64,000 nucleotides of DNA, from contig OZ251238.1 in the NCBI GenBank assembly GCA_965240325.2, forward strand, positions 558,001-622,000, in the 5' to 3' direction. Shown piece after piece: positions 1-64,000 of the stretch; within the stretch, counting starts at the first letter, position 1, and every line of letters begins with the position of its first letter. The notes under the pieces were generated by a model. That model was not told where the DNA came from. It saw only the letters and a list, made by a program, of their open reading frames with translations, and did no database searches. This stretch comes from Rebecca billardiae RCC1528 (lineage: Eukaryota > Protista > Haptophyta). The translations under genes and the position numbers were made by a program.

Positions 1-241
1 CTTGCCGCCGTGGTGCATTAGTCGCAGTTAGCTGGCAACCAGCATTCGGAATCAGGGCTGCGGTCACACTCTGAGAAGTATCAAGCCGCTGATGATGTGG
101 CCGGCGCTACTGAAATAAGGCTTCCGAATCATAGCGGCGGCGCGGGCGCGCCGCTGACGGCTCGGATGGCCAGTCGACGCGGGGCGGGGCCGTGCGCCAT
201 CAGCGCATACGTACGAGTACTAGACGAGATTGAAGCCTCAG

Positions 242-479
<238 letters not shown>

Positions 480-638
480 GTCGTCATATACGCGCGACCT
501 CGTCAATATAATAATCGTAGTCGACGATCATCAATAATGGCTCCGCGGGCCAGTCAGTCTGAGTCAGCACGCGATCGCATCATCAGCAACTCATAGTCCG
601 ATATATTATTAGCGTAGGCTGCGCAGCCAGTGTCATCA

Positions 639-3248
639 CTACGTCATCGCCCGCCCCCGCCGATACTCTGACGACTCATCTGTAGTGATGGCGAGGGCAG
701 CGAGCTCATGGCACACATGGCAGACGCTGGCCATCACGGTGTGGCACAGCGCACCGGCGCGCAGCTGAAACGACGGGCGGCTGTGCAAGGCCGCCACCGA
801 AGCTGCAGCCGCCGAGCCACCGCCATCGCCGCCGCTGCTCCCGCCGCTCAGCCCGGTGACGAGGAGCACCCCTGCTTGCTCGGCGCCACTGCCTGCAGCC
901 GTGACGCTCGCGCAGACCGGAGCCGGCACAGCGACAGCGCGTGGCCGGCCACTGGGGTGTCGCTTGGTGCCTATCTTGCGCAGCTCGGCCCACAGCGCGC
1001 GCAGGCTGCCGTGTGACGCATCGGGCCTGGCGGTGATCAGTGTGCGAGCCACGGCAGCTGCCGTGCGTAGTCGCGCGGCCGCTGGTCCTGTGCACACCGC
1101 GTCGGCATCTGCCTGGGCACCGCAGCCAGAGATGCCGACGAGGCTGGGGGCGGCAGCGCACACTGCGCACGGCTCACTCAGCAGCACGTGTGGCTTGCGT
1201 GCCGCGTTCGGCACGGGGGCGAGCACGAGCGCGTGCTCCTCGAGGTAGAGCCCCCCGTGAAAAGTCACGGCGAGCAGGCCGAGCAGCGCCGCGCGCGAGA
1301 GCGGCGGCGGCCGCGGTGCGCCGCTGGCCGTCGCGGCCGGGGATGCACTGAGCTCGAAGCCGCTGCTCGCATGAGCACCGTCCGCCGTGCCCAAAGGCCC
1401 TGGCACTCCGCGCAGCAGCGCGTCCGCACTCGCGACGCGGACGTCATACCCGACCTCCTGCAGCAGCCGCACGGACGGCGGCAGCTGCACGCCGGCCGCG
1501 GTGTGCAGCCACACGGTCGCGAGCGGGTATTGCCTGAGGGCGGCCTCGACCGCCTTGGCTCGCACCATGCGCGCGAGCGGGCTGGGCGCGGGGTGCAGCC
1601 AGACAAAGTGGACAGCCATGGGCTCGGCTGCGCATACGGCGGCGTCGCTGCCACCGCCATCGGCGCCGGTGGACTCCGCCGCCGCAGCCGGGTCGGCTGC
1701 CCGCCGCTCGCGCGCAGTGCAGGCGGCGCGTGCGACCCGCGGCATCCTACCGTGCGTGCGCACGAGCGCACTCACCTGCGGCGTGGCCGGGTTGAGGACG
1801 AGTGCCGCCCACTGCGTCGTGCGCATGCGATGCCAGCCGTGCACGTCCTTCGGGCCGCGCGGCAGCTTCCACCAGTCCGCGCCCACAAGCCGCGTCGCGT
1901 CCCGCGGCGTGTGGAAGAAGTCGACCATCCCGCTCAGCCTCGAGCCGCGCCCACCGCCAGGCAGCTCCTTCTGTCGCGACGGCACGAACACGACGCGCGC
2001 GCCGACTGCGACGGCGGGCGAGGCGACGTGCAGTCTCGAGGTGATCACGAGCGCCGCGTCTGCGAGCTCGCGCAGCCGCGCGCGCGCGCGAGGGAAGCCG
2101 CGAGCGTACAGCACGTCACCGCACGGCACGTCGGATGAGAGCGACTGGTCGGCGGCCGCGCGCACGGCGGCTGGGATCAGCTCAGGCTCAGCCACGTCGA
2201 TCACGAGCGTGCGGCCAGGCGGCACGCGCGCGTGGCGTGTGCTGAGCTGGTCGGCTGGCGGCGTGTGCAGCAGAGCGGTGAGGCAGCCGCTAAAGTACGC
2301 CTGGATCTGCAGCACCGCCGCGCGCAGTGCGCGAAGTGGGCACCAGAGTGGCCGGGCGGTGCGCACGCGCCGCATGCCGCGCGCTCGCGACGGGCAGGCG
2401 GTTGCCGCACCTGGAGCGACCTCAGCTGCTTGAGGGTGTCAAGCGAGCGGCAGCCGATCGGCTGCGCGCGGCGCAGCCACGTGCGGAACGCGCTGTGGTT
2501 GGAGTCGCGCAGCCACGCCGCGGCCCCCTGCAGGTGCAGCCCGATCGGCACGGCCTCGACGGTCTCAGCGTGTGGCACGAAGAGCGCAGATGTGCGGCCG
2601 TGCCTGCGGCCGAGCGTGGGCGTGCGCGTGTGCACGCGCGCGCGGCTCAGGGCGCGCGCTCATGCCGCAGCTCTGCGGCTGGGTGCGTGCGCAGCGACTC
2701 CGTCACGGCCCTCACCGGCACCGGCCTGGGTAGGCCGGGCTGACGGGGCGCAGGCACACACGCTCGCACCATCCATTCATGATGAGCACTGTGTGCGCGG
2801 GCTGCGGCGCTGAGCGCTCGGGCGAGTCCCGCTCCAGGTATGCGTCAGCATGGCCGTCGGCGGTCAGCAGCTGAAGGTCGGCGAGGGACTGCATGGGGTC
2901 GCCTGCGCGCGAGCGCGCGAGAGAGGGGGCAATCCCCGTCATCGCGCGCGCAGAGCGCAGCCGAGCTTTGCGCGCTGCTGGCGCACGCGCGCTTTGGCTC
3001 TGCTGGCGCACGCGCGCTTTGGCGCTGCTGGCGCACGCGCGCTTTGGAGCGCCGCCGGCACCGAGGTTGCAAACTGGCCCGCGGACTGACGATGGTGGCC
3101 CGCCAGCCTGGCTGAGGTACGCGTGGGCGTGGAGGACCGGGTCGAAGGAGTGATTGCCGTAGCTCGTGACCGCCACGCGCTGGCCTCGGCTGCACGCCGC
3201 CAGCGTGATGAGCAGGGGCAGCGCCCCTCGTCGAAAAGCCGCCGCCAT
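639..3248 (-). CDS. Polysaccharide pyruvyl transferase-like protein with a C-terminal GT32/DXD-like glycosyltransferase region; 4 exons
   Basis: GT-AG introns at about 2903-3061, 2604-2769 and 2307-2410 join the motifs NLG|DPMQS, IMNGW|HG, PIGCRS, Q|IQAYFSGCLT and LVITSRLH. C-terminal VHFVW...GGLYLE motif; N-terminal signal peptide. Confidence 0.72.
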
Positions 3249-3495
3249 GCTGACGATACTGAGATCGCAAGTGGGCGTCCTGGTCTAGAACAGCCACACT
3301 CGCCCTCCGTCGAGGGCCCTTGACTCGGTGACGAACTTCAAACTGTACAGCAGTACCAAATACGCCGACGAACGTGCAGTGCTGCCGCTCCGTCGCCGAC
3401 GGGCACCGTATTGTACTGGACCAGCGGCCGCGGCGGCGGAGTCCGCATTCCCCCGCTCGCGCCACTGGAGGCGTACCTCCGAGGTGCGACGCAGG

Positions 3496-4698
3496 ATGTT
3501 CCTGCAGCTGCGCGAATGCCCAGCCGCTGAGGTGGATGCCGACACGTCGGCGTGGCCGACAGCCGTCATCGGCGCGCTGGGCGTGGTGATCGTGCTCCTG
3601 TGCGTGCTCATCCGGGACGTGCGCCATCTCACGGCGGTCGTGCACGCGGAGAAGACCATGCGCGAGCGGCACGATGCCGCCGAGCGCCGCCGGCGCGCGG
3701 TCGAGGCCCTGCGCCACCCGGACCCCGAGACGGATCCCTCGCATCTGATCGCGCCCGCCGACTTGGACACGGTGATCGACCATTGCGTCGAGGCGGCGGC
3801 GAATGCGCGGTACGTGGAGGCGGGGGCGCTGCTCGAGCGGCTGCAGGCGACGCTCGACCACGAGCGCTCGTCCGATGAGCGCCCGCCCGAGCTCGCCGCA
3901 GCGGCCGCGCGGCTGGCGAAGCTCGAGGCGCCGGGCGGCGCGCTCGAGCACGTGCGCGAGCGGAGCGTGACCTGCAAGCAGGTGCTGCACGAGCTGAACG
4001 AGGATGCGGGCTGGAACCTGGCGTCGGACCGCGAGGGCACGCGCGTGCAGTACAAGCGGACCGCCGAGACCCTCTCCGTCAAGATCGACGCGATCGTCGA
4101 GGGCGTCCGCCCGGCGGACGCGCTGTACATCTGGCGCGAGGCGTCCCTGTACAAGCACTGGTTCCCGCTTATGACGGACTCGCGCATGCTGCACGAGGCG
4201 AGCATCACCGACGTGACGCTGCACCTCGTGGCGGACACGATCTTCGCGTACTCGGACCTCGTGCTGCGCGGCTGGGGCTGCGACAACCTGCGCGACGGGT
4301 ACATGCTGCTGTGCGTGCGCCCGGTCCGCTCGGGCCAGCTGCCCGCGGGCGTGCCCGCGCCCGAGCTCAAGAAGACGCGCAAGATGTTCCCCGCGCGCCG
4401 CGTGCCGGCGGTGGTGGACGTGCTGGTCGAGCCGCTCAGCGCGACGTCCGTGCGCTTCGCGTACGCCGCCAGCCTCCCCATCGAGCCGCTCGTGCCGCAC
4501 TGGGCGATCAACATGATCCTGCAGCAGGGGATGGCGCAGATCTTCTTGCGGATGAAAGACATGGCCAAAAAGATGGCGGCGGGCGACAAGGGCTCGCTGC
4601 ACCTGCAGCGCATGAGCGAGCCGGAGCATGCGCACGTGGCGGCGTGGATCCGCGAGCGCGTCGACCCGTACGTCCATGCGCTCGAAGAGACCGCGTAG
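3496..4698 (+). CDS. START/SRPBCC-like lipid-binding domain protein with an N-terminal membrane anchor
   Basis: Long ORF with host-like codon usage; hydrophobic helix VIGALGVVIVLLCVLI; GW..G..V.YK, W.E..LYK.WFP and VP.WAIN segments resemble START-fold proteins. Confidence 0.6.
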   Translation: MFLQLRECPAAEVDADTSAWPTAVIGALGVVIVLLCVLIRDVRHLTAVVHAEKTMRERHDAAERRRRAVEALRHPDPETDPSHLIAPADLDTVIDHCVEAAANARYVEAGALLERLQATLDHERSSDERPPELAAAAARLAKLEAPGGALEHVRERSVTCKQVLHELNEDAGWNLASDREGTRVQYKRTAETLSVKIDAIVEGVRPADALYIWREASLYKHWFPLMTDSRMLHEASITDVTLHLVADTIFAYSDLVLRGWGCDNLRDGYMLLCVRPVRSGQLPAGVPAPELKKTRKMFPARRVPAVVDVLVEPLSATSVRFAYAASLPIEPLVPHWAINMILQQGMAQIFLRMKDMAKKMAAGDKGSLHLQRMSEPEHAHVAAWIRERVDPYVHALEETA

Positions 4699-4871
4699 CG
4701 CCGTCGCGCGCGGCTCGTCAGCGGCGGCGCAGCGGCGGCGCGGAATCATCATGCACATACAGCACCACGCGCCGGGCCGCGGCCGCAGGCCTGCGGTGCC
4801 GCCGCCCCGCCCGCATGCCTCATCATCCGTCAGCATCGTATATACGGCCTCATTAGCTTTAAATAGCAGTC

Positions 4872-4873
<2 letters not shown>

Positions 4874-4909
<36 letters not shown>

Positions 4910-4940
4910 ATATTAAATAATATTATAATTATTTATTATT
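4874..4940. repeat. (ATT)n microsatellite / AT-rich tract
   Basis: Directly visible. Confidence 0.9.
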
Positions 4941-5286
4941 CGTTCGTGGCAATTCGCATCAGATAGTCAGGCGCGCGCGCATCGTCGACGTACTGGCGTC
5001 GACACTCGACTGCAGCGCCAATCAGCATGGTCATCAATGATGGTGGCCTGGTCGTCTCGGTTCGCGATCGGTTCCCCGCCGCGACGGACATGCAGTTTGC
5101 AGACACGGGCATAAGACAGCAGCTGCAGCAGCAGTGGGCAGGCGCAAGCACTCCTCATGCAGGCGCAGCGCCCACGGCCACAGCAGCACGCGGCCGACAG
5201 CAGCAGCACGCGCTCCGCGCGCAGTGATCGGCACGGCCTGGGCCTGTGCGCTGCCAAGCCGCGGTGCCAACGGCCCAAGCGCAGGC

Positions 5287-7083
5287 TCAGCCCGCCTCGT
5301 CAGGCTCTGCGCTTCCGGCAGCGCCGGCGTCGCTGCCTGCGCGTCTCAACGGGGGGCGGCTGTCGGCAGGCGGCGGCGTGGTGCTTGAGGGCCTGCTCCC
5401 GCCGCCGAACTTGCTGCGCATCGCGGCAACCGCCGATTGGGGCCTTGTCTCCTCGGCGGCGGCGGCGGCCTCTGCCTTGGCCTGCCTGATGGCCGCGCGC
5501 GATGGCTCGGACTTGCGCTTGCCGGAGCCGTCCGCGCTCAGAGGCGGCTGCGTCTGCCACCTGAGGCGCATCTTCGCGACACTCAGTGCGCCCGCAGCAG
5601 GGTCCGACGGCGGCGCGCCACCGCCCGTCCCCGGCGCGCCCGGCTGCCCCGACGCCGCCTCGGACGGCTCCCCCTCGGCCGCGCCGTCCGCGGCCGCGCC
5701 GTCCTCGCGCTCGGCCGCGTCGGGCGGCTCCTCGACCAGCTCGAGGTTTGAGACCAGCCAGCCGGTCATCAGGCCGCCGAGGAGGGCGGTGGCGCCGGTC
5801 GCGAGCAGGGCGAAGAGCTGCCACCCCGCCGCGCGCCACCCCGCGCGCACGCCCTGCGCAAGCGCCGCGAGCACCGCGCCGAGCACGCCGGGGAGGCCGA
5901 AGGTGGCGCACACGCCCAGCGCATCGTCGATGCCGAGCTCGGAGCGCAGCCACGGCACGACGCGCATTGTCCCGACGTGCGCGAGCACGCCGGCGGCGAT
6001 GCCGACGCCGAGCGCGCCGCCCGGCGTGATGTTGAGCCCCGCGACGGACGCGACGGCGACCCCGCCCGCGACGCACGCGCGCGCCGCCGCGGCCGCGTGC
6101 GCCCCGCCGCCGCCCACGCCCAGCTGCAGCTCAGCCGCCACGAGCGCGCTGAACGCAGAGCCGATCAGAGCGAGGAGCGTGTTCGCCATCGCCACGCTGC
6201 GCTCGGCGGCGGCGGAGGCGTCGAAGGAGGCGGCGTGGAAGGAGGGCCACGCGAGCCAGAGCAGCGCCGCGCCGCACGTCGCCACGCCCGCCTGCGACGC
6301 GCCCGCCGGCCCGTGGCCGCGCTCGGCGTTCGCGCCGGTCGCCGGCTGCGCGGCGGCCGCGGGCGCGTAGATGCGAGCGGACCACGAGGCGGCGAGGCCG
6401 AAGAAGGCGCCGAAGGCGTGCACGGTGAGCGCGCCGCACGGGTCGAGCACGCTCGGCCCGACGCCCCCCTCCAGCAGCGCGTCGCCGCCGAGCGCGTCGC
6501 CGCCCACCCAGAACGCGTCGTTGAGAACGTGCAGCGGACAGAGCACAAAGCTGAGCAGCGCGAGCCGCTCGGGACCGAGCGTGTGCGCGGTGGCGCCCGC
6601 GGCGACCGCGGCGGAGATGCTGCCGCGCAGCCCGCGGATGAGCAGGCGCGAGTCGAGCTGGATGAAGCGCACGCCCAGCGTCTGCGCGTCCGGCCAGCTG
6701 AGCAGCGCGCCCATGATGAGCGCCGTCTCGAGCGAGATGAGCGCCGAGCGCGACACGTGGGCAAACAGGTTGCGCCAGCTGAGCGGGTCGGACTCGTGCA
6801 GCGCGAGGCCGAGGCCGAGGACGAAGATGACGACGGGCGGGAGGTCGTACACCAGCTGCGCCGCGCCGCCGCCGTGCTCCACCGCCTCCGCGTAGTCCAC
6901 GAGGAGGGCGAACAGGAAAGCGATGATGGCGCCGAGCACCGCGAGCGTGATTGCGTGCACGGTGTGCACGCTCGCGCCGGCGGGCGGCGGCTCCGTCGGC
7001 GTGGGTGGCTCCTTCAGCGCGGGCGGCAGGAAGGGCTCCGCCTGCTCCGACTTCTTCGCGGGGGTCGCCGCGCCCCAGCCCAT
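5287..7083 (-). CDS. Ammonium transporter family protein, Rhesus (Rh)-type, divergent
   Basis: Rh motifs DPCGALTVHAFGAFFGL, LLWLAWPSF, NTLLALIGS, AGGVAVAS and LGIDDALGV...GLPGVLG; many transmembrane helices. Start taken as MGWG. Confidence 0.8.
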   Translation of the reverse strand: MGWGAATPAKKSEQAEPFLPPALKEPPTPTEPPPAGASVHTVHAITLAVLGAIIAFLFALLVDYAEAVEHGGGAAQLVYDLPPVVIFVLGLGLALHESDPLSWRNLFAHVSRSALISLETALIMGALLSWPDAQTLGVRFIQLDSRLLIRGLRGSISAAVAAGATAHTLGPERLALLSFVLCPLHVLNDAFWVGGDALGGDALLEGGVGPSVLDPCGALTVHAFGAFFGLAASWSARIYAPAAAAQPATGANAERGHGPAGASQAGVATCGAALLWLAWPSFHAASFDASAAAERSVAMANTLLALIGSAFSALVAAELQLGVGGGGAHAAAAARACVAGGVAVASVAGLNITPGGALGVGIAAGVLAHVGTMRVVPWLRSELGIDDALGVCATFGLPGVLGAVLAALAQGVRAGWRAAGWQLFALLATGATALLGGLMTGWLVSNLELVEEPPDAAEREDGAAADGAAEGEPSEAASGQPGAPGTGGGAPPSDPAAGALSVAKMRLRWQTQPPLSADGSGKRKSEPSRAAIRQAKAEAAAAAEETRPQSAVAAMRSKFGGGSRPSSTTPPPADSRPPLRRAGSDAGAAGSAEPDEAG

Positions 7084-7385
7084 CGTGACGTCGGCGCGCC
7101 TTCGCGGCTTTCGGCGGGAGCGCTGAGGCGACTTGCCACCGGTGGAGCGCGATCTTGAGGCTGCTTGAAAAGCGTGACGCGCGCGCAGAAGGCTCGTGAC
7201 AACGGAATCTCCCGGCTCGACTGGCGAGCCTGCGAGGGGGTGCGCACCAACCTCAAACCGGGTCGCCCGGCCCGGCCGCTTCGGCACCCACATTGCTCGA
7301 CTTGCCAGCAGCAATGGCGGCGGTGCACGGCCGCGCGCGGCGCTCATCCCGGCTGCGATAGGGCTCTGCCGTGCGCGCGCAGGCC

Positions 7386-10300
7386 ATGCGCGCGGAGACC
7401 ACGGCGTCCAAACGCCTCTGGCAGGGCCATCCGTCGTCGAGCCCGCCCGCCCGCCCAGACGGCGCGCGTGCGCGCGCCGCTTGGGCACACGTCGCGGTGT
7501 GCCGAGCGCTCGTGCGCAAGGAATGGCGCGAGATGGTGCGGCCGGCGTCGAGCTTCGCGCTCGAGGCCGTGCTCTCGGCGACACTTCTCGTGCTACTGCT
7601 CGCATCGACGTGGCAGCCTGCCGCGGCCTCGGCGGCGGCGCACGCCGACCGTCCGGGCGCCGCCGTCGCGCTGCGCACGATCGCAACCGTCGGCGCCCGG
7701 TGGCGCTCGCCTCGCGCCTCCTTTGCCGTCGCGCCGTGCAACGCCTCGGCGCCGGCCATGGGCGAGGTGCTCGCCGACGTTATGGCCGAGCTGCGCGCGA
7801 CGCCGCCGTTCTTCGACGTGCCGTGCTACCCTACGCGCGCCGCCCTGCTCGCCGCCGGCTCGGGCAGTGCCCCCGGCTCCGCTGAGCTGGTGGGCGGAGC
7901 AGTGCTGCGGTGGGCACGGCCGGGGGCGCGTGCCGAGGGCGCGCGCGCTCCGAGCGGCTGCTGCGAGGCGGACGTGGCGTACGAGCTTGTGCTCTCGCCC
8001 CGGACGCGCGCCACGCCCAGCGCAGAGCCGCCCTTCTCGCTCTGGGCCACGCACGCTGTGGAGAGTGCGCTCGAAAACGCTCGGCTGCGCGCGCGCAGCG
8101 ACGCGCGCCCCCGCCGGGCCGCAGAGGGCTCGCCAGGCGCGGCGCGCGCCAGCGCCGCGCGCACGGCGGCGCGCGAGCCGCCGCACGCGCCGGTACCACG
8201 CGCCGGGCGCGTGCGCGTCGACCTCGAGCTCGGCTCGCTCGCCGCCCTCGCCGGGAGCGGCGCATCGCCGGCCCCGCCCTCCGAGCAGCGCTCGGGGCCG
8301 GCGCAGCTGCGCGCGCTGCTCGTGCCGCTGGCGCTCAACCTGCTGCTGGGCATCCGGCTGAGGGCAGCGTACGCGCACGCCGCGGCCGAGCGCGCCGGCG
8401 GCGCGCACTCGCGCCGAGGCGCGCTGCGTGCGCTCGGCGTGGGCCCTTGCGCGTACGTTCCGACCGTGCTGGGCGCGTCGGCCGCGCGCGCGCTCTGCGT
8501 CGCCGCCCCGTTCCTCGCCGCCGCCATGCTGCTCACGGCGCAGCGAGGCGGCGGCGGCGGTGGCGTGGGAGCGCTCGGCGCTGGCGGCTGGCGGGCTGGC
8601 TTCCGGCTTGGCTCGGCGCTGCTGGCGGGCAGCCTGGCGACACACGCCGCGGCGCTCGCGCTGGCGTGCGCAGCAACGGCGAGCGCGAGAGCTGGGGCCT
8701 CGCCTGGCGCTGTGTACCAGTTGTACGTGGCCGCAGCCATTGGGGGCGCGCCCCTCGCGCACGCGGGCCGCGCGGCGGGCGCGGCGGGCGCGGCGGGCGT
8801 GCTGCTGCTCCCGCCGTGCGCGCTGCACGCCGCGCTGCTCGGCTCTGCGCAGGGCGCGCCCGCGTCCGCCATCCCATGGGGGGTGGCGCTCAGCGCGCTG
8901 CTCGCGCACACCGCTGTGTGGTGTGCGCTCGCCATCCGCGCGGACGGCGCGCACGGCGCCGCGGCCGCGCGGGCGTACCCCACCGAGCCCGGGGCCGCCG
9001 TGTGCGCGCGCGAGCTCGTCGGGCCGGCGGGCTGCGCGCGCGCGGCCGACGGCACTCCTGCCGTGAGCGGTGTGAGCCTAGATGTGCGCGCCGGTCAGAT
9101 CGTCGCCATCGTGGGGGCGGCAGGCGCGGGCAAGAGCTCGCTGCTGCGGATGCTCTCGCGGCAGGCGGCGCCGGCGGGCGGCGCGCTGCGCACGTGCGCG
9201 GACGGCGCCGACGACGGCGCCGGCGGGCGCTGCTGCCGGGCCGCGCGCGGGCGCGGCGCCGTCCGCGCGGCCGCGCACCGGCTGGGCGCGTGCGATCAGG
9301 ACGAATGGCTGTGGGGACAGCTCAGCGCCGCAGAGCACGTCGAGCTGGCGTGCGCGCTGCGCGACGCCTCGGCGCGCGCGTGCGGCGAGGCGGAGGCCCA
9401 CACGGAGGCGGAGCCGACGGCGTGTGGCCGGGCGCGGCCGGCGGCGGCAGCGGAGGACGGCTGGTGCGCCTCCGCCCGCCCGGCCGCGATCGGCGCGGCG
9501 CCGACGCGAGGCTGCGTGGCCATGGCCCTCGCGCAGGTTGGGCTGGGGGGCTCCCTCGCGCACGCGCGCGCCGCCACGCTGTCCGGCGGGCAGCGCCGGC
9601 GGCTCTCGCTCGCGATGGCCGTGGCGCGCGCCCCGCGCCTCCTCGCGCTCGACGAGCCTCTGCGAGGGCTGGACGGCACGGCCCGAGCTCGAGTGTGCGC
9701 GCTGCTGCGTCGGGCGGTCGCAGGGCGCGGCGCGCGCGGCGGTGGCGGCGGTGGCGGCGCGGCGGTCCTCTGGGCTACGCACGAGCACGGCTTCGCGGAG
9801 CTTCTGGCGCACGCGTTCATCGCCCTCGGGCCGAGTGGCGCGCCCATCGCGACGCCCGCCCCGCGCGTGCGCGTGCTTGCCCAGCTGGGCGCGGGCGCGC
9901 GCGCGCGGTTCGATCTGTGCGCGCTAGGCGCGGCGCCGCATGCGACGGCACCGCGGGGTGCGGGCGCGTGGAAGGCGTGCGAGCGCGCGCGACGGCGGGC
10001 CGAGCACGTGCTTCGCGAGCACGGCGCGGCGCTGGCCTGCGTGTGCGTGCAGGCGGACACGGCCGCCGGGCGCGCGCCCGCGTTGCTGCTGCGCGCCCCG
10101 CCCACGCTCTCGGGCGAGCGCGCGCTGCGCGCGGCTGTGCGCGCGCTGCGCGCGGCTCGTGTCGACGCGCGCGCGGCGCGGCGTGCGCGATGCGGCGCTG
10201 TGCCTGCGCCCAGCGTGCGCGGCCTGCCGCCACCGCCGCCGCGAGGCACGGCCAGCTACCCGCCTGCCGTGGCGGGACACGCAGCCGCGTCTCAGCCCAC

Positions 10301-13223
10301 GGCACCGCAGCGGGCACCGCAGTGCGCGCAGGTGCCGCAGTGGGCGCAGGCGGAGGTGCCGCAGTGGGCGCAGGCGCCGGTGCCGCAGTGGGCGCAGGCG
10401 GAGGACCGGGATGCGCCTCCTCAGGGCAGCAGGCCTGCGCTCCGCCGCGCACGCTCCGAGCCGGCGGACGGCGCGTGCGCGCGCTGGCGCGTCGAGGGCG
10501 GCGAGGCCGGCGCGTGTGCGCAGCGCCAGGGCGGCACGCGCGCGGTAGGCGGCGCGTGTGTCGCTGGCGGCGCGTGCGGCGGCCGTGCCGAGGTGCGCAT
10601 GGAGGGCTTGGCGGATGCACTGCTTGCACTCGAGGCGGAGGCGGAGGCGGAGGCGGAGGGAGGGCCGTCGAGCGCGGCGGCGCACGCCGCGCTCACTCAC
10701 GGCCCCGCGGCCGACCCCGAACACGGCCCACGCCGAGCCGGCCCGCTCGCGCGCGCGCGCGCCGTGCGCGCGCAGGTGGCCGCGCTGAGTGAGCGCAAGG
10801 GCCGGCTGCTGTGCCGAGAGCCGGGCGCGGCGCTCAGCTTGCTGCTGGCCGCGCTCGTGGCCACCGCGCCGCTGCGGCTGGCAGGCAGCGGCGCGGACGC
10901 GCCCGCGGGCGCGCGCGCGCACGCGACGCTCGACCACGCCGGCGCGCACGCCGGCGCGGCCGAGCTCTCAGCCGGCTGGGCGTTTGCGCGCGCGGACGCG
11001 AGCGCGGCGGCACTTGCGAATCGGACGCGCGCCGCGCTGCGCGACGCGTGCGCGGCGCGCGGCCGCGGCGGCGGCGGCGGTGGGGTGTGCGTCGGGCTCA
11101 CGCCGGAAGGGGGCGTGCCGGGCCGCACCCCGGAGCTCGCCCACTGGCTCGCCACGCGCACGCCGCCGCTCCCACGGGCGTCCCTCGCGATCGATGGCGC
11201 CATCACCCACCGTCGGTGGTCGGATGCGCGCGGGTGGAACTTTCACGGAAGTGGCGCGCCCGCGCCGCGCCGCGCCGTCGCGGGCGCCGACGCGGGCGCC
11301 GACGCGGCCTCGTCGGCCGATGTGGACGTGCACGGCACCGTACTGCTCACGGGCGCGCCGTGCGCGGCGGCGGGTGGCGCGGCCGAGGTGCTGGTGACGG
11401 CCCTCGTGCGCGCTGCCGGCGCGCACGCGTGCACGGCGCAGAGCCGGGCTGCCGACGATCGCCCAGCGTGCGTGCGGCCGATGGCGCGTGCGCCGCCCGG
11501 GCGCCGCGCCGCCAATGCCACCGCCACGCCGGCGACTGCCGCGGCGGCCTCGCGCGAGGCGGCGTCCGCCTCGCGCTGCGCCGCGCCCGGCGCGCGCGCA
11601 GACCGCCCGCCGGGCCTCGGCGCGCTGCGCAGCTACCTGCTCCTCGCCCTGAGCATGCACGCGGCGCGCGCCGCGGACGTGGCGTGCCGCGAGCGTGCGG
11701 CGCGCGTGCGCGCGCAGCTGTGTGCGCACGGCGCGACCGAGCTGGCGCTTGGGCTCGCGGAGCTCGCGGTCGAGGGCGCGCTGGGCGCGCTGGGCGCGGG
11801 CGCGCTCGTCGCGCTCGTCGGCGCCACCCGCGGCGCGCTGCGCGCCGCGCCCGTCCGCGCCGCGGCCGCTTTCGGCCTAGCGTCCACAGTGCAGGGTCTT
11901 GCGGGCGCGCGCCTCAGCGGCGGGCGCGTGGCCGTGGCGGTGGCGTGGGCGGCGGTGCTCGCCCCGAGCTGCGCGCTCGCGCTGGAGCAGGGCGTGGCGC
12001 TCGGCATGCCCGCGCCGCGCGCGGCGGCGGCGGCTCCGGGCGTGCTGCTGCGCCTCGCCCTGCCGCACGTCTCGGTGCTGCGTGCCCTGAGACCAATGTG
12101 TGCCGACGCCGCCGCCGCCTCCGCCGCCGCCGCCGCCGCCGAGCCCGCTGCCAAGCTGGCAGGCGGCGGCGTGGGCGCGCGCGCGGCGGCACACGGGGCT
12201 TGGCCGACGAGCGGAGACGATGGCGGCTGGGCCGAGTGCGGCTGGCTCCTCGCGGCCGCCCTCGTGTACGCGGCGCTGCTCTGCGCCCCCCACCCGCCGC
12301 CACTGCTCCGGCCGCGCGCCGCGGCCGAGGCCGAGCACCTTCGACCGCCGCCCGTCGGCGCGCCGCCGGCTGCGCTTGAGCTGCGAGGGGTGAGCAAGCA
12401 ATTTGCGCCGGCGCGCTGGTGCCCGCGTGGCGGCGGCGGCCGCGCCGGGGCCGAGGCGCGCCTGGCCGTCTCGGACGCGCACCTCCGCGCGCACGCGCAC
12501 GACCTCCTCGTGCTGCGCGGGCCCAACGGCGCGGGCAAGTCGACACTACTGGCGGTGGCCGCGGGCGCGGTGTGGCCGACGCGCGGCAGCGCGCGCGTGC
12601 TCGGCGGCCGCACGCTCGGCTACTGCCCTCAGGAGGCGGCGCTCGATGGGCTGCTGAGTGCGCGGGAGGCGGTGCGGCTGGCCGCGGCCCTGCGCACCGC
12701 CGCCGCCGGCCGCGCACCGCACCCCGCGACCTCACTCGATCGGCAGTGCGCGGACGCCCTCGCCCTGGTCGGCCTGGGCGCGCACGCCGAGCAGAGCGCG
12801 CGCACGGCCCGGCTGTCAGCCGCGCGCCGACGGCGCGTGGCGCTCGCGTGCGCGCTCGTGGCGCGGCCGGGCGTGCTTCTGCTCGACGAGCCGTGCGCGG
12901 CGCTCGACGTGCGCACGCGCGCGCGCGTCACGGCCGAGCTCCAGCGCGCCGCCGCAGCGGGCGCGGCGGTGGTGCTCGCGTCGCACGCCGGCGGCGCGCC
13001 CGCGCGCGCCGCCGCCGCCGAGCGACGCGGCAGCGCCTGCTGTGTGCGGCACGGGGAGGGCGGCAGCATCGCTGCCGAGGCGACGTCGTCGGCCGCTGCG
13101 GTCGCGGGCGGCCTCCATCCCCGCGTGTGCTGGCGGGAGGTGGCGATGCACGCCGGGAGGCTGCTGAGCTCCGATGATGATGCCTCCGAGACCGAGGCGG
13201 ACGACGAGCATCAGCAGCAGTGA
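7386..13223 (+). CDS. ABCA-subfamily full-size ABC transporter, highly divergent
   Basis: Two NBDs: GAAGAGKS/LSGGQRRRL/LLALDEP and GPNGAGKST/GYCPQ/LSAARRRRV/LLLDEP. ABCA-like N-terminal RALVRKEW...; unrecognised in-frame introns are possible. Confidence 0.75.
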   Translation: MRAETTASKRLWQGHPSSSPPARPDGARARAAWAHVAVCRALVRKEWREMVRPASSFALEAVLSATLLVLLLASTWQPAAASAAAHADRPGAAVALRTIATVGARWRSPRASFAVAPCNASAPAMGEVLADVMAELRATPPFFDVPCYPTRAALLAAGSGSAPGSAELVGGAVLRWARPGARAEGARAPSGCCEADVAYELVLSPRTRATPSAEPPFSLWATHAVESALENARLRARSDARPRRAAEGSPGAARASAARTAAREPPHAPVPRAGRVRVDLELGSLAALAGSGASPAPPSEQRSGPAQLRALLVPLALNLLLGIRLRAAYAHAAAERAGGAHSRRGALRALGVGPCAYVPTVLGASAARALCVAAPFLAAAMLLTAQRGGGGGGVGALGAGGWRAGFRLGSALLAGSLATHAAALALACAATASARAGASPGAVYQLYVAAAIGGAPLAHAGRAAGAAGAAGVLLLPPCALHAALLGSAQGAPASAIPWGVALSALLAHTAVWCALAIRADGAHGAAAARAYPTEPGAAVCARELVGPAGCARAADGTPAVSGVSLDVRAGQIVAIVGAAGAGKSSLLRMLSRQAAPAGGALRTCADGADDGAGGRCCRAARGRGAVRAAAHRLGACDQDEWLWGQLSAAEHVELACALRDASARACGEAEAHTEAEPTACGRARPAAAAEDGWCASARPAAIGAAPTRGCVAMALAQVGLGGSLAHARAATLSGGQRRRLSLAMAVARAPRLLALDEPLRGLDGTARARVCALLRRAVAGRGARGGGGGGGAAVLWATHEHGFAELLAHAFIALGPSGAPIATPAPRVRVLAQLGAGARARFDLCALGAAPHATAPRGAGAWKACERARRRAEHVLREHGAALACVCVQADTAAGRAPALLLRAPPTLSGERALRAAVRALRAARVDARAARRARCGAVPAPSVRGLPPPPPRGTASYPPAVAGHAAASQPTAPQRAPQCAQVPQWAQAEVPQWAQAPVPQWAQAEDRDAPPQGSRPALRRARSEPADGACARWRVEGGEAGACAQRQGGTRAVGGACVAGGACGGRAEVRMEGLADALLALEAEAEAEAEGGPSSAAAHAALTHGPAADPEHGPRRAGPLARARAVRAQVAALSERKGRLLCREPGAALSLLLAALVATAPLRLAGSGADAPAGARAHATLDHAGAHAGAAELSAGWAFARADASAAALANRTRAALRDACAARGRGGGGGGVCVGLTPEGGVPGRTPELAHWLATRTPPLPRASLAIDGAITHRRWSDARGWNFHGSGAPAPRRAVAGADAGADAASSADVDVHGTVLLTGAPCAAAGGAAEVLVTALVRAAGAHACTAQSRAADDRPACVRPMARAPPGRRAANATATPATAAAASREAASASRCAAPGARADRPPGLGALRSYLLLALSMHAARAADVACRERAARVRAQLCAHGATELALGLAELAVEGALGALGAGALVALVGATRGALRAAPVRAAAAFGLASTVQGLAGARLSGGRVAVAVAWAAVLAPSCALALEQGVALGMPAPRAAAAAPGVLLRLALPHVSVLRALRPMCADAAAASAAAAAAEPAAKLAGGGVGARAAAHGAWPTSGDDGGWAECGWLLAAALVYAALLCAPHPPPLLRPRAAAEAEHLRPPPVGAPPAALELRGVSKQFAPARWCPRGGGGRAGAEARLAVSDAHLRAHAHDLLVLRGPNGAGKSTLLAVAAGAVWPTRGSARVLGGRTLGYCPQEAALDGLLSAREAVRLAAALRTAAAGRAPHPATSLDRQCADALALVGLGAHAEQSARTARLSAARRRRVALACALVARPGVLLLDEPCAALDVRTRARVTAELQRAAAAGAAVVLASHAGGAPARAAAAERRGSACCVRHGEGGSIAAEATSSAAAVAGGLHPRVCWREVAMHAGRLLSSDDDASETEADDEHQQQ

Positions 13224-13327
13224 TCGTCACTGACTCGTCAGCAGGCGGCGGCGGACGAGCGCATCGTCACTCATCAGCGCCGGCAAGTCGTAACTCGCCG
13301 GGTGGTCATGCGCATATATATATATAT

Positions 13328-13788
13328 GTCTAGCCGTCCTCGTGAACGCCGACGCCAACTGCTGGCCGAAGGTGGGCACGCCGCCTGGCATGTCGATGCC
13401 GAGGCGGCTGCGTGTGTTCCTACTCAGTGGGATTTACGTGTCCTCATGCCTTGGCGAGCGGCAGCAGATGCGGTGGGCATGCCGCTCGCCGTGCCGAAAG
13501 ATGTTGGTCGGTGCACGCGACGCGCCACCCGCGTGCGAGCCGCCGCCGCCGGCGACGCAGGGCCACGAGCCCGGCTGCAGCCATCTCGCGCGCCCGCGCC
13601 TGGCGAAGCAGCCAGGGGGCGCCGGAAACAGCAGATCTCCGCGGCGACAAACCCGGACAGACTGTTTGTCCGGGAGCAGCGCTTTGAGGCGATGGTCTGG
13701 TAGAGGGCGATGTGGCTGATGAGCGGCGCTGGCGCCCGGCGTTCTTGTCGTCCTCTTAGACAATCAGTTATTGTACCAATAACCCCAC
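13328..13788. mobile_element. Dispersed repeat 'E', short copy (GTCTAG...CCCCAC) inserted in a TA tract
   Basis: Left and right parts are near-identical to those at 21193-21839 and 21840-22848; ATAT on both flanks. Confidence 0.8.
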
Positions 13789-14163
13789 ATATACGCAGAC
13801 ATCAGCATCAGCAGTGTAGTCATCAGTCGTCGTAGTCGTATAAGACGACTACTACATCTGAGCACAGTAAACACGCCCCAGCGGCGGAGCGGACAAACAA
13901 AACTGCTTGGGAACCGGCCGATTTGGCAGGGCGATGGCGGGATCTCAGTCTTCCGCCCGAGGCCTTCCGCCGTCGCTCGGCCGCTCTAGCCGGGCCCACG
14001 GGCGCGATCATCCGTGGGCCCATCCCGTACTGGGCGGACCGTATAGCTGGCCATTACATGGGACACTAGCTCGGGTGTCGCGCCACGACTCTGCCACGAG
14101 AAGAGCCCGCGTCCGAAGCAGGCGTGTTCGAGCTCGCAGCAGCACGCGACCGACATGTGATGC

Positions 14164-15554
14164 TTGCTCCCACCCGTCCCGATGGATGGCGGGCCTGGGT
14201 GGCTATCTGAGTGGGTGATTGGGTGCCAAGACTTGCCCGCATGCCTCTTCGGGACGGCTGGAAATGTCTCGCCCCCAATATCCTCCACCTCAAAAGTGCT
14301 GCACTTTTGTGGGCTCGAGCGGCACATCGAGCGCATGCCCGTCGGGTCACATCCTCAAGCAATCAAGGCGGACTTGAGCGTTGTTTGTGACGCGCCTGGT
14401 GTCCAGATGTCCATCGAGTGCGTGCTTCTTGTCCGACCTGGCGGTTCATGCCTTCACATCTACGATGTTTATGGATCGGACGCAGGTGATGGACTGCTGC
14501 GAGAGCTCTGGACAGCGACGGCCAGTACACCAGGCGAATGGTGCCGACCATGGCTGACGGTGCGTGTGCCTGCACACTTCGGGCGTGCTTTCGAGCGCCC
14601 ACCTCCCCGACCGCCAGCGCCTCTGCTTCCCACGCTAGGGCTGCATGATTCCCACCCAGTTTTGTGCTCATGCAATGATGCCGTCTGCGCGGCCCGTCTG
14701 CGCACGCGCGCAGAACAGCTCGTTTGCGCTGACTCAGGGCGACCTGAGCGAGCTTGACTACCTTCACGACCTCGTTGCGCACTTGCGCACTCGACGACGT
14801 GCCGAGGTCGCGGTTCTGCCGATGGTTGCATCTCGTTCACGCGCACATCACAGCAGTGTGCATCAGTCGGATGACCGTGACGAATGCGAGCAGCTCAGCG
14901 AGGCACAACCATGCCCAGTCGGGTGCGCTTTGGGGTGCCGCGCGAGTGCGAAGGCCTCGCATTCCACGATTCACATCGCTCACGTCACCCTCTCTGCGTC
15001 GACCCACTGCCCACGCGCTTCGCGCGCCGTCGCGCAGATCACTGCTCATCAGCTTGCAGCTCAAAGGAGACGAAGCGGTCGCGGCAGTGCGCTGGCTCGT
15101 CGAGCTGACGTGCCGCGGTCGCGGCAGCTGGGCGCCAGCTTGGCAGCTCGTGTGCGCTCTTCTTCCGCGAGCAGCTGCCGGCCTGCTTCAGCTTCGTGGG
15201 CAAGCGCGCGCGATGTCTTTCCGCGGGAGTGCGCAGGGTGCAGCTGCGGCAGCAAACGCATCGTGCTCGAGCAGCGCGCGAGGAGGCGGCACGGGCGATT
15301 CGAGGCTCATTCGAGTCGCGGTGACTCTGCCAGGGCATATACTCTCCACACCTCACCTACCGAGCTGGACCCTGTCTTCGCTTCCTCCAGCGATCCGCGC
15401 GCGCACACGCGGTGTTGACAGCTCGATCAGCCAGTCAGCAGTCTCGGTGCCGTTCGGCGCCGAGCTCGAGGACGGGCAGGGCGAGCAGCTGCGCTGGCAT
15501 GAGAGCTCTCTGACGCTTCTGACAGGGCGCTATGCGTGTCTAGCTGTCCGCTGA
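14164..15554 (+). pseudogene. Fragmented or decayed coding sequence of unknown function
   Basis: Successive overlapping ORFs with protein-like composition in shifting frames; no recognised motif. Confidence 0.25.
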
Positions 15555-15719
15555 CATGTCCCAGTCGCCGCAGGCCCTCCGTGGGCTCGGCCATCGAGCC
15601 TCACGCGAGCGACCCGCGAGGCGGGCGTCCGCCATTTTGTTTGTCCGCTTCGCCGCTGGGGCGTGTTCACTGTGAGTTGAAACTAGAGAGTGAGTTGCAG
15701 CCGCCGCTGCACGCCGGCA

Positions 15720-16771
15720 GAGGCCACTCGAGCGACTTCGTGTCAGGCGAGGCAGATCGCGCCAGTGCGAGGCGAGGCAGACGCTCGCCTGCCTCGCCTC
15801 GAGGCGAGGCAGCTAAGCTAGTAAAGCCGCGGCCGAACTTTACGAAAGCCAAATGTCTGCCGAGGCGCCGCCGGTCTTCGCGCACGGTGACAAGGGCGCG
15901 CGAGGGCGCTTCCTCACGATCCCGAAGAGCGCTGCGCGCGGCGTCGCGTTGGCGGCGGCAGCGGCGCTTGGGTGTATCTTGCCCATTCTGCGTGGCGGCG
16001 CGCGCTCATGACGCCTCGGCCGCCGCCACGCCATGCGCGACCAGGCGTGTCGCCTTCTTGACGGGCAGTGCACACGCCCTTGCAACCGCACAGCCGTGAA
16101 GAGCCGAGAGCGTCCGTCGCGAGCACGCCGCCCACGCGGGATGCGTTGTCAGGACTATTCGTATGACACTGGGTGTTCACGCTCTGGCATGTGCAAGCCA
16201 CGATGACCATGGGTAGCAGCTACGACGAGCAATGCTCACCTGCATTTCAGCCGATGACAACCTCTCGTTCAGCGATCTTGACTGCACTGAACGCATGGCG
16301 AACTCGGCGGAGCGCATGCGCAAGGTAGCTTCGTTGATATCACAACGCATCCCGCGTGGGCGGCGTGCTCGCGACGGACGCTCTCGGCTCTTCACGGCTG
16401 TGCGGTTGCAAGGGCGTGTGCACTGCCCGTCAAGAAGGCGACACGCCTGGTCGCGCACGGCGTGGCGGCGGCCGAGGCGTCATGAGCGCGCGCCGCCACG
16501 CAGAATGGGCAAGATACACCCAAGCGCCGCTGCCGCCGCCAACGCGACGCCGCGCGCAGCGCTCTTCGGGATCGTGAGGAAGCGCCCTCGCGCGCCCTTG
16601 TCACCGTGCGCGAAGACCGGCGGCACCTCGGCAGACATTTGGCTTCCGTAAAGTTCGGCCGCGGCTTTACTAGCTTAGCTGCCTCGCCTCGAGGCGAGGC
16701 AGGCGAGCGTCTGCCTCGCCTCGCACTGGCGCGATCTGCCTCGCCTGACACGAAGTCGCTCGAGCGGCCTC
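15720..16771. mobile_element. Foldback (MITE-like) element with 430-bp terminal inverted repeats, copy 1
   Basis: Arms 15720-16149 and 16342-16771 are reverse complements; GAG...CTC termini; CGGCA direct repeat on both flanks. Confidence 0.92.
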
Positions 16772-16869
16772 CGGCAGCGGCAGCTTCACGACCACCTTCA
16801 GACGTTCGCTTGGTTCGTATACCGGTAGCGGTGCGGACAGCGCTGCAGCCTGCGTTGACAACTGCGCAG

Positions 16870-17880
16870 GGCACGCATCAAGCGCGCGCCCCTACTGTCT
16901 ACTGAGCCTCGGACCGTGTAAGGCTGGTGGACGGCCGCGTAAATAAACAGCTGCAGGCGAGGCCCGGTGCGCAGATCCAGTCGAGCAACACTGATCTGCG
17001 CGCCGCCGCCGAGAGTTGCAGCAGCAGGGGCAGGCAGCCAGGTGACAACCGCGCAGGGCACGGCACGCATCAAGCGCGTGCTCCCACTGGCCTCGGGCTG
17101 TAGGGCTGGTGGACGGCCGTAAACACTTGCAGGCGACGCCCGGTGCGCAGATCCAGTCGAGCAACACTGATCTGCGCGCCGCCGCCGAGAGTTGCAGCAG
17201 CAGGGGCAGGCAGCCAGGTGCCAGCCGCGCAGGGCACGGCACGCATCAAAACAGTTACAGGCGAGGCCCGGTGCGCAGATCCAGTCGAGCAACGCCGTCG
17301 CAACACGGACCGGCGCGCCACTCCGTCCGGAGGAGAGATGTAGAGAGTTGCAACCGCCGGGGCAGGTGACAACCGCGCAGGACACGCGTCAAGCGTGCGC
17401 CTCCTGAGCACCGGACATGAGAGCGGCCGTTATCAGTTGCAGGCGACGCCCGTCGTGCGGATCACTCGATCACTCGTCGAGCCGTCGGGCTGTAGGGCTG
17501 GTGGACGGCCGTAAACACTTGCAGGCGACGCCCGGTGCGCAGATCCAGTCGAGCAACACTGATCTGCGCGCCGCCGCCGAGAGTTGCAGCAGCAGGGGCA
17601 GGCAGCCAGGTGCCAGCCGCGCAGGGCACGGCACGCATCAAAACAGTTACAGGCGAGGCCCGGTGCGCAGATCCAGTCGAGCAACGCCGTCGCAACACGG
17701 ACCGGCGCGCCACTCCGTCCGGAGGAGAGATGTAGAGAGTTGCAACCGCCGGGGCAGGTGACAACCGCGCAGGACACGCGTCAAGCGTGCGCCTCCTGAG
17801 CACCGGACATGAGAGCGGCCGTTATCAGTTGCAGGCGACGCCCGTCGTGCGGATCACTCGATCACTCGTCGAGCCGTCGG
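16870..17880. repeat. Tandem repeat with 392-bp period (17093-17484, 17485-17880), built from shorter related subunits
   Basis: Identical blocks 392 bp apart; recurring CCCGGTGCGCAGATCCAGTCGAGCAAC subunit. Confidence 0.9.
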
Positions 17881-18383
17881 ATCAATCGTCGAGCGTTACA
17901 GATCGGTCATCGGCCGCACGGTCGCGAGGTGCAGGCGAGGTGCAGGTGGAGGGCGGCCGTCGACAGTTGCAGGCGACAGGGCGTGAGCATCCTGCTCACA
18001 CATCACCCCGACGGTCCACACCCTCGGTCGCAGCCCCGCGGCGCCCGCGGTGGCATCTCGACCTCCCGTCACGGCGGTCAGCCTGGCCCGAGCGGGCCCC
18101 TCTACTTGACGAGCGAGTATCATCCGGCGGTTGCTGTTCAAATGAGCCGCCTAACTTGAGTCGCGTCGACAAGTGTGCACGTTAAAACATAGTAAACTGT
18201 AATCGATCGACGGACCCTGATTGGCCCTCCATGTTTCGTCGAGAAGAATTTTCCTTCGGACGAACGGCAACTCGAGCGGAAAACATAATACATCGCGCAG
18301 CCATCACTCGACAAAAGCGTACTCCGAATCTTTTCTTTCGAGGCCACTACGTGCGAGGACTGTCCCAACTGCAGGCACAGTGG

Positions 18384-18520
18384 GTAAAACTCGTCGAAAC
18401 GATTGTTTGGCAAGTAAAACCCGGCGAACCGATGGTTTTTCGGAGTAACATCCGTCGAACCGTTGGTTTAGCGAGTAAAAACAGCCGAACCGATGGTTTT
18501 TCATAGAGAAAACTCCGAAT
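18384..18520. repeat. Degenerate ~30-bp tandem repeats (GTAAAA..CGAACCGATGGTTT), possibly transposon subterminal repeats
   Basis: 4-5 visible units in an AT-richer tract. Confidence 0.6.
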
Positions 18521-19023
18521 TGTGGGCATTTTCGTAACTAACCCGACATCTGTGCCGCGGATCCACTTTACACGATTAAGTAGAGTAGATAAGATACGAA
18601 TTCATGGTTGTATAACCGCTCGGTTATGCGGGTATAACTCACCGGTAGCCCTCATGAGGGCGGGCTGGCAGCCAGGGTCCGGCTGCCTGGAGGTTTTCCG
18701 GTCGTCAAGCCGAGCCAGGCCCGGATTGGGCGCGGGCCTGGATTGGCTCAGCAGCTTGGCAAGCCATGCGCGTCTGGGTGCGGCCGCGCTCGCTGGCTGC
18801 ACCCGCGGCGCGGCGGCCGGCGTGGCTGCTCTGGTCACCGCTGCGCTGGTGGCTGCTCCTCCTCTGGGAGTTGTTTCTTCCAGGTGCGTGTGCGTCGGCG
18901 GTAGGCCGCCCTCAGCCCTCGCTCTCTCCACTCGTGCACCTGCCCTGCTTGCTGCCAACGCGCGATCGGGCTGTCTGTCGCTTCTGCTCTCTGCGAGGGC
19001 ACCTCGGACCCCTCCGGGTGCTC

Positions 19024-19340
19024 TCTGCTTTCGATGGGGGCGCCTCGGAACCGCTTCGAGGCGTCCCCGTCTGCAATCGTCCCATGCTCTGCTTTCGATG
19101 GGGGCGCCTCGGAACCGCTTCGGGGCGTCCCCGTCTGCAATCTTCTCATGCTCTGCTTTCGATGGGGGCGCCTCGGAACCGCTTCGGGGCGTCCCCGTCT
19201 GCAATCTTCTCATGCTCTGCTTTCGATGGGGGCGCCTCGGAACCGCTTCGAGGCGTCCCCGTCTGCAATCTCCGCATGCTCTGCTTTCGATGGGGGCGCC
19301 TCGGAACCGCTCCCAGGCGTCCCCGTCTGCAATCTTCTCA
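19024..19340 (+). repeat. Array of five 64-bp hairpin-containing units
   Basis: Unit TCTGCTTTCGATGGGGGCGCCTCGGAACCGCTTCGAGGCGTCCCCGTCTGCAATCTTCTCATGC at period 64. Confidence 0.95.
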
Positions 19341-19814
19341 CGCTTCGCAGTCTCGCTTGCCTTCATCGCCTGGCGGGTGGGTGCTGCTCTCTCCTTCTCT
19401 GCCGCCTCCTCTGCAGTCTGCAGTGCACTGCTGTGTGTGGGGATGCGACCTGCTACCTTATCTGACGCTACGCGTGCGCGTGCGTGTCTCGCGCCTGCTT
19501 CCCGCCTGCGCCGCCGCCGCCGCGCATGTCTTTGTGCCTACTCGTCGCACTTACCGTCGGGTTCGTCCTCACACAATCCTGCGGGGAGCCCCTCTGGGCC
19601 TCGGCCGCCTTCGGTCCTCGCGCTACCCCCGGCGGCCTCGGCCTCTTCGGGCCCCCGGCCACCACCCCTACGGGGTGTGGCATTCCACACCTCCTTCTGG
19701 GTGGAGGCCCTCGAGGCCTCTGCCCGGGAGTTGTTTCTTCCAGGTGCGTGTGCGTCGGCGGTAGGCCGCCCTCAGCCCTCGCTCTCTCCACTCGTGCACC
19801 TGCCCTGCTTGCTC

Positions 19815-20139
19815 TCTGCTTTCGATGGGGGCGCCTCGGAGCCGCTTCGAGGCGTCCCCGTCTGCAATCTTCTCATGCTCTATCTGCTTTCGATGGGGGC
19901 GCCTCGGAGCCGCTTCGAGGCGTCCCCGTCTGCAATCTATCTTCTCATGCTCTGCTTTCGATGGGGGCGCCTCGGAACCGCTTCGAGGCGTCCCCGTCTG
20001 CAATCTTCTCATGCTCTGCTTTCAATGGGGGCGCCTCGGAACCGCTTCGAGGCGTCCCCGTCTGCAATCTTCTCATGCTCTGCTTTCGATGGGGGCGCCT
20101 GGGAACCGCTCCCAGGCGTCCCCGTCTGCAATCTTCTCA
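19815..20139 (+). repeat. Second array of five 64-68-bp hairpin units
   Basis: Same unit; two copies carry a 4-bp insertion. Confidence 0.95.
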
Positions 20140-21192
20140 CGCTTCGCAGTCTCGCTTGCCTTCATCGCCTGGCGGGTGGGTGCTGCTCTCTCCTTCTCTG
20201 CCGCCTCCTCTGCAGTCTGCCGTGCACTGCTGTGTGTGGGATGCGACCTGCTACCTTATCTGACGCTACGCGTGCGTGTCTCGCGCCTGCTTCCCGCCTG
20301 CGCCGCCGCCGCCGCGCATGTTTTCGTGCCCACTGTCTCATGCCGTCTGGATCGTCCTTACTCATACAACCCTGCGGGGAGCCCCTCTGGGCCTCTGCCG
20401 CCTTCGGTCCTCGCGCTACCCCTTCGGCGGCCTCGGCCTCTTCGGGCCCCCGGCCACCACCCCTGCGGGGTGTGGCATTCCACACCTCCTTCTGGGTGGA
20501 GGCCCTCGAGGCCTCTGCCTCCTGCGGCGCCGCGCTCTGCCCAAACTTGCGTTGGGGGGGGGGGGGGGGGTCGGCTGCCAGCGCCTGCGGTCTACGTGCT
20601 CCATCGAGTACTTCCTCTTCGGCGTCTAGGCGGTCATCGGCTTCTGTCGGCGTAGTTGCTCGAATGCATCGGCGAGTCCTTCCTGGTCGGCGTCGCATCC
20701 TGGACGGCTTCGGGGGTGTGACCTAGTCACCTCACGCGTTTATCAACGCGGCCCCCACCTCAATCTACTCTCATGTGGGTCTACCGAGTGAGTTATGGTT
20801 GTATAACCGCTCGGTTATGCGGGTATAACTCACCGGTAGCCCTCATGAGGGCGGGCTGGCAGCCAGGGTCCGGCTGCCTGGAGGTTTTCCGGTCGTCAAG
20901 CCGAGCCAGGCCCGGATTGGGCGCGGGCCTGGATTGGCTCAGCAGCTTGGCAAGCCATGCGCGTCTGGGTGCGGCCGCGCTCGCTGGCTGCACCCGCGGC
21001 GCGGCGGCCGGCGTGGCTGCTCTGGTCACCGCTGCGCTGGTGGCTGCTCCTCCTCTGGGAGTTGTTTCTCCCTGCCCTCCCACCCTGCTGGTTGCTGGGT
21101 GGGCATGGCCTTGGGTGCGCGCGGTGTCGGGGGGGTGGAGGCCCTCGAGGCCTCTGCCTCCTGCGGCGCCGCGCTCTGCCCAAACTTGCGTA

Positions 21193-22848
21193 GTCCTCGT
21201 GAACGCCGACGCCAACTGCTGGCCGAAGGTGGGCACGCCGCCTGGCATGTCGATGCCGAGGCGGCTGCGTGTGTTCCTACTCAGTGGGATTTACGGTGGG
21301 CATGCCGCTCGCCGTCGACGAGACGCGGTGCGTGCTGAGCGCCTGCGGACTCGTCGACTGAACCTCCACCTGACCGCCCGGGAGCAGCACTGCTGGGGAC
21401 CTAACCTGAAAAACCCAATCGTGTTGGGAGGCAGGGGGTCACATGAGCCCTAAGTGCAGCGCCGCAGGACCGGGCGGTCGGACGGCGGGTGTTGTGGTCC
21501 CGCCGCCCGAGCACCAGACCAACGGGCCCTGGGTGGGCGGGTTGCCGAAAGATGTTGGTCGGTGCACGCGACGCGCCACCCGCGTGCGAGCCGCCGCCGC
21601 CGGCGACGCAGGGCCACGAGCCCGGCTGCAGCCATCTCGCGCGCCCGCGCCTGGCGAAGCAGCCAGGGGGCGCCGGAAACAGCAGATCTCCGCGGCGACA
21701 AACCCGGACAGACTGTTTGTCCGGGAGCAGCGCTTTGAGGCGATGGTCTGGTAGAGGGCGATGTGGCTGATGAGCGGCGCTGGCGCCCGGCGTTCTTGTC
21801 GTCCTCTTAGACAATCAGTTATTGTACCAATAACCCCACGTCTAGCCGTCCTCGTGAACGCCGACGCCAACTGCTGGCCGAAGGTGGGCACGCCGCCTGG
21901 CATGTCGATGCCGAGGCGGCTGCGTGTGTTCCTACTCAGTGGGATTTACGTGTCCTCATGCCTTGGCGAGCGGCAGCAGATGCGGTGGGCATGCCGCTCG
22001 CCGTCGACGAGACGCGGTGCGTGAGTGATCCCGTTTCATGGTGTGTTGGGGAGCACCGCGTGGAGGAGAAATCCCATTGAGTGATGGGAAGGAAAGGGGC
22101 AAGGCACGTGTGAGTCGCGCACGCACGAGGGCCGGCCAGCGGGGGCTGGGCAGGTGGGGCAGTGCGAGTGAGATGGAACCCGAAGAGTAGAGATAGCAGG
22201 CAGCCCGCCCCGCGGGCGCGGCGCTGCGGAAGCAGGAGAAGGCTAGACGGCCTTTGCGGATGCTGTGAATGGCCCGCGGGTGCGCACGGGGCCCGGCGCG
22301 CGGTGTGCCGCCAGCGGTCCTTGTGTAGGAGCCGGCTGGCGTTGGCACCGGGGCGATCCCGAGGCAGGGCGGGAGAGATGGAGCAGCGATCCGCGTGGGG
22401 GCGCACCCACGGAGGAGGAGGCATGTGGCGAAGAGGGAACGGTGGCGATCGGGGGTGCGGAAGAGACAAAGTGCGCACGCACGCAGAGAGAGAAGAGGCG
22501 GTGGCCCGAAGCGCGAGGGGGCGCGATGCGGAGCGTTGCTTACCGCTGAGTTGCCGAAAGATGTTGGTCGGTGCACGCGACGCGCCACCCGCGTGCGAGC
22601 CGCCGCCGCCGGCGACGCAGGGCCACGAGCCCGGCTGCAGCCATCTCGCGCGCCCGCGCCTGGCGAAGCAGCCAGGGGGCGCCGGAAACAGCAGATCTCC
22701 GCGGCGACAAACCCGGACAGACTGTTTGTCCGGGAGCAGCGCTTTGAGGCGATGGTCTGGTAGAGGGCGATGTGGCTGATGAGCGGCGCTGGCGCCCGGC
22801 GTTCTTGTCGTCCTCTTAGACAATCAGTTATTGTACCAATAACCCCAC
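21193..22848. mobile_element. Two head-to-tail copies of repeat 'E' (21193-21839 and 21840-22848) with different internal segments
   Basis: Junction ...AATAACCCCAC|GTCTAGCCG...; ends shared with 13328-13788. Confidence 0.8.
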
Positions 22849-23084
22849 TTATAGCTACTAGACGCATCACACAGCGCTCACGGCTCAGGCTCAGCCTCAG
22901 GCAGGCGAGATTGACGACGCTCATACGCGCACACGACATGATGATCGTCCGCCGATGGCGGATGATCGCCGCCATCCATCGTCATCATCGTACGACGGAC
23001 TCTTGACTCCGACCCGCCGCCGCGGCCTCGTCGGCTGTTGTCGTCGTGTCACTGGTCAGCAGCAATCGCAGCATCGTCTCGTCA

Positions 23085-25764
23085 TCACTCCCCTGCCGCC
23101 AGGCGCCCGCCATGCTGGTGGCCTGGCGCCGCGTCGTCGGTGACGACGAAGCAGAGAAACGAGCGCGGGGCCAGCGAGACGTTGTCCAGCGCGAGCGCCG
23201 ACCGAGCGTCGAGCCGCGCGGCGGCGGCAGGTGGCACGTGCCACGGGCGCGCGTGCTCGTCGGAGCGCAGCGAGCCGTGCCAGCTGACGTGCACGCGCGC
23301 CCTCGGGGCGAGGCCGGCGTAGTGCAGCGGCGCGCGCACGCCGCGCAGGCTGAGCGCGCGGCTCGTCGGGTTGAACGCGAAGCCGAGCGCGCGCTCGCGC
23401 GCGCCGCGCGCCGGGTCGACGTGCACGGACAGCTCGGCGGCGCGGCCGCTCGGCCTTCGCACATGCAGCACGTCGGCGCCGAGCACGGCCGCGTGCGCGC
23501 GCAGGTGTGCTACCCAGCGGCGCCAGAGCTCGGCCTCCGCGTCGCCCGCGCGGCCGTCGGGGAAGAGCCGCGTGCCGCGCGCGGAGGGCAGGTTGCCCTG
23601 CCCCACGTACGACGCCAGCGCCCACTCCAGCAGCTCGAGCCGCGCGCCGCTGCCGGCGGGCAGCGCCTCGATTCGCTCGAGGTTGAGCGCGACCCAGCCG
23701 GCACTCGGCGGCTTGTGTCGCGAGCCATCGTACAGATACATGCGGCCTGTGGTGAGGTGCTCCCAGCTGCCCGCCGCGTCGCGCGGGATCGTGCGCGTCC
23801 ACGCGTCCGTGTACCCCATCGTCTCCTGCGGCGGCGCGCGGCGCGCGCGGCGCGTGGGTGCGCGCGCGGCCGTGGCCACAGACAGGCTGTGCGCGGCCGT
23901 GGCCGCAGGGGCTGGCGCGGAGAGCGCGCGCGCGGCGAGCGCGCGCGGCCGCTCGGCGGCGCACCCACCTTGTTGGTGCCGCCGGTGAGCCAGTACGGGT
24001 CGGGCACGGTGAGGTAGAGCTGCGTCTCCTCGCGCAGCTGCCGGTACCACCCGACCGTCGCCTCGAACTGCGCGAGCTGCGAGTTGGCGAGCTCGGCGTA
24101 GCCTGTGAGCGCAGTGGGCGCGCACGCGGCGCCCTCATACGGTCCGTCCGTCTCAAGCAGTTTCAGCCCGGTCCGGGTGAAGAAGGCGAGGACGCGCGCG
24201 CGGAAGTCGGCGTGGAAGCGCGTGGCGAAGCTCGCGATCCCCGCGGGCGCGCCCGAGTCCGGGTCGATGCACTGCGCCGCCGCGCTCATATTCGGCGGGT
24301 TCTGCAACAGTACGTAACCGCCAACCGCCACGCCGAGCGCGCGTGCGTACTCCACATCTGCGCGGATCCGACGTTCGTACGCGGCCTCGGGCGAGGTGGG
24401 GTCGAAGCCGCTGCCGAAGCTGAGCACGACGGCGTCGAGGCCTGCGCGACGCGATCGGCGCGCGCCGCGACGCCTCAGCGCGCCGCGCGCCGCGCGCGGC
24501 GCGAGCGCCGCCGCAGCGCTGTGTGGGCGGCGCCGCGCGTTCGCGCGCGCGCGTGCTCGTCACAACCTCGCGCAAAGCGCGCACCGACGGCTGCGGCCTG
24601 GCGCACGGCGCGGCGCACGCTGGGCGACGAGGCGTCGCTGAGCGCAAAGTAGAGCGGCGCCTGGAGCAGCTGCGGCGCAAGCGTGCGCAGCACCCTCCGC
24701 CGCGCCAGCGACTGCCGCTCCGCCTCGTCGCTGTCGTGCAGCAGCACGTGCACGCGCATGAACGCACACGACGCGCCGAGCGGCAGACGACGCGCCGGGC
24801 CGAGGGGGTATGCGACGCGGAGCAGCAGCCGGGGCCAGGCCGGGTCGCCCTGGAGCGCGCCGTCGCGCGAGTTGTTCGAGTACGGCGCGTCGACGTGCCA
24901 CGCCGCGTAGTCCATCCGCCGCGCCGCGTACGGCCCGGACTCCGCCATCCCGAGTCCGGACGCGCGCGCCCACTCCGTCATCCGCGGAACAAAGTCTGTC
25001 TCCACGCGGACGCGCGCCGCGCTGCCCTCCTGCACGCGCACGAGCTCGGAGGCGAGGTCGTCGACGACGAGGAGGGCGGAGGGCTCGCGGCCGAGAGCGC
25101 TCGGCGCCGATGCGCCGTGGCCCACCTCCACCCACTTGGCGAGCAGCGGCAGCCCGTCGTACAGCTCGTAGTGAAGGGTGACGCGCACGGCCGAGAGGCA
25201 CGCGCCCGCGCCCGGCGGCGGCGCAAAGCGCACGGCGAGGTGCACGCCGCGCGGGGGCCAGGGCACGCCCTCGGGCGGGCGGGTCCACGCGGCCGGGCGC
25301 CACCGGAAGCGCGCCTCGGGCTCGCTCACCGCGTACCCCGCGTACCGGAACGCGCGCGGGTCGAGCGCCAGGCTCGAGCGCTCGGTCGGGTCGAAGAGCG
25401 CGAGACGCTTTGGCGCGAGGAGGCCGCCGACGGGCGCGCTCGCCGTGCACAGCGGCGCGGGGGTGCGCTCGTCGGGCGTCGGCTGGATCAGCCGCACGCG
25501 CAGCTCCGCCTCGGCCGCGGGCGCGCGGAGGAAGAGCTCGCCCGTCCGCTCGTGCGCGAGCTCGATCGTTGCCCAGTTGGGCGAGATGACGAATTGGCGG
25601 CGGACGAGGCCGTTGGAGAGGGTGACGACGTCGCCGTCGAGGCTGAGAGAGACGCGCGCGCGCGTGTCGATCGGGTGCACCAGCCAGTCCGCGCCACGCG
25701 AGGCCGCGGACGCGCCGATGAGCAGCAGCGCAATCGCGCCGCCATGGAAGGCGGCAGCCCGCAT
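23085..25764 (-). CDS. Secreted alpha-galactosidase-like (GH clan D-related) putative glycoside hydrolase; 3 exons
   Basis: Signal peptide; motifs DWLV, LSNGLVRRQF, HYELYDGLPLLAKW, LSFGSGF, ETDGPY, VPDPY, MGY and ADVLHVRRP; GT-AG introns 24442-24584 and 23826-23968 restore the frame. Confidence 0.65.
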
Positions 25765-25897
25765 TCTGTTGACGCCCTCGGCCTGACTCGGTTCCGAGTC
25801 GCGGCGCCGGTTCAAGGGCCGGTTGTCCTTGCAGCTGGGTCTTCCCGTCGTCGGGTGCCGCGGTGGGCGGCTGGGCGCGCGCATCTACGCCGTCACG

Positions 25898-27376
25898 ATG
25901 ACGACGACGACGCTCGAGCAAGCCGTGCAGACGTGCCTCGAGCTGGACGCGATCGTCGCGCGGCTGCGGCAGAGCCTGCTCGCGAGCGTCGCCTCCGCGC
26001 GCGACGCCGAGCCCTCGCGCTCCAGCTGGCAGGTCGACCGGGGCGGCGAGGAGCTGCAGGACTGCGCGCTGCAGGTCGCGCTGCTCCTGGGCGGCCGCGC
26101 GCCGACGGACGAGTGCAAGCGCGAGCTGATCGGCGGCCTGCGCGCGCACGACGGGGACGAGCGCGTCGCCTCGTTCCTGCAGCGCTGGGCGCAGCTCCTG
26201 CTCGTCACCGGCGCGGTCGCCACAGGAAATGACGCGCCACGGCTCGCCTACGCAGACTGGTACCGCGGCGCGCCGGGCGAGTGCTGCCACATGCCGTCGC
26301 TCGCGTCGCTGCGCGACGGCGAGGACGGGCTCGAGCGCTTCGTGCTGCACGGCTGGCTCCCGCGCACGCCGCCCATCCGCCGCGACTCGCGCGTCACCGC
26401 GCTCGGCTCGTGCTTTGCTGACGAGGTGCGGATCTGGCTGCGCGAGCGAGGCATCGCTGTGAACGCGGACTTCCGGACCGCCGCCGGCTCGTACCCGCAC
26501 GTGGAGGACGCGTTCGTGCCGCTGCTGCAGTGCGCGGCGGGCCTCGTCAACACCTTCGTCCTGCGCCAGCAGTTCGAGTGGGCGCTCGACGGCGCCGACT
26601 TTGACGACGATCTGTGGCACGGCGCTCGCGGCTCGGTCACCGTGCCGACTGAGCTCGCGCGCCGGCGCACGCGCGAGCTGTTCGAGCGCACGGACGTGTT
26701 CGTGATCACGCTCGGGCTGAGCGAGGTGTGGTTCAAGCGGCGCGCCGACGCCGAGGGCGAGGGCGAGGGGCCGGGCCGTGAAGCCGCGCACAACGTCCTC
26801 TGGCGCGCCGTGCCCGCGCGCGCCTACTCGCGCGAGACGCACGGCTTCCGCGTCGCGAGCGTCGCAGAGAACGTGGCGAACCTGCGCGCGGTGCTGCGGC
26901 TCGTGTGGCGAGCGCAGCCGCACGCGACGGTGCTGCTCACGCTCTCGCCGATCCCGCTCACCGCCACCTTCCGCGGCGTCTCGTGCGTCACCGCCAACGC
27001 CGTGTCCAAGGCGAGCCTGCGCGCGGCCATCGACGAGTGCATGCGCGAGCGCGAGCACGCCGACGCGTGCGCGCGCGGCCAGCTGCTGTACTGGCCCGCG
27101 TATGAGATGATCAAGGAGGGTGTGGTCGAGCCGTACCTGCCAGACGGGCGGCACGTGCGCCCCGAGGTTGTCCAGCGCGTGCTCGCGCTCTTCGGCAAGC
27201 ACTACGTCGTGCAGCACAGCCGCGGCGACGTGCGAGCTGCGCCAGCCTCGGCCAATAAGGACGACACGATGGCGACGTCGGACGACGAGAGCGACGATGC
27301 CGAGGTCACGCGTGACCAGCGAGGAGGGCGCAACCTGTCGTCCACGCGCTCGCGCTCACACTCGCGCTCGCCTTGA
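25898..27376 (+). CDS. GSCFA-domain protein (SGNH hydrolase-like)
   Basis: Motifs LGSCFA, FVITLGLSEVW, LTLSPIPL.ATF, AN.VSKA.LRAA, YWPAYE and DGRHV. Confidence 0.88.
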   Translation: MTTTTLEQAVQTCLELDAIVARLRQSLLASVASARDAEPSRSSWQVDRGGEELQDCALQVALLLGGRAPTDECKRELIGGLRAHDGDERVASFLQRWAQLLLVTGAVATGNDAPRLAYADWYRGAPGECCHMPSLASLRDGEDGLERFVLHGWLPRTPPIRRDSRVTALGSCFADEVRIWLRERGIAVNADFRTAAGSYPHVEDAFVPLLQCAAGLVNTFVLRQQFEWALDGADFDDDLWHGARGSVTVPTELARRRTRELFERTDVFVITLGLSEVWFKRRADAEGEGEGPGREAAHNVLWRAVPARAYSRETHGFRVASVAENVANLRAVLRLVWRAQPHATVLLTLSPIPLTATFRGVSCVTANAVSKASLRAAIDECMREREHADACARGQLLYWPAYEMIKEGVVEPYLPDGRHVRPEVVQRVLALFGKHYVVQHSRGDVRAAPASANKDDTMATSDDESDDAEVTRDQRGGRNLSSTRSRSHSRSP

Positions 27377-27510
27377 CGAATATGGCGCGTGGCAGCAATG
27401 CGCGGCCACCTGACTGCCGCGCTGCCGGCCATCAAATGACAAATATCAATATCAGCGCGCTGCCTGACAGTAGTGCGCTGGCGGCCGCCGGTATTATTAT
27501 TCGTCGTCAG

Positions 27511-27885
27511 CAGGGCTCCAAGACGGTACACCGGACACCGGTAAATACCGTACCGGTGCGTACCGGTGCGTACCGGTATGCACCGCCACAAACTGCCGCG
27601 CACCGGTGAGAGTCTCCGGGAGGGGTCGTGTGCGCCCGGAGTCCGGACCTGGACCACAGCACCCGCGCGAGTGCGGAGTACGCGGAGCTGTCACTTGTCA
27701 GTGTCCGAGGTCGGAGTCACTGCTGGCACTCTCAGGGGAGGCGAATACGCCGCCGATTTCGTCCAATAATTGGGCTGATGTTTCTATCAGTAAATAGGCC
27801 CAAAAATTTTCGTCGCCCCCGGGGGAGACACCCCCCGGACCCCCCCGCGGTGCGCGCACCGGTGTACCGGTACACCGGCGCGGTC
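27511..27885. mobile_element. Possible hAT-like MITE remnant with ACCGGT subterminal repeats
   Basis: Starts with CAGGGC; clustered TACCGGT repeats at both ends; no clear partner TIR. Confidence 0.35.
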
Positions 27886-29276
27886 GGCCACGGGCCGCCC
27901 TGCTCCGGGCCCGCCGACCGAATGCGCTGCGCGCCGCCGCGACGCTGTTAGCCGCGGTCGCGGAGTCGCCTGGACGCCTGATGAATAACTCATCATTATA
28001 ATTATATGATCATGATGCCGCGCCTGGCCTCGCCAAATGTTCCGATTTCAATCGCGCAGCAGTCTGCAGTGAGCGTGGTGAACGCAGTGACATCCCACAT
28101 GTGAGCGGTGCCGGGCTCCTGCGCCTTAGTGCCGCCGCCGACGGCGCTGCCAGCGCGACAGCGAGGATGCATGCAGCCGAGCACTGGCTGGTGCAAACAG
28201 CCACCTACCACGGGCAGCTCGGAGATGAGCGTGAGCGCTGCCGAAACGCAACTACCGCGCGCGCCACGACGGCGCGGCACTAGCTGATGCAGGCCGTACT
28301 GCCGGCACTGCTTCTGCGATCATGCGCCACGGTCGCAGATGACTGCGTGAGCAGCAAGCGGGAGGCGGGTCCGGAGGCACGTGCAGGCGCGCTCGCAGCC
28401 AAGGCCGGTTGGTCGGCCATCCGCCATCGTGCGGGCCACGTCACCACTCACCTCCGATCCGGATGTGGCCCAGTCCGGACGTCACGCGATCCGGGAAGAC
28501 GAATACGATTCGCTCGTAACGAACCGTTACACTAAAGTCACGGCCAGGCTCACGTCCCGTCCACCGATTACATATAGGCAGAATTGGCGGACGCGGTCTT
28601 TTTCTGACCGCCGCAATAGACCTCTCTATGCGATCTCAAAAACTCGAAACTCGGTCTCCTCCGGCCCTGAAAATCGTCCCCCGTCCCTTTTTCCAAGATC
28701 AAAGATCTTTTTGAAACGTGGTTAGTGCCCGCAGTGCGGGCTCCACGCTGCGCGCTCCGCCCTGCACCGCGGGCCATTAATAAATGGCGGGCCGTATTAT
28801 TATTACGCGGCGCGAAGTGCCGCGAACGCGGCATGAAAAAAAATCCCCCGCATCCCCACTGGGCGGAAGTGCGGACGGGTTACGGTAACGCCGAAAATCG
28901 ATTTCTTTACTGTGTATATTGCTGCGGCGCGCAGGGCCAGGGTGATTGGCGGCAGTAACAACTATAACTGATGACTGCATGCGCTGATTCTGATGAGTCT
29001 TGAGTGAGTGATCACTGCTGATCGTGAGTGATGTAACTAGCTCATACAGCCCCGCAGGTAGATCGCGGGTGTCGTCCGTGTCGTGGACCAGTTCAGCCCC
29101 AGTTAATGCGGGCCCAGCCAGCACCCCGCTCAGCGCTCCCCGCCCGCGGCGGGCTGCGGCGGGCTGCGCGCGGCGACGAGCGCGGTGCGCGGTGCGCCGC
29201 ATCACGTCCCCGCGTCAGCGTGTGCTTCCGCGCCGCCGGGCCGCGCGGTGCAGGCTTTGGCGGCACGCGTGCAGGG

Positions 29277-30689
29277 TTAGGCGGCGAACGTGCTGCGGGC
29301 TGCGTCGGCCAGCTGGAGCAGAGCGCCCTCAAGGTCGATGATCTGATTCTCATCAGCACCGCGGAAGGTACAGATCTCAGGCTCGTGGTCCATGAAGACG
29401 GTTTCCTGTCCTGCCTCCACGGCCGCCTTGACCACCACATCGACGCCGGCGGCTTTGATCTCCGTCAAGATCAGGTCAGCCGCTGCCGCCGCCGCTTGCT
29501 TCATGTCGGCCGCCAAGGGCCCGCGCTTGGAAAGGTTGGGCGAGAAGCCGATGATCTTGCACGCGTAGTTCTCCTCCAGGTAGGGGATCATGCTGGCCTT
29601 GATGCACGCGGAAGGGGCAGTGCACACCAGAAAGATCCGTTTGCCCGACAGCGAGCCCAAGGGCCGCGGGCGCAGCCGGGTCAAGGCGACAGGGAGCTCG
29701 GGGGCCACTGAGCGGATGGCGTCCAGGAGTCGATTGCAGTCCGCCTCGTTGACAGCTTCCGGCTCGCAGCCGGTGACGATGGCGAGGTCAGCCATGCCGA
29801 GCTTGTAGGGTCCAAAGTAGCCGCTGAGCGCGGTGAGATCCTGGCTGGCCGGGATCAAGATGACCCGGTGTGAGGCCTGCACTGGCGGGAGGCTGGCGCC
29901 GCTGCCCTCCAAGAGCACGAAGGCCTCGGAACGGGCGTTGGCCATCTCGACCCCGACCCCCATGTTGGAGAGGAGCACCTCCCCTGCGATACCGCCCGCA
30001 CAGCGGCGGCAGCCGATGGTGGTCACCCGGGCTGTGTAGGCGTCCTCCCAGTGGTCAGAGCAGGCGTGCTTGCCCTGCTCAGACTGCGCCAAAAGATACT
30101 CCGGGCAAAGCTCCAAGGTGCGGCCCTCGACCACCTCAGGGGTGGCCGGGCCCCCGCGGCCCATCGTGATGATCAAGGGATCGTAGCAGTGGTCCGCCAG
30201 GAGCCGGGCGATGTAGCCGGTCACAGCGGTCTTGCCCACCCGCTTGGCGGTACCGAAGACCGCGAGGGCCGGCTTGTTGAGGCGGTGAGGGAAACGGGGC
30301 GGTTCGAAGCTGAAACCGGCTCCAAGGTAACGCGCGCCCGCAGCCAACGCGAGGCTGGCCAGGCGCATGCGGCCCGGGTAAGTGACGATGGGCTCATCGG
30401 AGAGGTCCATCACGGCATCGACCTGCAGCTCAGCCAACGTCGTCCGCAGCAAGGCAAACGGGAGGCCCGGCTGGTCCTTCTCGTAGTACACAGGACAGCC
30501 CCACAGCTCGGCCAGCTTGTCCAGCTCCGCAACCTTCTCGCTCCCGCCCAAAAAGAGCGCGCCCACAAGATCAAAATCGTTCCGCATGTCTTCGAGGGCA
30601 TCCTTGGTCACCGCCGGATAGTGCTCCCCATCCACCAACGCCAGAGCACGTCCTCCCATGCCCACGATCCCGGGCACGCCCATCGGCAT
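29277..30689 (-). CDS. cpgS: Cyclic 2,3-diphosphoglycerate synthetase homolog, intronless
   Basis: Motifs LVDGEHYP, FLGGSEK, DLSDEP, GTAKRVGKTAV, MGRGGP..PEV, HACSDHWEDA, GCRRCAGG, EGSGA and TEIKAAGVDVV match archaeal/bacterial cDPGS. The start could instead be 30659. Confidence 0.9.
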   Translation of the reverse strand: MPMGVPGIVGMGGRALALVDGEHYPAVTKDALEDMRNDFDLVGALFLGGSEKVAELDKLAELWGCPVYYEKDQPGLPFALLRTTLAELQVDAVMDLSDEPIVTYPGRMRLASLALAAGARYLGAGFSFEPPRFPHRLNKPALAVFGTAKRVGKTAVTGYIARLLADHCYDPLIITMGRGGPATPEVVEGRTLELCPEYLLAQSEQGKHACSDHWEDAYTARVTTIGCRRCAGGIAGEVLLSNMGVGVEMANARSEAFVLLEGSGASLPPVQASHRVILIPASQDLTALSGYFGPYKLGMADLAIVTGCEPEAVNEADCNRLLDAIRSVAPELPVALTRLRPRPLGSLSGKRIFLVCTAPSACIKASMIPYLEENYACKIIGFSPNLSKRGPLAADMKQAAAAAADLILTEIKAAGVDVVVKAAVEAGQETVFMDHEPEICTFRGADENQIIDLEGALLQLADAARSTFAA

Positions 30690-31144
30690 CTCGACGGGTA
30701 GTTTCTTTGTTCGGCGCGCGAGTTGGTCTGATTCCCGGCGCTGCGGGATCCCAGCAGGATGAGGCACCGCTGCACGCAAATCATATGGGGGGATTTACGA
30801 TTTTTATCGTAAGTTTCGTTTCGATCCCACTTCGGAATTGAAGCCAATCTGAAATCAGTGTATCATGTTGGACCCCCAGGCCTGTACCCATAATTACTTA
30901 CGGCCCGCCATAAACAATAATAACCGAGTTCTGCGAATCGGCTTTTTAGGCCTATCGGCTAGGTGGGCGGGTGCGGGCCCACTGCCTTTATCGGCGCAGT
31001 GCGCAATTGCGCGTCGCAACGTCGCACAGCCAGTGCCGTCGTGCGCTCGCAGGTGCCCAACAGGAAGTTCGGGGCACTCAAGGCGGCCGAGGCGGATCGT
31101 GCCGGCCTCGCCGAGCGCAGCCTCGCTGATCTGTCGGTTGCGCC

Positions 31145-32614
31145 ATGGCACCGACTGCGGCTGGCGACGACCGCGGTCGCTCCGAAGCAGCCATCATCGC
31201 CAGCGCCTGCGTTCTCTGTATGGTCGGGCCATTCTCGTTGCATCTGTTCGTTCCGGCGCTCCCAGCGATGGCGGAGGCGCTTGGTGGGGGCTCTGTCAGC
31301 GTCACTCAGCTCACAATGAGCGCCTACACCATCGCCTATGGTAGTGCCCACCTGCCCGCAGGCGCGGCGTCGGACGTGTACGGCCGCACACCGGTGCTCG
31401 CCTTTGGTATTGGCCTCTACGCGCTCGCTTCGCTGGCGTGCCCCATGGTGGCGACGGCGAGGCAGCTGATAGTGGCGCGCTTCTTCCACGGCGCAGGTGC
31501 CGCGGCCATCGCCATCACCGGGCCCTCGTCGTTGCGCGACCTTCTCGAGTCACCCGCTTTGCGGCAGCGCTCGATGGCGCGCGTGGTCACGGCACGCTCG
31601 GCGGCCACGTTCACCGCTCCCGCGATCGGCTCGCTCGTGGCGGGCGTCCTCGGGTGGCGCTGGGTTCTTGGACTGTATACACTGGTTGGCGCATTGGTTG
31701 TGGCCGCTGCGGTCGTCATCGTGCCACCCCTGCGCGCCAGCCATGCTCGGAAGCTCGCAGGCGGGACCGGCGCCGATGGACAGACGGCTGCGGGCGGCAC
31801 GATGGCGCTTGGCCAGGGCGCTCCGCGCAGATTCACGTGCGCAGCCATCGTTCGCCCGTTCTGCGCCGTGCTCGCTGACCGCACCTTCGTGATGTACGTG
31901 CTCGCCGACTCGTTCGTCCTCTCCGTGGGCCAGACCTACTCGCAAGCGGCGAGCTACGTCTTCCAGATCTACTACGGCCTCGGGCTTGGCGTGTACGCAG
32001 TCTGGATGACACTCGTGCCCCTCTGTGTGATGGGAGGCGTCCAGCTGACGGTGGCGGCGAGGCGCGTGCTCCGCGGTGGCAATGAGCGCGTCGTCAGGGC
32101 GTCCCTGCTGGCGACCATCGGCAGCGAGGCTGTGCTCCTCGCGCTCTTGCTCGTGCTGCCGCTGCACGCCGCCGCGGCATGGTTCGCATTTGGGTCGCTT
32201 CATTTGTTTTTCCAGGGCATGCGCGGCATGCTCACCACGGCGGCGCAGACCATGATCGTCGAGAACAGCCCTGGCAACACAGGCAGCGCGCTCGCGTTGC
32301 TCTTCTTCGCGCGCTACGGGCTGCTCACTTTCTCTGTGTACGCGATCGGCGCTCTGTACGACAGCGACTGGTGCACGGTGGGCGCGCCTGTGCCAACGGC
32401 TTGCTTTTTTCTTGGCACTCTCGTGCTGGGCCTGGTGTCATTCGAGTGCTTTCACCCGCGCGGGCTGGCGGACCACAGCGCCGCACCGGAGGCCGCCGCA
32501 CCGGAGGCCGCCGCGCCGGAGGCCGCCGCGCCGGAGGCCGCCGCGCCGGAGGCCGCCGCGCCGGAGGCCGCCGCGCCGTCGGTCTACTCTATAACTACTA
32601 CTAGCGCAGTCTAA
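31145..32614 (+). CDS. MFS transporter, Bcr/CflA (DHA1) drug-resistance family
   Basis: Motifs LFVPALPAMA, QLTMSAY, G..SDVYGRTPVL, LIVARFFHG and APAIG...GWRW; about 12 TM helices; C-terminal (APEAA)n. Confidence 0.88.
   Translation: MAPTAAGDDRGRSEAAIIASACVLCMVGPFSLHLFVPALPAMAEALGGGSVSVTQLTMSAYTIAYGSAHLPAGAASDVYGRTPVLAFGIGLYALASLACPMVATARQLIVARFFHGAGAAAIAITGPSSLRDLLESPALRQRSMARVVTARSAATFTAPAIGSLVAGVLGWRWVLGLYTLVGALVVAAAVVIVPPLRASHARKLAGGTGADGQTAAGGTMALGQGAPRRFTCAAIVRPFCAVLADRTFVMYVLADSFVLSVGQTYSQAASYVFQIYYGLGLGVYAVWMTLVPLCVMGGVQLTVAARRVLRGGNERVVRASLLATIGSEAVLLALLLVLPLHAAAAWFAFGSLHLFFQGMRGMLTTAAQTMIVENSPGNTGSALALLFFARYGLLTFSVYAIGALYDSDWCTVGAPVPTACFFLGTLVLGLVSFECFHPRGLADHSAAPEAAAPEAAAPEAAAPEAAAPEAAAPEAAAPSVYSITTTSAV
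32480..32578 (+). repeat. 15-bp coding minisatellite (APEAA x6)
   Basis: GCGCCGGAGGCCGCC tandem units. Confidence 0.95.
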
Positions 32615-34579
32615 TACTACTAGCTTACTATACTGTCACAAGCGGGGCGGACGCCAACCTGATGGCTGGCCATGCCATCGGAGGTAGTAGCCTGGACGCC
32701 ACATAGTACATACGCCGTCAAGAGCCCATAATGGCATAATCCATATGGGAAGTAATTCTGGTGAACACAGCTTTAAACAATTTTAATTCGTGAGAAAGCC
32801 CTGGGAGACCCAGCTCCGACCCCCTTTAATTGGGTGTCACCTACTGCTGTCCCAAGTAATACCGGAGTAGGAATACGAACAATGGGGCCTCAAACGTTTT
32901 TTGATTAGGCACGCCTCGGGAATCGAGAACGCACTTGGTTAATTTTTGCGCCAATTAGGGCACGCCTCGGGAATCGAAGCGCATGTGGTTAATTTTTGCG
33001 CTCGCCGCATAGAGATGTCGTTGCGATTCCCACAAATCTGGCGGCGATCTTAGCGGTACCCCCTTACCCAGTTCATACCGCCTATACAATACGGTAACGG
33101 TACGGACCTGGCGCGCCTCGCCGTGCACCCGCACGAGGCCACGCGCCCCGGCGCGCGCGCGCCCGCGGCCTCGCACCCAAACTGCGAGACGCCGGCAGCG
33201 CTCGACGCGTGCCTCGCGCAGCGCGGCTGGCGAGCACGCCGAACGGCGTGGACGAGGCGCGCAACGCGGAGCGCCGCGAGGGTCACGCCGCGCGTCGAGC
33301 CGAACCGCGCGCGGCGCGCGAGGCCGCCGCGACCGACGCGGTCGCGCGCCATCTGGGCGTCCGGCGGCAGCAGCGCGCACGACGTGCGGACTGCAGTTGC
33401 TGCACGACTACCACGCGTCGATGGCCGACGCGCGCACGCACGGCGTGATCGGTGCGGAATCGAGAACGCACGTCGTTACCTTTTTGAGCGCGCGCCATAG
33501 GGATGTCGTTGCGATTCCCACCTATTTGTTGACGCTTTTCTACGACCATCCCGGCTCCCCAAGTCGAGGAACCGCGACGCACGTGTGCTTTCGCCGCCGC
33601 GCCGCGTGCGCTCGGCACACACGATTGAGTATGACGAACGAGCGCGCCGCTGAAGGAGGCGAAGGTCGCGCGCGACACGCAGAATGGCGCTTAGCCGGCG
33701 TGGCTCGACGACGCTGCCGGCACTCGCGCTCGCACACACGTGCGCGACCGAGGAACAGCTCCGCGGGCCTCGGCCGAACCCAGCGCCGGATGCCATCGTC
33801 GGCGTCGAGAGGAACTGCGCCGATCTGGCGGAGATCCAGCGGCACGTGGCGGCGATCAAGCAGCCGCAACCGCATCAGATGACGTGCACGAGCGGCCTCA
33901 TGGAGAAGCTCGTACCACAAGCCTACCATAAGCCACCCGCTCGCCGACTTGCCCGACTGACTACTCGCGGAGTTAACTCCGCCCTGGCTCGTCATCAACG
34001 GGCGCGGCCTTCGAGCCGACACCCGCGCCGCCCGCGGCTCGCGGCGCCATCGCGAAGGTGCGTGCCCGCCGGCGCGAGCTGCACAACACAACATGCACAC
34101 CGACGTGAGCCGCTCGTACCACGTCGTGCCCGACGGGCCGTGCTCAGCGACGGCTGCAGGCCAGTCTACTCGCCGTGCAGTCGGTTGTGCCCTGCCGGCC
34201 TGCGCCACTCGCCCCGCGCCTACAGCCGGTGGGCCATCCGCGGTGCGTGCCGTTGCCGTGCCGTCGTGCCCGAGCGGCCGTGCGCAGCGACGACCGCATC
34301 GACGCGCGCCTCGCCGTGCGCCTCGGTGGGCCTTGCAGAAGTGCCGCGCTGCCGCGCCTCGGGCTTAATCGCACGCGCGACTGCGGCGCGCCACCGGATG
34401 ATACCGTCAGTCAGCGCTGAACGGCCAACTCGTCTCATCGTCGTCGGGTCTGCCGGCCCTGGCAAGCTTCTCCGTCGCGTCCTAGACGCGCTGTGTTCGA
34501 CCAGCCCCACCGGGAAAAGGCCGCTAGGCCCCCGCTGTTTAGACAGGTTGCACAGAAAAATTCTGGAACCCACGACTGG

Positions 34580-34757
34580 CACGAGAACAAAGGCACGACT
34601 TCACGCTGGGGACCAGCCCGTCGCAGGCCTTTTTTTGACGCCCCGGCTAACCCGTCTGTCGGTCTGGAAACCCACGAGAACAAAGGCACGACTTCACGCT
34701 GGGGACCAGCCCGTCGCAGGCCTTTTTTTGACGCCCCGGCTAACCCGTCTGTCGGTC
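34580..34757. repeat. Tandem duplication with period about 93 bp
   Basis: CACGAGAACAAAGGCACGAC...CTGTCGGTC occurs twice. Confidence 0.9.
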
Positions 34758-35071
34758 ACATATGCACAATTCGCGTACCCGCTTACGCGCTCGGACAAAA
34801 GCCGCTCATCATTCGCGCTTTTTGCACTCACATTTGCGCGAATCGCATCGGCCCATTATTCGTCGTGTCGTGAGTTCACACTTGACATAAGCACGAACCG
34901 TCCCTTTCTCGCTAGACATTTCACGAGCGAAAGGGCGCGCTGATATTGGCACGCGGGTATCATCTTGCATTATTGGACACCCCCTTGATTGGACTACGAG
35001 CGTCGGAGCAACCTCGCGCTCGCGCGGCCTCGACACCCGGGTCCGAAGGACGAGAGCCGAGAGCCCAGACT

Positions 35072-36127
35072 GAGGCCGCTCGAGCGACTTCGTGTCAGGC
35101 GAGGCAGATCGCGCCAGTGCGAGGCGAGGCAGACGCTCACCTGCCTCGCCTCGAGGCGAGGCAGCTAAGCTAGTAAAGCCGCGGCCGAACTTTACGAAAG
35201 CCAAATGTCTGCCGGGGCGCCGCCGGTCTTCGCGCACGGTGACAAGGGCGCGCGAGGGCGCTTCCTCACGATCCCGAAGAGCGCTGCGCGCGGCGTCGCG
35301 TTGGCGGCGGCAGCGGCGCTTGGGTGTATCTTGCCCATTCTGCGTGGCGGCGCGCGCTCATGACGCCTCGGCCGCCGCCACGCCATGCGCGACCAGGCGT
35401 GTCGCCTTCTTGACGGGCAGTGCACACGCCCTTGCAAGCGCACAGCCGTGAAGAGCCGAGAGCGTCCGTCGCGAGCACGCCGCCCACGCGGGATGCGTTG
35501 TCAGGACTATTCGTATGACACTGGGTGTTCACGCTCTGGCATGTGCAAGCCACGATGACCATGGGTAGCAGCTACGATGAGCAATGCTCACCTGCATTTC
35601 AGCCGATGACAACCTCTCGTTCAGCGATCTTGACTGCACTGAACGCATGGCGAACTCGGCGGAGCGCATGCGCAAGGTAGCTTCGTTGATATCACAACGC
35701 ATCCCGCGTGGGCGGCGTGCTCGCGACGGACGCTCTCGGCTCTTCACGGCTGTGCGGTTGCAAGGGCGTGTGCACTGCCCGTCAAGAAGGCGACACGCCT
35801 GGTCGCGCATGGCGTGGCGGCGGCCGAGGCGTCATGAGCGCGCGCCGCCACGCAGAATGGGCAAGATACACCCAAGCGCCGCTGCCGCCGCCAACGCGAC
35901 GCCGCGCGCAGCGCTCTTCGGGATCGTGAGGAAGCGCCCTCGCGCGCCCTTGTCACCGTGCGCGAAGACCGGCGGCGCCTTGGCAGACATTTGGCTTTCG
36001 TAAAGTTCGGCCGCGGCTTTACTGTTAGCTTAGCTGCCTCGCCTCGAGGCGAGGCAGGCGAGCGTCTGCCTCGCCTCGCACTGGAGCACTGGCGCGATCT
36101 GCCTCGCCTGACACGAAGTCGCTCGAG
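35072..36127. mobile_element. Foldback element, copy 2 (right terminus slightly truncated)
   Basis: Near-identical to 15720-16771 including the spacer; small insertions in the right arm. Confidence 0.92.
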
Positions 36128-36403
36128 CCAAGGGCGGTGGCGGCCGCCGGTATTATTATTCGTCGCGTCAGCAGCTAAATCTTCTGCGCGCTAATAATAT
36201 TTATATTAAGACTGCGCGGCTACCGCGCCGCCGTCGTAAGTGACGACGAGCATCGCGTCATCGTCATACGGTAGGTAGTAATATATACATACTACGCCGT
36301 CCTGTCTCGCGGATCCGAGTCGGAGTCTCGCGCCGACAGCATCGGACCCGGGGTGCTGCCTGACGACGATTGATGCTGTGATGCATATATATGCTGCATA
36401 TCG

Positions 36404-37294
36404 TCACAGACGACGCTTCCCAGCCGGCCGCGGCGGCGACTCCAACTCGTCGGTGCCAAACAGCTCTGAGCGCAGCCGGTCCACGTACTCGACCAGGTTG
36501 GGGCATGCGCGCACCTCGTCGAGCAGCGGGTGCTGCCAGCCCGGCGCGAGGAAGGCAGACGCAAAGGCAAACACGGCTGCGTCGGCCGAGCAGGGCTTGT
36601 CGCCCATGAGGTATGGCTTCGAGCCGAGGATGGCGGCGACGGAGCGCACCTCGGCCGCGACCTTGGCCGTGATCTCGGCGTCCGAGTGCCGCCCCGTGCC
36701 CTGCGCGTGCATGCTGGCGACCAGCTGCGGCTGGATCACGCGGCGGCCGAGCAGCTTGAACGCGGGCAAGCCGTCAAAGTAGGCGTCCAGCGTCGCCTGG
36801 ATGTTTCGGGGCGAGGACTTCCAGCGCACGTTGAGCAGGCCCCAGTAGCCGCTCTCCTCCAGCGTCGTCGCCACCATGTGCGCGATAGCTGCCTGCTCGT
36901 CCGTCAGCCAGCCATCCAGCTCGGCGGGCACGCAGCCGCTGGCGCGCAGCTCGCGCGCGATGAAGAGCGAGTCTCCGACGACGCGCGCGCCCAGCGGCCC
37001 GCCGAACGCGGCGGGTACCTTCTGTTTCGGCGGCGCGATGCTGCCGTCCAGATCGAGCACGCTGATGTACTTGTACTCGATCCCGGCCAGCCGGCAGAAG
37101 GCGCACAGCTTGGTCGCAAACGGCGAGAAGTCCGGCACGCCGTCGCCGGGCTTGAAGCCAATGATGTGGAGCGTGGGCGCGCGCAGCTGCTGCGCTGCGT
37201 GCTGCGCGCGCCGTCGGCGGCGTGCGCGCGCGCACACAAGCGCGGCCGCGGCCGCGGCACCTGCGCCGACCAGCGCGAGCGTGAGACCCCGCAT
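36404..37294 (-). CDS. Metaxin/FAX-like glutathione S-transferase family protein with an N-terminal anchor
   Basis: Motifs SPFATKL..F.R.AGI.Y, P..KVP, VGDSLFI, LEES.YW, LG.KPYLMGDKPC.ADAAVFA and PNLVEYVDR. Confidence 0.88.
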   Translation of the reverse strand: MRGLTLALVGAGAAAAAALVCARARRRRRAQHAAQQLRAPTLHIIGFKPGDGVPDFSPFATKLCAFCRLAGIEYKYISVLDLDGSIAPPKQKVPAAFGGPLGARVVGDSLFIARELRASGCVPAELDGWLTDEQAAIAHMVATTLEESGYWGLLNVRWKSSPRNIQATLDAYFDGLPAFKLLGRRVIQPQLVASMHAQGTGRHSDAEITAKVAAEVRSVAAILGSKPYLMGDKPCSADAAVFAFASAFLAPGWQHPLLDEVRACPNLVEYVDRLRSELFGTDELESPPRPAGKRRL

Positions 37295-38789
37295 GCTTGA
37301 AATTGAGGGCTCCGGAGGCGTTGCCGCCCGCCCGGCCGTGCGTCCGAAACCAGGAAATGAAGCAACGGGCAACGGAAATGCGCCATGAGTTTTTTCGCGC
37401 GCGAATTCTGAAAAACTGTGCCCTGGCGGGCGGGGGGGTCGGCGGGCCGTGCCAGTGCTGTCGCAATGTATCCTTTGCGGGTTCGCGTCTGCTTTCCACA
37501 TTCGCTCGTGGCCGTGGGTGACGGACAGTCGAGTGCAAGGACCTGTGACCATGAATTGTTGGCTCTCCGACGTGTACACACGTCTCACGGTCTGTACTCT
37601 TAGTAGTATGCGCATCACTCCATCAGCGAGGCCCACGCCCACCAGGGAATCACGAGCGCGTTGACGTTCACGCGGTCGTCGCTCTTCGCCTCTTCGACAG
37701 GTCTGGCGCTCGCGTGCTCGGCGGCACGAGGAGCTGTTGGTTGTGCGCGCGCGCGCGCACAGCGACAGCGTGTGCCACTCGCGATCGAGAGTGGGCAAGC
37801 GCTGCTCACGCGGGCACACGAGTCGCAGCGCATCCGTCACCGGCGTGACGACTTCCGCCTCGTCCCGCAGCGCCTGCGCCATGGACGAGGATGGCGCGGC
37901 GATGTTGCATGCTCGACGTTTCATCTCTGTGTGGATGGCATCACGGGCTTGTCTGTGTCGCGCTGCGGCGAGGGTCGCCAACTCGCGAAGACGCGGTTGC
38001 TGCCACGGCGACAGACCCGGGAGGTGCCTCCGCTGCGCGTCGTACGCCGTTGGCGCTGCGCTTCCGTCGCATTGGTCACCGTCGACGCCATGCAGGCCGG
38101 ACGTGGGCTTCGGCTGAGGGACCGGACCGCGAGCAATGACTGAGTCCGGTGCGCGGATTCCGGCGATCGAGTTCAGCAGGCCGCGCCAAATCTTGCGTCG
38201 CGTGCGATGGCGCTTCCCGCCCGCGAGACGCCTCGTGATGAGGGCTTTCTCGCACCGAGCCCGACGCGCGACGGTGGATCGCGCGAGGCGGTCATCGTGC
38301 GCAGCGCATGATGCTATGGCCGGTGCGAGCTTTCGACGTGCACGTCGGGCGAGGATCGCCCCAGGTCGCACGATCGTGTCGACGCGCCGAGCGTACCGCT
38401 CCAAACGCGTCGATTTAGCCCCCGTTCGACCTGCACGCGAGACGACGAGGGCAGCAAACGCGAATCGGGCGAAAACCCCTCTAGGGAATCCTCGCGCGAT
38501 GTCCGCGCCGGCGTTGGATTTGGCGCGCGCGGCCCATGCGCTCCGCGCCAGGCGCCAGATGGTTTTCGGCCGAGCGTCCCCAGTGGGAGCTGCGAGGGCG
38601 CCCGGTAGTGAGCGAAGCGATTTTCTTTTCTTGGCGAGGCGGCGATTTTCTTTTTTTCTTTTCTTTTTCTTATCTTTTTCCCGGGCACTACAAGGGGCGG
38701 ACCTACGGCCCGCCATATCGACGATGAGCAAGAACAGCAGAGCTATCTCCGCCGCGCGACGAGCGCCGAACACGGCGCCATCACCGGGC

Positions 38790-41731
38790 ATGTGGGCCGT
38801 AGCGCAGGCGCGCGGCCTGAGGCTGCTCCTGGCGCTTGCCGCCGCGCCCTACCGGGCTCTCGCGGCGCGCACCTCGAGCTCGTGCACCGCACCCGCGCTC
38901 GGCTCGGCCGAGCTCGCCGACTTCAACCACGGGCTGTTTGGCTGGCACGCGGGCAACAGCAGCCTGTGGGAGTGGAGCTCCGGCTGTGCGCAGACGGCCG
39001 TGCCCTGCGAGGCGGCGTCGTCGCTCGACGGCTTCATGCTCGCCGTCAGCCCGCACGTCCCGCTCACCTCGCCGGCCATCCACGGCTCGTGCCTCTCGTT
39101 CTCGTTCTTCACGCGCGCGAGCGCCCAGCTCGTCGTCGAGATGCAGTCCGGCCCGTCGGCGCCGTGGAAGCGCGTGCTCACGCTCGTGGCGAAGAAGGGG
39201 TCGGCGTGGGAGCGGTACGACGGCCTCGCGCTCCCAGACGAGCCCGTACGCATCCGGATGAGCGCGCAGAGCGAGGCAGGCAAGCCGTGGGTCCCGCGCT
39301 CGGTCGGGCTGGATGACGTGGCCATGGCAGCGGCGCCGGCGCCGGCGGCGCGCGGCGCCGGCTCAACGGACGAGCACGCAGTGCTCGGCGCTGATGGGTG
39401 GAGCGCCGCGACCGTCCCGCCCTCGCCCGTCGGCGTCGACTTCTCCGCCGTCTTCTCGCGCCAGCCCATCCCGCTGCCGCGCGTCACCTCCGCCCTCGCC
39501 GAGCGCGGCATCCGGCGCGCCAAGGTCTTCCAGTACGACGGGCAGCTGCTCGACGCGATGGCGGCGGCGGGCGTGACGGACGTGGCGGTGGGGATCCCCA
39601 ACTTCGAGCTGCACGCGCTCGCGCTCTCGCCCACGCACGCGGACGACGTGGTCGCGCGCATGGAGCCGCACCGCGCCATGATCTCGTACGTCATCGTGGG
39701 CAACGAGCCGCTCGCCGATTGGTGGGCTGACGAGTTCTCGGCCCACATGCCGCTTGCCGTGCGCAACGTGCGCGCGGCGCTGCGCGCGCGCGGCTGGCAC
39801 GCGCGCGCGACGGTGGTGCTGCAGTTCGGCGTGCTCGAGCGCACGTGGCCGCCCCAGGACGCGCGCTTCGACCCGTCCCAGACCGACCTGATGCAGACCG
39901 TGCTGCCGGAGCTGCTCGAGGCGCGCTCGGCGCTCTTTGTGAACCTGTACCCGTTCCAGGCGTGGCGACAGGACCCGGCCAGGGTGCCGCTCACGTACGC
40001 GCAGTTTGACGGCTCGCCGTGCGCGTCCGACGGCACGCGCTGCTACGCGAGCCTGCTCGACGCGATGCTCGACGCGACGTGGTGCGCGCCGCGCCGTGCG
40101 TGCGCACCGCCGCGCCCGCGCGCCCGCGCTGCTCCTGCGGCGCGCGCGCTCTGGGCGGCGCGAGGCGAACGCGAGGCGCGCGTGTGCGGACGCTGTGTCC
40201 TCACGCACGCCGTGTGCGCGCGCGGCGCGGCAGGCACGCGCTGGACAAGCTGGGCATGGCGACGCGCTTACCCGTCGTGATCGGCGAGATCGGCTGGCCC
40301 TCGGGCGGCCAGTCCGCGGGCGCCACGCCGCACGACGCGTGCGTCTTCGTGAACAGGCTGATTGCGCACGCGGCGCACGCGCGCACGCCTCTCGGCCTCC
40401 GAGTGCCCTCCCTGTTCCTCTTCGAGCTCACGGACGAGTACGACAAGAGCACGGGCGTGGGCTTGCTCGGCGCGTCCGAGCGGCACTACGGGCTGCTCAC
40501 GCAGACGGGCGACCCGAAGTACGGCATCGACTGGGCGCCTGCCACGATCGAGGACGGCGCGCTCGCGGCCGCGCGCTGCCCGCCGCGCGAGGCGTGCTCG
40601 CCGCACGCGGACGACCAGTGTGGCGCGCACGCGTCCGAGCGCAGCCAGTGCTTCGAGATGGGGACGGCGTTCTGCGCGCCGTTCGACAACGCGACGGACG
40701 CGCAGATCGGCCTGGCGCTCGCGTGGCTCTGCGCGCCCGCCGACAGCGAGGGCGGCGGCGGCGGCGTGGACTGCCTCGAGCTCGAGCGCGGCTGGCCGCA
40801 GTGCGCCGTCGCGTCGGCGCGTGCGCGCGCCGCGTGGGCGGCGACGCTGTATGCGCGCGACCACGGCGCGGCGGCGTGCTCGTTCGGCGCGGCGTTCACG
40901 TACTCGTCCTGGATCCCGCGTGGGCTCGCCGACGAGCTGCACGCCGCGCGCTGCCCGCTCGGCGTGTGCGAGGCGACCGCGCCCGCGCGCAAGCCTCCGC
41001 CCAAGCCGGAGGACACGACGGGAGGCGCTTGCCTGCACGCGAGCGACTGTGGCGGCCTCAGGTCCTCGATCAAGTCGGTGCTGGTCGGCCCGACGTGCGA
41101 CACGCGGCCGCTCGCCGCCGACGCGGCGGGCTCGTGCCAGGCGCGGCACAACGCCTCCGAGCACCAGCTCCTCTCCGCGATCAACTGGGCGTGCACCGTC
41201 GGGCGCGTCGACTGCACAAGCATGGCCGCCCTGTGCGCGAGCGCGCCGCTCGGCGAGCGAGCCACGTGGGTCTTCACGCGGTTCGCGACGATGCACGGCG
41301 GCCAGTGCTTCTTCTCCGGCGCGGCGCAGCTCTCGCGCGTGCCGCTCGCGCGCGCGGCGCCGCAGTGCAACATCGGCGAATGCCGCATCCCCGCGGAGAA
41401 CCTGTGGCAGTCGCCGCTCTTCGCCGGGCCGCTGATGGCCGCGATGCTCGCGTACGCAGCGCTGCGACTGCGCGCCTCGCGACGCGTCGCGGCCGAGTGG
41501 CACGCGGCGGAGCGCGAGCCCAAGGCGACGGGCGCGGGGGCTGCAGCCGCAGGCGCGTCCGCGTCCGCGGCGGCGGAGGCGGGCAGGGCAGCGGCAGCTG
41601 GCGGCGACACGGCGGCGGGCGGCATAGCGCTCCCGCCGGGGCAGCCGGCCTCACGAGCCAGCTTGCCACACTTCTCCTCGCGCTCCACCACGGACGGGGG
41701 CGGCGCGGGCGGCGCGGCAACACTCTACTGA
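38790..41731 (+). CDS. GH17 beta-1,3-glucanase: signal peptide, MAM-like, GH17, X8, X8, TM; 2 exons
   Basis: Motifs VIVGNEP, FVNLYPF, VVIGEIGWPS, FLFELTDE..K and ERHYGL; intron 40082-40233; two Cys-rich X8-like repeats. Confidence 0.88.
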
Positions 41732-42093
41732 GCTCTCAGCCGTGCGGAGAAAGTCCAACGCGGCCTCAGCCTCGGGCCGAGCCGCCGGCAGCGCGCCCCT
41801 GCGGATGCTATGTAATTATTATCAGCCGTCAGCGGCCTGGCCGCGGCATGGCCGGCGCCAGCCGCCTGACACGCTGACACTGAAGAGTGAACTGTGAAGG
41901 GCGGCGGGTGCGCCGTGCCCGTGACACGCACGGCGCGGTCGGCGGCACCGGCCTCGCGGGCCTCGGGGTCCCCGCGGTGGCAGCACCGCCCGATCCGGGC
42001 CGCCGATGACAGGCTGCTGGGTCTCAGCGCTGTCGTGCGACTGGTGATGCAACTCCGCAGTCGCGTCGGCGTCGACGTCGCTGCTGGCAGCCG

Positions 42094-43446
42094 CTAAGCG
42101 CCTTCTGTGCCGCGCAGCCGCATCAGGTCGAACAGGAACTCCTTGTCCGGCGTGTCGCCCGACAGGTGCCGAGCGCGCCACATATCGGCTGTGTTCATTG
42201 TCCCATCCGACGGGCGCTCCTGCCCGACGGCGGCGGCGACCTGAGCCCCGGGCCGCTCGCCCGCGCCCTCGTCGCGCCGCTCACGCCCGTGGCGTGGCTC
42301 AGAGCGCCCAGCGTCGCCGCGCGCGGGCTGCTCCCGTGCGAGCCAGTCCTGGTGTGGCTCGCGCCCGCGCGCAATGTGCGAGTGGCACCGCATCGAGTCG
42401 GCGCCGTCATCCGATGCGACGGCGGCGTCCGAGGGCGCACACGGCGCGTAGCCCCGCGTGTGCGCGTGCTGCTGCTGCGCGGCCGGGGGCGCTCGGCGCG
42501 CGCCTCCGCTCTCGAGCTCGTCGAGGCTGATGGCCACGTCGTGCGTCGCGATCGAGCCGCGCGCGCCGGCGCCCGCGCGGCCGAGCGCGGCTTCCACGTC
42601 TGGGGCGGTGTCTTCGCCGGCGAGCGCGCCTTCGGCGTCGACGTCCATGCACACGTTGTTCTGCGCGAGGTCGAACGCGCGCACCAGTCCGGAGAAGTCC
42701 TGCTCGAGGTCCATGCGGCCGCGCAGCAGCTTGCGCGCAAAGCCCTCGGCCACGCGCTCGGCGCGCGTCGGGCTGGGCGAGCCGGCGGAGCCGCCGCCGG
42801 ACGAGGCCAAGTGGCCGGAGCGCGTGAACGTGTGCTCACGATCGGCGCGCGCGCGAGTCAGGCTCGAACGCCGGCCCGTCGGCTCCACGCCCATCTCCAC
42901 GTCCGCCGTCTGGGGGCGCGGCCGCGGCCGCTCGAGCACGCGCTCACGGTCCTGCCGCTCGCGCGTCAAGCCCGGCTGGCGGCGCGAGGCGAGCGGCGGC
43001 GCACGCAGGGCGTGCGCGCACGTAGCAGACTCGTCCTGCGAGAAGTCGAACGCGCGCAGCACCTTTGAAAACTCGTCCCACCCGACCGATCGGGGGCGCG
43101 ATATGCGTCGCTGCTCGGCGTTAGGCGCGTCGTCCGCGAGCTCCTCCGCGAGCAGACGGCGGCCACTTGGTGAGCGCGCCATGCGACGGACGGGCTCCTC
43201 ACGAGGCCGCGACAGGCCCGCCGAGTCGTCCCTCGGCTTCGCGGGTACAAGCCGCTGGCCCGACGGCGAGCGCTCGAGCGCGCCGTCGGCATCCCCCTCT
43301 CTCGCACGCACGATGCCGCGCGCGCCGTCGAGCGCGGAGCTGCCTCCGTGCCGCGACGGCGCGGTGGGGATCGGGGATTCCGAGGCCATGCACGGCGGCG
43401 CGCCGTACAAGCCGCCACGATGGTCGACTGGTGGTGGTGAGAGCAT
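42094..43446 (-). CDS. Hypothetical, largely disordered protein with a repeated FS.(V/L).RAFD..Q motif
   Basis: 450-aa ATG ORF; FSKVLRAFDFSQ and FSGLVRAFDLAQ internal repeat. Confidence 0.5.
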   Translation of the reverse strand: MLSPPPVDHRGGLYGAPPCMASESPIPTAPSRHGGSSALDGARGIVRAREGDADGALERSPSGQRLVPAKPRDDSAGLSRPREEPVRRMARSPSGRRLLAEELADDAPNAEQRRISRPRSVGWDEFSKVLRAFDFSQDESATCAHALRAPPLASRRQPGLTRERQDRERVLERPRPRPQTADVEMGVEPTGRRSSLTRARADREHTFTRSGHLASSGGGSAGSPSPTRAERVAEGFARKLLRGRMDLEQDFSGLVRAFDLAQNNVCMDVDAEGALAGEDTAPDVEAALGRAGAGARGSIATHDVAISLDELESGGARRAPPAAQQQHAHTRGYAPCAPSDAAVASDDGADSMRCHSHIARGREPHQDWLAREQPARGDAGRSEPRHGRERRDEGAGERPGAQVAAAVGQERPSDGTMNTADMWRARHLSGDTPDKEFLFDLMRLRGTEGA

Positions 43447-43976
43447 CCCGATGCTGTAGAGGTTGACCGCGCTGTGTTCCGGCGCGGCGTCTTTGACGAC
43501 GTTTTCAGTTCGTCGTCATCATCTCATCAGTGCCGTGTAGAAATGTCAGATGATGTGGGTAGTTCAACAGTCGAGCTGCTCAGCTGCCCTCGTAGGAGAG
43601 CGGGTAGACGACAACTACTACTTACTGGAAGAGCCGCCCATTTCTCTGAAACTTCCCCATTGTGGAGCGGCCGGTTTCGTCGCGGCTGCTGAGTGGTCGG
43701 TTGAAGAATATCCGAGAACGACTCAAGAGGACCCTGGAAGTCTACTAATGCGGGTAGGTGGCATAGTATCAAACCACGGGCCGCACACACGGCAGGTGGA
43801 TATTCGCCTATTCCGGATGATATCCGGTTATTGGCCGAGCCGGTTGTAAGTAGCGCAGGCGCACTCACCCTGAAGGACCGCCGACAACCAACCCCGACAA
43901 CGCAGCCGGGCGCACGAACGAACGCGCGGCACACGCGCCAACGCAACCCACAACAACCTCCCTCGCGAGCGACACG

Positions 43977-46030
43977 ATGATGAAAGCCGGCGAGCAGATC
44001 GCCAAGGTGGCAGGCAAGAAGATCGTCGTCATTGGCGCCGTCGCGGGCGGCGCCTCCGCCGCAGCGCGCGCGCGCCGCCTCGACGAGCATGCGACGATCA
44101 CGATGATTGAGAAAGCGGGCGACCCGTCCATCGCGAACTGCGGCATGCCGTACTGGCTGGTGCGCGCGCGCGCCTTCGCGCGTGCGTGATCGCTCGTGGG
44201 GCCTAGCCCTCACGACGCGCCGCCCCGCGCTCCTCGCCCACCTCCACCCGCAGGGCGGCGAGATCGAGGAGCGCAGCAAGCTGAACGTGCAGACTCCCGC
44301 GTCGCTCAAGGCGCGGCTCAACCTCGACGTCAAGGTGCGCACCGAGGCGATCGCGATCGACAAGGCCGCAAAGTCCGTGCGCGTGCGCGACCTCAAGTCG
44401 GGCACCGAGTACGACGAGCCGTACGACGAGCTGGTCCTCTCGTTGGGCGCGAAGCCGTTCCTGCCGCCCATCCCGGGCATCGAGCGCGCCGGCAACCTCT
44501 CGCTGCGCAACCTGGACGACATGGACCAGATCGACGCGTGGATCAAGGCGCGGGGCGCGACGAGCGCCGTCGTGTGCGGCGGCGGCTTCATCGGCGTCGA
44601 GATGGCCGAGCAGCTGCACCGGCGCGGGCTGCGCGTCACCCTGGTCGAGGCGCTGCCGCAGCTGATGGCGCCGTTCGACCCGGAGATTGCGTCGATGCTC
44701 ACGCAGGAGCTCGAGCGCAACGGCGTGAGCGTGCGGCTCGGCGCGGCGATCAAGGGGTTCGAGGAGTCGCAGTCGGGCGCGAAGGGCTCGGACGTGCTCC
44801 TCGGCGCGGGCGACGGCGCCCCGCTCGAGCGCGTGCCCGCAGACCTCGTGATCCTCGGCCTGGGCGTGCGCGCCGACTCGTCGCTCGCCGAGCGCGCGGG
44901 CCTCAAGATCAACGCGCGCGGCGGGATCGTCGTGGACGCGAACATGCGCACGTCCGAGCCGCACATCTGGGCGGTGGGCGATGCCATCGAGGTGGCCAAC
45001 CCCATCGGCGGCGGGCAGTGGATGGTCGCGCTCGCCGGCCCGGCGAACCGGCAGGGCCGGCTGTGCGCTGACTCCATCTACGGCCTGGCGAGCGCCGAGC
45101 GCGCGGCCGAGCGCGCGTACCGCGGCACGTACGGCACGTCGGCGGTGCGCGTCTTCGAGCTCGACGCGGCATCGACGGGGCTGAACGAGCGCGGCGCGAA
45201 GCTCGCGGGCAAGCCGTACGACTGCGTGCACCTCCACCCCAACTCGCACGCGGGCTACTTCCCAGGCGCGCAGACGGTCTCGCTCAAGATCCTCTTCGAC
45301 ACGTCGGACGGGCCCGAGCGCGGCCGGCTGCTCGGCGCGCAGGCGGTGGGCAAGGACGGCGTGGACAAGCGCATCGACGTGCTCTCGACGGCGCTGCAGG
45401 CGAAGATGACGGTCGACGACCTCGCCGCGCTCGAGCTGTGCTACGCGCCGCCCTTTGGCTCGGCCAAGGACCCCGTCAACTACGCCGGCATGATCGCGCA
45501 GGACATGCTGGACGGCCTCGTGCGCACGGTGCAGTGGACGGAGCTGCCCAAGCTGGCAGACGACCCGAGCGTGCTCGTGCTCGACGTGCGCTCGGAAAAA
45601 GAGATCGCCAAGAGCGGAGCGCTCGTGCCCAATGCCACCGTGATCCCGGTGGACGAGCTGCGCGCGCGATTGGGAGAGCTGCCGCGCGACAAGACGATCG
45701 TGACGTCGTGCCTCTCCGGGCAGGTGTGCGCTCCGCGCGCGCCGCGCCGGACTCAGCCCGTCCGCTCCGCGCGCCGCCATCCATCCCCGCCGTTGCCCCG
45801 TTGCTCACCAGTCCTCGCGGCCCTGCCCCTCGGCCCCGGCTCATCTGCGGGCGGGTGGCGGCGGTGCGCAGCGCGGGTACTACGCGGCGCGCGTGCTCAT
45901 GCAGAGCGGCTTTGAGCGCGTCCTGAACCTTGACGGCGCATACAAGACCTTCTCGCAGTCCGGCACTGTGATGAGCAAGCGCGCGCGTGGGGCCGACGGG
46001 CCGGCCTCACCGCAGGTGGGCGGAGCTTAG
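43977..46030 (+). CDS. CoA-disulfide reductase-rhodanese fusion (CoADR-RHD / Npsr-like); 3 exons
   Basis: Motifs GAVAGGASAAARARRL, SIANCGMPY, GGGFIGVEMAE, WAVGDA, LAGPANRQG, YAPPFGSAKDPVN; rhodanese LDVR...CLSGQ|RGY. Introns 44160-44253 and 45724-45871. Confidence 0.93.
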
Positions 46031-46436
46031 TTTGCGACGAGTGGCGCAGCTAGATGCATTGATGCCACGCGGGATGGCCCGGACGAACCCCGGAGACTGC
46101 GTCCCGCCAGGCGCCCTGCTTGAGGATAGCTATGCCGTGGTGGCAGGTCACACGGCCACACGGCCACTAGCTAGCGCGCCTCCGACTGTCCGAGTCCGAC
46201 CCGCCGCCTGCCGACCCGGAGCGCCTGCTCGGTGTGCCACTGTACTGACTGTGCCAGTGAGTTAATGTCCGCCCGGGCCGACCGGTTGTCTCCGGGAGTC
46301 GGAGTAGTCACTGTGACTGAGTCCGCCGAATCGAAGTGTCACGGCCACTAGTCGGATGTCTAATATAAGTTGTTTGTGGCACGATGTCGATGACTTGACC
46401 GGCCGGAAGACGACCTAGACTAGTCACTATCGGCCT

Positions 46437-47710
46437 GGCTCCGGATTCGGTTGACCCCTGCCAGTGGCGGGCATTCTGAGAACCGAGTCGAAGTCACTCG
46501 AGCGGACCATATAGCCGGGTCCCTCCCGACCCCGGATTGATGACTTCAAAGCGACATTGAGCATACACCCACCTCCCAATATGTTTCAGGCTCAATTTTT
46601 ATAAGTGACACATACAGAAATCTGACCGAAATCCGAAACATGGGTAAATGCATATTGACGCGGGTATTTCTGACGGAACTTGTATTCCATTCATGCATCG
46701 ACGTGATACGCACGCCATGACCATGTCACGCCTCACGGCAGCTCACCGCCCCGCACTTGCGAGCGCGCTCTGGTTGGTCAGCTGCGCGCGCATAGCATTG
46801 TGCCGCGCTCTTCTCTCAGCTGGTACACCGCCAGACGCGGCCGCTCCGCCGCCGCTGCCGCGTGCCTCCGCCTCGTGCCGCGTGCTGGGGCGCCGCTGAA
46901 AGTCAGGCGTGATCGGTTGCACGGGCGTGAGCACGACAACGCCGAGGACGATCGTGTCGCTCTCGATCTCGCCGGTGCCCAGCTCGCGCGAGCGCCGGTC
47001 AAGATCCATGCGCGCGTATCGCTTGAAATCAGACTCGCCCCCCCATCGTCCACCACTGCCCGTCCGCCTCCTTCTGCCGCTTGCTGCTTGTCTCGGGCTC
47101 GTGAGTCGCCCTCGTCGCGACTTGCAGTGTCGAGCGCGTAAGGATCACAAAGTACTCGTCCAGACAGAGAGGCCTGAGCATATCGACGACGAGATGGAAA
47201 AGCATCCGCTCCATCGTGTTGTGCGTCCTCGACATGTTCACCTTGATCTGATTGCAGAGGTCCGGAGACGGCGCAACGTGCAGAGAGGCTTGCACCGACC
47301 GTGGTGCACTGACGAGGTCGTGTCAGACACCGTGTGCACGATCTCCAGGTCACGCGCGACCGCAAAGAGGTGCTCGGCATCGCGGTCGCCAAGATTACCT
47401 CCCAGCTGTTCGTCCGAGACGTCGGTGTCGCACACGATGGGCACGTCCAACGCGACCCGCGCCCGCACCACCATAGTGGGCAAAAGGCCAATAAAAGTAC
47501 CCGGACTCCCAGTAGAAATGGTGAAAATCGGGCTCTGGCGCCGTGTAAAAACAAGCGATCGCGGCAAACGGTGCGGATTCGCGCTCAGCTCGCCAACCCG
47601 AGTCCAGCAAGCCTTCGACCGCCTCCGTGCGACCTCGCGAAGGTCGTTTTCATTTTCGGTACGCCCGGTTTCTATGACCGGACTGGCAGGGGTCAACCGA
47701 AGCCGGAGCC
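46437..47710. mobile_element. Non-autonomous DNA transposon with 29-bp TIRs and a 4-bp TSD (GCCT)
   Basis: GGCTCCGG(A/C)TTCGGTTGACCCCTGCCAGT at 46437-46465, inverted at 47682-47710; GCCT on both flanks. Confidence 0.85.
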
Positions 47711-48214
47711 GCCTGACTAGATAGTTACTCTCAATCCGAATGATGCAGGCTCAGCAGCGCACTCTGCGATATGAGGCGGCTCAGACTACTGGCATCATCA
47801 GTCTGAGTCGCGGCCGGACGATCAGTAATCAGACGACGAGGCAATACGTTCGGTTATACCGTTTACATCAGATGACGACGATGAATATCATGATTATTGT
47901 TCCGAGTGACTCTGCGTATAGTGATCTGCGTCGGCGTCTCCGCGTCTCCGTCGGACGGATCAGGATGCGGTGAATAATCATCGCGTCGACTGATCCGGTC
48001 GTCCGAGTGGCGGGCCACACTCTGACTGCTCCGTCATCGCATCCGTGCTCGTCCGAGACAAGTTTCGGTCCGGCGGCACTCAGTCAGCGTAGGACTAGGA
48101 CTTCACTGATACTCCGAGGCCAGCCGGCCGACGACCGGATATCGGTATACTTATTCATTCATCCGATATACTTATATATATATACTTATATATATTCACG
48201 ACGTGGTATGCAAC

Positions 48215-48251
<37 letters not shown>

Positions 48252-48254
48252 TAT

Positions 48255-50114
48255 GAGATAATGTCAGCTGTATTGCCGTTTTGGAAAGTGTGGTCAGGTG
48301 TATTGCCAAACGCACGTTTTGACTACCGTGGTCAGGTGTATTGCCGTTTTCCATGTTTGGGAATCACGTGTCAATCTTGTTTCCAACGTCGAATACTTGT
48401 GTCAGGTGTATTGCCGTGGATGATGGCCCAATACTTTGTCCAGCTGTATTGCCGTCGCGTAGTGTGGGTCAGTTGTGTTGCCGTTTGCGCATCTTTGATT
48501 CAGGTTTGTTGCCGCGATCGCCCACGCGCTGATGATGGCGCTTGCGCCCACGCGCCGCCGGCGTGCGCGGTGTGCCCTTGAGCAGGCCTAGCTGATCCCA
48601 GGCCAGAAGAGTGACGTTCAACGACGACGATCTCTGCCGGGGTAGCGCCGTGTTCCTCGACATCATCAAGTCGAACGATGAGCTGAACCGTGGACCGGAA
48701 TCTGCACAATAAACGCTGCCGCATGCGCGCGCAGTGCAACACGCGCGTGCACCGCCTCGGGCTACTCGCCGTCTACGCGGAGACGGGCGAGAATCCGTCG
48801 CGACTTCTATCGAATCGGCGTTGCTCCGTGCTCACTTCGACTCCGGGACCGTCAAGCGCGCAGTCGATGACATTGCGACGGCAGAGCATGCAGGTGCATG
48901 CGTGAAGCAGGATGAGCGTGTGTTGCTGCGCCCTGATTCGCGGGAGTCGAACGTGCACGACGGGCGTGTGCTAATCAACGGCCTCAAGGAGCTTGACCAA
49001 CGCGACGCGCGTCCCCCTCACTGCCTGCCATCGACTGTCAGTCACACCGTGGCGATCAACCAACGCGCGTCGCTCGCGCTCGTGCAACACTGCTGGCGCG
49101 TGCCTTTTTGCGATTGTCATCACTCCAACAGCAGACTGCCCTGTGGCCAACCGTGTGCAGGTGGCTGACCGTGCGCCAGTCGCACTCGTCAACGCAGGCT
49201 GATTGCCCCGTGAAGGAGGAAGTCCAAGGCGTACTGCCAGCTGGGACACAACGCACCGACTGGCGGGCGGTGCGCCGCGCGCGCCTCGACGAGCCAGCAA
49301 GCAGGAGGGGCAGGCGACGCTTCCTGCTGCTGCTGGAACCCGAGTGGCAGGCTTGGCGAGCGCGGTCGCAGCTTGAGGCAGCGCGTGCAGCGGCATGGGA
49401 CGCGATGCGGCTCACGTGGCCGCTGAAGTAGCAGCAGTCCCGATGGCGCTGGCGGCCGGCCGCCGGCGGGCGGCAAGCGCGACGGCGACGGGAAGCGCCG
49501 ACTGCTACTGGAAGTCAAGATGAGCTACGCAGGCCGCATGATGATGGCATGTCGGTTGGTTGCAGTCGCGTATCCTGCATGCCGCGCGCAGGCAGTCGCA
49601 GCTCTGCACGCACGCGCACACGGGCTGCGCGGGTCTCTTGTCTGAGTGCGAGTCGTGCCCCAGCCACCAGCTGCTGGCGGCAATACAACTGACACATAGT
49701 TATGGAAAGGGCAATATTTCTGAGCAGACTACAGTTTATTTGGTTTAACGTGCGTAAGGCTCACGGTGGCAGGTTGCCGCGCCATCCTTCATCGCACGCT
49801 CTCCGAAGAGAGACCTGGAAACTGGTTTTGAACCCATGACCTCAGACGCAAGAGCACGCCAGTACTCCCACTCGAGTATGTTCAAGCTCGAAAACGGCAA
49901 TATTCGTGAACCAAGTAGTGTGAAAGGGTCATTGGTTTGAAACCAGTATTTGAGCAGGGGCAATATTGTTGACACACTATCCAAAAGCGGCAATATTCTT
50001 GACCCATACTGTACTGAAAACGGCAATACAACTGACCACGGTAGTCATAACGTGCTTTTGGCAATACAGCAACTGACCACACTATCCAAAGCGGCAATAC
50101 TGTAACTTAGACTC
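48255..50114. mobile_element. TIR element (Mutator/foldback-like) with ~90-bp imperfect TIRs made of GTATTGCCG subrepeats
   Basis: 48270-48351 is the imperfect reverse complement of ~50015-50100; lies between TA tracts; decayed internal ORF; TSD not resolved. Confidence 0.75.
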
Positions 50115-50229
50115 GTCAGGCTCATATACTATATATATATATATGACGATGCGCTGACGGCGCCGTTTGCATCAGTCAGTCATCGATCAGCGCCGCGCCG
50201 CCGCCGATCCGCCTTCGTCATGCAAAAAA

Positions 50230-51084
50230 TTAGTGAGCAGTCTCTAAGTCACCATCAGCCGAGTCAGGCGTCGTCCGCGTCGCGCCCGCGGACGCCGCCG
50301 ATGCCCTGCAGCTTTCGCACACAGTGCCGCCTGGCCTGACAGACGCGCATTGCAAAGGCTGCAGAAGCACAGCTTCTGCGGGTCGCGCGCTCGATGCGAG
50401 CTTGCCAGCCTGCTGCCCGTCGCAGATCGCTAGGTCCATCGGCCCTATGCAGAGCACACCCGCGCTCTGCGCACGCGTAGCGTAAGCAAAGTGCGCGCTT
50501 AGCACCGCCTCGCGCTCGGCCGCTGAGTGCACGACGCGCTCGGTGGTGAAGGAGTTCGCGGGGCTCTGCCAGTTCCAGTAGTCACCCAACGAGAGCTCGC
50601 TCTTCGCTAGTGCGACCTGCTTTTCCGGCGCGCCGGGTGTGCACAGCTGCACCGTCAACTCAACGAGCGCCCTCGCGCAGCAATCGTCCGTGCACTCAAA
50701 CGACTGCATCACGCGACCACGGAGGCGCGCCGGGCGCATGCCCGCGAGGATGCACACGCCAAGTAGATGAGTCGAGTCCGCGTCGAAGACCACGGCCGCC
50801 TGCCCTGCCGCGAGGCCGCTGACTGTGATGGCCGCAGAATCGAGCCCGAGTGCAGAAGCGGCCTCGGCGGCGTGCGCGCCATCAGCCTCGAAAAGCGCCG
50901 ACGCTGGGATCGATGACGTCTCCGGCAACAGCTGGCGCCTCCCGCTGCGCGCACGTGCATGAGCAGGCGCGCCGCCGGCGCCGCCATTCGCGACGGGCCT
51001 TGCCCGCTTCCTCCACTGTGGTGCGGCGTCGAGCACCATCTCTGGGCTTTCGCGCTCACCAGCACAGGTCGCCTGGTCCGCCAC
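50230..51084 (-). CDS. Hypothetical protein
   Basis: 284-codon ORF with protein-like composition; no motif recognised; start uncertain. Confidence 0.35.
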   Translation of the reverse strand: MADQATCAGERESPEMVLDAAPQWRKRARPVANGGAGGAPAHARARSGRRQLLPETSSIPASALFEADGAHAAEAASALGLDSAAITVSGLAAGQAAVVFDADSTHLLGVCILAGMRPARLRGRVMQSFECTDDCCARALVELTVQLCTPGAPEKQVALAKSELSLGDYWNWQSPANSFTTERVVHSAAEREAVLSAHFAYATRAQSAGVLCIGPMDLAICDGQQAGKLASSARPAEAVLLQPLQCASVRPGGTVCESCRASAASAGATRTTPDSADGDLETAH

Positions 51085-51120
51085 CCGTTCAGGCGACCCG
51101 ACCTAACTCACACGAGTCCG

Positions 51121-51189
51121 GGGCGGAATTATGCGTACCCGGTACGCATAATTCCGCCCGGACACAGTGGCGCGCAGTGCGCGCCACTG
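51121..51189. other. Two adjacent perfect palindromes (19-bp and 12-bp arms)
   Basis: GGGCGGAATTATGCGTACC-C-GGTACGCATAATTCCGCCC and CAGTGGCGCGCA-G-TGCGCGCCACTG. Confidence 0.9.
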
Positions 51190-52037
51190 CGAGATGAGCG
51201 CCAAGACCCGTCGCGCCGCCCGTCGCGCGTGTCGTCTGCGGCGGCTGGCATGGCCGTGGCGACGGCGCATCGCGGCCATCATTTGAAGAACTGCTCAAGG
51301 GACATCCGGCTCTGCAGAAGTGTGCCGCCTCAGCCTCTTCTCCGCTTCTGGGCACTACTCGACTGCCACCGACCGAGAAGGCCAAACGTTGCCTACCGCG
51401 CCCGCTTCTGTCCGCGACATGCGCTTGAGTCGTGGCTTGAACCGGTGCGCATGGGGCTGGCATATATGTTCTCTCTTCAGGAAGCCCGCGTCTTGCCCTT
51501 GCAGCACATCCGGTGCGATGAAGCGACGGCGCAAGCACCGCCAGCCGCAACGGCATGCAGACGCATGGACGTACGCAGTGACCATGGGCGCAGAAGAGGC
51601 TACGGAGGCGAGCCATGAGCGCCAGAAGGAGTCAGTAGGTGCGACCAGACGTACCCGCCTCGCGCACCGTCGCCCAGCCTTCGTCTTCACTGGCGCGCAC
51701 GCGAGGCGAGGCCGCGCACGCCACTGGCAGGGCCACTTTACCGGCGCGCAGCCGGAAGCCATTTCAATTGAAATGTTTTCCGCGAGCGCCGCGGGCCAAC
51801 CCCAGATCCCACCCGACAGCGGGCGCCTGAACGGGTGGAAGGGTGGTCGCCTCCGGTAGATCGCCGTTGGCGAGCGAGCGGAGGCCGCGCGGCGCGGGAC
51901 GGCGGGAGTGGTTGAAGTTCGGCTGGCAGACTTCGTTGATGAATGATGATGCGATGATTATTTCGTCGGGATCAAAAGGTAGTAGTCGGTCATCCGTCAT
52001 GTCCGCGGCGAAGGCGGCGGCCGGCTCGGCGGCGGCC

Positions 52038-53385
52038 ATGCGTTGCCAGCTGCGGCTGCTCCTCGTCGCCGCGCTGGCGAGCGGAGCCCTCGGCGCGTGG
52101 GCACGCGCGCGTGCGCGCTCGCCCGTGCCGCTTCGGCCTTTACGAGCCGCCGCGCACGGCAGCCGCTTCGCGCCGCGCTGCTCGGCAATGGACGACGGCG
52201 CGCTGTTCGATTCGCTGCGCGCGCGGCAGGCAGAGCTCTCCGAGGTGAGCCAGCGTCGCAGTCAGCGGTGGCGCGATGGCACGTGCAGGACGAGCATTGG
52301 GCTCACCATGTCCGACTGGATCCGCCGCCTGGCCCTCGACTCGTGGCCGTGGGTCGCGATCGGCACGGCGAGCGGCGGCGTGTTTGTCGCGGACCTGGAG
52401 GAGGGCGAGGTGGTGGCGGGCGCGTACACGGCGCACCCGGCGCACCTGGAGAGCGCGGCGGAGCAGATGAGCCTGCTCACCGAGTACGACGGCGGCGGGA
52501 TCACGGCCATCGCGTTCAAGCGCGGCGTCGTCGTCTCTGGCGGGCGCGAGGGCTCGGCCAAAGTCTGGTACGTGGCGGGCATGGGCACGCGCCGTGAGCT
52601 CGTGCAGCGCGGCACGCTCACGTGCGACGGCGTGGTCTCCGCGGTGCTCGTGACGGAGGAGACGCAGGTGTGGGTCGCCTCGCTCGACGGCACCCTCCGC
52701 CGCTGGGACGCCGTCGCCTCCAGCGCGATGAGCAGCTCGCAGCAGCCCGACTCAGACGAGCCAGGCGTGTGCTTCACGCCGTCTGCGTTCGAGTCGTCGC
52801 TCGTCCTCCGCCTCGACGCGCCCGTGCTGTGCGCCGCGGCGGACGAGGGGCGCAACCTGCTCGCGTGCGGGCTGGCGAACGGGAACGTCGCTCTCTTCGC
52901 GCTCGACACCGGCGCGCCCCTCAGCTCGTGGTGCGCGCACGAGGGCGCGCGCGCTCGCGCCATCGAGATCTGCCACGACGCCGTGTACAGCGGAGGCTCG
53001 GACGGCACGCTCTCGAGGCGCTGGCTGGCGGGCGGCGGCGGGCGCGCGAGCGGCGAGGAGGGCGAGGCGGTGCTCGACGAGTCGCGAGAGCTCGAGGAGC
53101 TGCAGCCCCCGCACCGCGGCCCTGTCGTCACGCTGCACGGCCGCTCCGACTCCATCCTGATCTCGGGCGCGCACGACGGCTCGCTGCGCGTGTGGGACGT
53201 GGCACCGACGGAGGGCGGCAACGCGCGCTGCCTGTACGGCCTGCTCGGGTACAAGGTGTGGCTCTCGGCGCTGGGCGTGGACGCCGACCGGCTCATGTCC
53301 GACGGCTCGGACAACTGCATCATCGTGCACGACTTCTCCGACGCCGCCGCCGCGCGTGGCGAGCAGGACGGCGATGACGTCGTGC

Positions 53386-53417
<32 letters not shown>

Positions 53418-53444
53418 GACGACGGCGAAGGCGGCATCGAATGA
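52038..53444 (+). CDS. WD40-repeat protein with a signal/transit-like N-terminus and an acidic tail
   Basis: Repeats VSGGREGSAKVW, ASLDGTLRRWD, SGGSDGTL, ISGAHDGSLRVWD and SDGSDNCIIVHDF. Confidence 0.85.
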
Positions 53445-53930
53445 TGGAGCGCGCTCGCGCACGGGCGTGCCGTGAGCCGGCCGCCCGGATGCCCGAGCAC
53501 GCAGCCAGCCCGCACCTCGCGGCGCAGCGACGAGGGCGTCGTGGCGGGCTTCGTGTCGCCGTAGAGGAGTGTGCGCCCAAACGCGCGTGCCCCTCAGCTC
53601 TCTCGCGGCACGAGCGGACACCGCCTGGCCAGAGGCACCACGGATCCCACGGCGCGGCCTCGGCCATGCCTGGCTGTGGCAGCATCCCAGGGCGCAGGCA
53701 TCCGAGCCACGCTCGTTGCACGTGGTGCCGCATGCCCGCCGTACCAGCACTCGCAAAATGGCGGAGGCAAAGAGAGCCGGAGCGGCGCTGGCGGCACCGT
53801 GTCCGTGTACCGGGTCAGCGGTCTGCCTCGTCCGAGACCGAGTCGTCCGACGGACAGTCACAGAGTGCTGATGAGAGTCAGAGCATCATGAGTGTATATA
53901 TATTATCGCGAAGCGGTCCTAGTAGTCAGA

Positions 53931-53937
53931 CTCTCTC

Positions 53938-53978
<41 letters not shown>

Positions 53979-54026
53979 ACTCTCTCCGTATAGTCTTACT
54001 CTTTACTCTCTCTCTCTAGCTCTCTC
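53931..54026. repeat. (CT)n microsatellite
   Basis: Directly visible. Confidence 0.9.
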
Positions 54027-55148
54027 AGACCGTCATGGCGCACGCCCCCCCCCCGAAAGGTCTGAGCGTGAGCGAAAGCCGCGGGGGGGGCGGCGCACGT
54101 GCTCCGCAAAATCAAAAAGAGGATGCGCGCAGGATTTTGGGGATTTTTGTAGGTTGACCGAACCCCTACCCCCATACATAGTGGACGCATTTCGCTGCCA
54201 ATGATTGCGTTTGTAGTGGATGCTAATTTTAACGATAGTAACACTTAGGGGAATGCAGGGTGGAATAGCACATAACACCAGCCGTGTGTTCGAACACTTT
54301 CCGTCATCGTAAGATGCTTGAATTGTAAGAGCCTGAAACAGCTCGCCAACCCGATAGAAAAGAGAGGTTCGGTCGGCTTTTATGTCGCTTGAAGTAAAGT
54401 ATTGCCGGCATCTGAAGTCATGAACCGTCGCTTCTCAGTGGCGGATATCATCAGGTTATGGGGCGATGTTCTAGGGCACGCGATCCGCATCGTTTCGCAC
54501 GAACCCTCGCGGGCGACGAGATATATCATTGACGCGGGTAGCCCGAAGGCGGTCTGGTTCCCGCGCGCGATTCATAAGCGTATCCTTTCTGATTATTACG
54601 ACTATAGTTATCTCCCGTCGATTAATACTGCTCAACACGGCTTCGCGCGATTCAAAAGCCCTGCCACACGAACGGGCGGGCTCGAGCAAAGCCTCTGAGA
54701 GGCGGGCAATGCGTGACGCAGGCACGATCGTTCAATCCGACAAGACTCAGCGCTGGTGCGCGCAGCTGCGCGGCGGGTCCTAACGGCCGTCGCCATCGCA
54801 TTCGTGCCTCGCTCACTCCGCGCGCCCCGCCCTGCCATGCGCGCGCGCCCGCGCGCGCCACGCCGCACGCCCGCGCAGCTGAACTCTGGCGGCATGTTCG
54901 CGGGAAGTCGCTCGCCCAAGCCCTCACGCTCGCGCCGTCCATGACCATGGCCGCGCTGTGATGGCTCCGCGTGCGGAGTGCTGACCGTGAGCATCTCTCT
55001 CTCTGGCTGCGCATGACGGCGCGGCAAGCAGCGCGCGCAGATCTGCGGGCGACGAGGCTGGGCGCCAGTCCTCACGAGGCCGAGCGCGGACATCTGTTTT
55101 GCTCGCGACGCGGCTGGGCTTAGATCTGCGAGCGGCGAGTCCGCGACG

Positions 55149-55721
55149 ATGGCGAGGTGGCATATGCTACGGGCGACGCCGTGCTCCTCTCTCGCCCGTG
55201 CTCGCAGTCGCCCTCGCGCTCCAGGCCGTCGGCCGACAGCACCCGCGGCGGCGCCGACGCGCACAAAGGTCGCAATCCAGGGTGTCACGTGCCGTGGGGA
55301 GCTCATTGTGCCCGCATTCGAGGGGAAGACGCCGAGGGCGTGCAAGGAGCGGCTGCTGCGGCTGCGGGAGGTCGTAGACAGGCTCGAGCCGCGGCTGCTC
55401 GCGACGCTCTTTCCCGCCGCCGACCGGCCGACGAGCTGCGAGCTCAGAGCTGCGAGCTCATTCATCCGACGCTGCGCCGATCCCGCCGAGCGCGCGAGGC
55501 TGTGCGAGGCTGAGGAGACGGGCGAGCTGCCGAGCGCGATCTCTGCGCTGCGCGCGGCCACAGCAGGGCTGCCCGAAGCGCACCGGGCGGAGGCGCTGCG
55601 GCTGCTGCGCGTCGAGTTCGACACGGCGCAGCCCCCCGAGTCCGTCGATCGCGTCGATTACTCGCGCCCGCGCCGGCCCGGCGCCTCCTGCACGGCAACG
55701 CGCCGGGCGCGCGCATCGTGA
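55149..55721 (+). CDS. Hypothetical protein
   Basis: 190-aa ATG ORF with host-like codon usage in its 3' part; may be an exon of a longer gene. Confidence 0.3.
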   Translation: MARWHMLRATPCSSLARARSRPRAPGRRPTAPAAAPTRTKVAIQGVTCRGELIVPAFEGKTPRACKERLLRLREVVDRLEPRLLATLFPAADRPTSCELRAASSFIRRCADPAERARLCEAEETGELPSAISALRAATAGLPEAHRAEALRLLRVEFDTAQPPESVDRVDYSRPRRPGASCTATRRARAS

Positions 55722-55823
55722 TTCGGTGAAGAACGCGAGGGAACTACCAGGGCCGTGCGCCCTCAACTTCGTTGTTTACTACCCGAAGATCGGCGTAGCC
55801 GATCATATCAGTCCCTCTCTCTA

Positions 55824-55912
55824 TGATCGATGATGATGATGATCAGATGCGCCATGATAGTGATGATGATGATGATGATGATGATGATGACGATGATGAT
55901 GATGATGATGAT
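55824..55912. repeat. (GAT)n microsatellite
   Basis: Directly visible. Confidence 0.9.
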
Positions 55913-56105
55913 AATAACCATTCAGACGGGCATTGCCGGGTTGCACCCGGCAATGCTGCATTCACCCCGGTCCTGCCTACCGGAATGCAGGGCTCGCCCC
56001 GCTGGCCGCTCCAAGTAGTGCCGCGCCCGCACTGCGGCCACTTCATCGTCATCAAATATATTGCGTACGTATTCATCGTCATCAATAATAATGATATTCA
56101 TGCAG

Positions 56106-56107
<2 letters not shown>

Positions 56108-56185
<78 letters not shown>
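56108..56185. repeat. (CT)n microsatellite
   Basis: Directly visible. Confidence 0.95.
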
Positions 56186-56187
<2 letters not shown>

Positions 56188-56435
56188 TCCCCTTTATTAC
56201 GGGTTCCGGGTGATCAGACTGGCCGGCAGCCGAAGCCTCCCGGAGCCCTACCCTGGCCAGCCCCCAATTCCACTGAGGCGGCTGCAGATATCGCTGTCGG
56301 GCAGGAGCCAGTAGCAGGTGCCGGTCACTAGCACATCGTCGGTCCGCCAGCGGTCGGTCACTCTCAGGCCAGGGTCCGGCAGTTCAAATACGGCGAGCAA
56401 ACTCAGTAGGGCGCCAGCCCAGGAGCAGGTCGGTG

Positions 56436-57105
56436 CGCGCATGATGGTATGGTACTGCTGCACGGTATGGTACTGCTGCGCGCATGGTATGGTAATGCAG
56501 CATGGCTGTATGGTATGAGTACTGCTGCGCGCATGGTATGGTACTGCATGGTACTGTATACATATGGTATGGTACTGACACTGCTGTGCGCATGGTATGG
56601 TACTGCATGGTATGGTACTGCATGATGGTACGTACTGTATGGTATGGTACTGCTGCGCGCATGGTACATATATATGGTACTGCTGCACGCATCAGCATGG
56701 TATGGTAGTGCATGGTAATGTATGGTATATGGTACTGCTGTGCGCATGGTATGGTACTGCATGGTATGGTATTGCATGATGGTACTGTATGGTATGGTTC
56801 TGCTGTGTGCATGGTACGTACGGTGACCTAATGGTGCTGCAGTGCACATGGTATGGTACTGCACGGTACTGTATGGTATGGTAATGCTGTGCGCATGGTA
56901 CGTATGGTGCTGCTGTGCGCATGGTATGGTACTGCATGGTACTGTGTGGTATGGTACTGCTGTGCGCATGGTATGGTACTGCATCATGGCATGGTACTGC
57001 TGTGCGCATGGTATGGTACTGCATCATGGTATGGTACTGCTGTGCGCATGGTATGGTGCTGCATGGTATGGTATGGTACTGCATCGTATGGTACTGCGCG
57101 CATGC
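56436..57105. repeat. Complex minisatellite built from ATGGT / GCATGGTATGGTACTGCT units
   Basis: Directly visible degenerate tandem array. Confidence 0.92.
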
Positions 57106-57849
57106 ACATCGATCATGCGATGTACCGAGCTGACAGCATGATGCGCATCATGCGACGATTGTCGTGTACCGAGCTGACAGCATGATGTGAGCTCATGGCA
57201 GTCAGCACCACCACCATCTGCTACTACTGTCCTACTGTACCACTACAACGCCAGTCTACCGCCATCAAGCTGTTCCGACCACCACCACCTACTACTTCCA
57301 CCGCCGCCACCACCGCCACCACCATCACCACCACAACGCCTGAAGGAGGAAGCAGCCCGACACTAGGCTTGAAGGCCCGCCCGCACGCGTGCGGTGCGCG
57401 CGGCTGCGGTTGGCGCTTGGATCAATCGGGCGGCAGGGGCGAGATTGACGTACGATGCAGCAGCTTCTGAAGCTGCTGCTTCCTCCTTCCGTCGAGCTGC
57501 TGTCTGAAGGAGGAAGCAGCACTGCGCGAAGCAGCCTCAGGCAGCAAACACTAATAAGCGTTTCACAGAAACGCGCGCGCGGGGCGAGGAGCGGCGGTCG
57601 CGGCGCGGGGGTCGGAAGGACAGCCGGGGCGGAATTCACGTATGAGGGGCACTCGTCACTATGCCGCATGCGCATCGGCACTAACCACGCGCCGCCTCCA
57701 CTGGGGTGTCCGCGGTCGCAGGAGCGTGCGCCTCGCGAAGCAGGCGCCGCGTCAACGCGGCGGCACAGGTCCGGCACGTGCCGGTTCCGGTCCGTTGGAG
57801 CAGGGTAGAGAGCAGTGTGCACGCTATGCGAGTAATAATGAGTTGCTCA

Positions 57850-58730
57850 TCCGTGCACCACTCGGCAAATAATACAGGTGAAAGGAGGGTTGCACCAAAG
57901 TTGCACCACCACTGCTGCACCACTCCGAATAATAATACATCAGACGATGAAAGGAGGGGTGCACTTGTTGGGTGCACGACCACTGCTGCACCACTCCGGA
58001 TGATACAGATGAAAGGAGGGGTGCACCAGCACCACACTCCGTGCACCACTCCAAATAATACAGGTGAAAGGAGGGTTGCACCAAAGTTGCACCACCACTG
58101 CTGCACCACTCCGAATACTACATCAGACGATGAAAGGAGGGGTGCACTTGTTGGGTGCACGACCACTGCTGCACCACTCCGGATGATACAGATGAAAGGA
58201 GGGGTGCACCAGCACCACACTCCGTGCACCACTCCAAATAATACAGGTGAAAGGAGGGTTGCACCAAAGTTGCACCACCACTGCTGCACCACTCCGAATA
58301 ATACATCAGACGATGAAAGGAGGGGTGCACTTGTCGGGTGCACCACGACTGCTGCACCACTCCGGATGATACAGATGAAAGGAGGGGTGCACCAGCACCG
58401 CACTCCGTGCACCACTCCAAATAATACAGATGAAAGGAGGGTTGATGCACCACCACTGCTGCACCACTCCGAATAATACATCAGACGATGAAAGGAGGGG
58501 TGCACTTGTTGGGTGCACCACCACTGCTGCACCACTCCGGATGATACCATACAGATGAAAGGAGGGGTGCATGCACCACACTCCGTGCACCACTCCAAAT
58601 AATAATACAGATGATGAAAGGAGGGTTGATGCACCACCACTGCGTCTGCTGCACCACTCCGAATACAGATGAAAGGGTGCACCACCACCGTGCTGCAACA
58701 CTCCGAATACAGATGAAAGGAGGGGTGCAC
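57850..58730. repeat. Higher-order satellite with ~183-bp period, made of three ~61-bp monomers
   Basis: AATACAGGTG at 57871, 58057 and 58240; monomer core TGCACCACTCC...GATGAAAGGAGGGG. Confidence 0.92.
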
Positions 58731-59058
58731 GACTTACTTACTGATGTACCGGTCCGTATTCATTAAGACTTACAACAAAACTTGCGATGCCGTACCACCC
58801 GGTCGGTACCCTCACTTTGCACGGAAAACCGTTGGCACCAATTGGGATCTGACTAAACTGTATTCCGTGGGATACTTATTGGAAGGCCATCAATCTTGTA
58901 GGAATCACCGGACTACGCGTGTCCTACCGGAAAACTCGCTCCGCTCGCATTGGTTGTTCTTACCGAACACCAATGCGAGCGGGGCTCGCGATTATTCTGA
59001 TGATCATTCGCGTCGTAGTCGTAAGTACGTCGACTGATATAGTGATATATCGCGTCGA

Positions 59059-59060
<2 letters not shown>

Positions 59061-59122
<62 letters not shown>

Positions 59123-59134
59123 GATATATATATA

Positions 59135-59228
<94 letters not shown>
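59061..59228. repeat. (TA)n microsatellite
   Basis: Directly visible. Confidence 0.98.
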
Positions 59229-59230
<2 letters not shown>

Positions 59231-59342
59231 TCGACGACGCGACGTCAGTACGACTTTCACTTGTCACTTGATGCCCGCGATCATGCTGACGATCTGATCC
59301 GGATGATGATGCTGCTGACGATGATGCGATAGTAAGCAGCTA

Positions 59343-60860
59343 CCAGGTCGTTCCCCCTGCACTGGGAATCCGCGGTTTCGCACTATTCAGAGCGCGAGGC
59401 CGCGGCATAGCAACGCAGATTTAGTCTTCCGATTGCTCTATCAGACCACTTGAACGATCTAATCGAGCTTTCCAATTAAAAATGACGAAACCAGATCCAT
59501 CCATTCGAGAAGCCAAATCCCGAGCGCGGCAAAGCCGTGGAACAGCAGTAATCAGCCTCGTCAGCGATAGTCCGCTCACGAAATCGATGCTCTAGGAATG
59601 AGTTCTTCGCGTGCGACCGGAGGCGGGAGCCCTCGCGGGTGCGAGCACCGATTTCTGACCCGCCGGCCTGCGGCCGGGCGGCGGCGAGTGCGATGCGGGC
59701 CAGGGCGCTGCGGGCGCGGATGTGCTCGCGGAGCCGGCGTGCGTGGACGGGCTGTTGCGGGAGAGTATCTGCCGCCATCCTGCGCCGCGCGTCTTGCGCC
59801 AAGCCTCTTTCGCCTCGGCTCAGGGCAGCGCGCACGGCGCGCGCCGCCTCAACTGGCCAGCCTTGCCTGCGCCGCAGCCGACCGCGCGCGCGCCGTGCGC
59901 GGCGTGGTCGGGAAGGAACGGGCGCGGCTGCCGGGCGAGATGACGACATCATGTGCGCACGCCATGCCGCCCCGCCACGCCTTGCCGAGCGTGTCGCCGG
60001 TCCGTTTGCACGCCTCTTCGAGTTGTCACAAATGGTGTGCGGCACGGCCTCGCGGTCGTGACCCTTGTCGGGACGATCATTGAGACACAGAACAGTCCCA
60101 GACGGGCAAGCGGGATACTCTTCCATGAATGTTCATCACCGCGTGGTCATGTAGAAGTGCTGGGTGCGACGCTTCCTCGCGCGGATGCACTTTCATCATC
60201 TTCTTCGAGCTCAGGTCTGGCTTCAGGCACGACTGAAGAAATCAGCACTCGTCAACAGCTGTGCGGATCCGTTATCGTGCCCTTTCGCGGCGCCGCGGGG
60301 CGGCATAGCGTGCGCACATGATGTCGTCATCTCGCCCGGCAGCACCCCTTGTTCCTTTCCGACCACGCCGCGCACGGCGCGCGCGCGGTTGGCTGCCGGC
60401 GCGGCTGTGCTGGCCTCGAGGCGGCGCGCGCGTGCGCGCTGCCCTGAGCCGCGGCGAAAAGAGGCGTGGCGCGAGACGCGCGGCACAGGAGGGCGCCAGA
60501 TACTCTCCCGCGACAGCCTGTCCACGCAAGCCGGCTCCGCGAGCACATCCGCGCCCGCAGCGCCGTGCCCCGGGCGCGCCCCGCCAACGGCGCTCGGCCG
60601 CCTTCGCCGCTGCCGCCTGCCGCCGAGGGCAAAAGGTCAAGATTTGGTCGGCCCTCGCCTGCCGAGCCGCCACCGGGGGCTCCCTGCCCTCTATCTCGTT
60701 GCGGCTCAATTTTGGGATTGCGAGACCAGCTCATCGATTGACGCACATCCGCACCCGCGAGACCTGAAAATCTTATTCGCGGGTAGCGACGGGTGCGTCC
60801 TCCGGCTGTTTTTCTTGTATGTCCAAACCGCGGATTCCCAGTGCAGGGGGAACGACCTGG
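59343..60860. mobile_element. Non-autonomous Tc1/mariner-like element with perfect 36-bp TIRs and a TA TSD
   Basis: CCAGGTCGTTCCCCCTGCACTGGGAATCCGCGGTTT at 59343-59378, inverted at 60825-60860; TA on both sides; internal diverged inverted repeats. Confidence 0.88.
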
Positions 60861-61354
60861 TAGGCCGCGATCGCGGCCCCGCGAGCGCGGTCCCGCATGC
60901 TGTCCGGTCCATAATAGGTCCCGGCATCGGCGGCATTAATCGGAATGATCAATGATGTCGGGGCGGCGGCGCTGCTGATGATTGATCGGCGCGGCTGACA
61001 TGGCGATCAGTAGCATCGTCAGACTGATGATGATGCGCCGGTTGCCGGCATCAACCTATATATATTCGAGAGTCGTCACCGACGTACGTATACGACCGGT
61101 ACGTATCCGATCCGATATCGTCATCGGCGCCGCCCGCACGGGTCAGAGATCGATGAGCAGTACTCCGTGGCCGTGGCACACCGCGGCGCGGTCGGACTGA
61201 GTACTACTCGGACTGAGCCAGCCTCGCCGCGCCATAAGCAGCTTCGGTCCGCCGCCATAAATGTCGTCCTTGGGCCCACCCCCCGGCGTCATAGCGCCCA
61301 CCCTCGGCTGTCGGGGCGCTGGCCCATCCTCCCAGCGGCTGGTGCTCACGCTGC

Positions 61355-62580
61355 TCAGTGCGCCGCAAAGAGAACACTCGGGCAGCGCGCGAGGCCGGCG
61401 CCATCCGTCGCCTGAGCCAGCAGCCGCCGGTCGGCCGCCGTGCACGCCCGCGATGGCGCAGCAGACGGCGGCGGCTGCTTTGCAGCCGCACTCGCCGCGG
61501 CTGCGTCAGGGTCGGCGTGCTGCCCCAGCAGCCGGCGCAGCGCGTCGCGGTGCGGGCTGTCCTCGGCAGTCGCCGCCACGCGGAGGCCAAACGCCGCCGC
61601 CGAGCACACCAAGCCGTGCAGCGCGCGGCTGTCCTCTGGCTCGCCCGGCTGGGCGGAGGTGGCGTGGGCAGCGAGGTCCGCGAAGACGCGGCGGGCCCGC
61701 GGCCGCACGGCAGCCATGGGGGCCCGCAGTGCGTCCGCGACGTGCTGCCACTCCGCGTCGGCCATGGCCGCCTGCGTCCGGTCGGCGGGCCGGCCGTGGC
61801 CAGCGTCATATATCGGCCCATGCACATCTGGATGCTGGGGGCGCCCGGACTCTCCCGCAGGGCCAGCGAGGTGGTGAGCATCTTCCCGATGCCGTTGGGC
61901 GCCATGAACGCGCGCAGTGCCTCGAGCCGCAGCCCGTCCGCCACCGGCAGCTCGCGCAGCAGCGCGCAGAGCGAGCGCTTGTGCCACGGCTGCGGTCGCA
62001 GCCCGCGGAGGGCGGGCACGTGCCGCCTGAACAGCGCCTGCGCGTGGGCGGGCACCTGCACGCACACACCCCAGTTGGAGATGTTGTTGAGCCCGTTGAC
62101 CTCGACGCCCGTCCAGTGCGGCTCCTTGCACGCGCGGTGGAAGCGGTACCCGGACACGAGCATGTCGAGCGGGTGGTGCACAAAGTGCACCACCACGTCG
62201 TGGGCGCGCTTGACGGAGCGCGGTGTGCGCTTTGGGGGGTCTGCCGTCGCGCCGTCGCAACGCGCGAGGCCGTCCCAGGCGCGGCCCACCCTGTTCTCCG
62301 CGCAGCACTTGTTGCGCCGGCTGCGCCGCGAGTGGCTGTGCTCGTCCAGCGCTTCACAGAGACGCTCTCGCAGGGCCATTGCCGCGAACGTGCCAGACTT
62401 GTGGTGCGCGATGACGAAGACCGATCGGTTGATCGGCTTGACGCAGTGCCCCTTGGCGCGGCCCTCGTCCGTGGAGCCCGGCGGCGCGAGGCAGACGAGC
62501 GCGAGCATGGACGCCCGCCGCCATCGCGCCGTCGATGGCTTCGCGCTGTGCGCAGCGAGGAGCCACGCCGTTGCCGCCAT
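61355..62580 (-). CDS. Sulfotransferase-like protein with an apparent frameshift near 61810
   Basis: VFVIAHHKSGT (5'-PSB-like) and VVHFVHHPLDMLVSGY (3'-PB-like); N-terminal hydrophobic segment; the C-terminus reads better in another frame. Confidence 0.55.
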
Positions 62581-64000
62581 CGTCGCTTGCGCCGTTTTCC
62601 TAATAGGACCCAATCTGCTTCGTGAAATATTATACTACGAGGATCTCGCGGATAAAATCATCGTCAATTTCTGTGTGTGATGAATCAAGGTGGTGTTGGA
62701 GGCCACTCCACCGAAATCGAGCCCGTCCAGGGCTTCGGCCGCCCACTGGCGTCCAGGGCTTAGCCCTGGACGCGCCGAGCGCGTCCAGGGCTCCGCTCGC
62801 CAGCGCGAGATAGTATTGAGCTCATAGGCGATGCCGCCGCGCCGCGTGCGCGCGCTCCGTCTCGCGCTGGCTGCGGCCGCGAGCGCGTGCGGCGAGCCGT
62901 CGCGTGCGGTCGCGCACCGGCGCTGAGGTATGGTGTGCCCATCCGTGCCCTTGGCTCGTGCCCGCGCGCCCTCCTCCGCCGCTGCGTGGCGCGCGTGTGG
63001 TCGCGCCGCCTCGCTCGCTGGGCGCACCGAAAGCGCAAGCGCGCAACGAGTCACCTGTGGCGTGTCGGACCCAGCGCGTGCGCGCCTGGCGTGTGGTTTG
63101 TGTTTGACATGGCCTTGGTCACGCGCGGCGCCGGCCGTGCCCAGCGTCTGACCGCGCGCAACGCGCATAGTACTGGTGGTCCCGGCTGGGTCGAGCCGAC
63201 CCCTCGGGGCTCGGCGGCACCCAGCCACTCGTAGGCGGCCGCGATGGGTCGACGCGTCGGATGGGTGGCGGCTACACACCATGCTGGTCGCGCACTGCCG
63301 CGTGCAGGGCGGTTGCACGGTGACAAGTGCCCCCGCGATCGTGCCGCGCTCGGGTACGAACAGGAGCAGTATGTTGCATGCGTGCCGCCGGCAGGTGGCG
63401 AGCTGGGGCGTGCTGGTCGGTGTGGCTGACGGGCGCGCTCGCGCGCGTGGCATGAGCGAGCGCGCCGCCGCCCAAGCGTGCCGCCCACGCCGCGCGCCGC
63501 GCGCCGCGCGCCGCGCGGCCTACGTCGCGTCGGCGCTCGCGCGGCCGGCAGCTCCGGACGGCAGCGTGGCCGGAAGGCGGCACGGGCACCATGCTGCTCA
63601 AGGCTGGCAAACAAGCTGCAGTAGTCGTCCCTCATCTTGGCATACGGAAACAGCTAGCACGCATGATGAGATGGATACACAGCAGTTCAGCAGTCTGCAT
63701 GCTCCGTGACCGTGACGGGGTATTCGGAAAGTGTTCAGCTGACAAATCTCGCCTGCCTGAGCTATCTGTCAGGCTGTGTGCGTCTCTTCTTCTTAGTCAG
63801 TGTTGTGCTCAGGCCGGCCACCGTAGAAGGGTGGGAGCTGGCGAACTTCTCCACCGGGTACCGAGCCTATCATAGCCATCAGCGCGCGCATACTGTAGCA
63901 GCGGTTCAGCCTTGTCACTGGCTAGCATCCCGTACTTGGTAGCTGCCGAGCAGCTCCGCGCGCTGAGCGTCGTGTTCAGCTGTGATGTATGATGAGCAGC

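Follow-up and report, generated by a model that had tools for sequence, protein, structure and literature searches.

Genomic context of the cpgS locus

The sequence analyzed here (the window) is a continuous 64-kb stretch of the Rebecca billardiae RCC1528 assembly, with a GC content of 60 to 81% and long open reading frames (ORFs) on both strands; the spacers between them run to hundreds or thousands of bases and are lower in GC. Its genes include those for an Rh-type ammonium transporter (nearest Atlas clusters, 99 to 100% eukaryotic), a glucanase that combines GH17 and X8 domains, a 1,945-amino-acid (aa) ABC protein, a WD40 protein, and a GST-domain protein. Among them lies an ORF for the synthetase of cyclic 2,3-diphosphoglycerate (cDPG), cDPGS (gene, cpgS). 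A first-pass annotation, made from the letters of the sequence, had proposed that this gene is embedded in a eukaryotic chromosome, and the presence of the Rh, GH17-X8, WD40, and ABC genes on the same continuous stretch is consistent with this; the view that an intact cDPGS-family gene stands in a eukaryote-type genomic context is supported. The description of the neighboring genes as intron bearing is plausible, short of proof: the Pfam match to the GH17-X8 gene shifts frame across a GC-rich stretch of ~120 to 150 nucleotides (nt) containing GT/GC...AG candidates, leaving the gene split over two frames with an intron-like gap between them.

The cpgS coding sequence occupies positions 29277 to 30689 on the minus strand (ATG at 30689, TAA at 29277 to 29279) and specifies 470 aa, counting the first methionine, with zero stops or frameshifts across the 470 codons. 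The sole in-frame start farther upstream is a TTG at 30779, there being no other ATG; an identical public protein (P0001) is recorded at 468 aa, the gene caller having chosen the second methionine on short-read contigs. All eight motifs listed in the first-pass annotation (VDGEHY, DLSDEP, GTAKRVGKT, MGRGGP, HACSDHWEDA, GCRRCAGG, EGSG, and TEIKAA) are found in the product, in agreement with its description as an uninterrupted, intronless ORF with the full cDPGS motif set. No more than ~13 residues precede the start of the prokaryotic homologues, too few to make up a signal or transit peptide, barring an unseen upstream exon; the protein, being without an N-terminal extension, is probably cytosolic.

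On its 5′ side, cpgS is separated by a divergent intergenic region of 455 bp (30690 to 31144; GC, 0.585) from an intronless, Bcr/CflA-like MFS transporter gene on the plus strand (31145 to 32614), the two genes standing head-to-head. Best matches of the MFS product, which carries an (AAPEA)n tail, are bacterial proteins of the Bcr/CflA type (~31% identity), and the exact protein encoded in the window has no record elsewhere. On the 3′ side, a convergent intergenic region of 1.9 kb (27377 to 29276; GC, 0.632) lies between cpgS and a GSCFA-family gene placed tail-to-tail with it.

A short intergenic motif, ATGGCGGGCCGTA or GGC[CG]G[CG]C[CG]GTATTATTATT, recurs on both flanks of cpgS as well as beside the GSCFA, GST, and GH17 genes. 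The spacer shared with the MFS gene holds a copy of ATGGCGGGCCGTA at 30899 to 30911 on the minus strand, and the 1.9-kb spacer holds copies at 27483 to 27501 and at 28784 to 28804; exact 13-mers of the motif were observed three times, versus 0.09 expected. Transposon-like terminal repeats around cpgS were considered and rejected, the only candidate being this 13-nt motif, which is also present elsewhere in the window. Scans of the window for Rfam families and tRNAs returned no matches.

Family membership and predicted structure

A phmmer search against PDB sequences returned three chains, all three named cyclic 2,3-diphosphoglycerate synthetase, among them 8ORK (E value, 3.6e-119) and 8ORU (E value, 4.6e-119), both from the cDPGS of Methanothermus fervidus. 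Residues 14 to 441 of the window protein are collinear with residues 6 to 435 of 8ORK, and every invariant column of a 16-sequence family alignment (80 of 80) is retained. Ligand-contacting residues of the M. fervidus enzyme are named in its structure paper (PMC10690619), and for those that were checked, identical counterparts in the window protein can be read from the alignment: K149, R150, and T154 correspond to the P-loop residues K145, R146, and T150; D212 corresponds to the Mg ligand D208; E51 and K52 correspond to E45 and K46, which contact the substrate in trans from the partner subunit; and E309, T357, and E410 correspond to the nucleotide contacts E305, T353, and E404.

Two domains can be delimited. 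The N-terminal CpgS_N dimerization domain, within which E51 and K52 fall, spans approximately residues 14 to 135 (30285 to 30650, minus strand), as placed by the Pfam family PF27272 on P0001, by the alignments, and by the structural model. The remainder, approximately residues 136 to 470 (29280 to 30284, minus strand), is predicted from Foldseek and the model to form a P-loop kinase (LpxK-like) catalytic domain. Within the latter, the alignment locates the Walker A motif, or P-loop, GTAKRVGKT at residues 146 to 154 (30228 to 30254, minus strand) and the segment HACSDHWEDAY at residues 208 to 218 (30036 to 30068, minus strand). Scans of the protein against Pfam-A and NCBIfam gave no family match; as PF27272 (CpgS_N) is precomputed on P0001, which is identical to the window protein, these blank scans carry no weight against membership.

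The AlphaFold2 model, built from the 16-sequence alignment, has a mean pLDDT of 88.1 and a pTM of 0.86. Foldseek aligned it to the ligand-bound structure 8ORU with TM scores of 0.90 and 0.92 over 466 columns at 39% identity, the runner-up fold being LpxK (TM, 0.35 to 0.40; probability, 1.0; identity, 12 to 14%). The same ranking, with cDPGS first and LpxK next, was given by the authors of the crystal structure (PMC10690619). Atypical P-loop kinases of the LpxK type resemble the C-terminal domain in fold and differ in substrate; they have no CpgS_N domain, and with TM scores this low and 12 to 14% identity, the window protein is not one of them.

Judged from alignment and model together, the ORF belongs over its full length to the cDPGS family, and its product shares the two-domain fold seen in the solved enzyme; the family is known, whereas the domain of life in which it is met here is unexpected. 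The likeness to M. fervidus cDPGS extends through full-length collinear homology and the two-domain fold to the P-loop Lys, Arg, and Thr, the Mg-binding Asp, and the trans-subunit Glu/Lys and adenosine contacts, all of which are common to both proteins. The differences are that the window protein has a P-loop reading GTAKR rather than GTGKR (GTAKR being common in the family), that its host is a eukaryote and not a hyperthermophilic methanogen, and that no gene for 2-phosphoglycerate kinase (2PGK) lies nearby.

Substrate supply and function

The substrate of cDPGS, 2,3-diphosphoglycerate (2,3-DPG), is formed from 2-phosphoglycerate by 2PGK. The dimeric cDPGS then binds ATP and Mg2+ via its P-loop and 2,3-DPG via the P-loop Lys and Arg plus the Glu and Lys of the partner subunit, closes over its substrates, and forms an intramolecular phosphoanhydride (PMC10690619, PMC12136491). 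By alignment and in the predicted structure, every element of this machinery is present in the window protein.

Supply of the substrate is less evident from the locus. A tblastn search found no 2PGK in the 64-kb window, as had been noted in the first-pass annotation, and a 2PGK profile search yielded no copy attributable to R. billardiae among the best 120 of 3,407 matches. The GC-rich proteins among those best 120 are 477 to 490 aa long and ATP-cone-bearing, and several of them are named from Deinococcota. As such, the cDPG pathway of the alga may be incomplete. In prokaryotes, 2PGK lies directly downstream of cpgS in 14 of the 82 loci searched. The gene order at two loci on marine metagenome contigs (L083 and L084, the latter from Tara and of Pseudomonadota-like context) is EamA transporter–CpgS–2PGK, and at L086 CpgS is followed by an AAA_18 P-loop gene that is probably 2PGK.

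It could be argued on these grounds that the integration is real but that no cDPG is made: the protein would act on some other phosphorylated acid or on cDPG or 2,3-DPG derived from bacteria or prey, or else the gene would be an unexpressed relic. Adjacency to 2PGK is common in prokaryotes, and this usual operon partner is missing beside the window gene; moreover, a transporter gene stands head-to-head with cpgS in the window, and a transporter gene (EamA) likewise adjoins cpgS in the bacterial relatives nearest to it. The comparison of transporters is countered by the prokaryotic cpgS loci examined, none of which includes a gene related to the MFS neighbor, whose cotransfer with cpgS was also considered. 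A change of function is also at odds with the protein itself, in which the substrate, Mg, and nucleotide contacts that were checked, along with the invariant columns, are all unchanged, and an unexpressed relic would not be expected to keep its ORF intact while its synonymous sites shifted to host usage. We therefore regard a gene that makes no cDPG as rather unlikely, without dismissing it.

Composition, age, and integration

Relative to its surroundings, cpgS is slightly atypical; relative to its closest prokaryotic homologues, it is largely host-like. Its GC content is 0.657, compared with 0.67 to 0.81 for neighboring genes and 0.40 to 0.42 for the three nearest prokaryotic cpgS genes, and the corresponding values of GC3 are 0.834, 0.75 to 0.93, and 0.30 to 0.34. 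The correlation of its relative synonymous codon usage (RSCU) with that of the pooled neighboring genes is 0.83, a value lower than for any other of the 14 ORFs compared (0.885 to 0.98, with the MFS gene at 0.90), whereas the three nearest prokaryotic cpgS genes correlate negatively with the pooled host genes (−0.40 to −0.65). T-ending codons make up 12% of cpgS, versus 3 to 6% in most neighbors. The lower GC content and the excess of T-ending codons reported at first pass are thus real, but both are modest, and the codon usage of cpgS is nearly that of its host, to which it has been almost fully ameliorated.

These values do not sit well with the proposal that the acquisition was relatively recent. 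A GC3 of 0.83 and host-like codons, together with only 48 to 49% identity to the nearest known sequence, instead point to long residence in the host or to an unsampled donor. Because the synonymous sites have been rewritten to host usage while the ORF and its invariant residues remained intact, cpgS appears to have been under long-term purifying selection in its present genome.

Composition also bears on whether the locus is an artifact, namely, an assembly contaminant or chimera in which cpgS, perhaps with the MFS gene, came from an associated GC-rich bacterium and was misjoined into the scaffold. Public short-read data cover part of the junctions. Contigs from ERR14847148 and ERR14847151 match the window exactly from 31184 to 28890 (2.3 kb), taking in cpgS, adjoining spacer sequence on each side, and 40 nt at the start of the MFS ORF, and another sequencing run contributes one exact 216-nt piece of cpgS plus repeat-like pieces, which bear on neither the junctions nor expression. 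The short-read contigs thus bridge just 2.3 kb and stop at the bacterial-like MFS gene, such that the joins from cpgS to unmistakably eukaryotic genes come from the assembly alone; cpgS and the MFS gene are, furthermore, both intronless, with best matches of bacterial type. Indirect evidence speaks against contamination: third positions are host-like in both genes, whose RSCU correlations with the eukaryote-type neighbors are those given above; the 455-bp and 1.9-kb spacers are unlike bacterial gene packing; the MFS gene has the low-complexity (AAPEA)n tail of eukaryotic style; and one and the same short intergenic motif is common to the flanks of cpgS and to other genes of the window. In the tree, Rubrobacter and other GC-rich, cpgS-bearing Actinomycetota fall in a different part from the window protein. 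Taken together, these features make contamination or misassembly very unlikely, and favor a gene that resides in the nuclear genome of the alga.

Relatives, phylogeny, and donor

No close relative of the window protein was recovered from very large collections. A search of 5.8 billion clustered proteins gave, self aside, best matches of 47 to 49% identity, and each of the top 120 was of prokaryotic or metagenomic origin; HMMER, run exhaustively over 1.84 billion representatives, returned 866 sequences at an E value of ≤0.001 and reached a ceiling of 49% identity (P0011). Among JGI metagenome contigs, none was closer by single-protein patterns and none exceeded 46% identity by clade profile. 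A pattern scan of IMG/VR detected no cpgS relative, and a giant virus as the vector was set aside on this result. Among the best 120 to 150 matches of each collection, there is no other eukaryotic copy of cpgS.

Two maximum likelihood (ML) trees were constructed under LG+C20 PMSF, all sequences other than the window protein being prokaryotic or metagenomic. In both, the sister of the window CpgS is formed by P0006 and P0011 (support, 100/98 and 100/96), and the resulting group adjoins one composed of P0003, P0002, and P0007 (97/89 and 87/84). The contig encoding P0006 is of marine origin (Tara) and carries genes for a bacterial Pol I that resembles Pseudomonadota clusters, along with those for PhoR/PhoB, HU, and c-type cytochromes, whereas P0002 and P0007 derive from metagenome-assembled genomes (MAGs) labeled Hodarchaeota and Promethearchaeota. 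A signature around Cys210, HAC-SDHWEDA[YC], occurs only in the window protein and this marine/Asgard subclade among 189 readable family members, a line of support for the grouping that does not depend on the tree.

The prokaryotic ancestry put forward at first pass is supported by the nesting of the window protein within prokaryotic sequences in two ML trees and by the failure to find another eukaryotic, or any closer, homologue in the collections searched. Given the eukaryote-type surroundings of the gene, its nesting among prokaryotes, and the lack of any relative above 49% identity, horizontal acquisition is the best reading. The source in thermophilic archaea that the first-pass annotation implied is not favored, as the closest sequences come from marine mesophiles, on contigs of bacterial and Asgard type. 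The window CpgS and its sister both sit on long branches and are skewed in composition, and the approximately unbiased (AU) test retained an Asgard sister placement (P = 0.11) and, narrowly, a grouping with the clade of Methanobacteriales and Methanopyri (P = 0.06). Since these tests do not resolve the donor, we specify it only as a member of the mesophilic marine bacterial/Asgard subclade, to which the sequence evidence points, with a bacterial donor favored.

The Asgard affinities raise the further notion that cpgS came down vertically from the Asgard-archaeal ancestor of eukaryotes, almost all others having lost it. Although MAGs labeled Hodarchaeota and Promethearchaeota account for two of the five nearest relatives, and an Asgard sister survives the AU test, this scenario is barely credible: the ML sister is a marine contig of bacterial context (100/96), the lack of another eukaryotic copy in the collections searched would demand very many independent losses, and the Asgard copies are intermingled with copies on contigs with bacterial-looking neighbor genes, which suggests transfer within marine communities.

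The operons of L083 and L084 and the Asgard proteins P0002 and P0007 represent the nearest sequences (47 to 49% identity) and are sister or near-sister to the window protein in both trees. The loci themselves differ. L083, L084, and L086 are prokaryotic, have a GC content of 40 to 44%, and have 2PGK (in L086, probable 2PGK) directly downstream; in the window, cpgS stands alone at 66% GC with host codons, and where L083 and L084 have EamA upstream, it has an MFS transporter gene head-to-head.

Proposed origin, activity, and significance

The explanation that best accommodates these observations, and that we consider probable, is that the window contains a functional-looking, prokaryote-derived cDPGS gene that is nuclear in a GC-rich, alga-like eukaryote and has long been under purifying selection. 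Under this explanation, a prokaryotic cpgS would have been integrated into the algal nuclear genome long ago, its codons shifting thereafter to host usage. Single bacterial genes are common in algal genomes, and the transfer itself is therefore unsurprising.

The algal CpgS would be a cytosolic homodimer that, with ATP and Mg2+, closes the intramolecular phosphoanhydride bond in 2,3-DPG to yield cDPG. Its substrate would have to come from an unlinked 2PGK or from a side activity of the bisphosphoglycerate mutase type, and the product might serve as an anionic compatible solute, as a store of phosphate and energy, or as both. We advance more tentatively the broader proposal that the alga synthesizes cDPG, as the first eukaryote known to do so, for use as a cytosolic anionic osmolyte or a phosphate/energy reserve, having obtained the pathway from mesophilic marine prokaryotes; this is a genuine possibility, albeit one on which we would not insist.

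Full-text literature searches turned up no eukaryotic cDPGS. So far cDPG, which protects against heat and salt, has been reported from prokaryotes alone, and the papers found treat it solely as a solute of methanogens that are hyperthermophilic (PMC10690619, PMC12136491). An intact and long-kept algal copy would extend the cDPG pathway to eukaryotes. If the proposal is true, the EamA–CpgS–2PGK cluster points to an unrecognized, nonthermophilic role of cDPG in the ocean; the algal copy and the marine bacterial and Asgard operons together suggest that such an overlooked mesophilic role might lie in osmotic balance or phosphate storage. The case would also constitute a cleanly testable prokaryote-to-alga transfer, involving a single enzyme, a commercial substrate, and a product visible by NMR.

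An enzyme of the cDPG pathway has been annotated in another eukaryotic alga. The red alga Galdieria sulphuraria has an annotated 2PGK (PMC6504705); it differs from the present case in that the enzyme is the other one of the pathway and the host is a thermoacidophile, and the passage on it mentions no cDPGS. The Galdieria annotation offers a precedent for cDPG-pathway enzymes in algae.

A marine gene cluster linking CpgS with 2PGK

Near relatives of the cyclic 2,3-diphosphoglycerate (cDPG) synthetase gene cpgS reside on two mesophilic marine metagenome contigs (GC content, 40 to 44%) in a conserved cluster ordered EamA-family transporter–CpgS–2-phosphoglycerate kinase (2PGK, the partner enzyme of the cDPG pathway): L083, positions 5921 to 9092, and the Tara contig L084, positions 7826 to 11109. 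Genes neighboring the L084 cluster are clearly bacterial, and related copies also exist in Asgard MAGs (contigs L085 and L086). According to the literature, cDPG is exclusive to hyperthermophilic methanogens (PMC10690619, PMC12136491); because it has been described only from these organisms, a mesophilic role in marine settings seems unexplored.

Other genes in the window

Head-to-head with cpgS lies an intronless MFS transporter gene (31145–32614, +), whose closest protein matches are bacterial, Bcr/CflA-type transporters (~31% identity); its exact product has no record elsewhere. The protein ends in an (AAPEA)x7 tail, encoded by a 15-nt tandem repeat (32464–32598). It may be a second gene acquired long ago from bacteria. 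Two further genes encode domain combinations that we take to be mainly bacterial: a GSCFA-family protein (25898–27376, +) and a Pyr_redox_2 + dimerisation + rhodanese protein (44521–45915, +), the latter resembling CoA-disulfide reductases. Since its Pfam match begins only at profile position 134, an upstream exon is likely.

A GH17 glucanase gene with a C-terminal X8 domain (38136–41731, +) occupies two reading frames. The stretch that separates them, at ~40082–40233, is GC-rich, contains GT/GC...AG candidates, and is probably a "GCGCGC-run" intron. The GC maximum of the window (8 to 13 kb) falls at an ABC-type ORF of 1945 aa and 81% GC (7386–13223, +); numerous long ORFs on the opposite strand of this region are artefacts of its composition.

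Short motifs and repeats around cpgS

A short motif of intergenic sequence, ATGGCGGGCCGTA or GGC[CG]G[CG]C[CG]GTATTATTATT, recurs in AT-rich surroundings at 27483–27501 (+), 28784–28804 (+), 30899–30911 (−), 36142–36160 (+), and 38704–38716 (−), its exact 13-mers numbering 3 in the window versus 0.09 expected. Two mutually inverted copies flank cpgS, one on either side, and the remainder adjoin the GSCFA, GST, and GH17 genes. The motif could serve as a promoter/terminator element, or it could be what is left of a small mobile element.

Local direct repeats with units of 19 to 59 nt, one pair of which is spaced ~488 nt, occur downstream of the MFS gene (32908–33540). Two stretches (28385–28778 and 32719–33300) show raised depth in one public run and look like dispersed repeat fragments.
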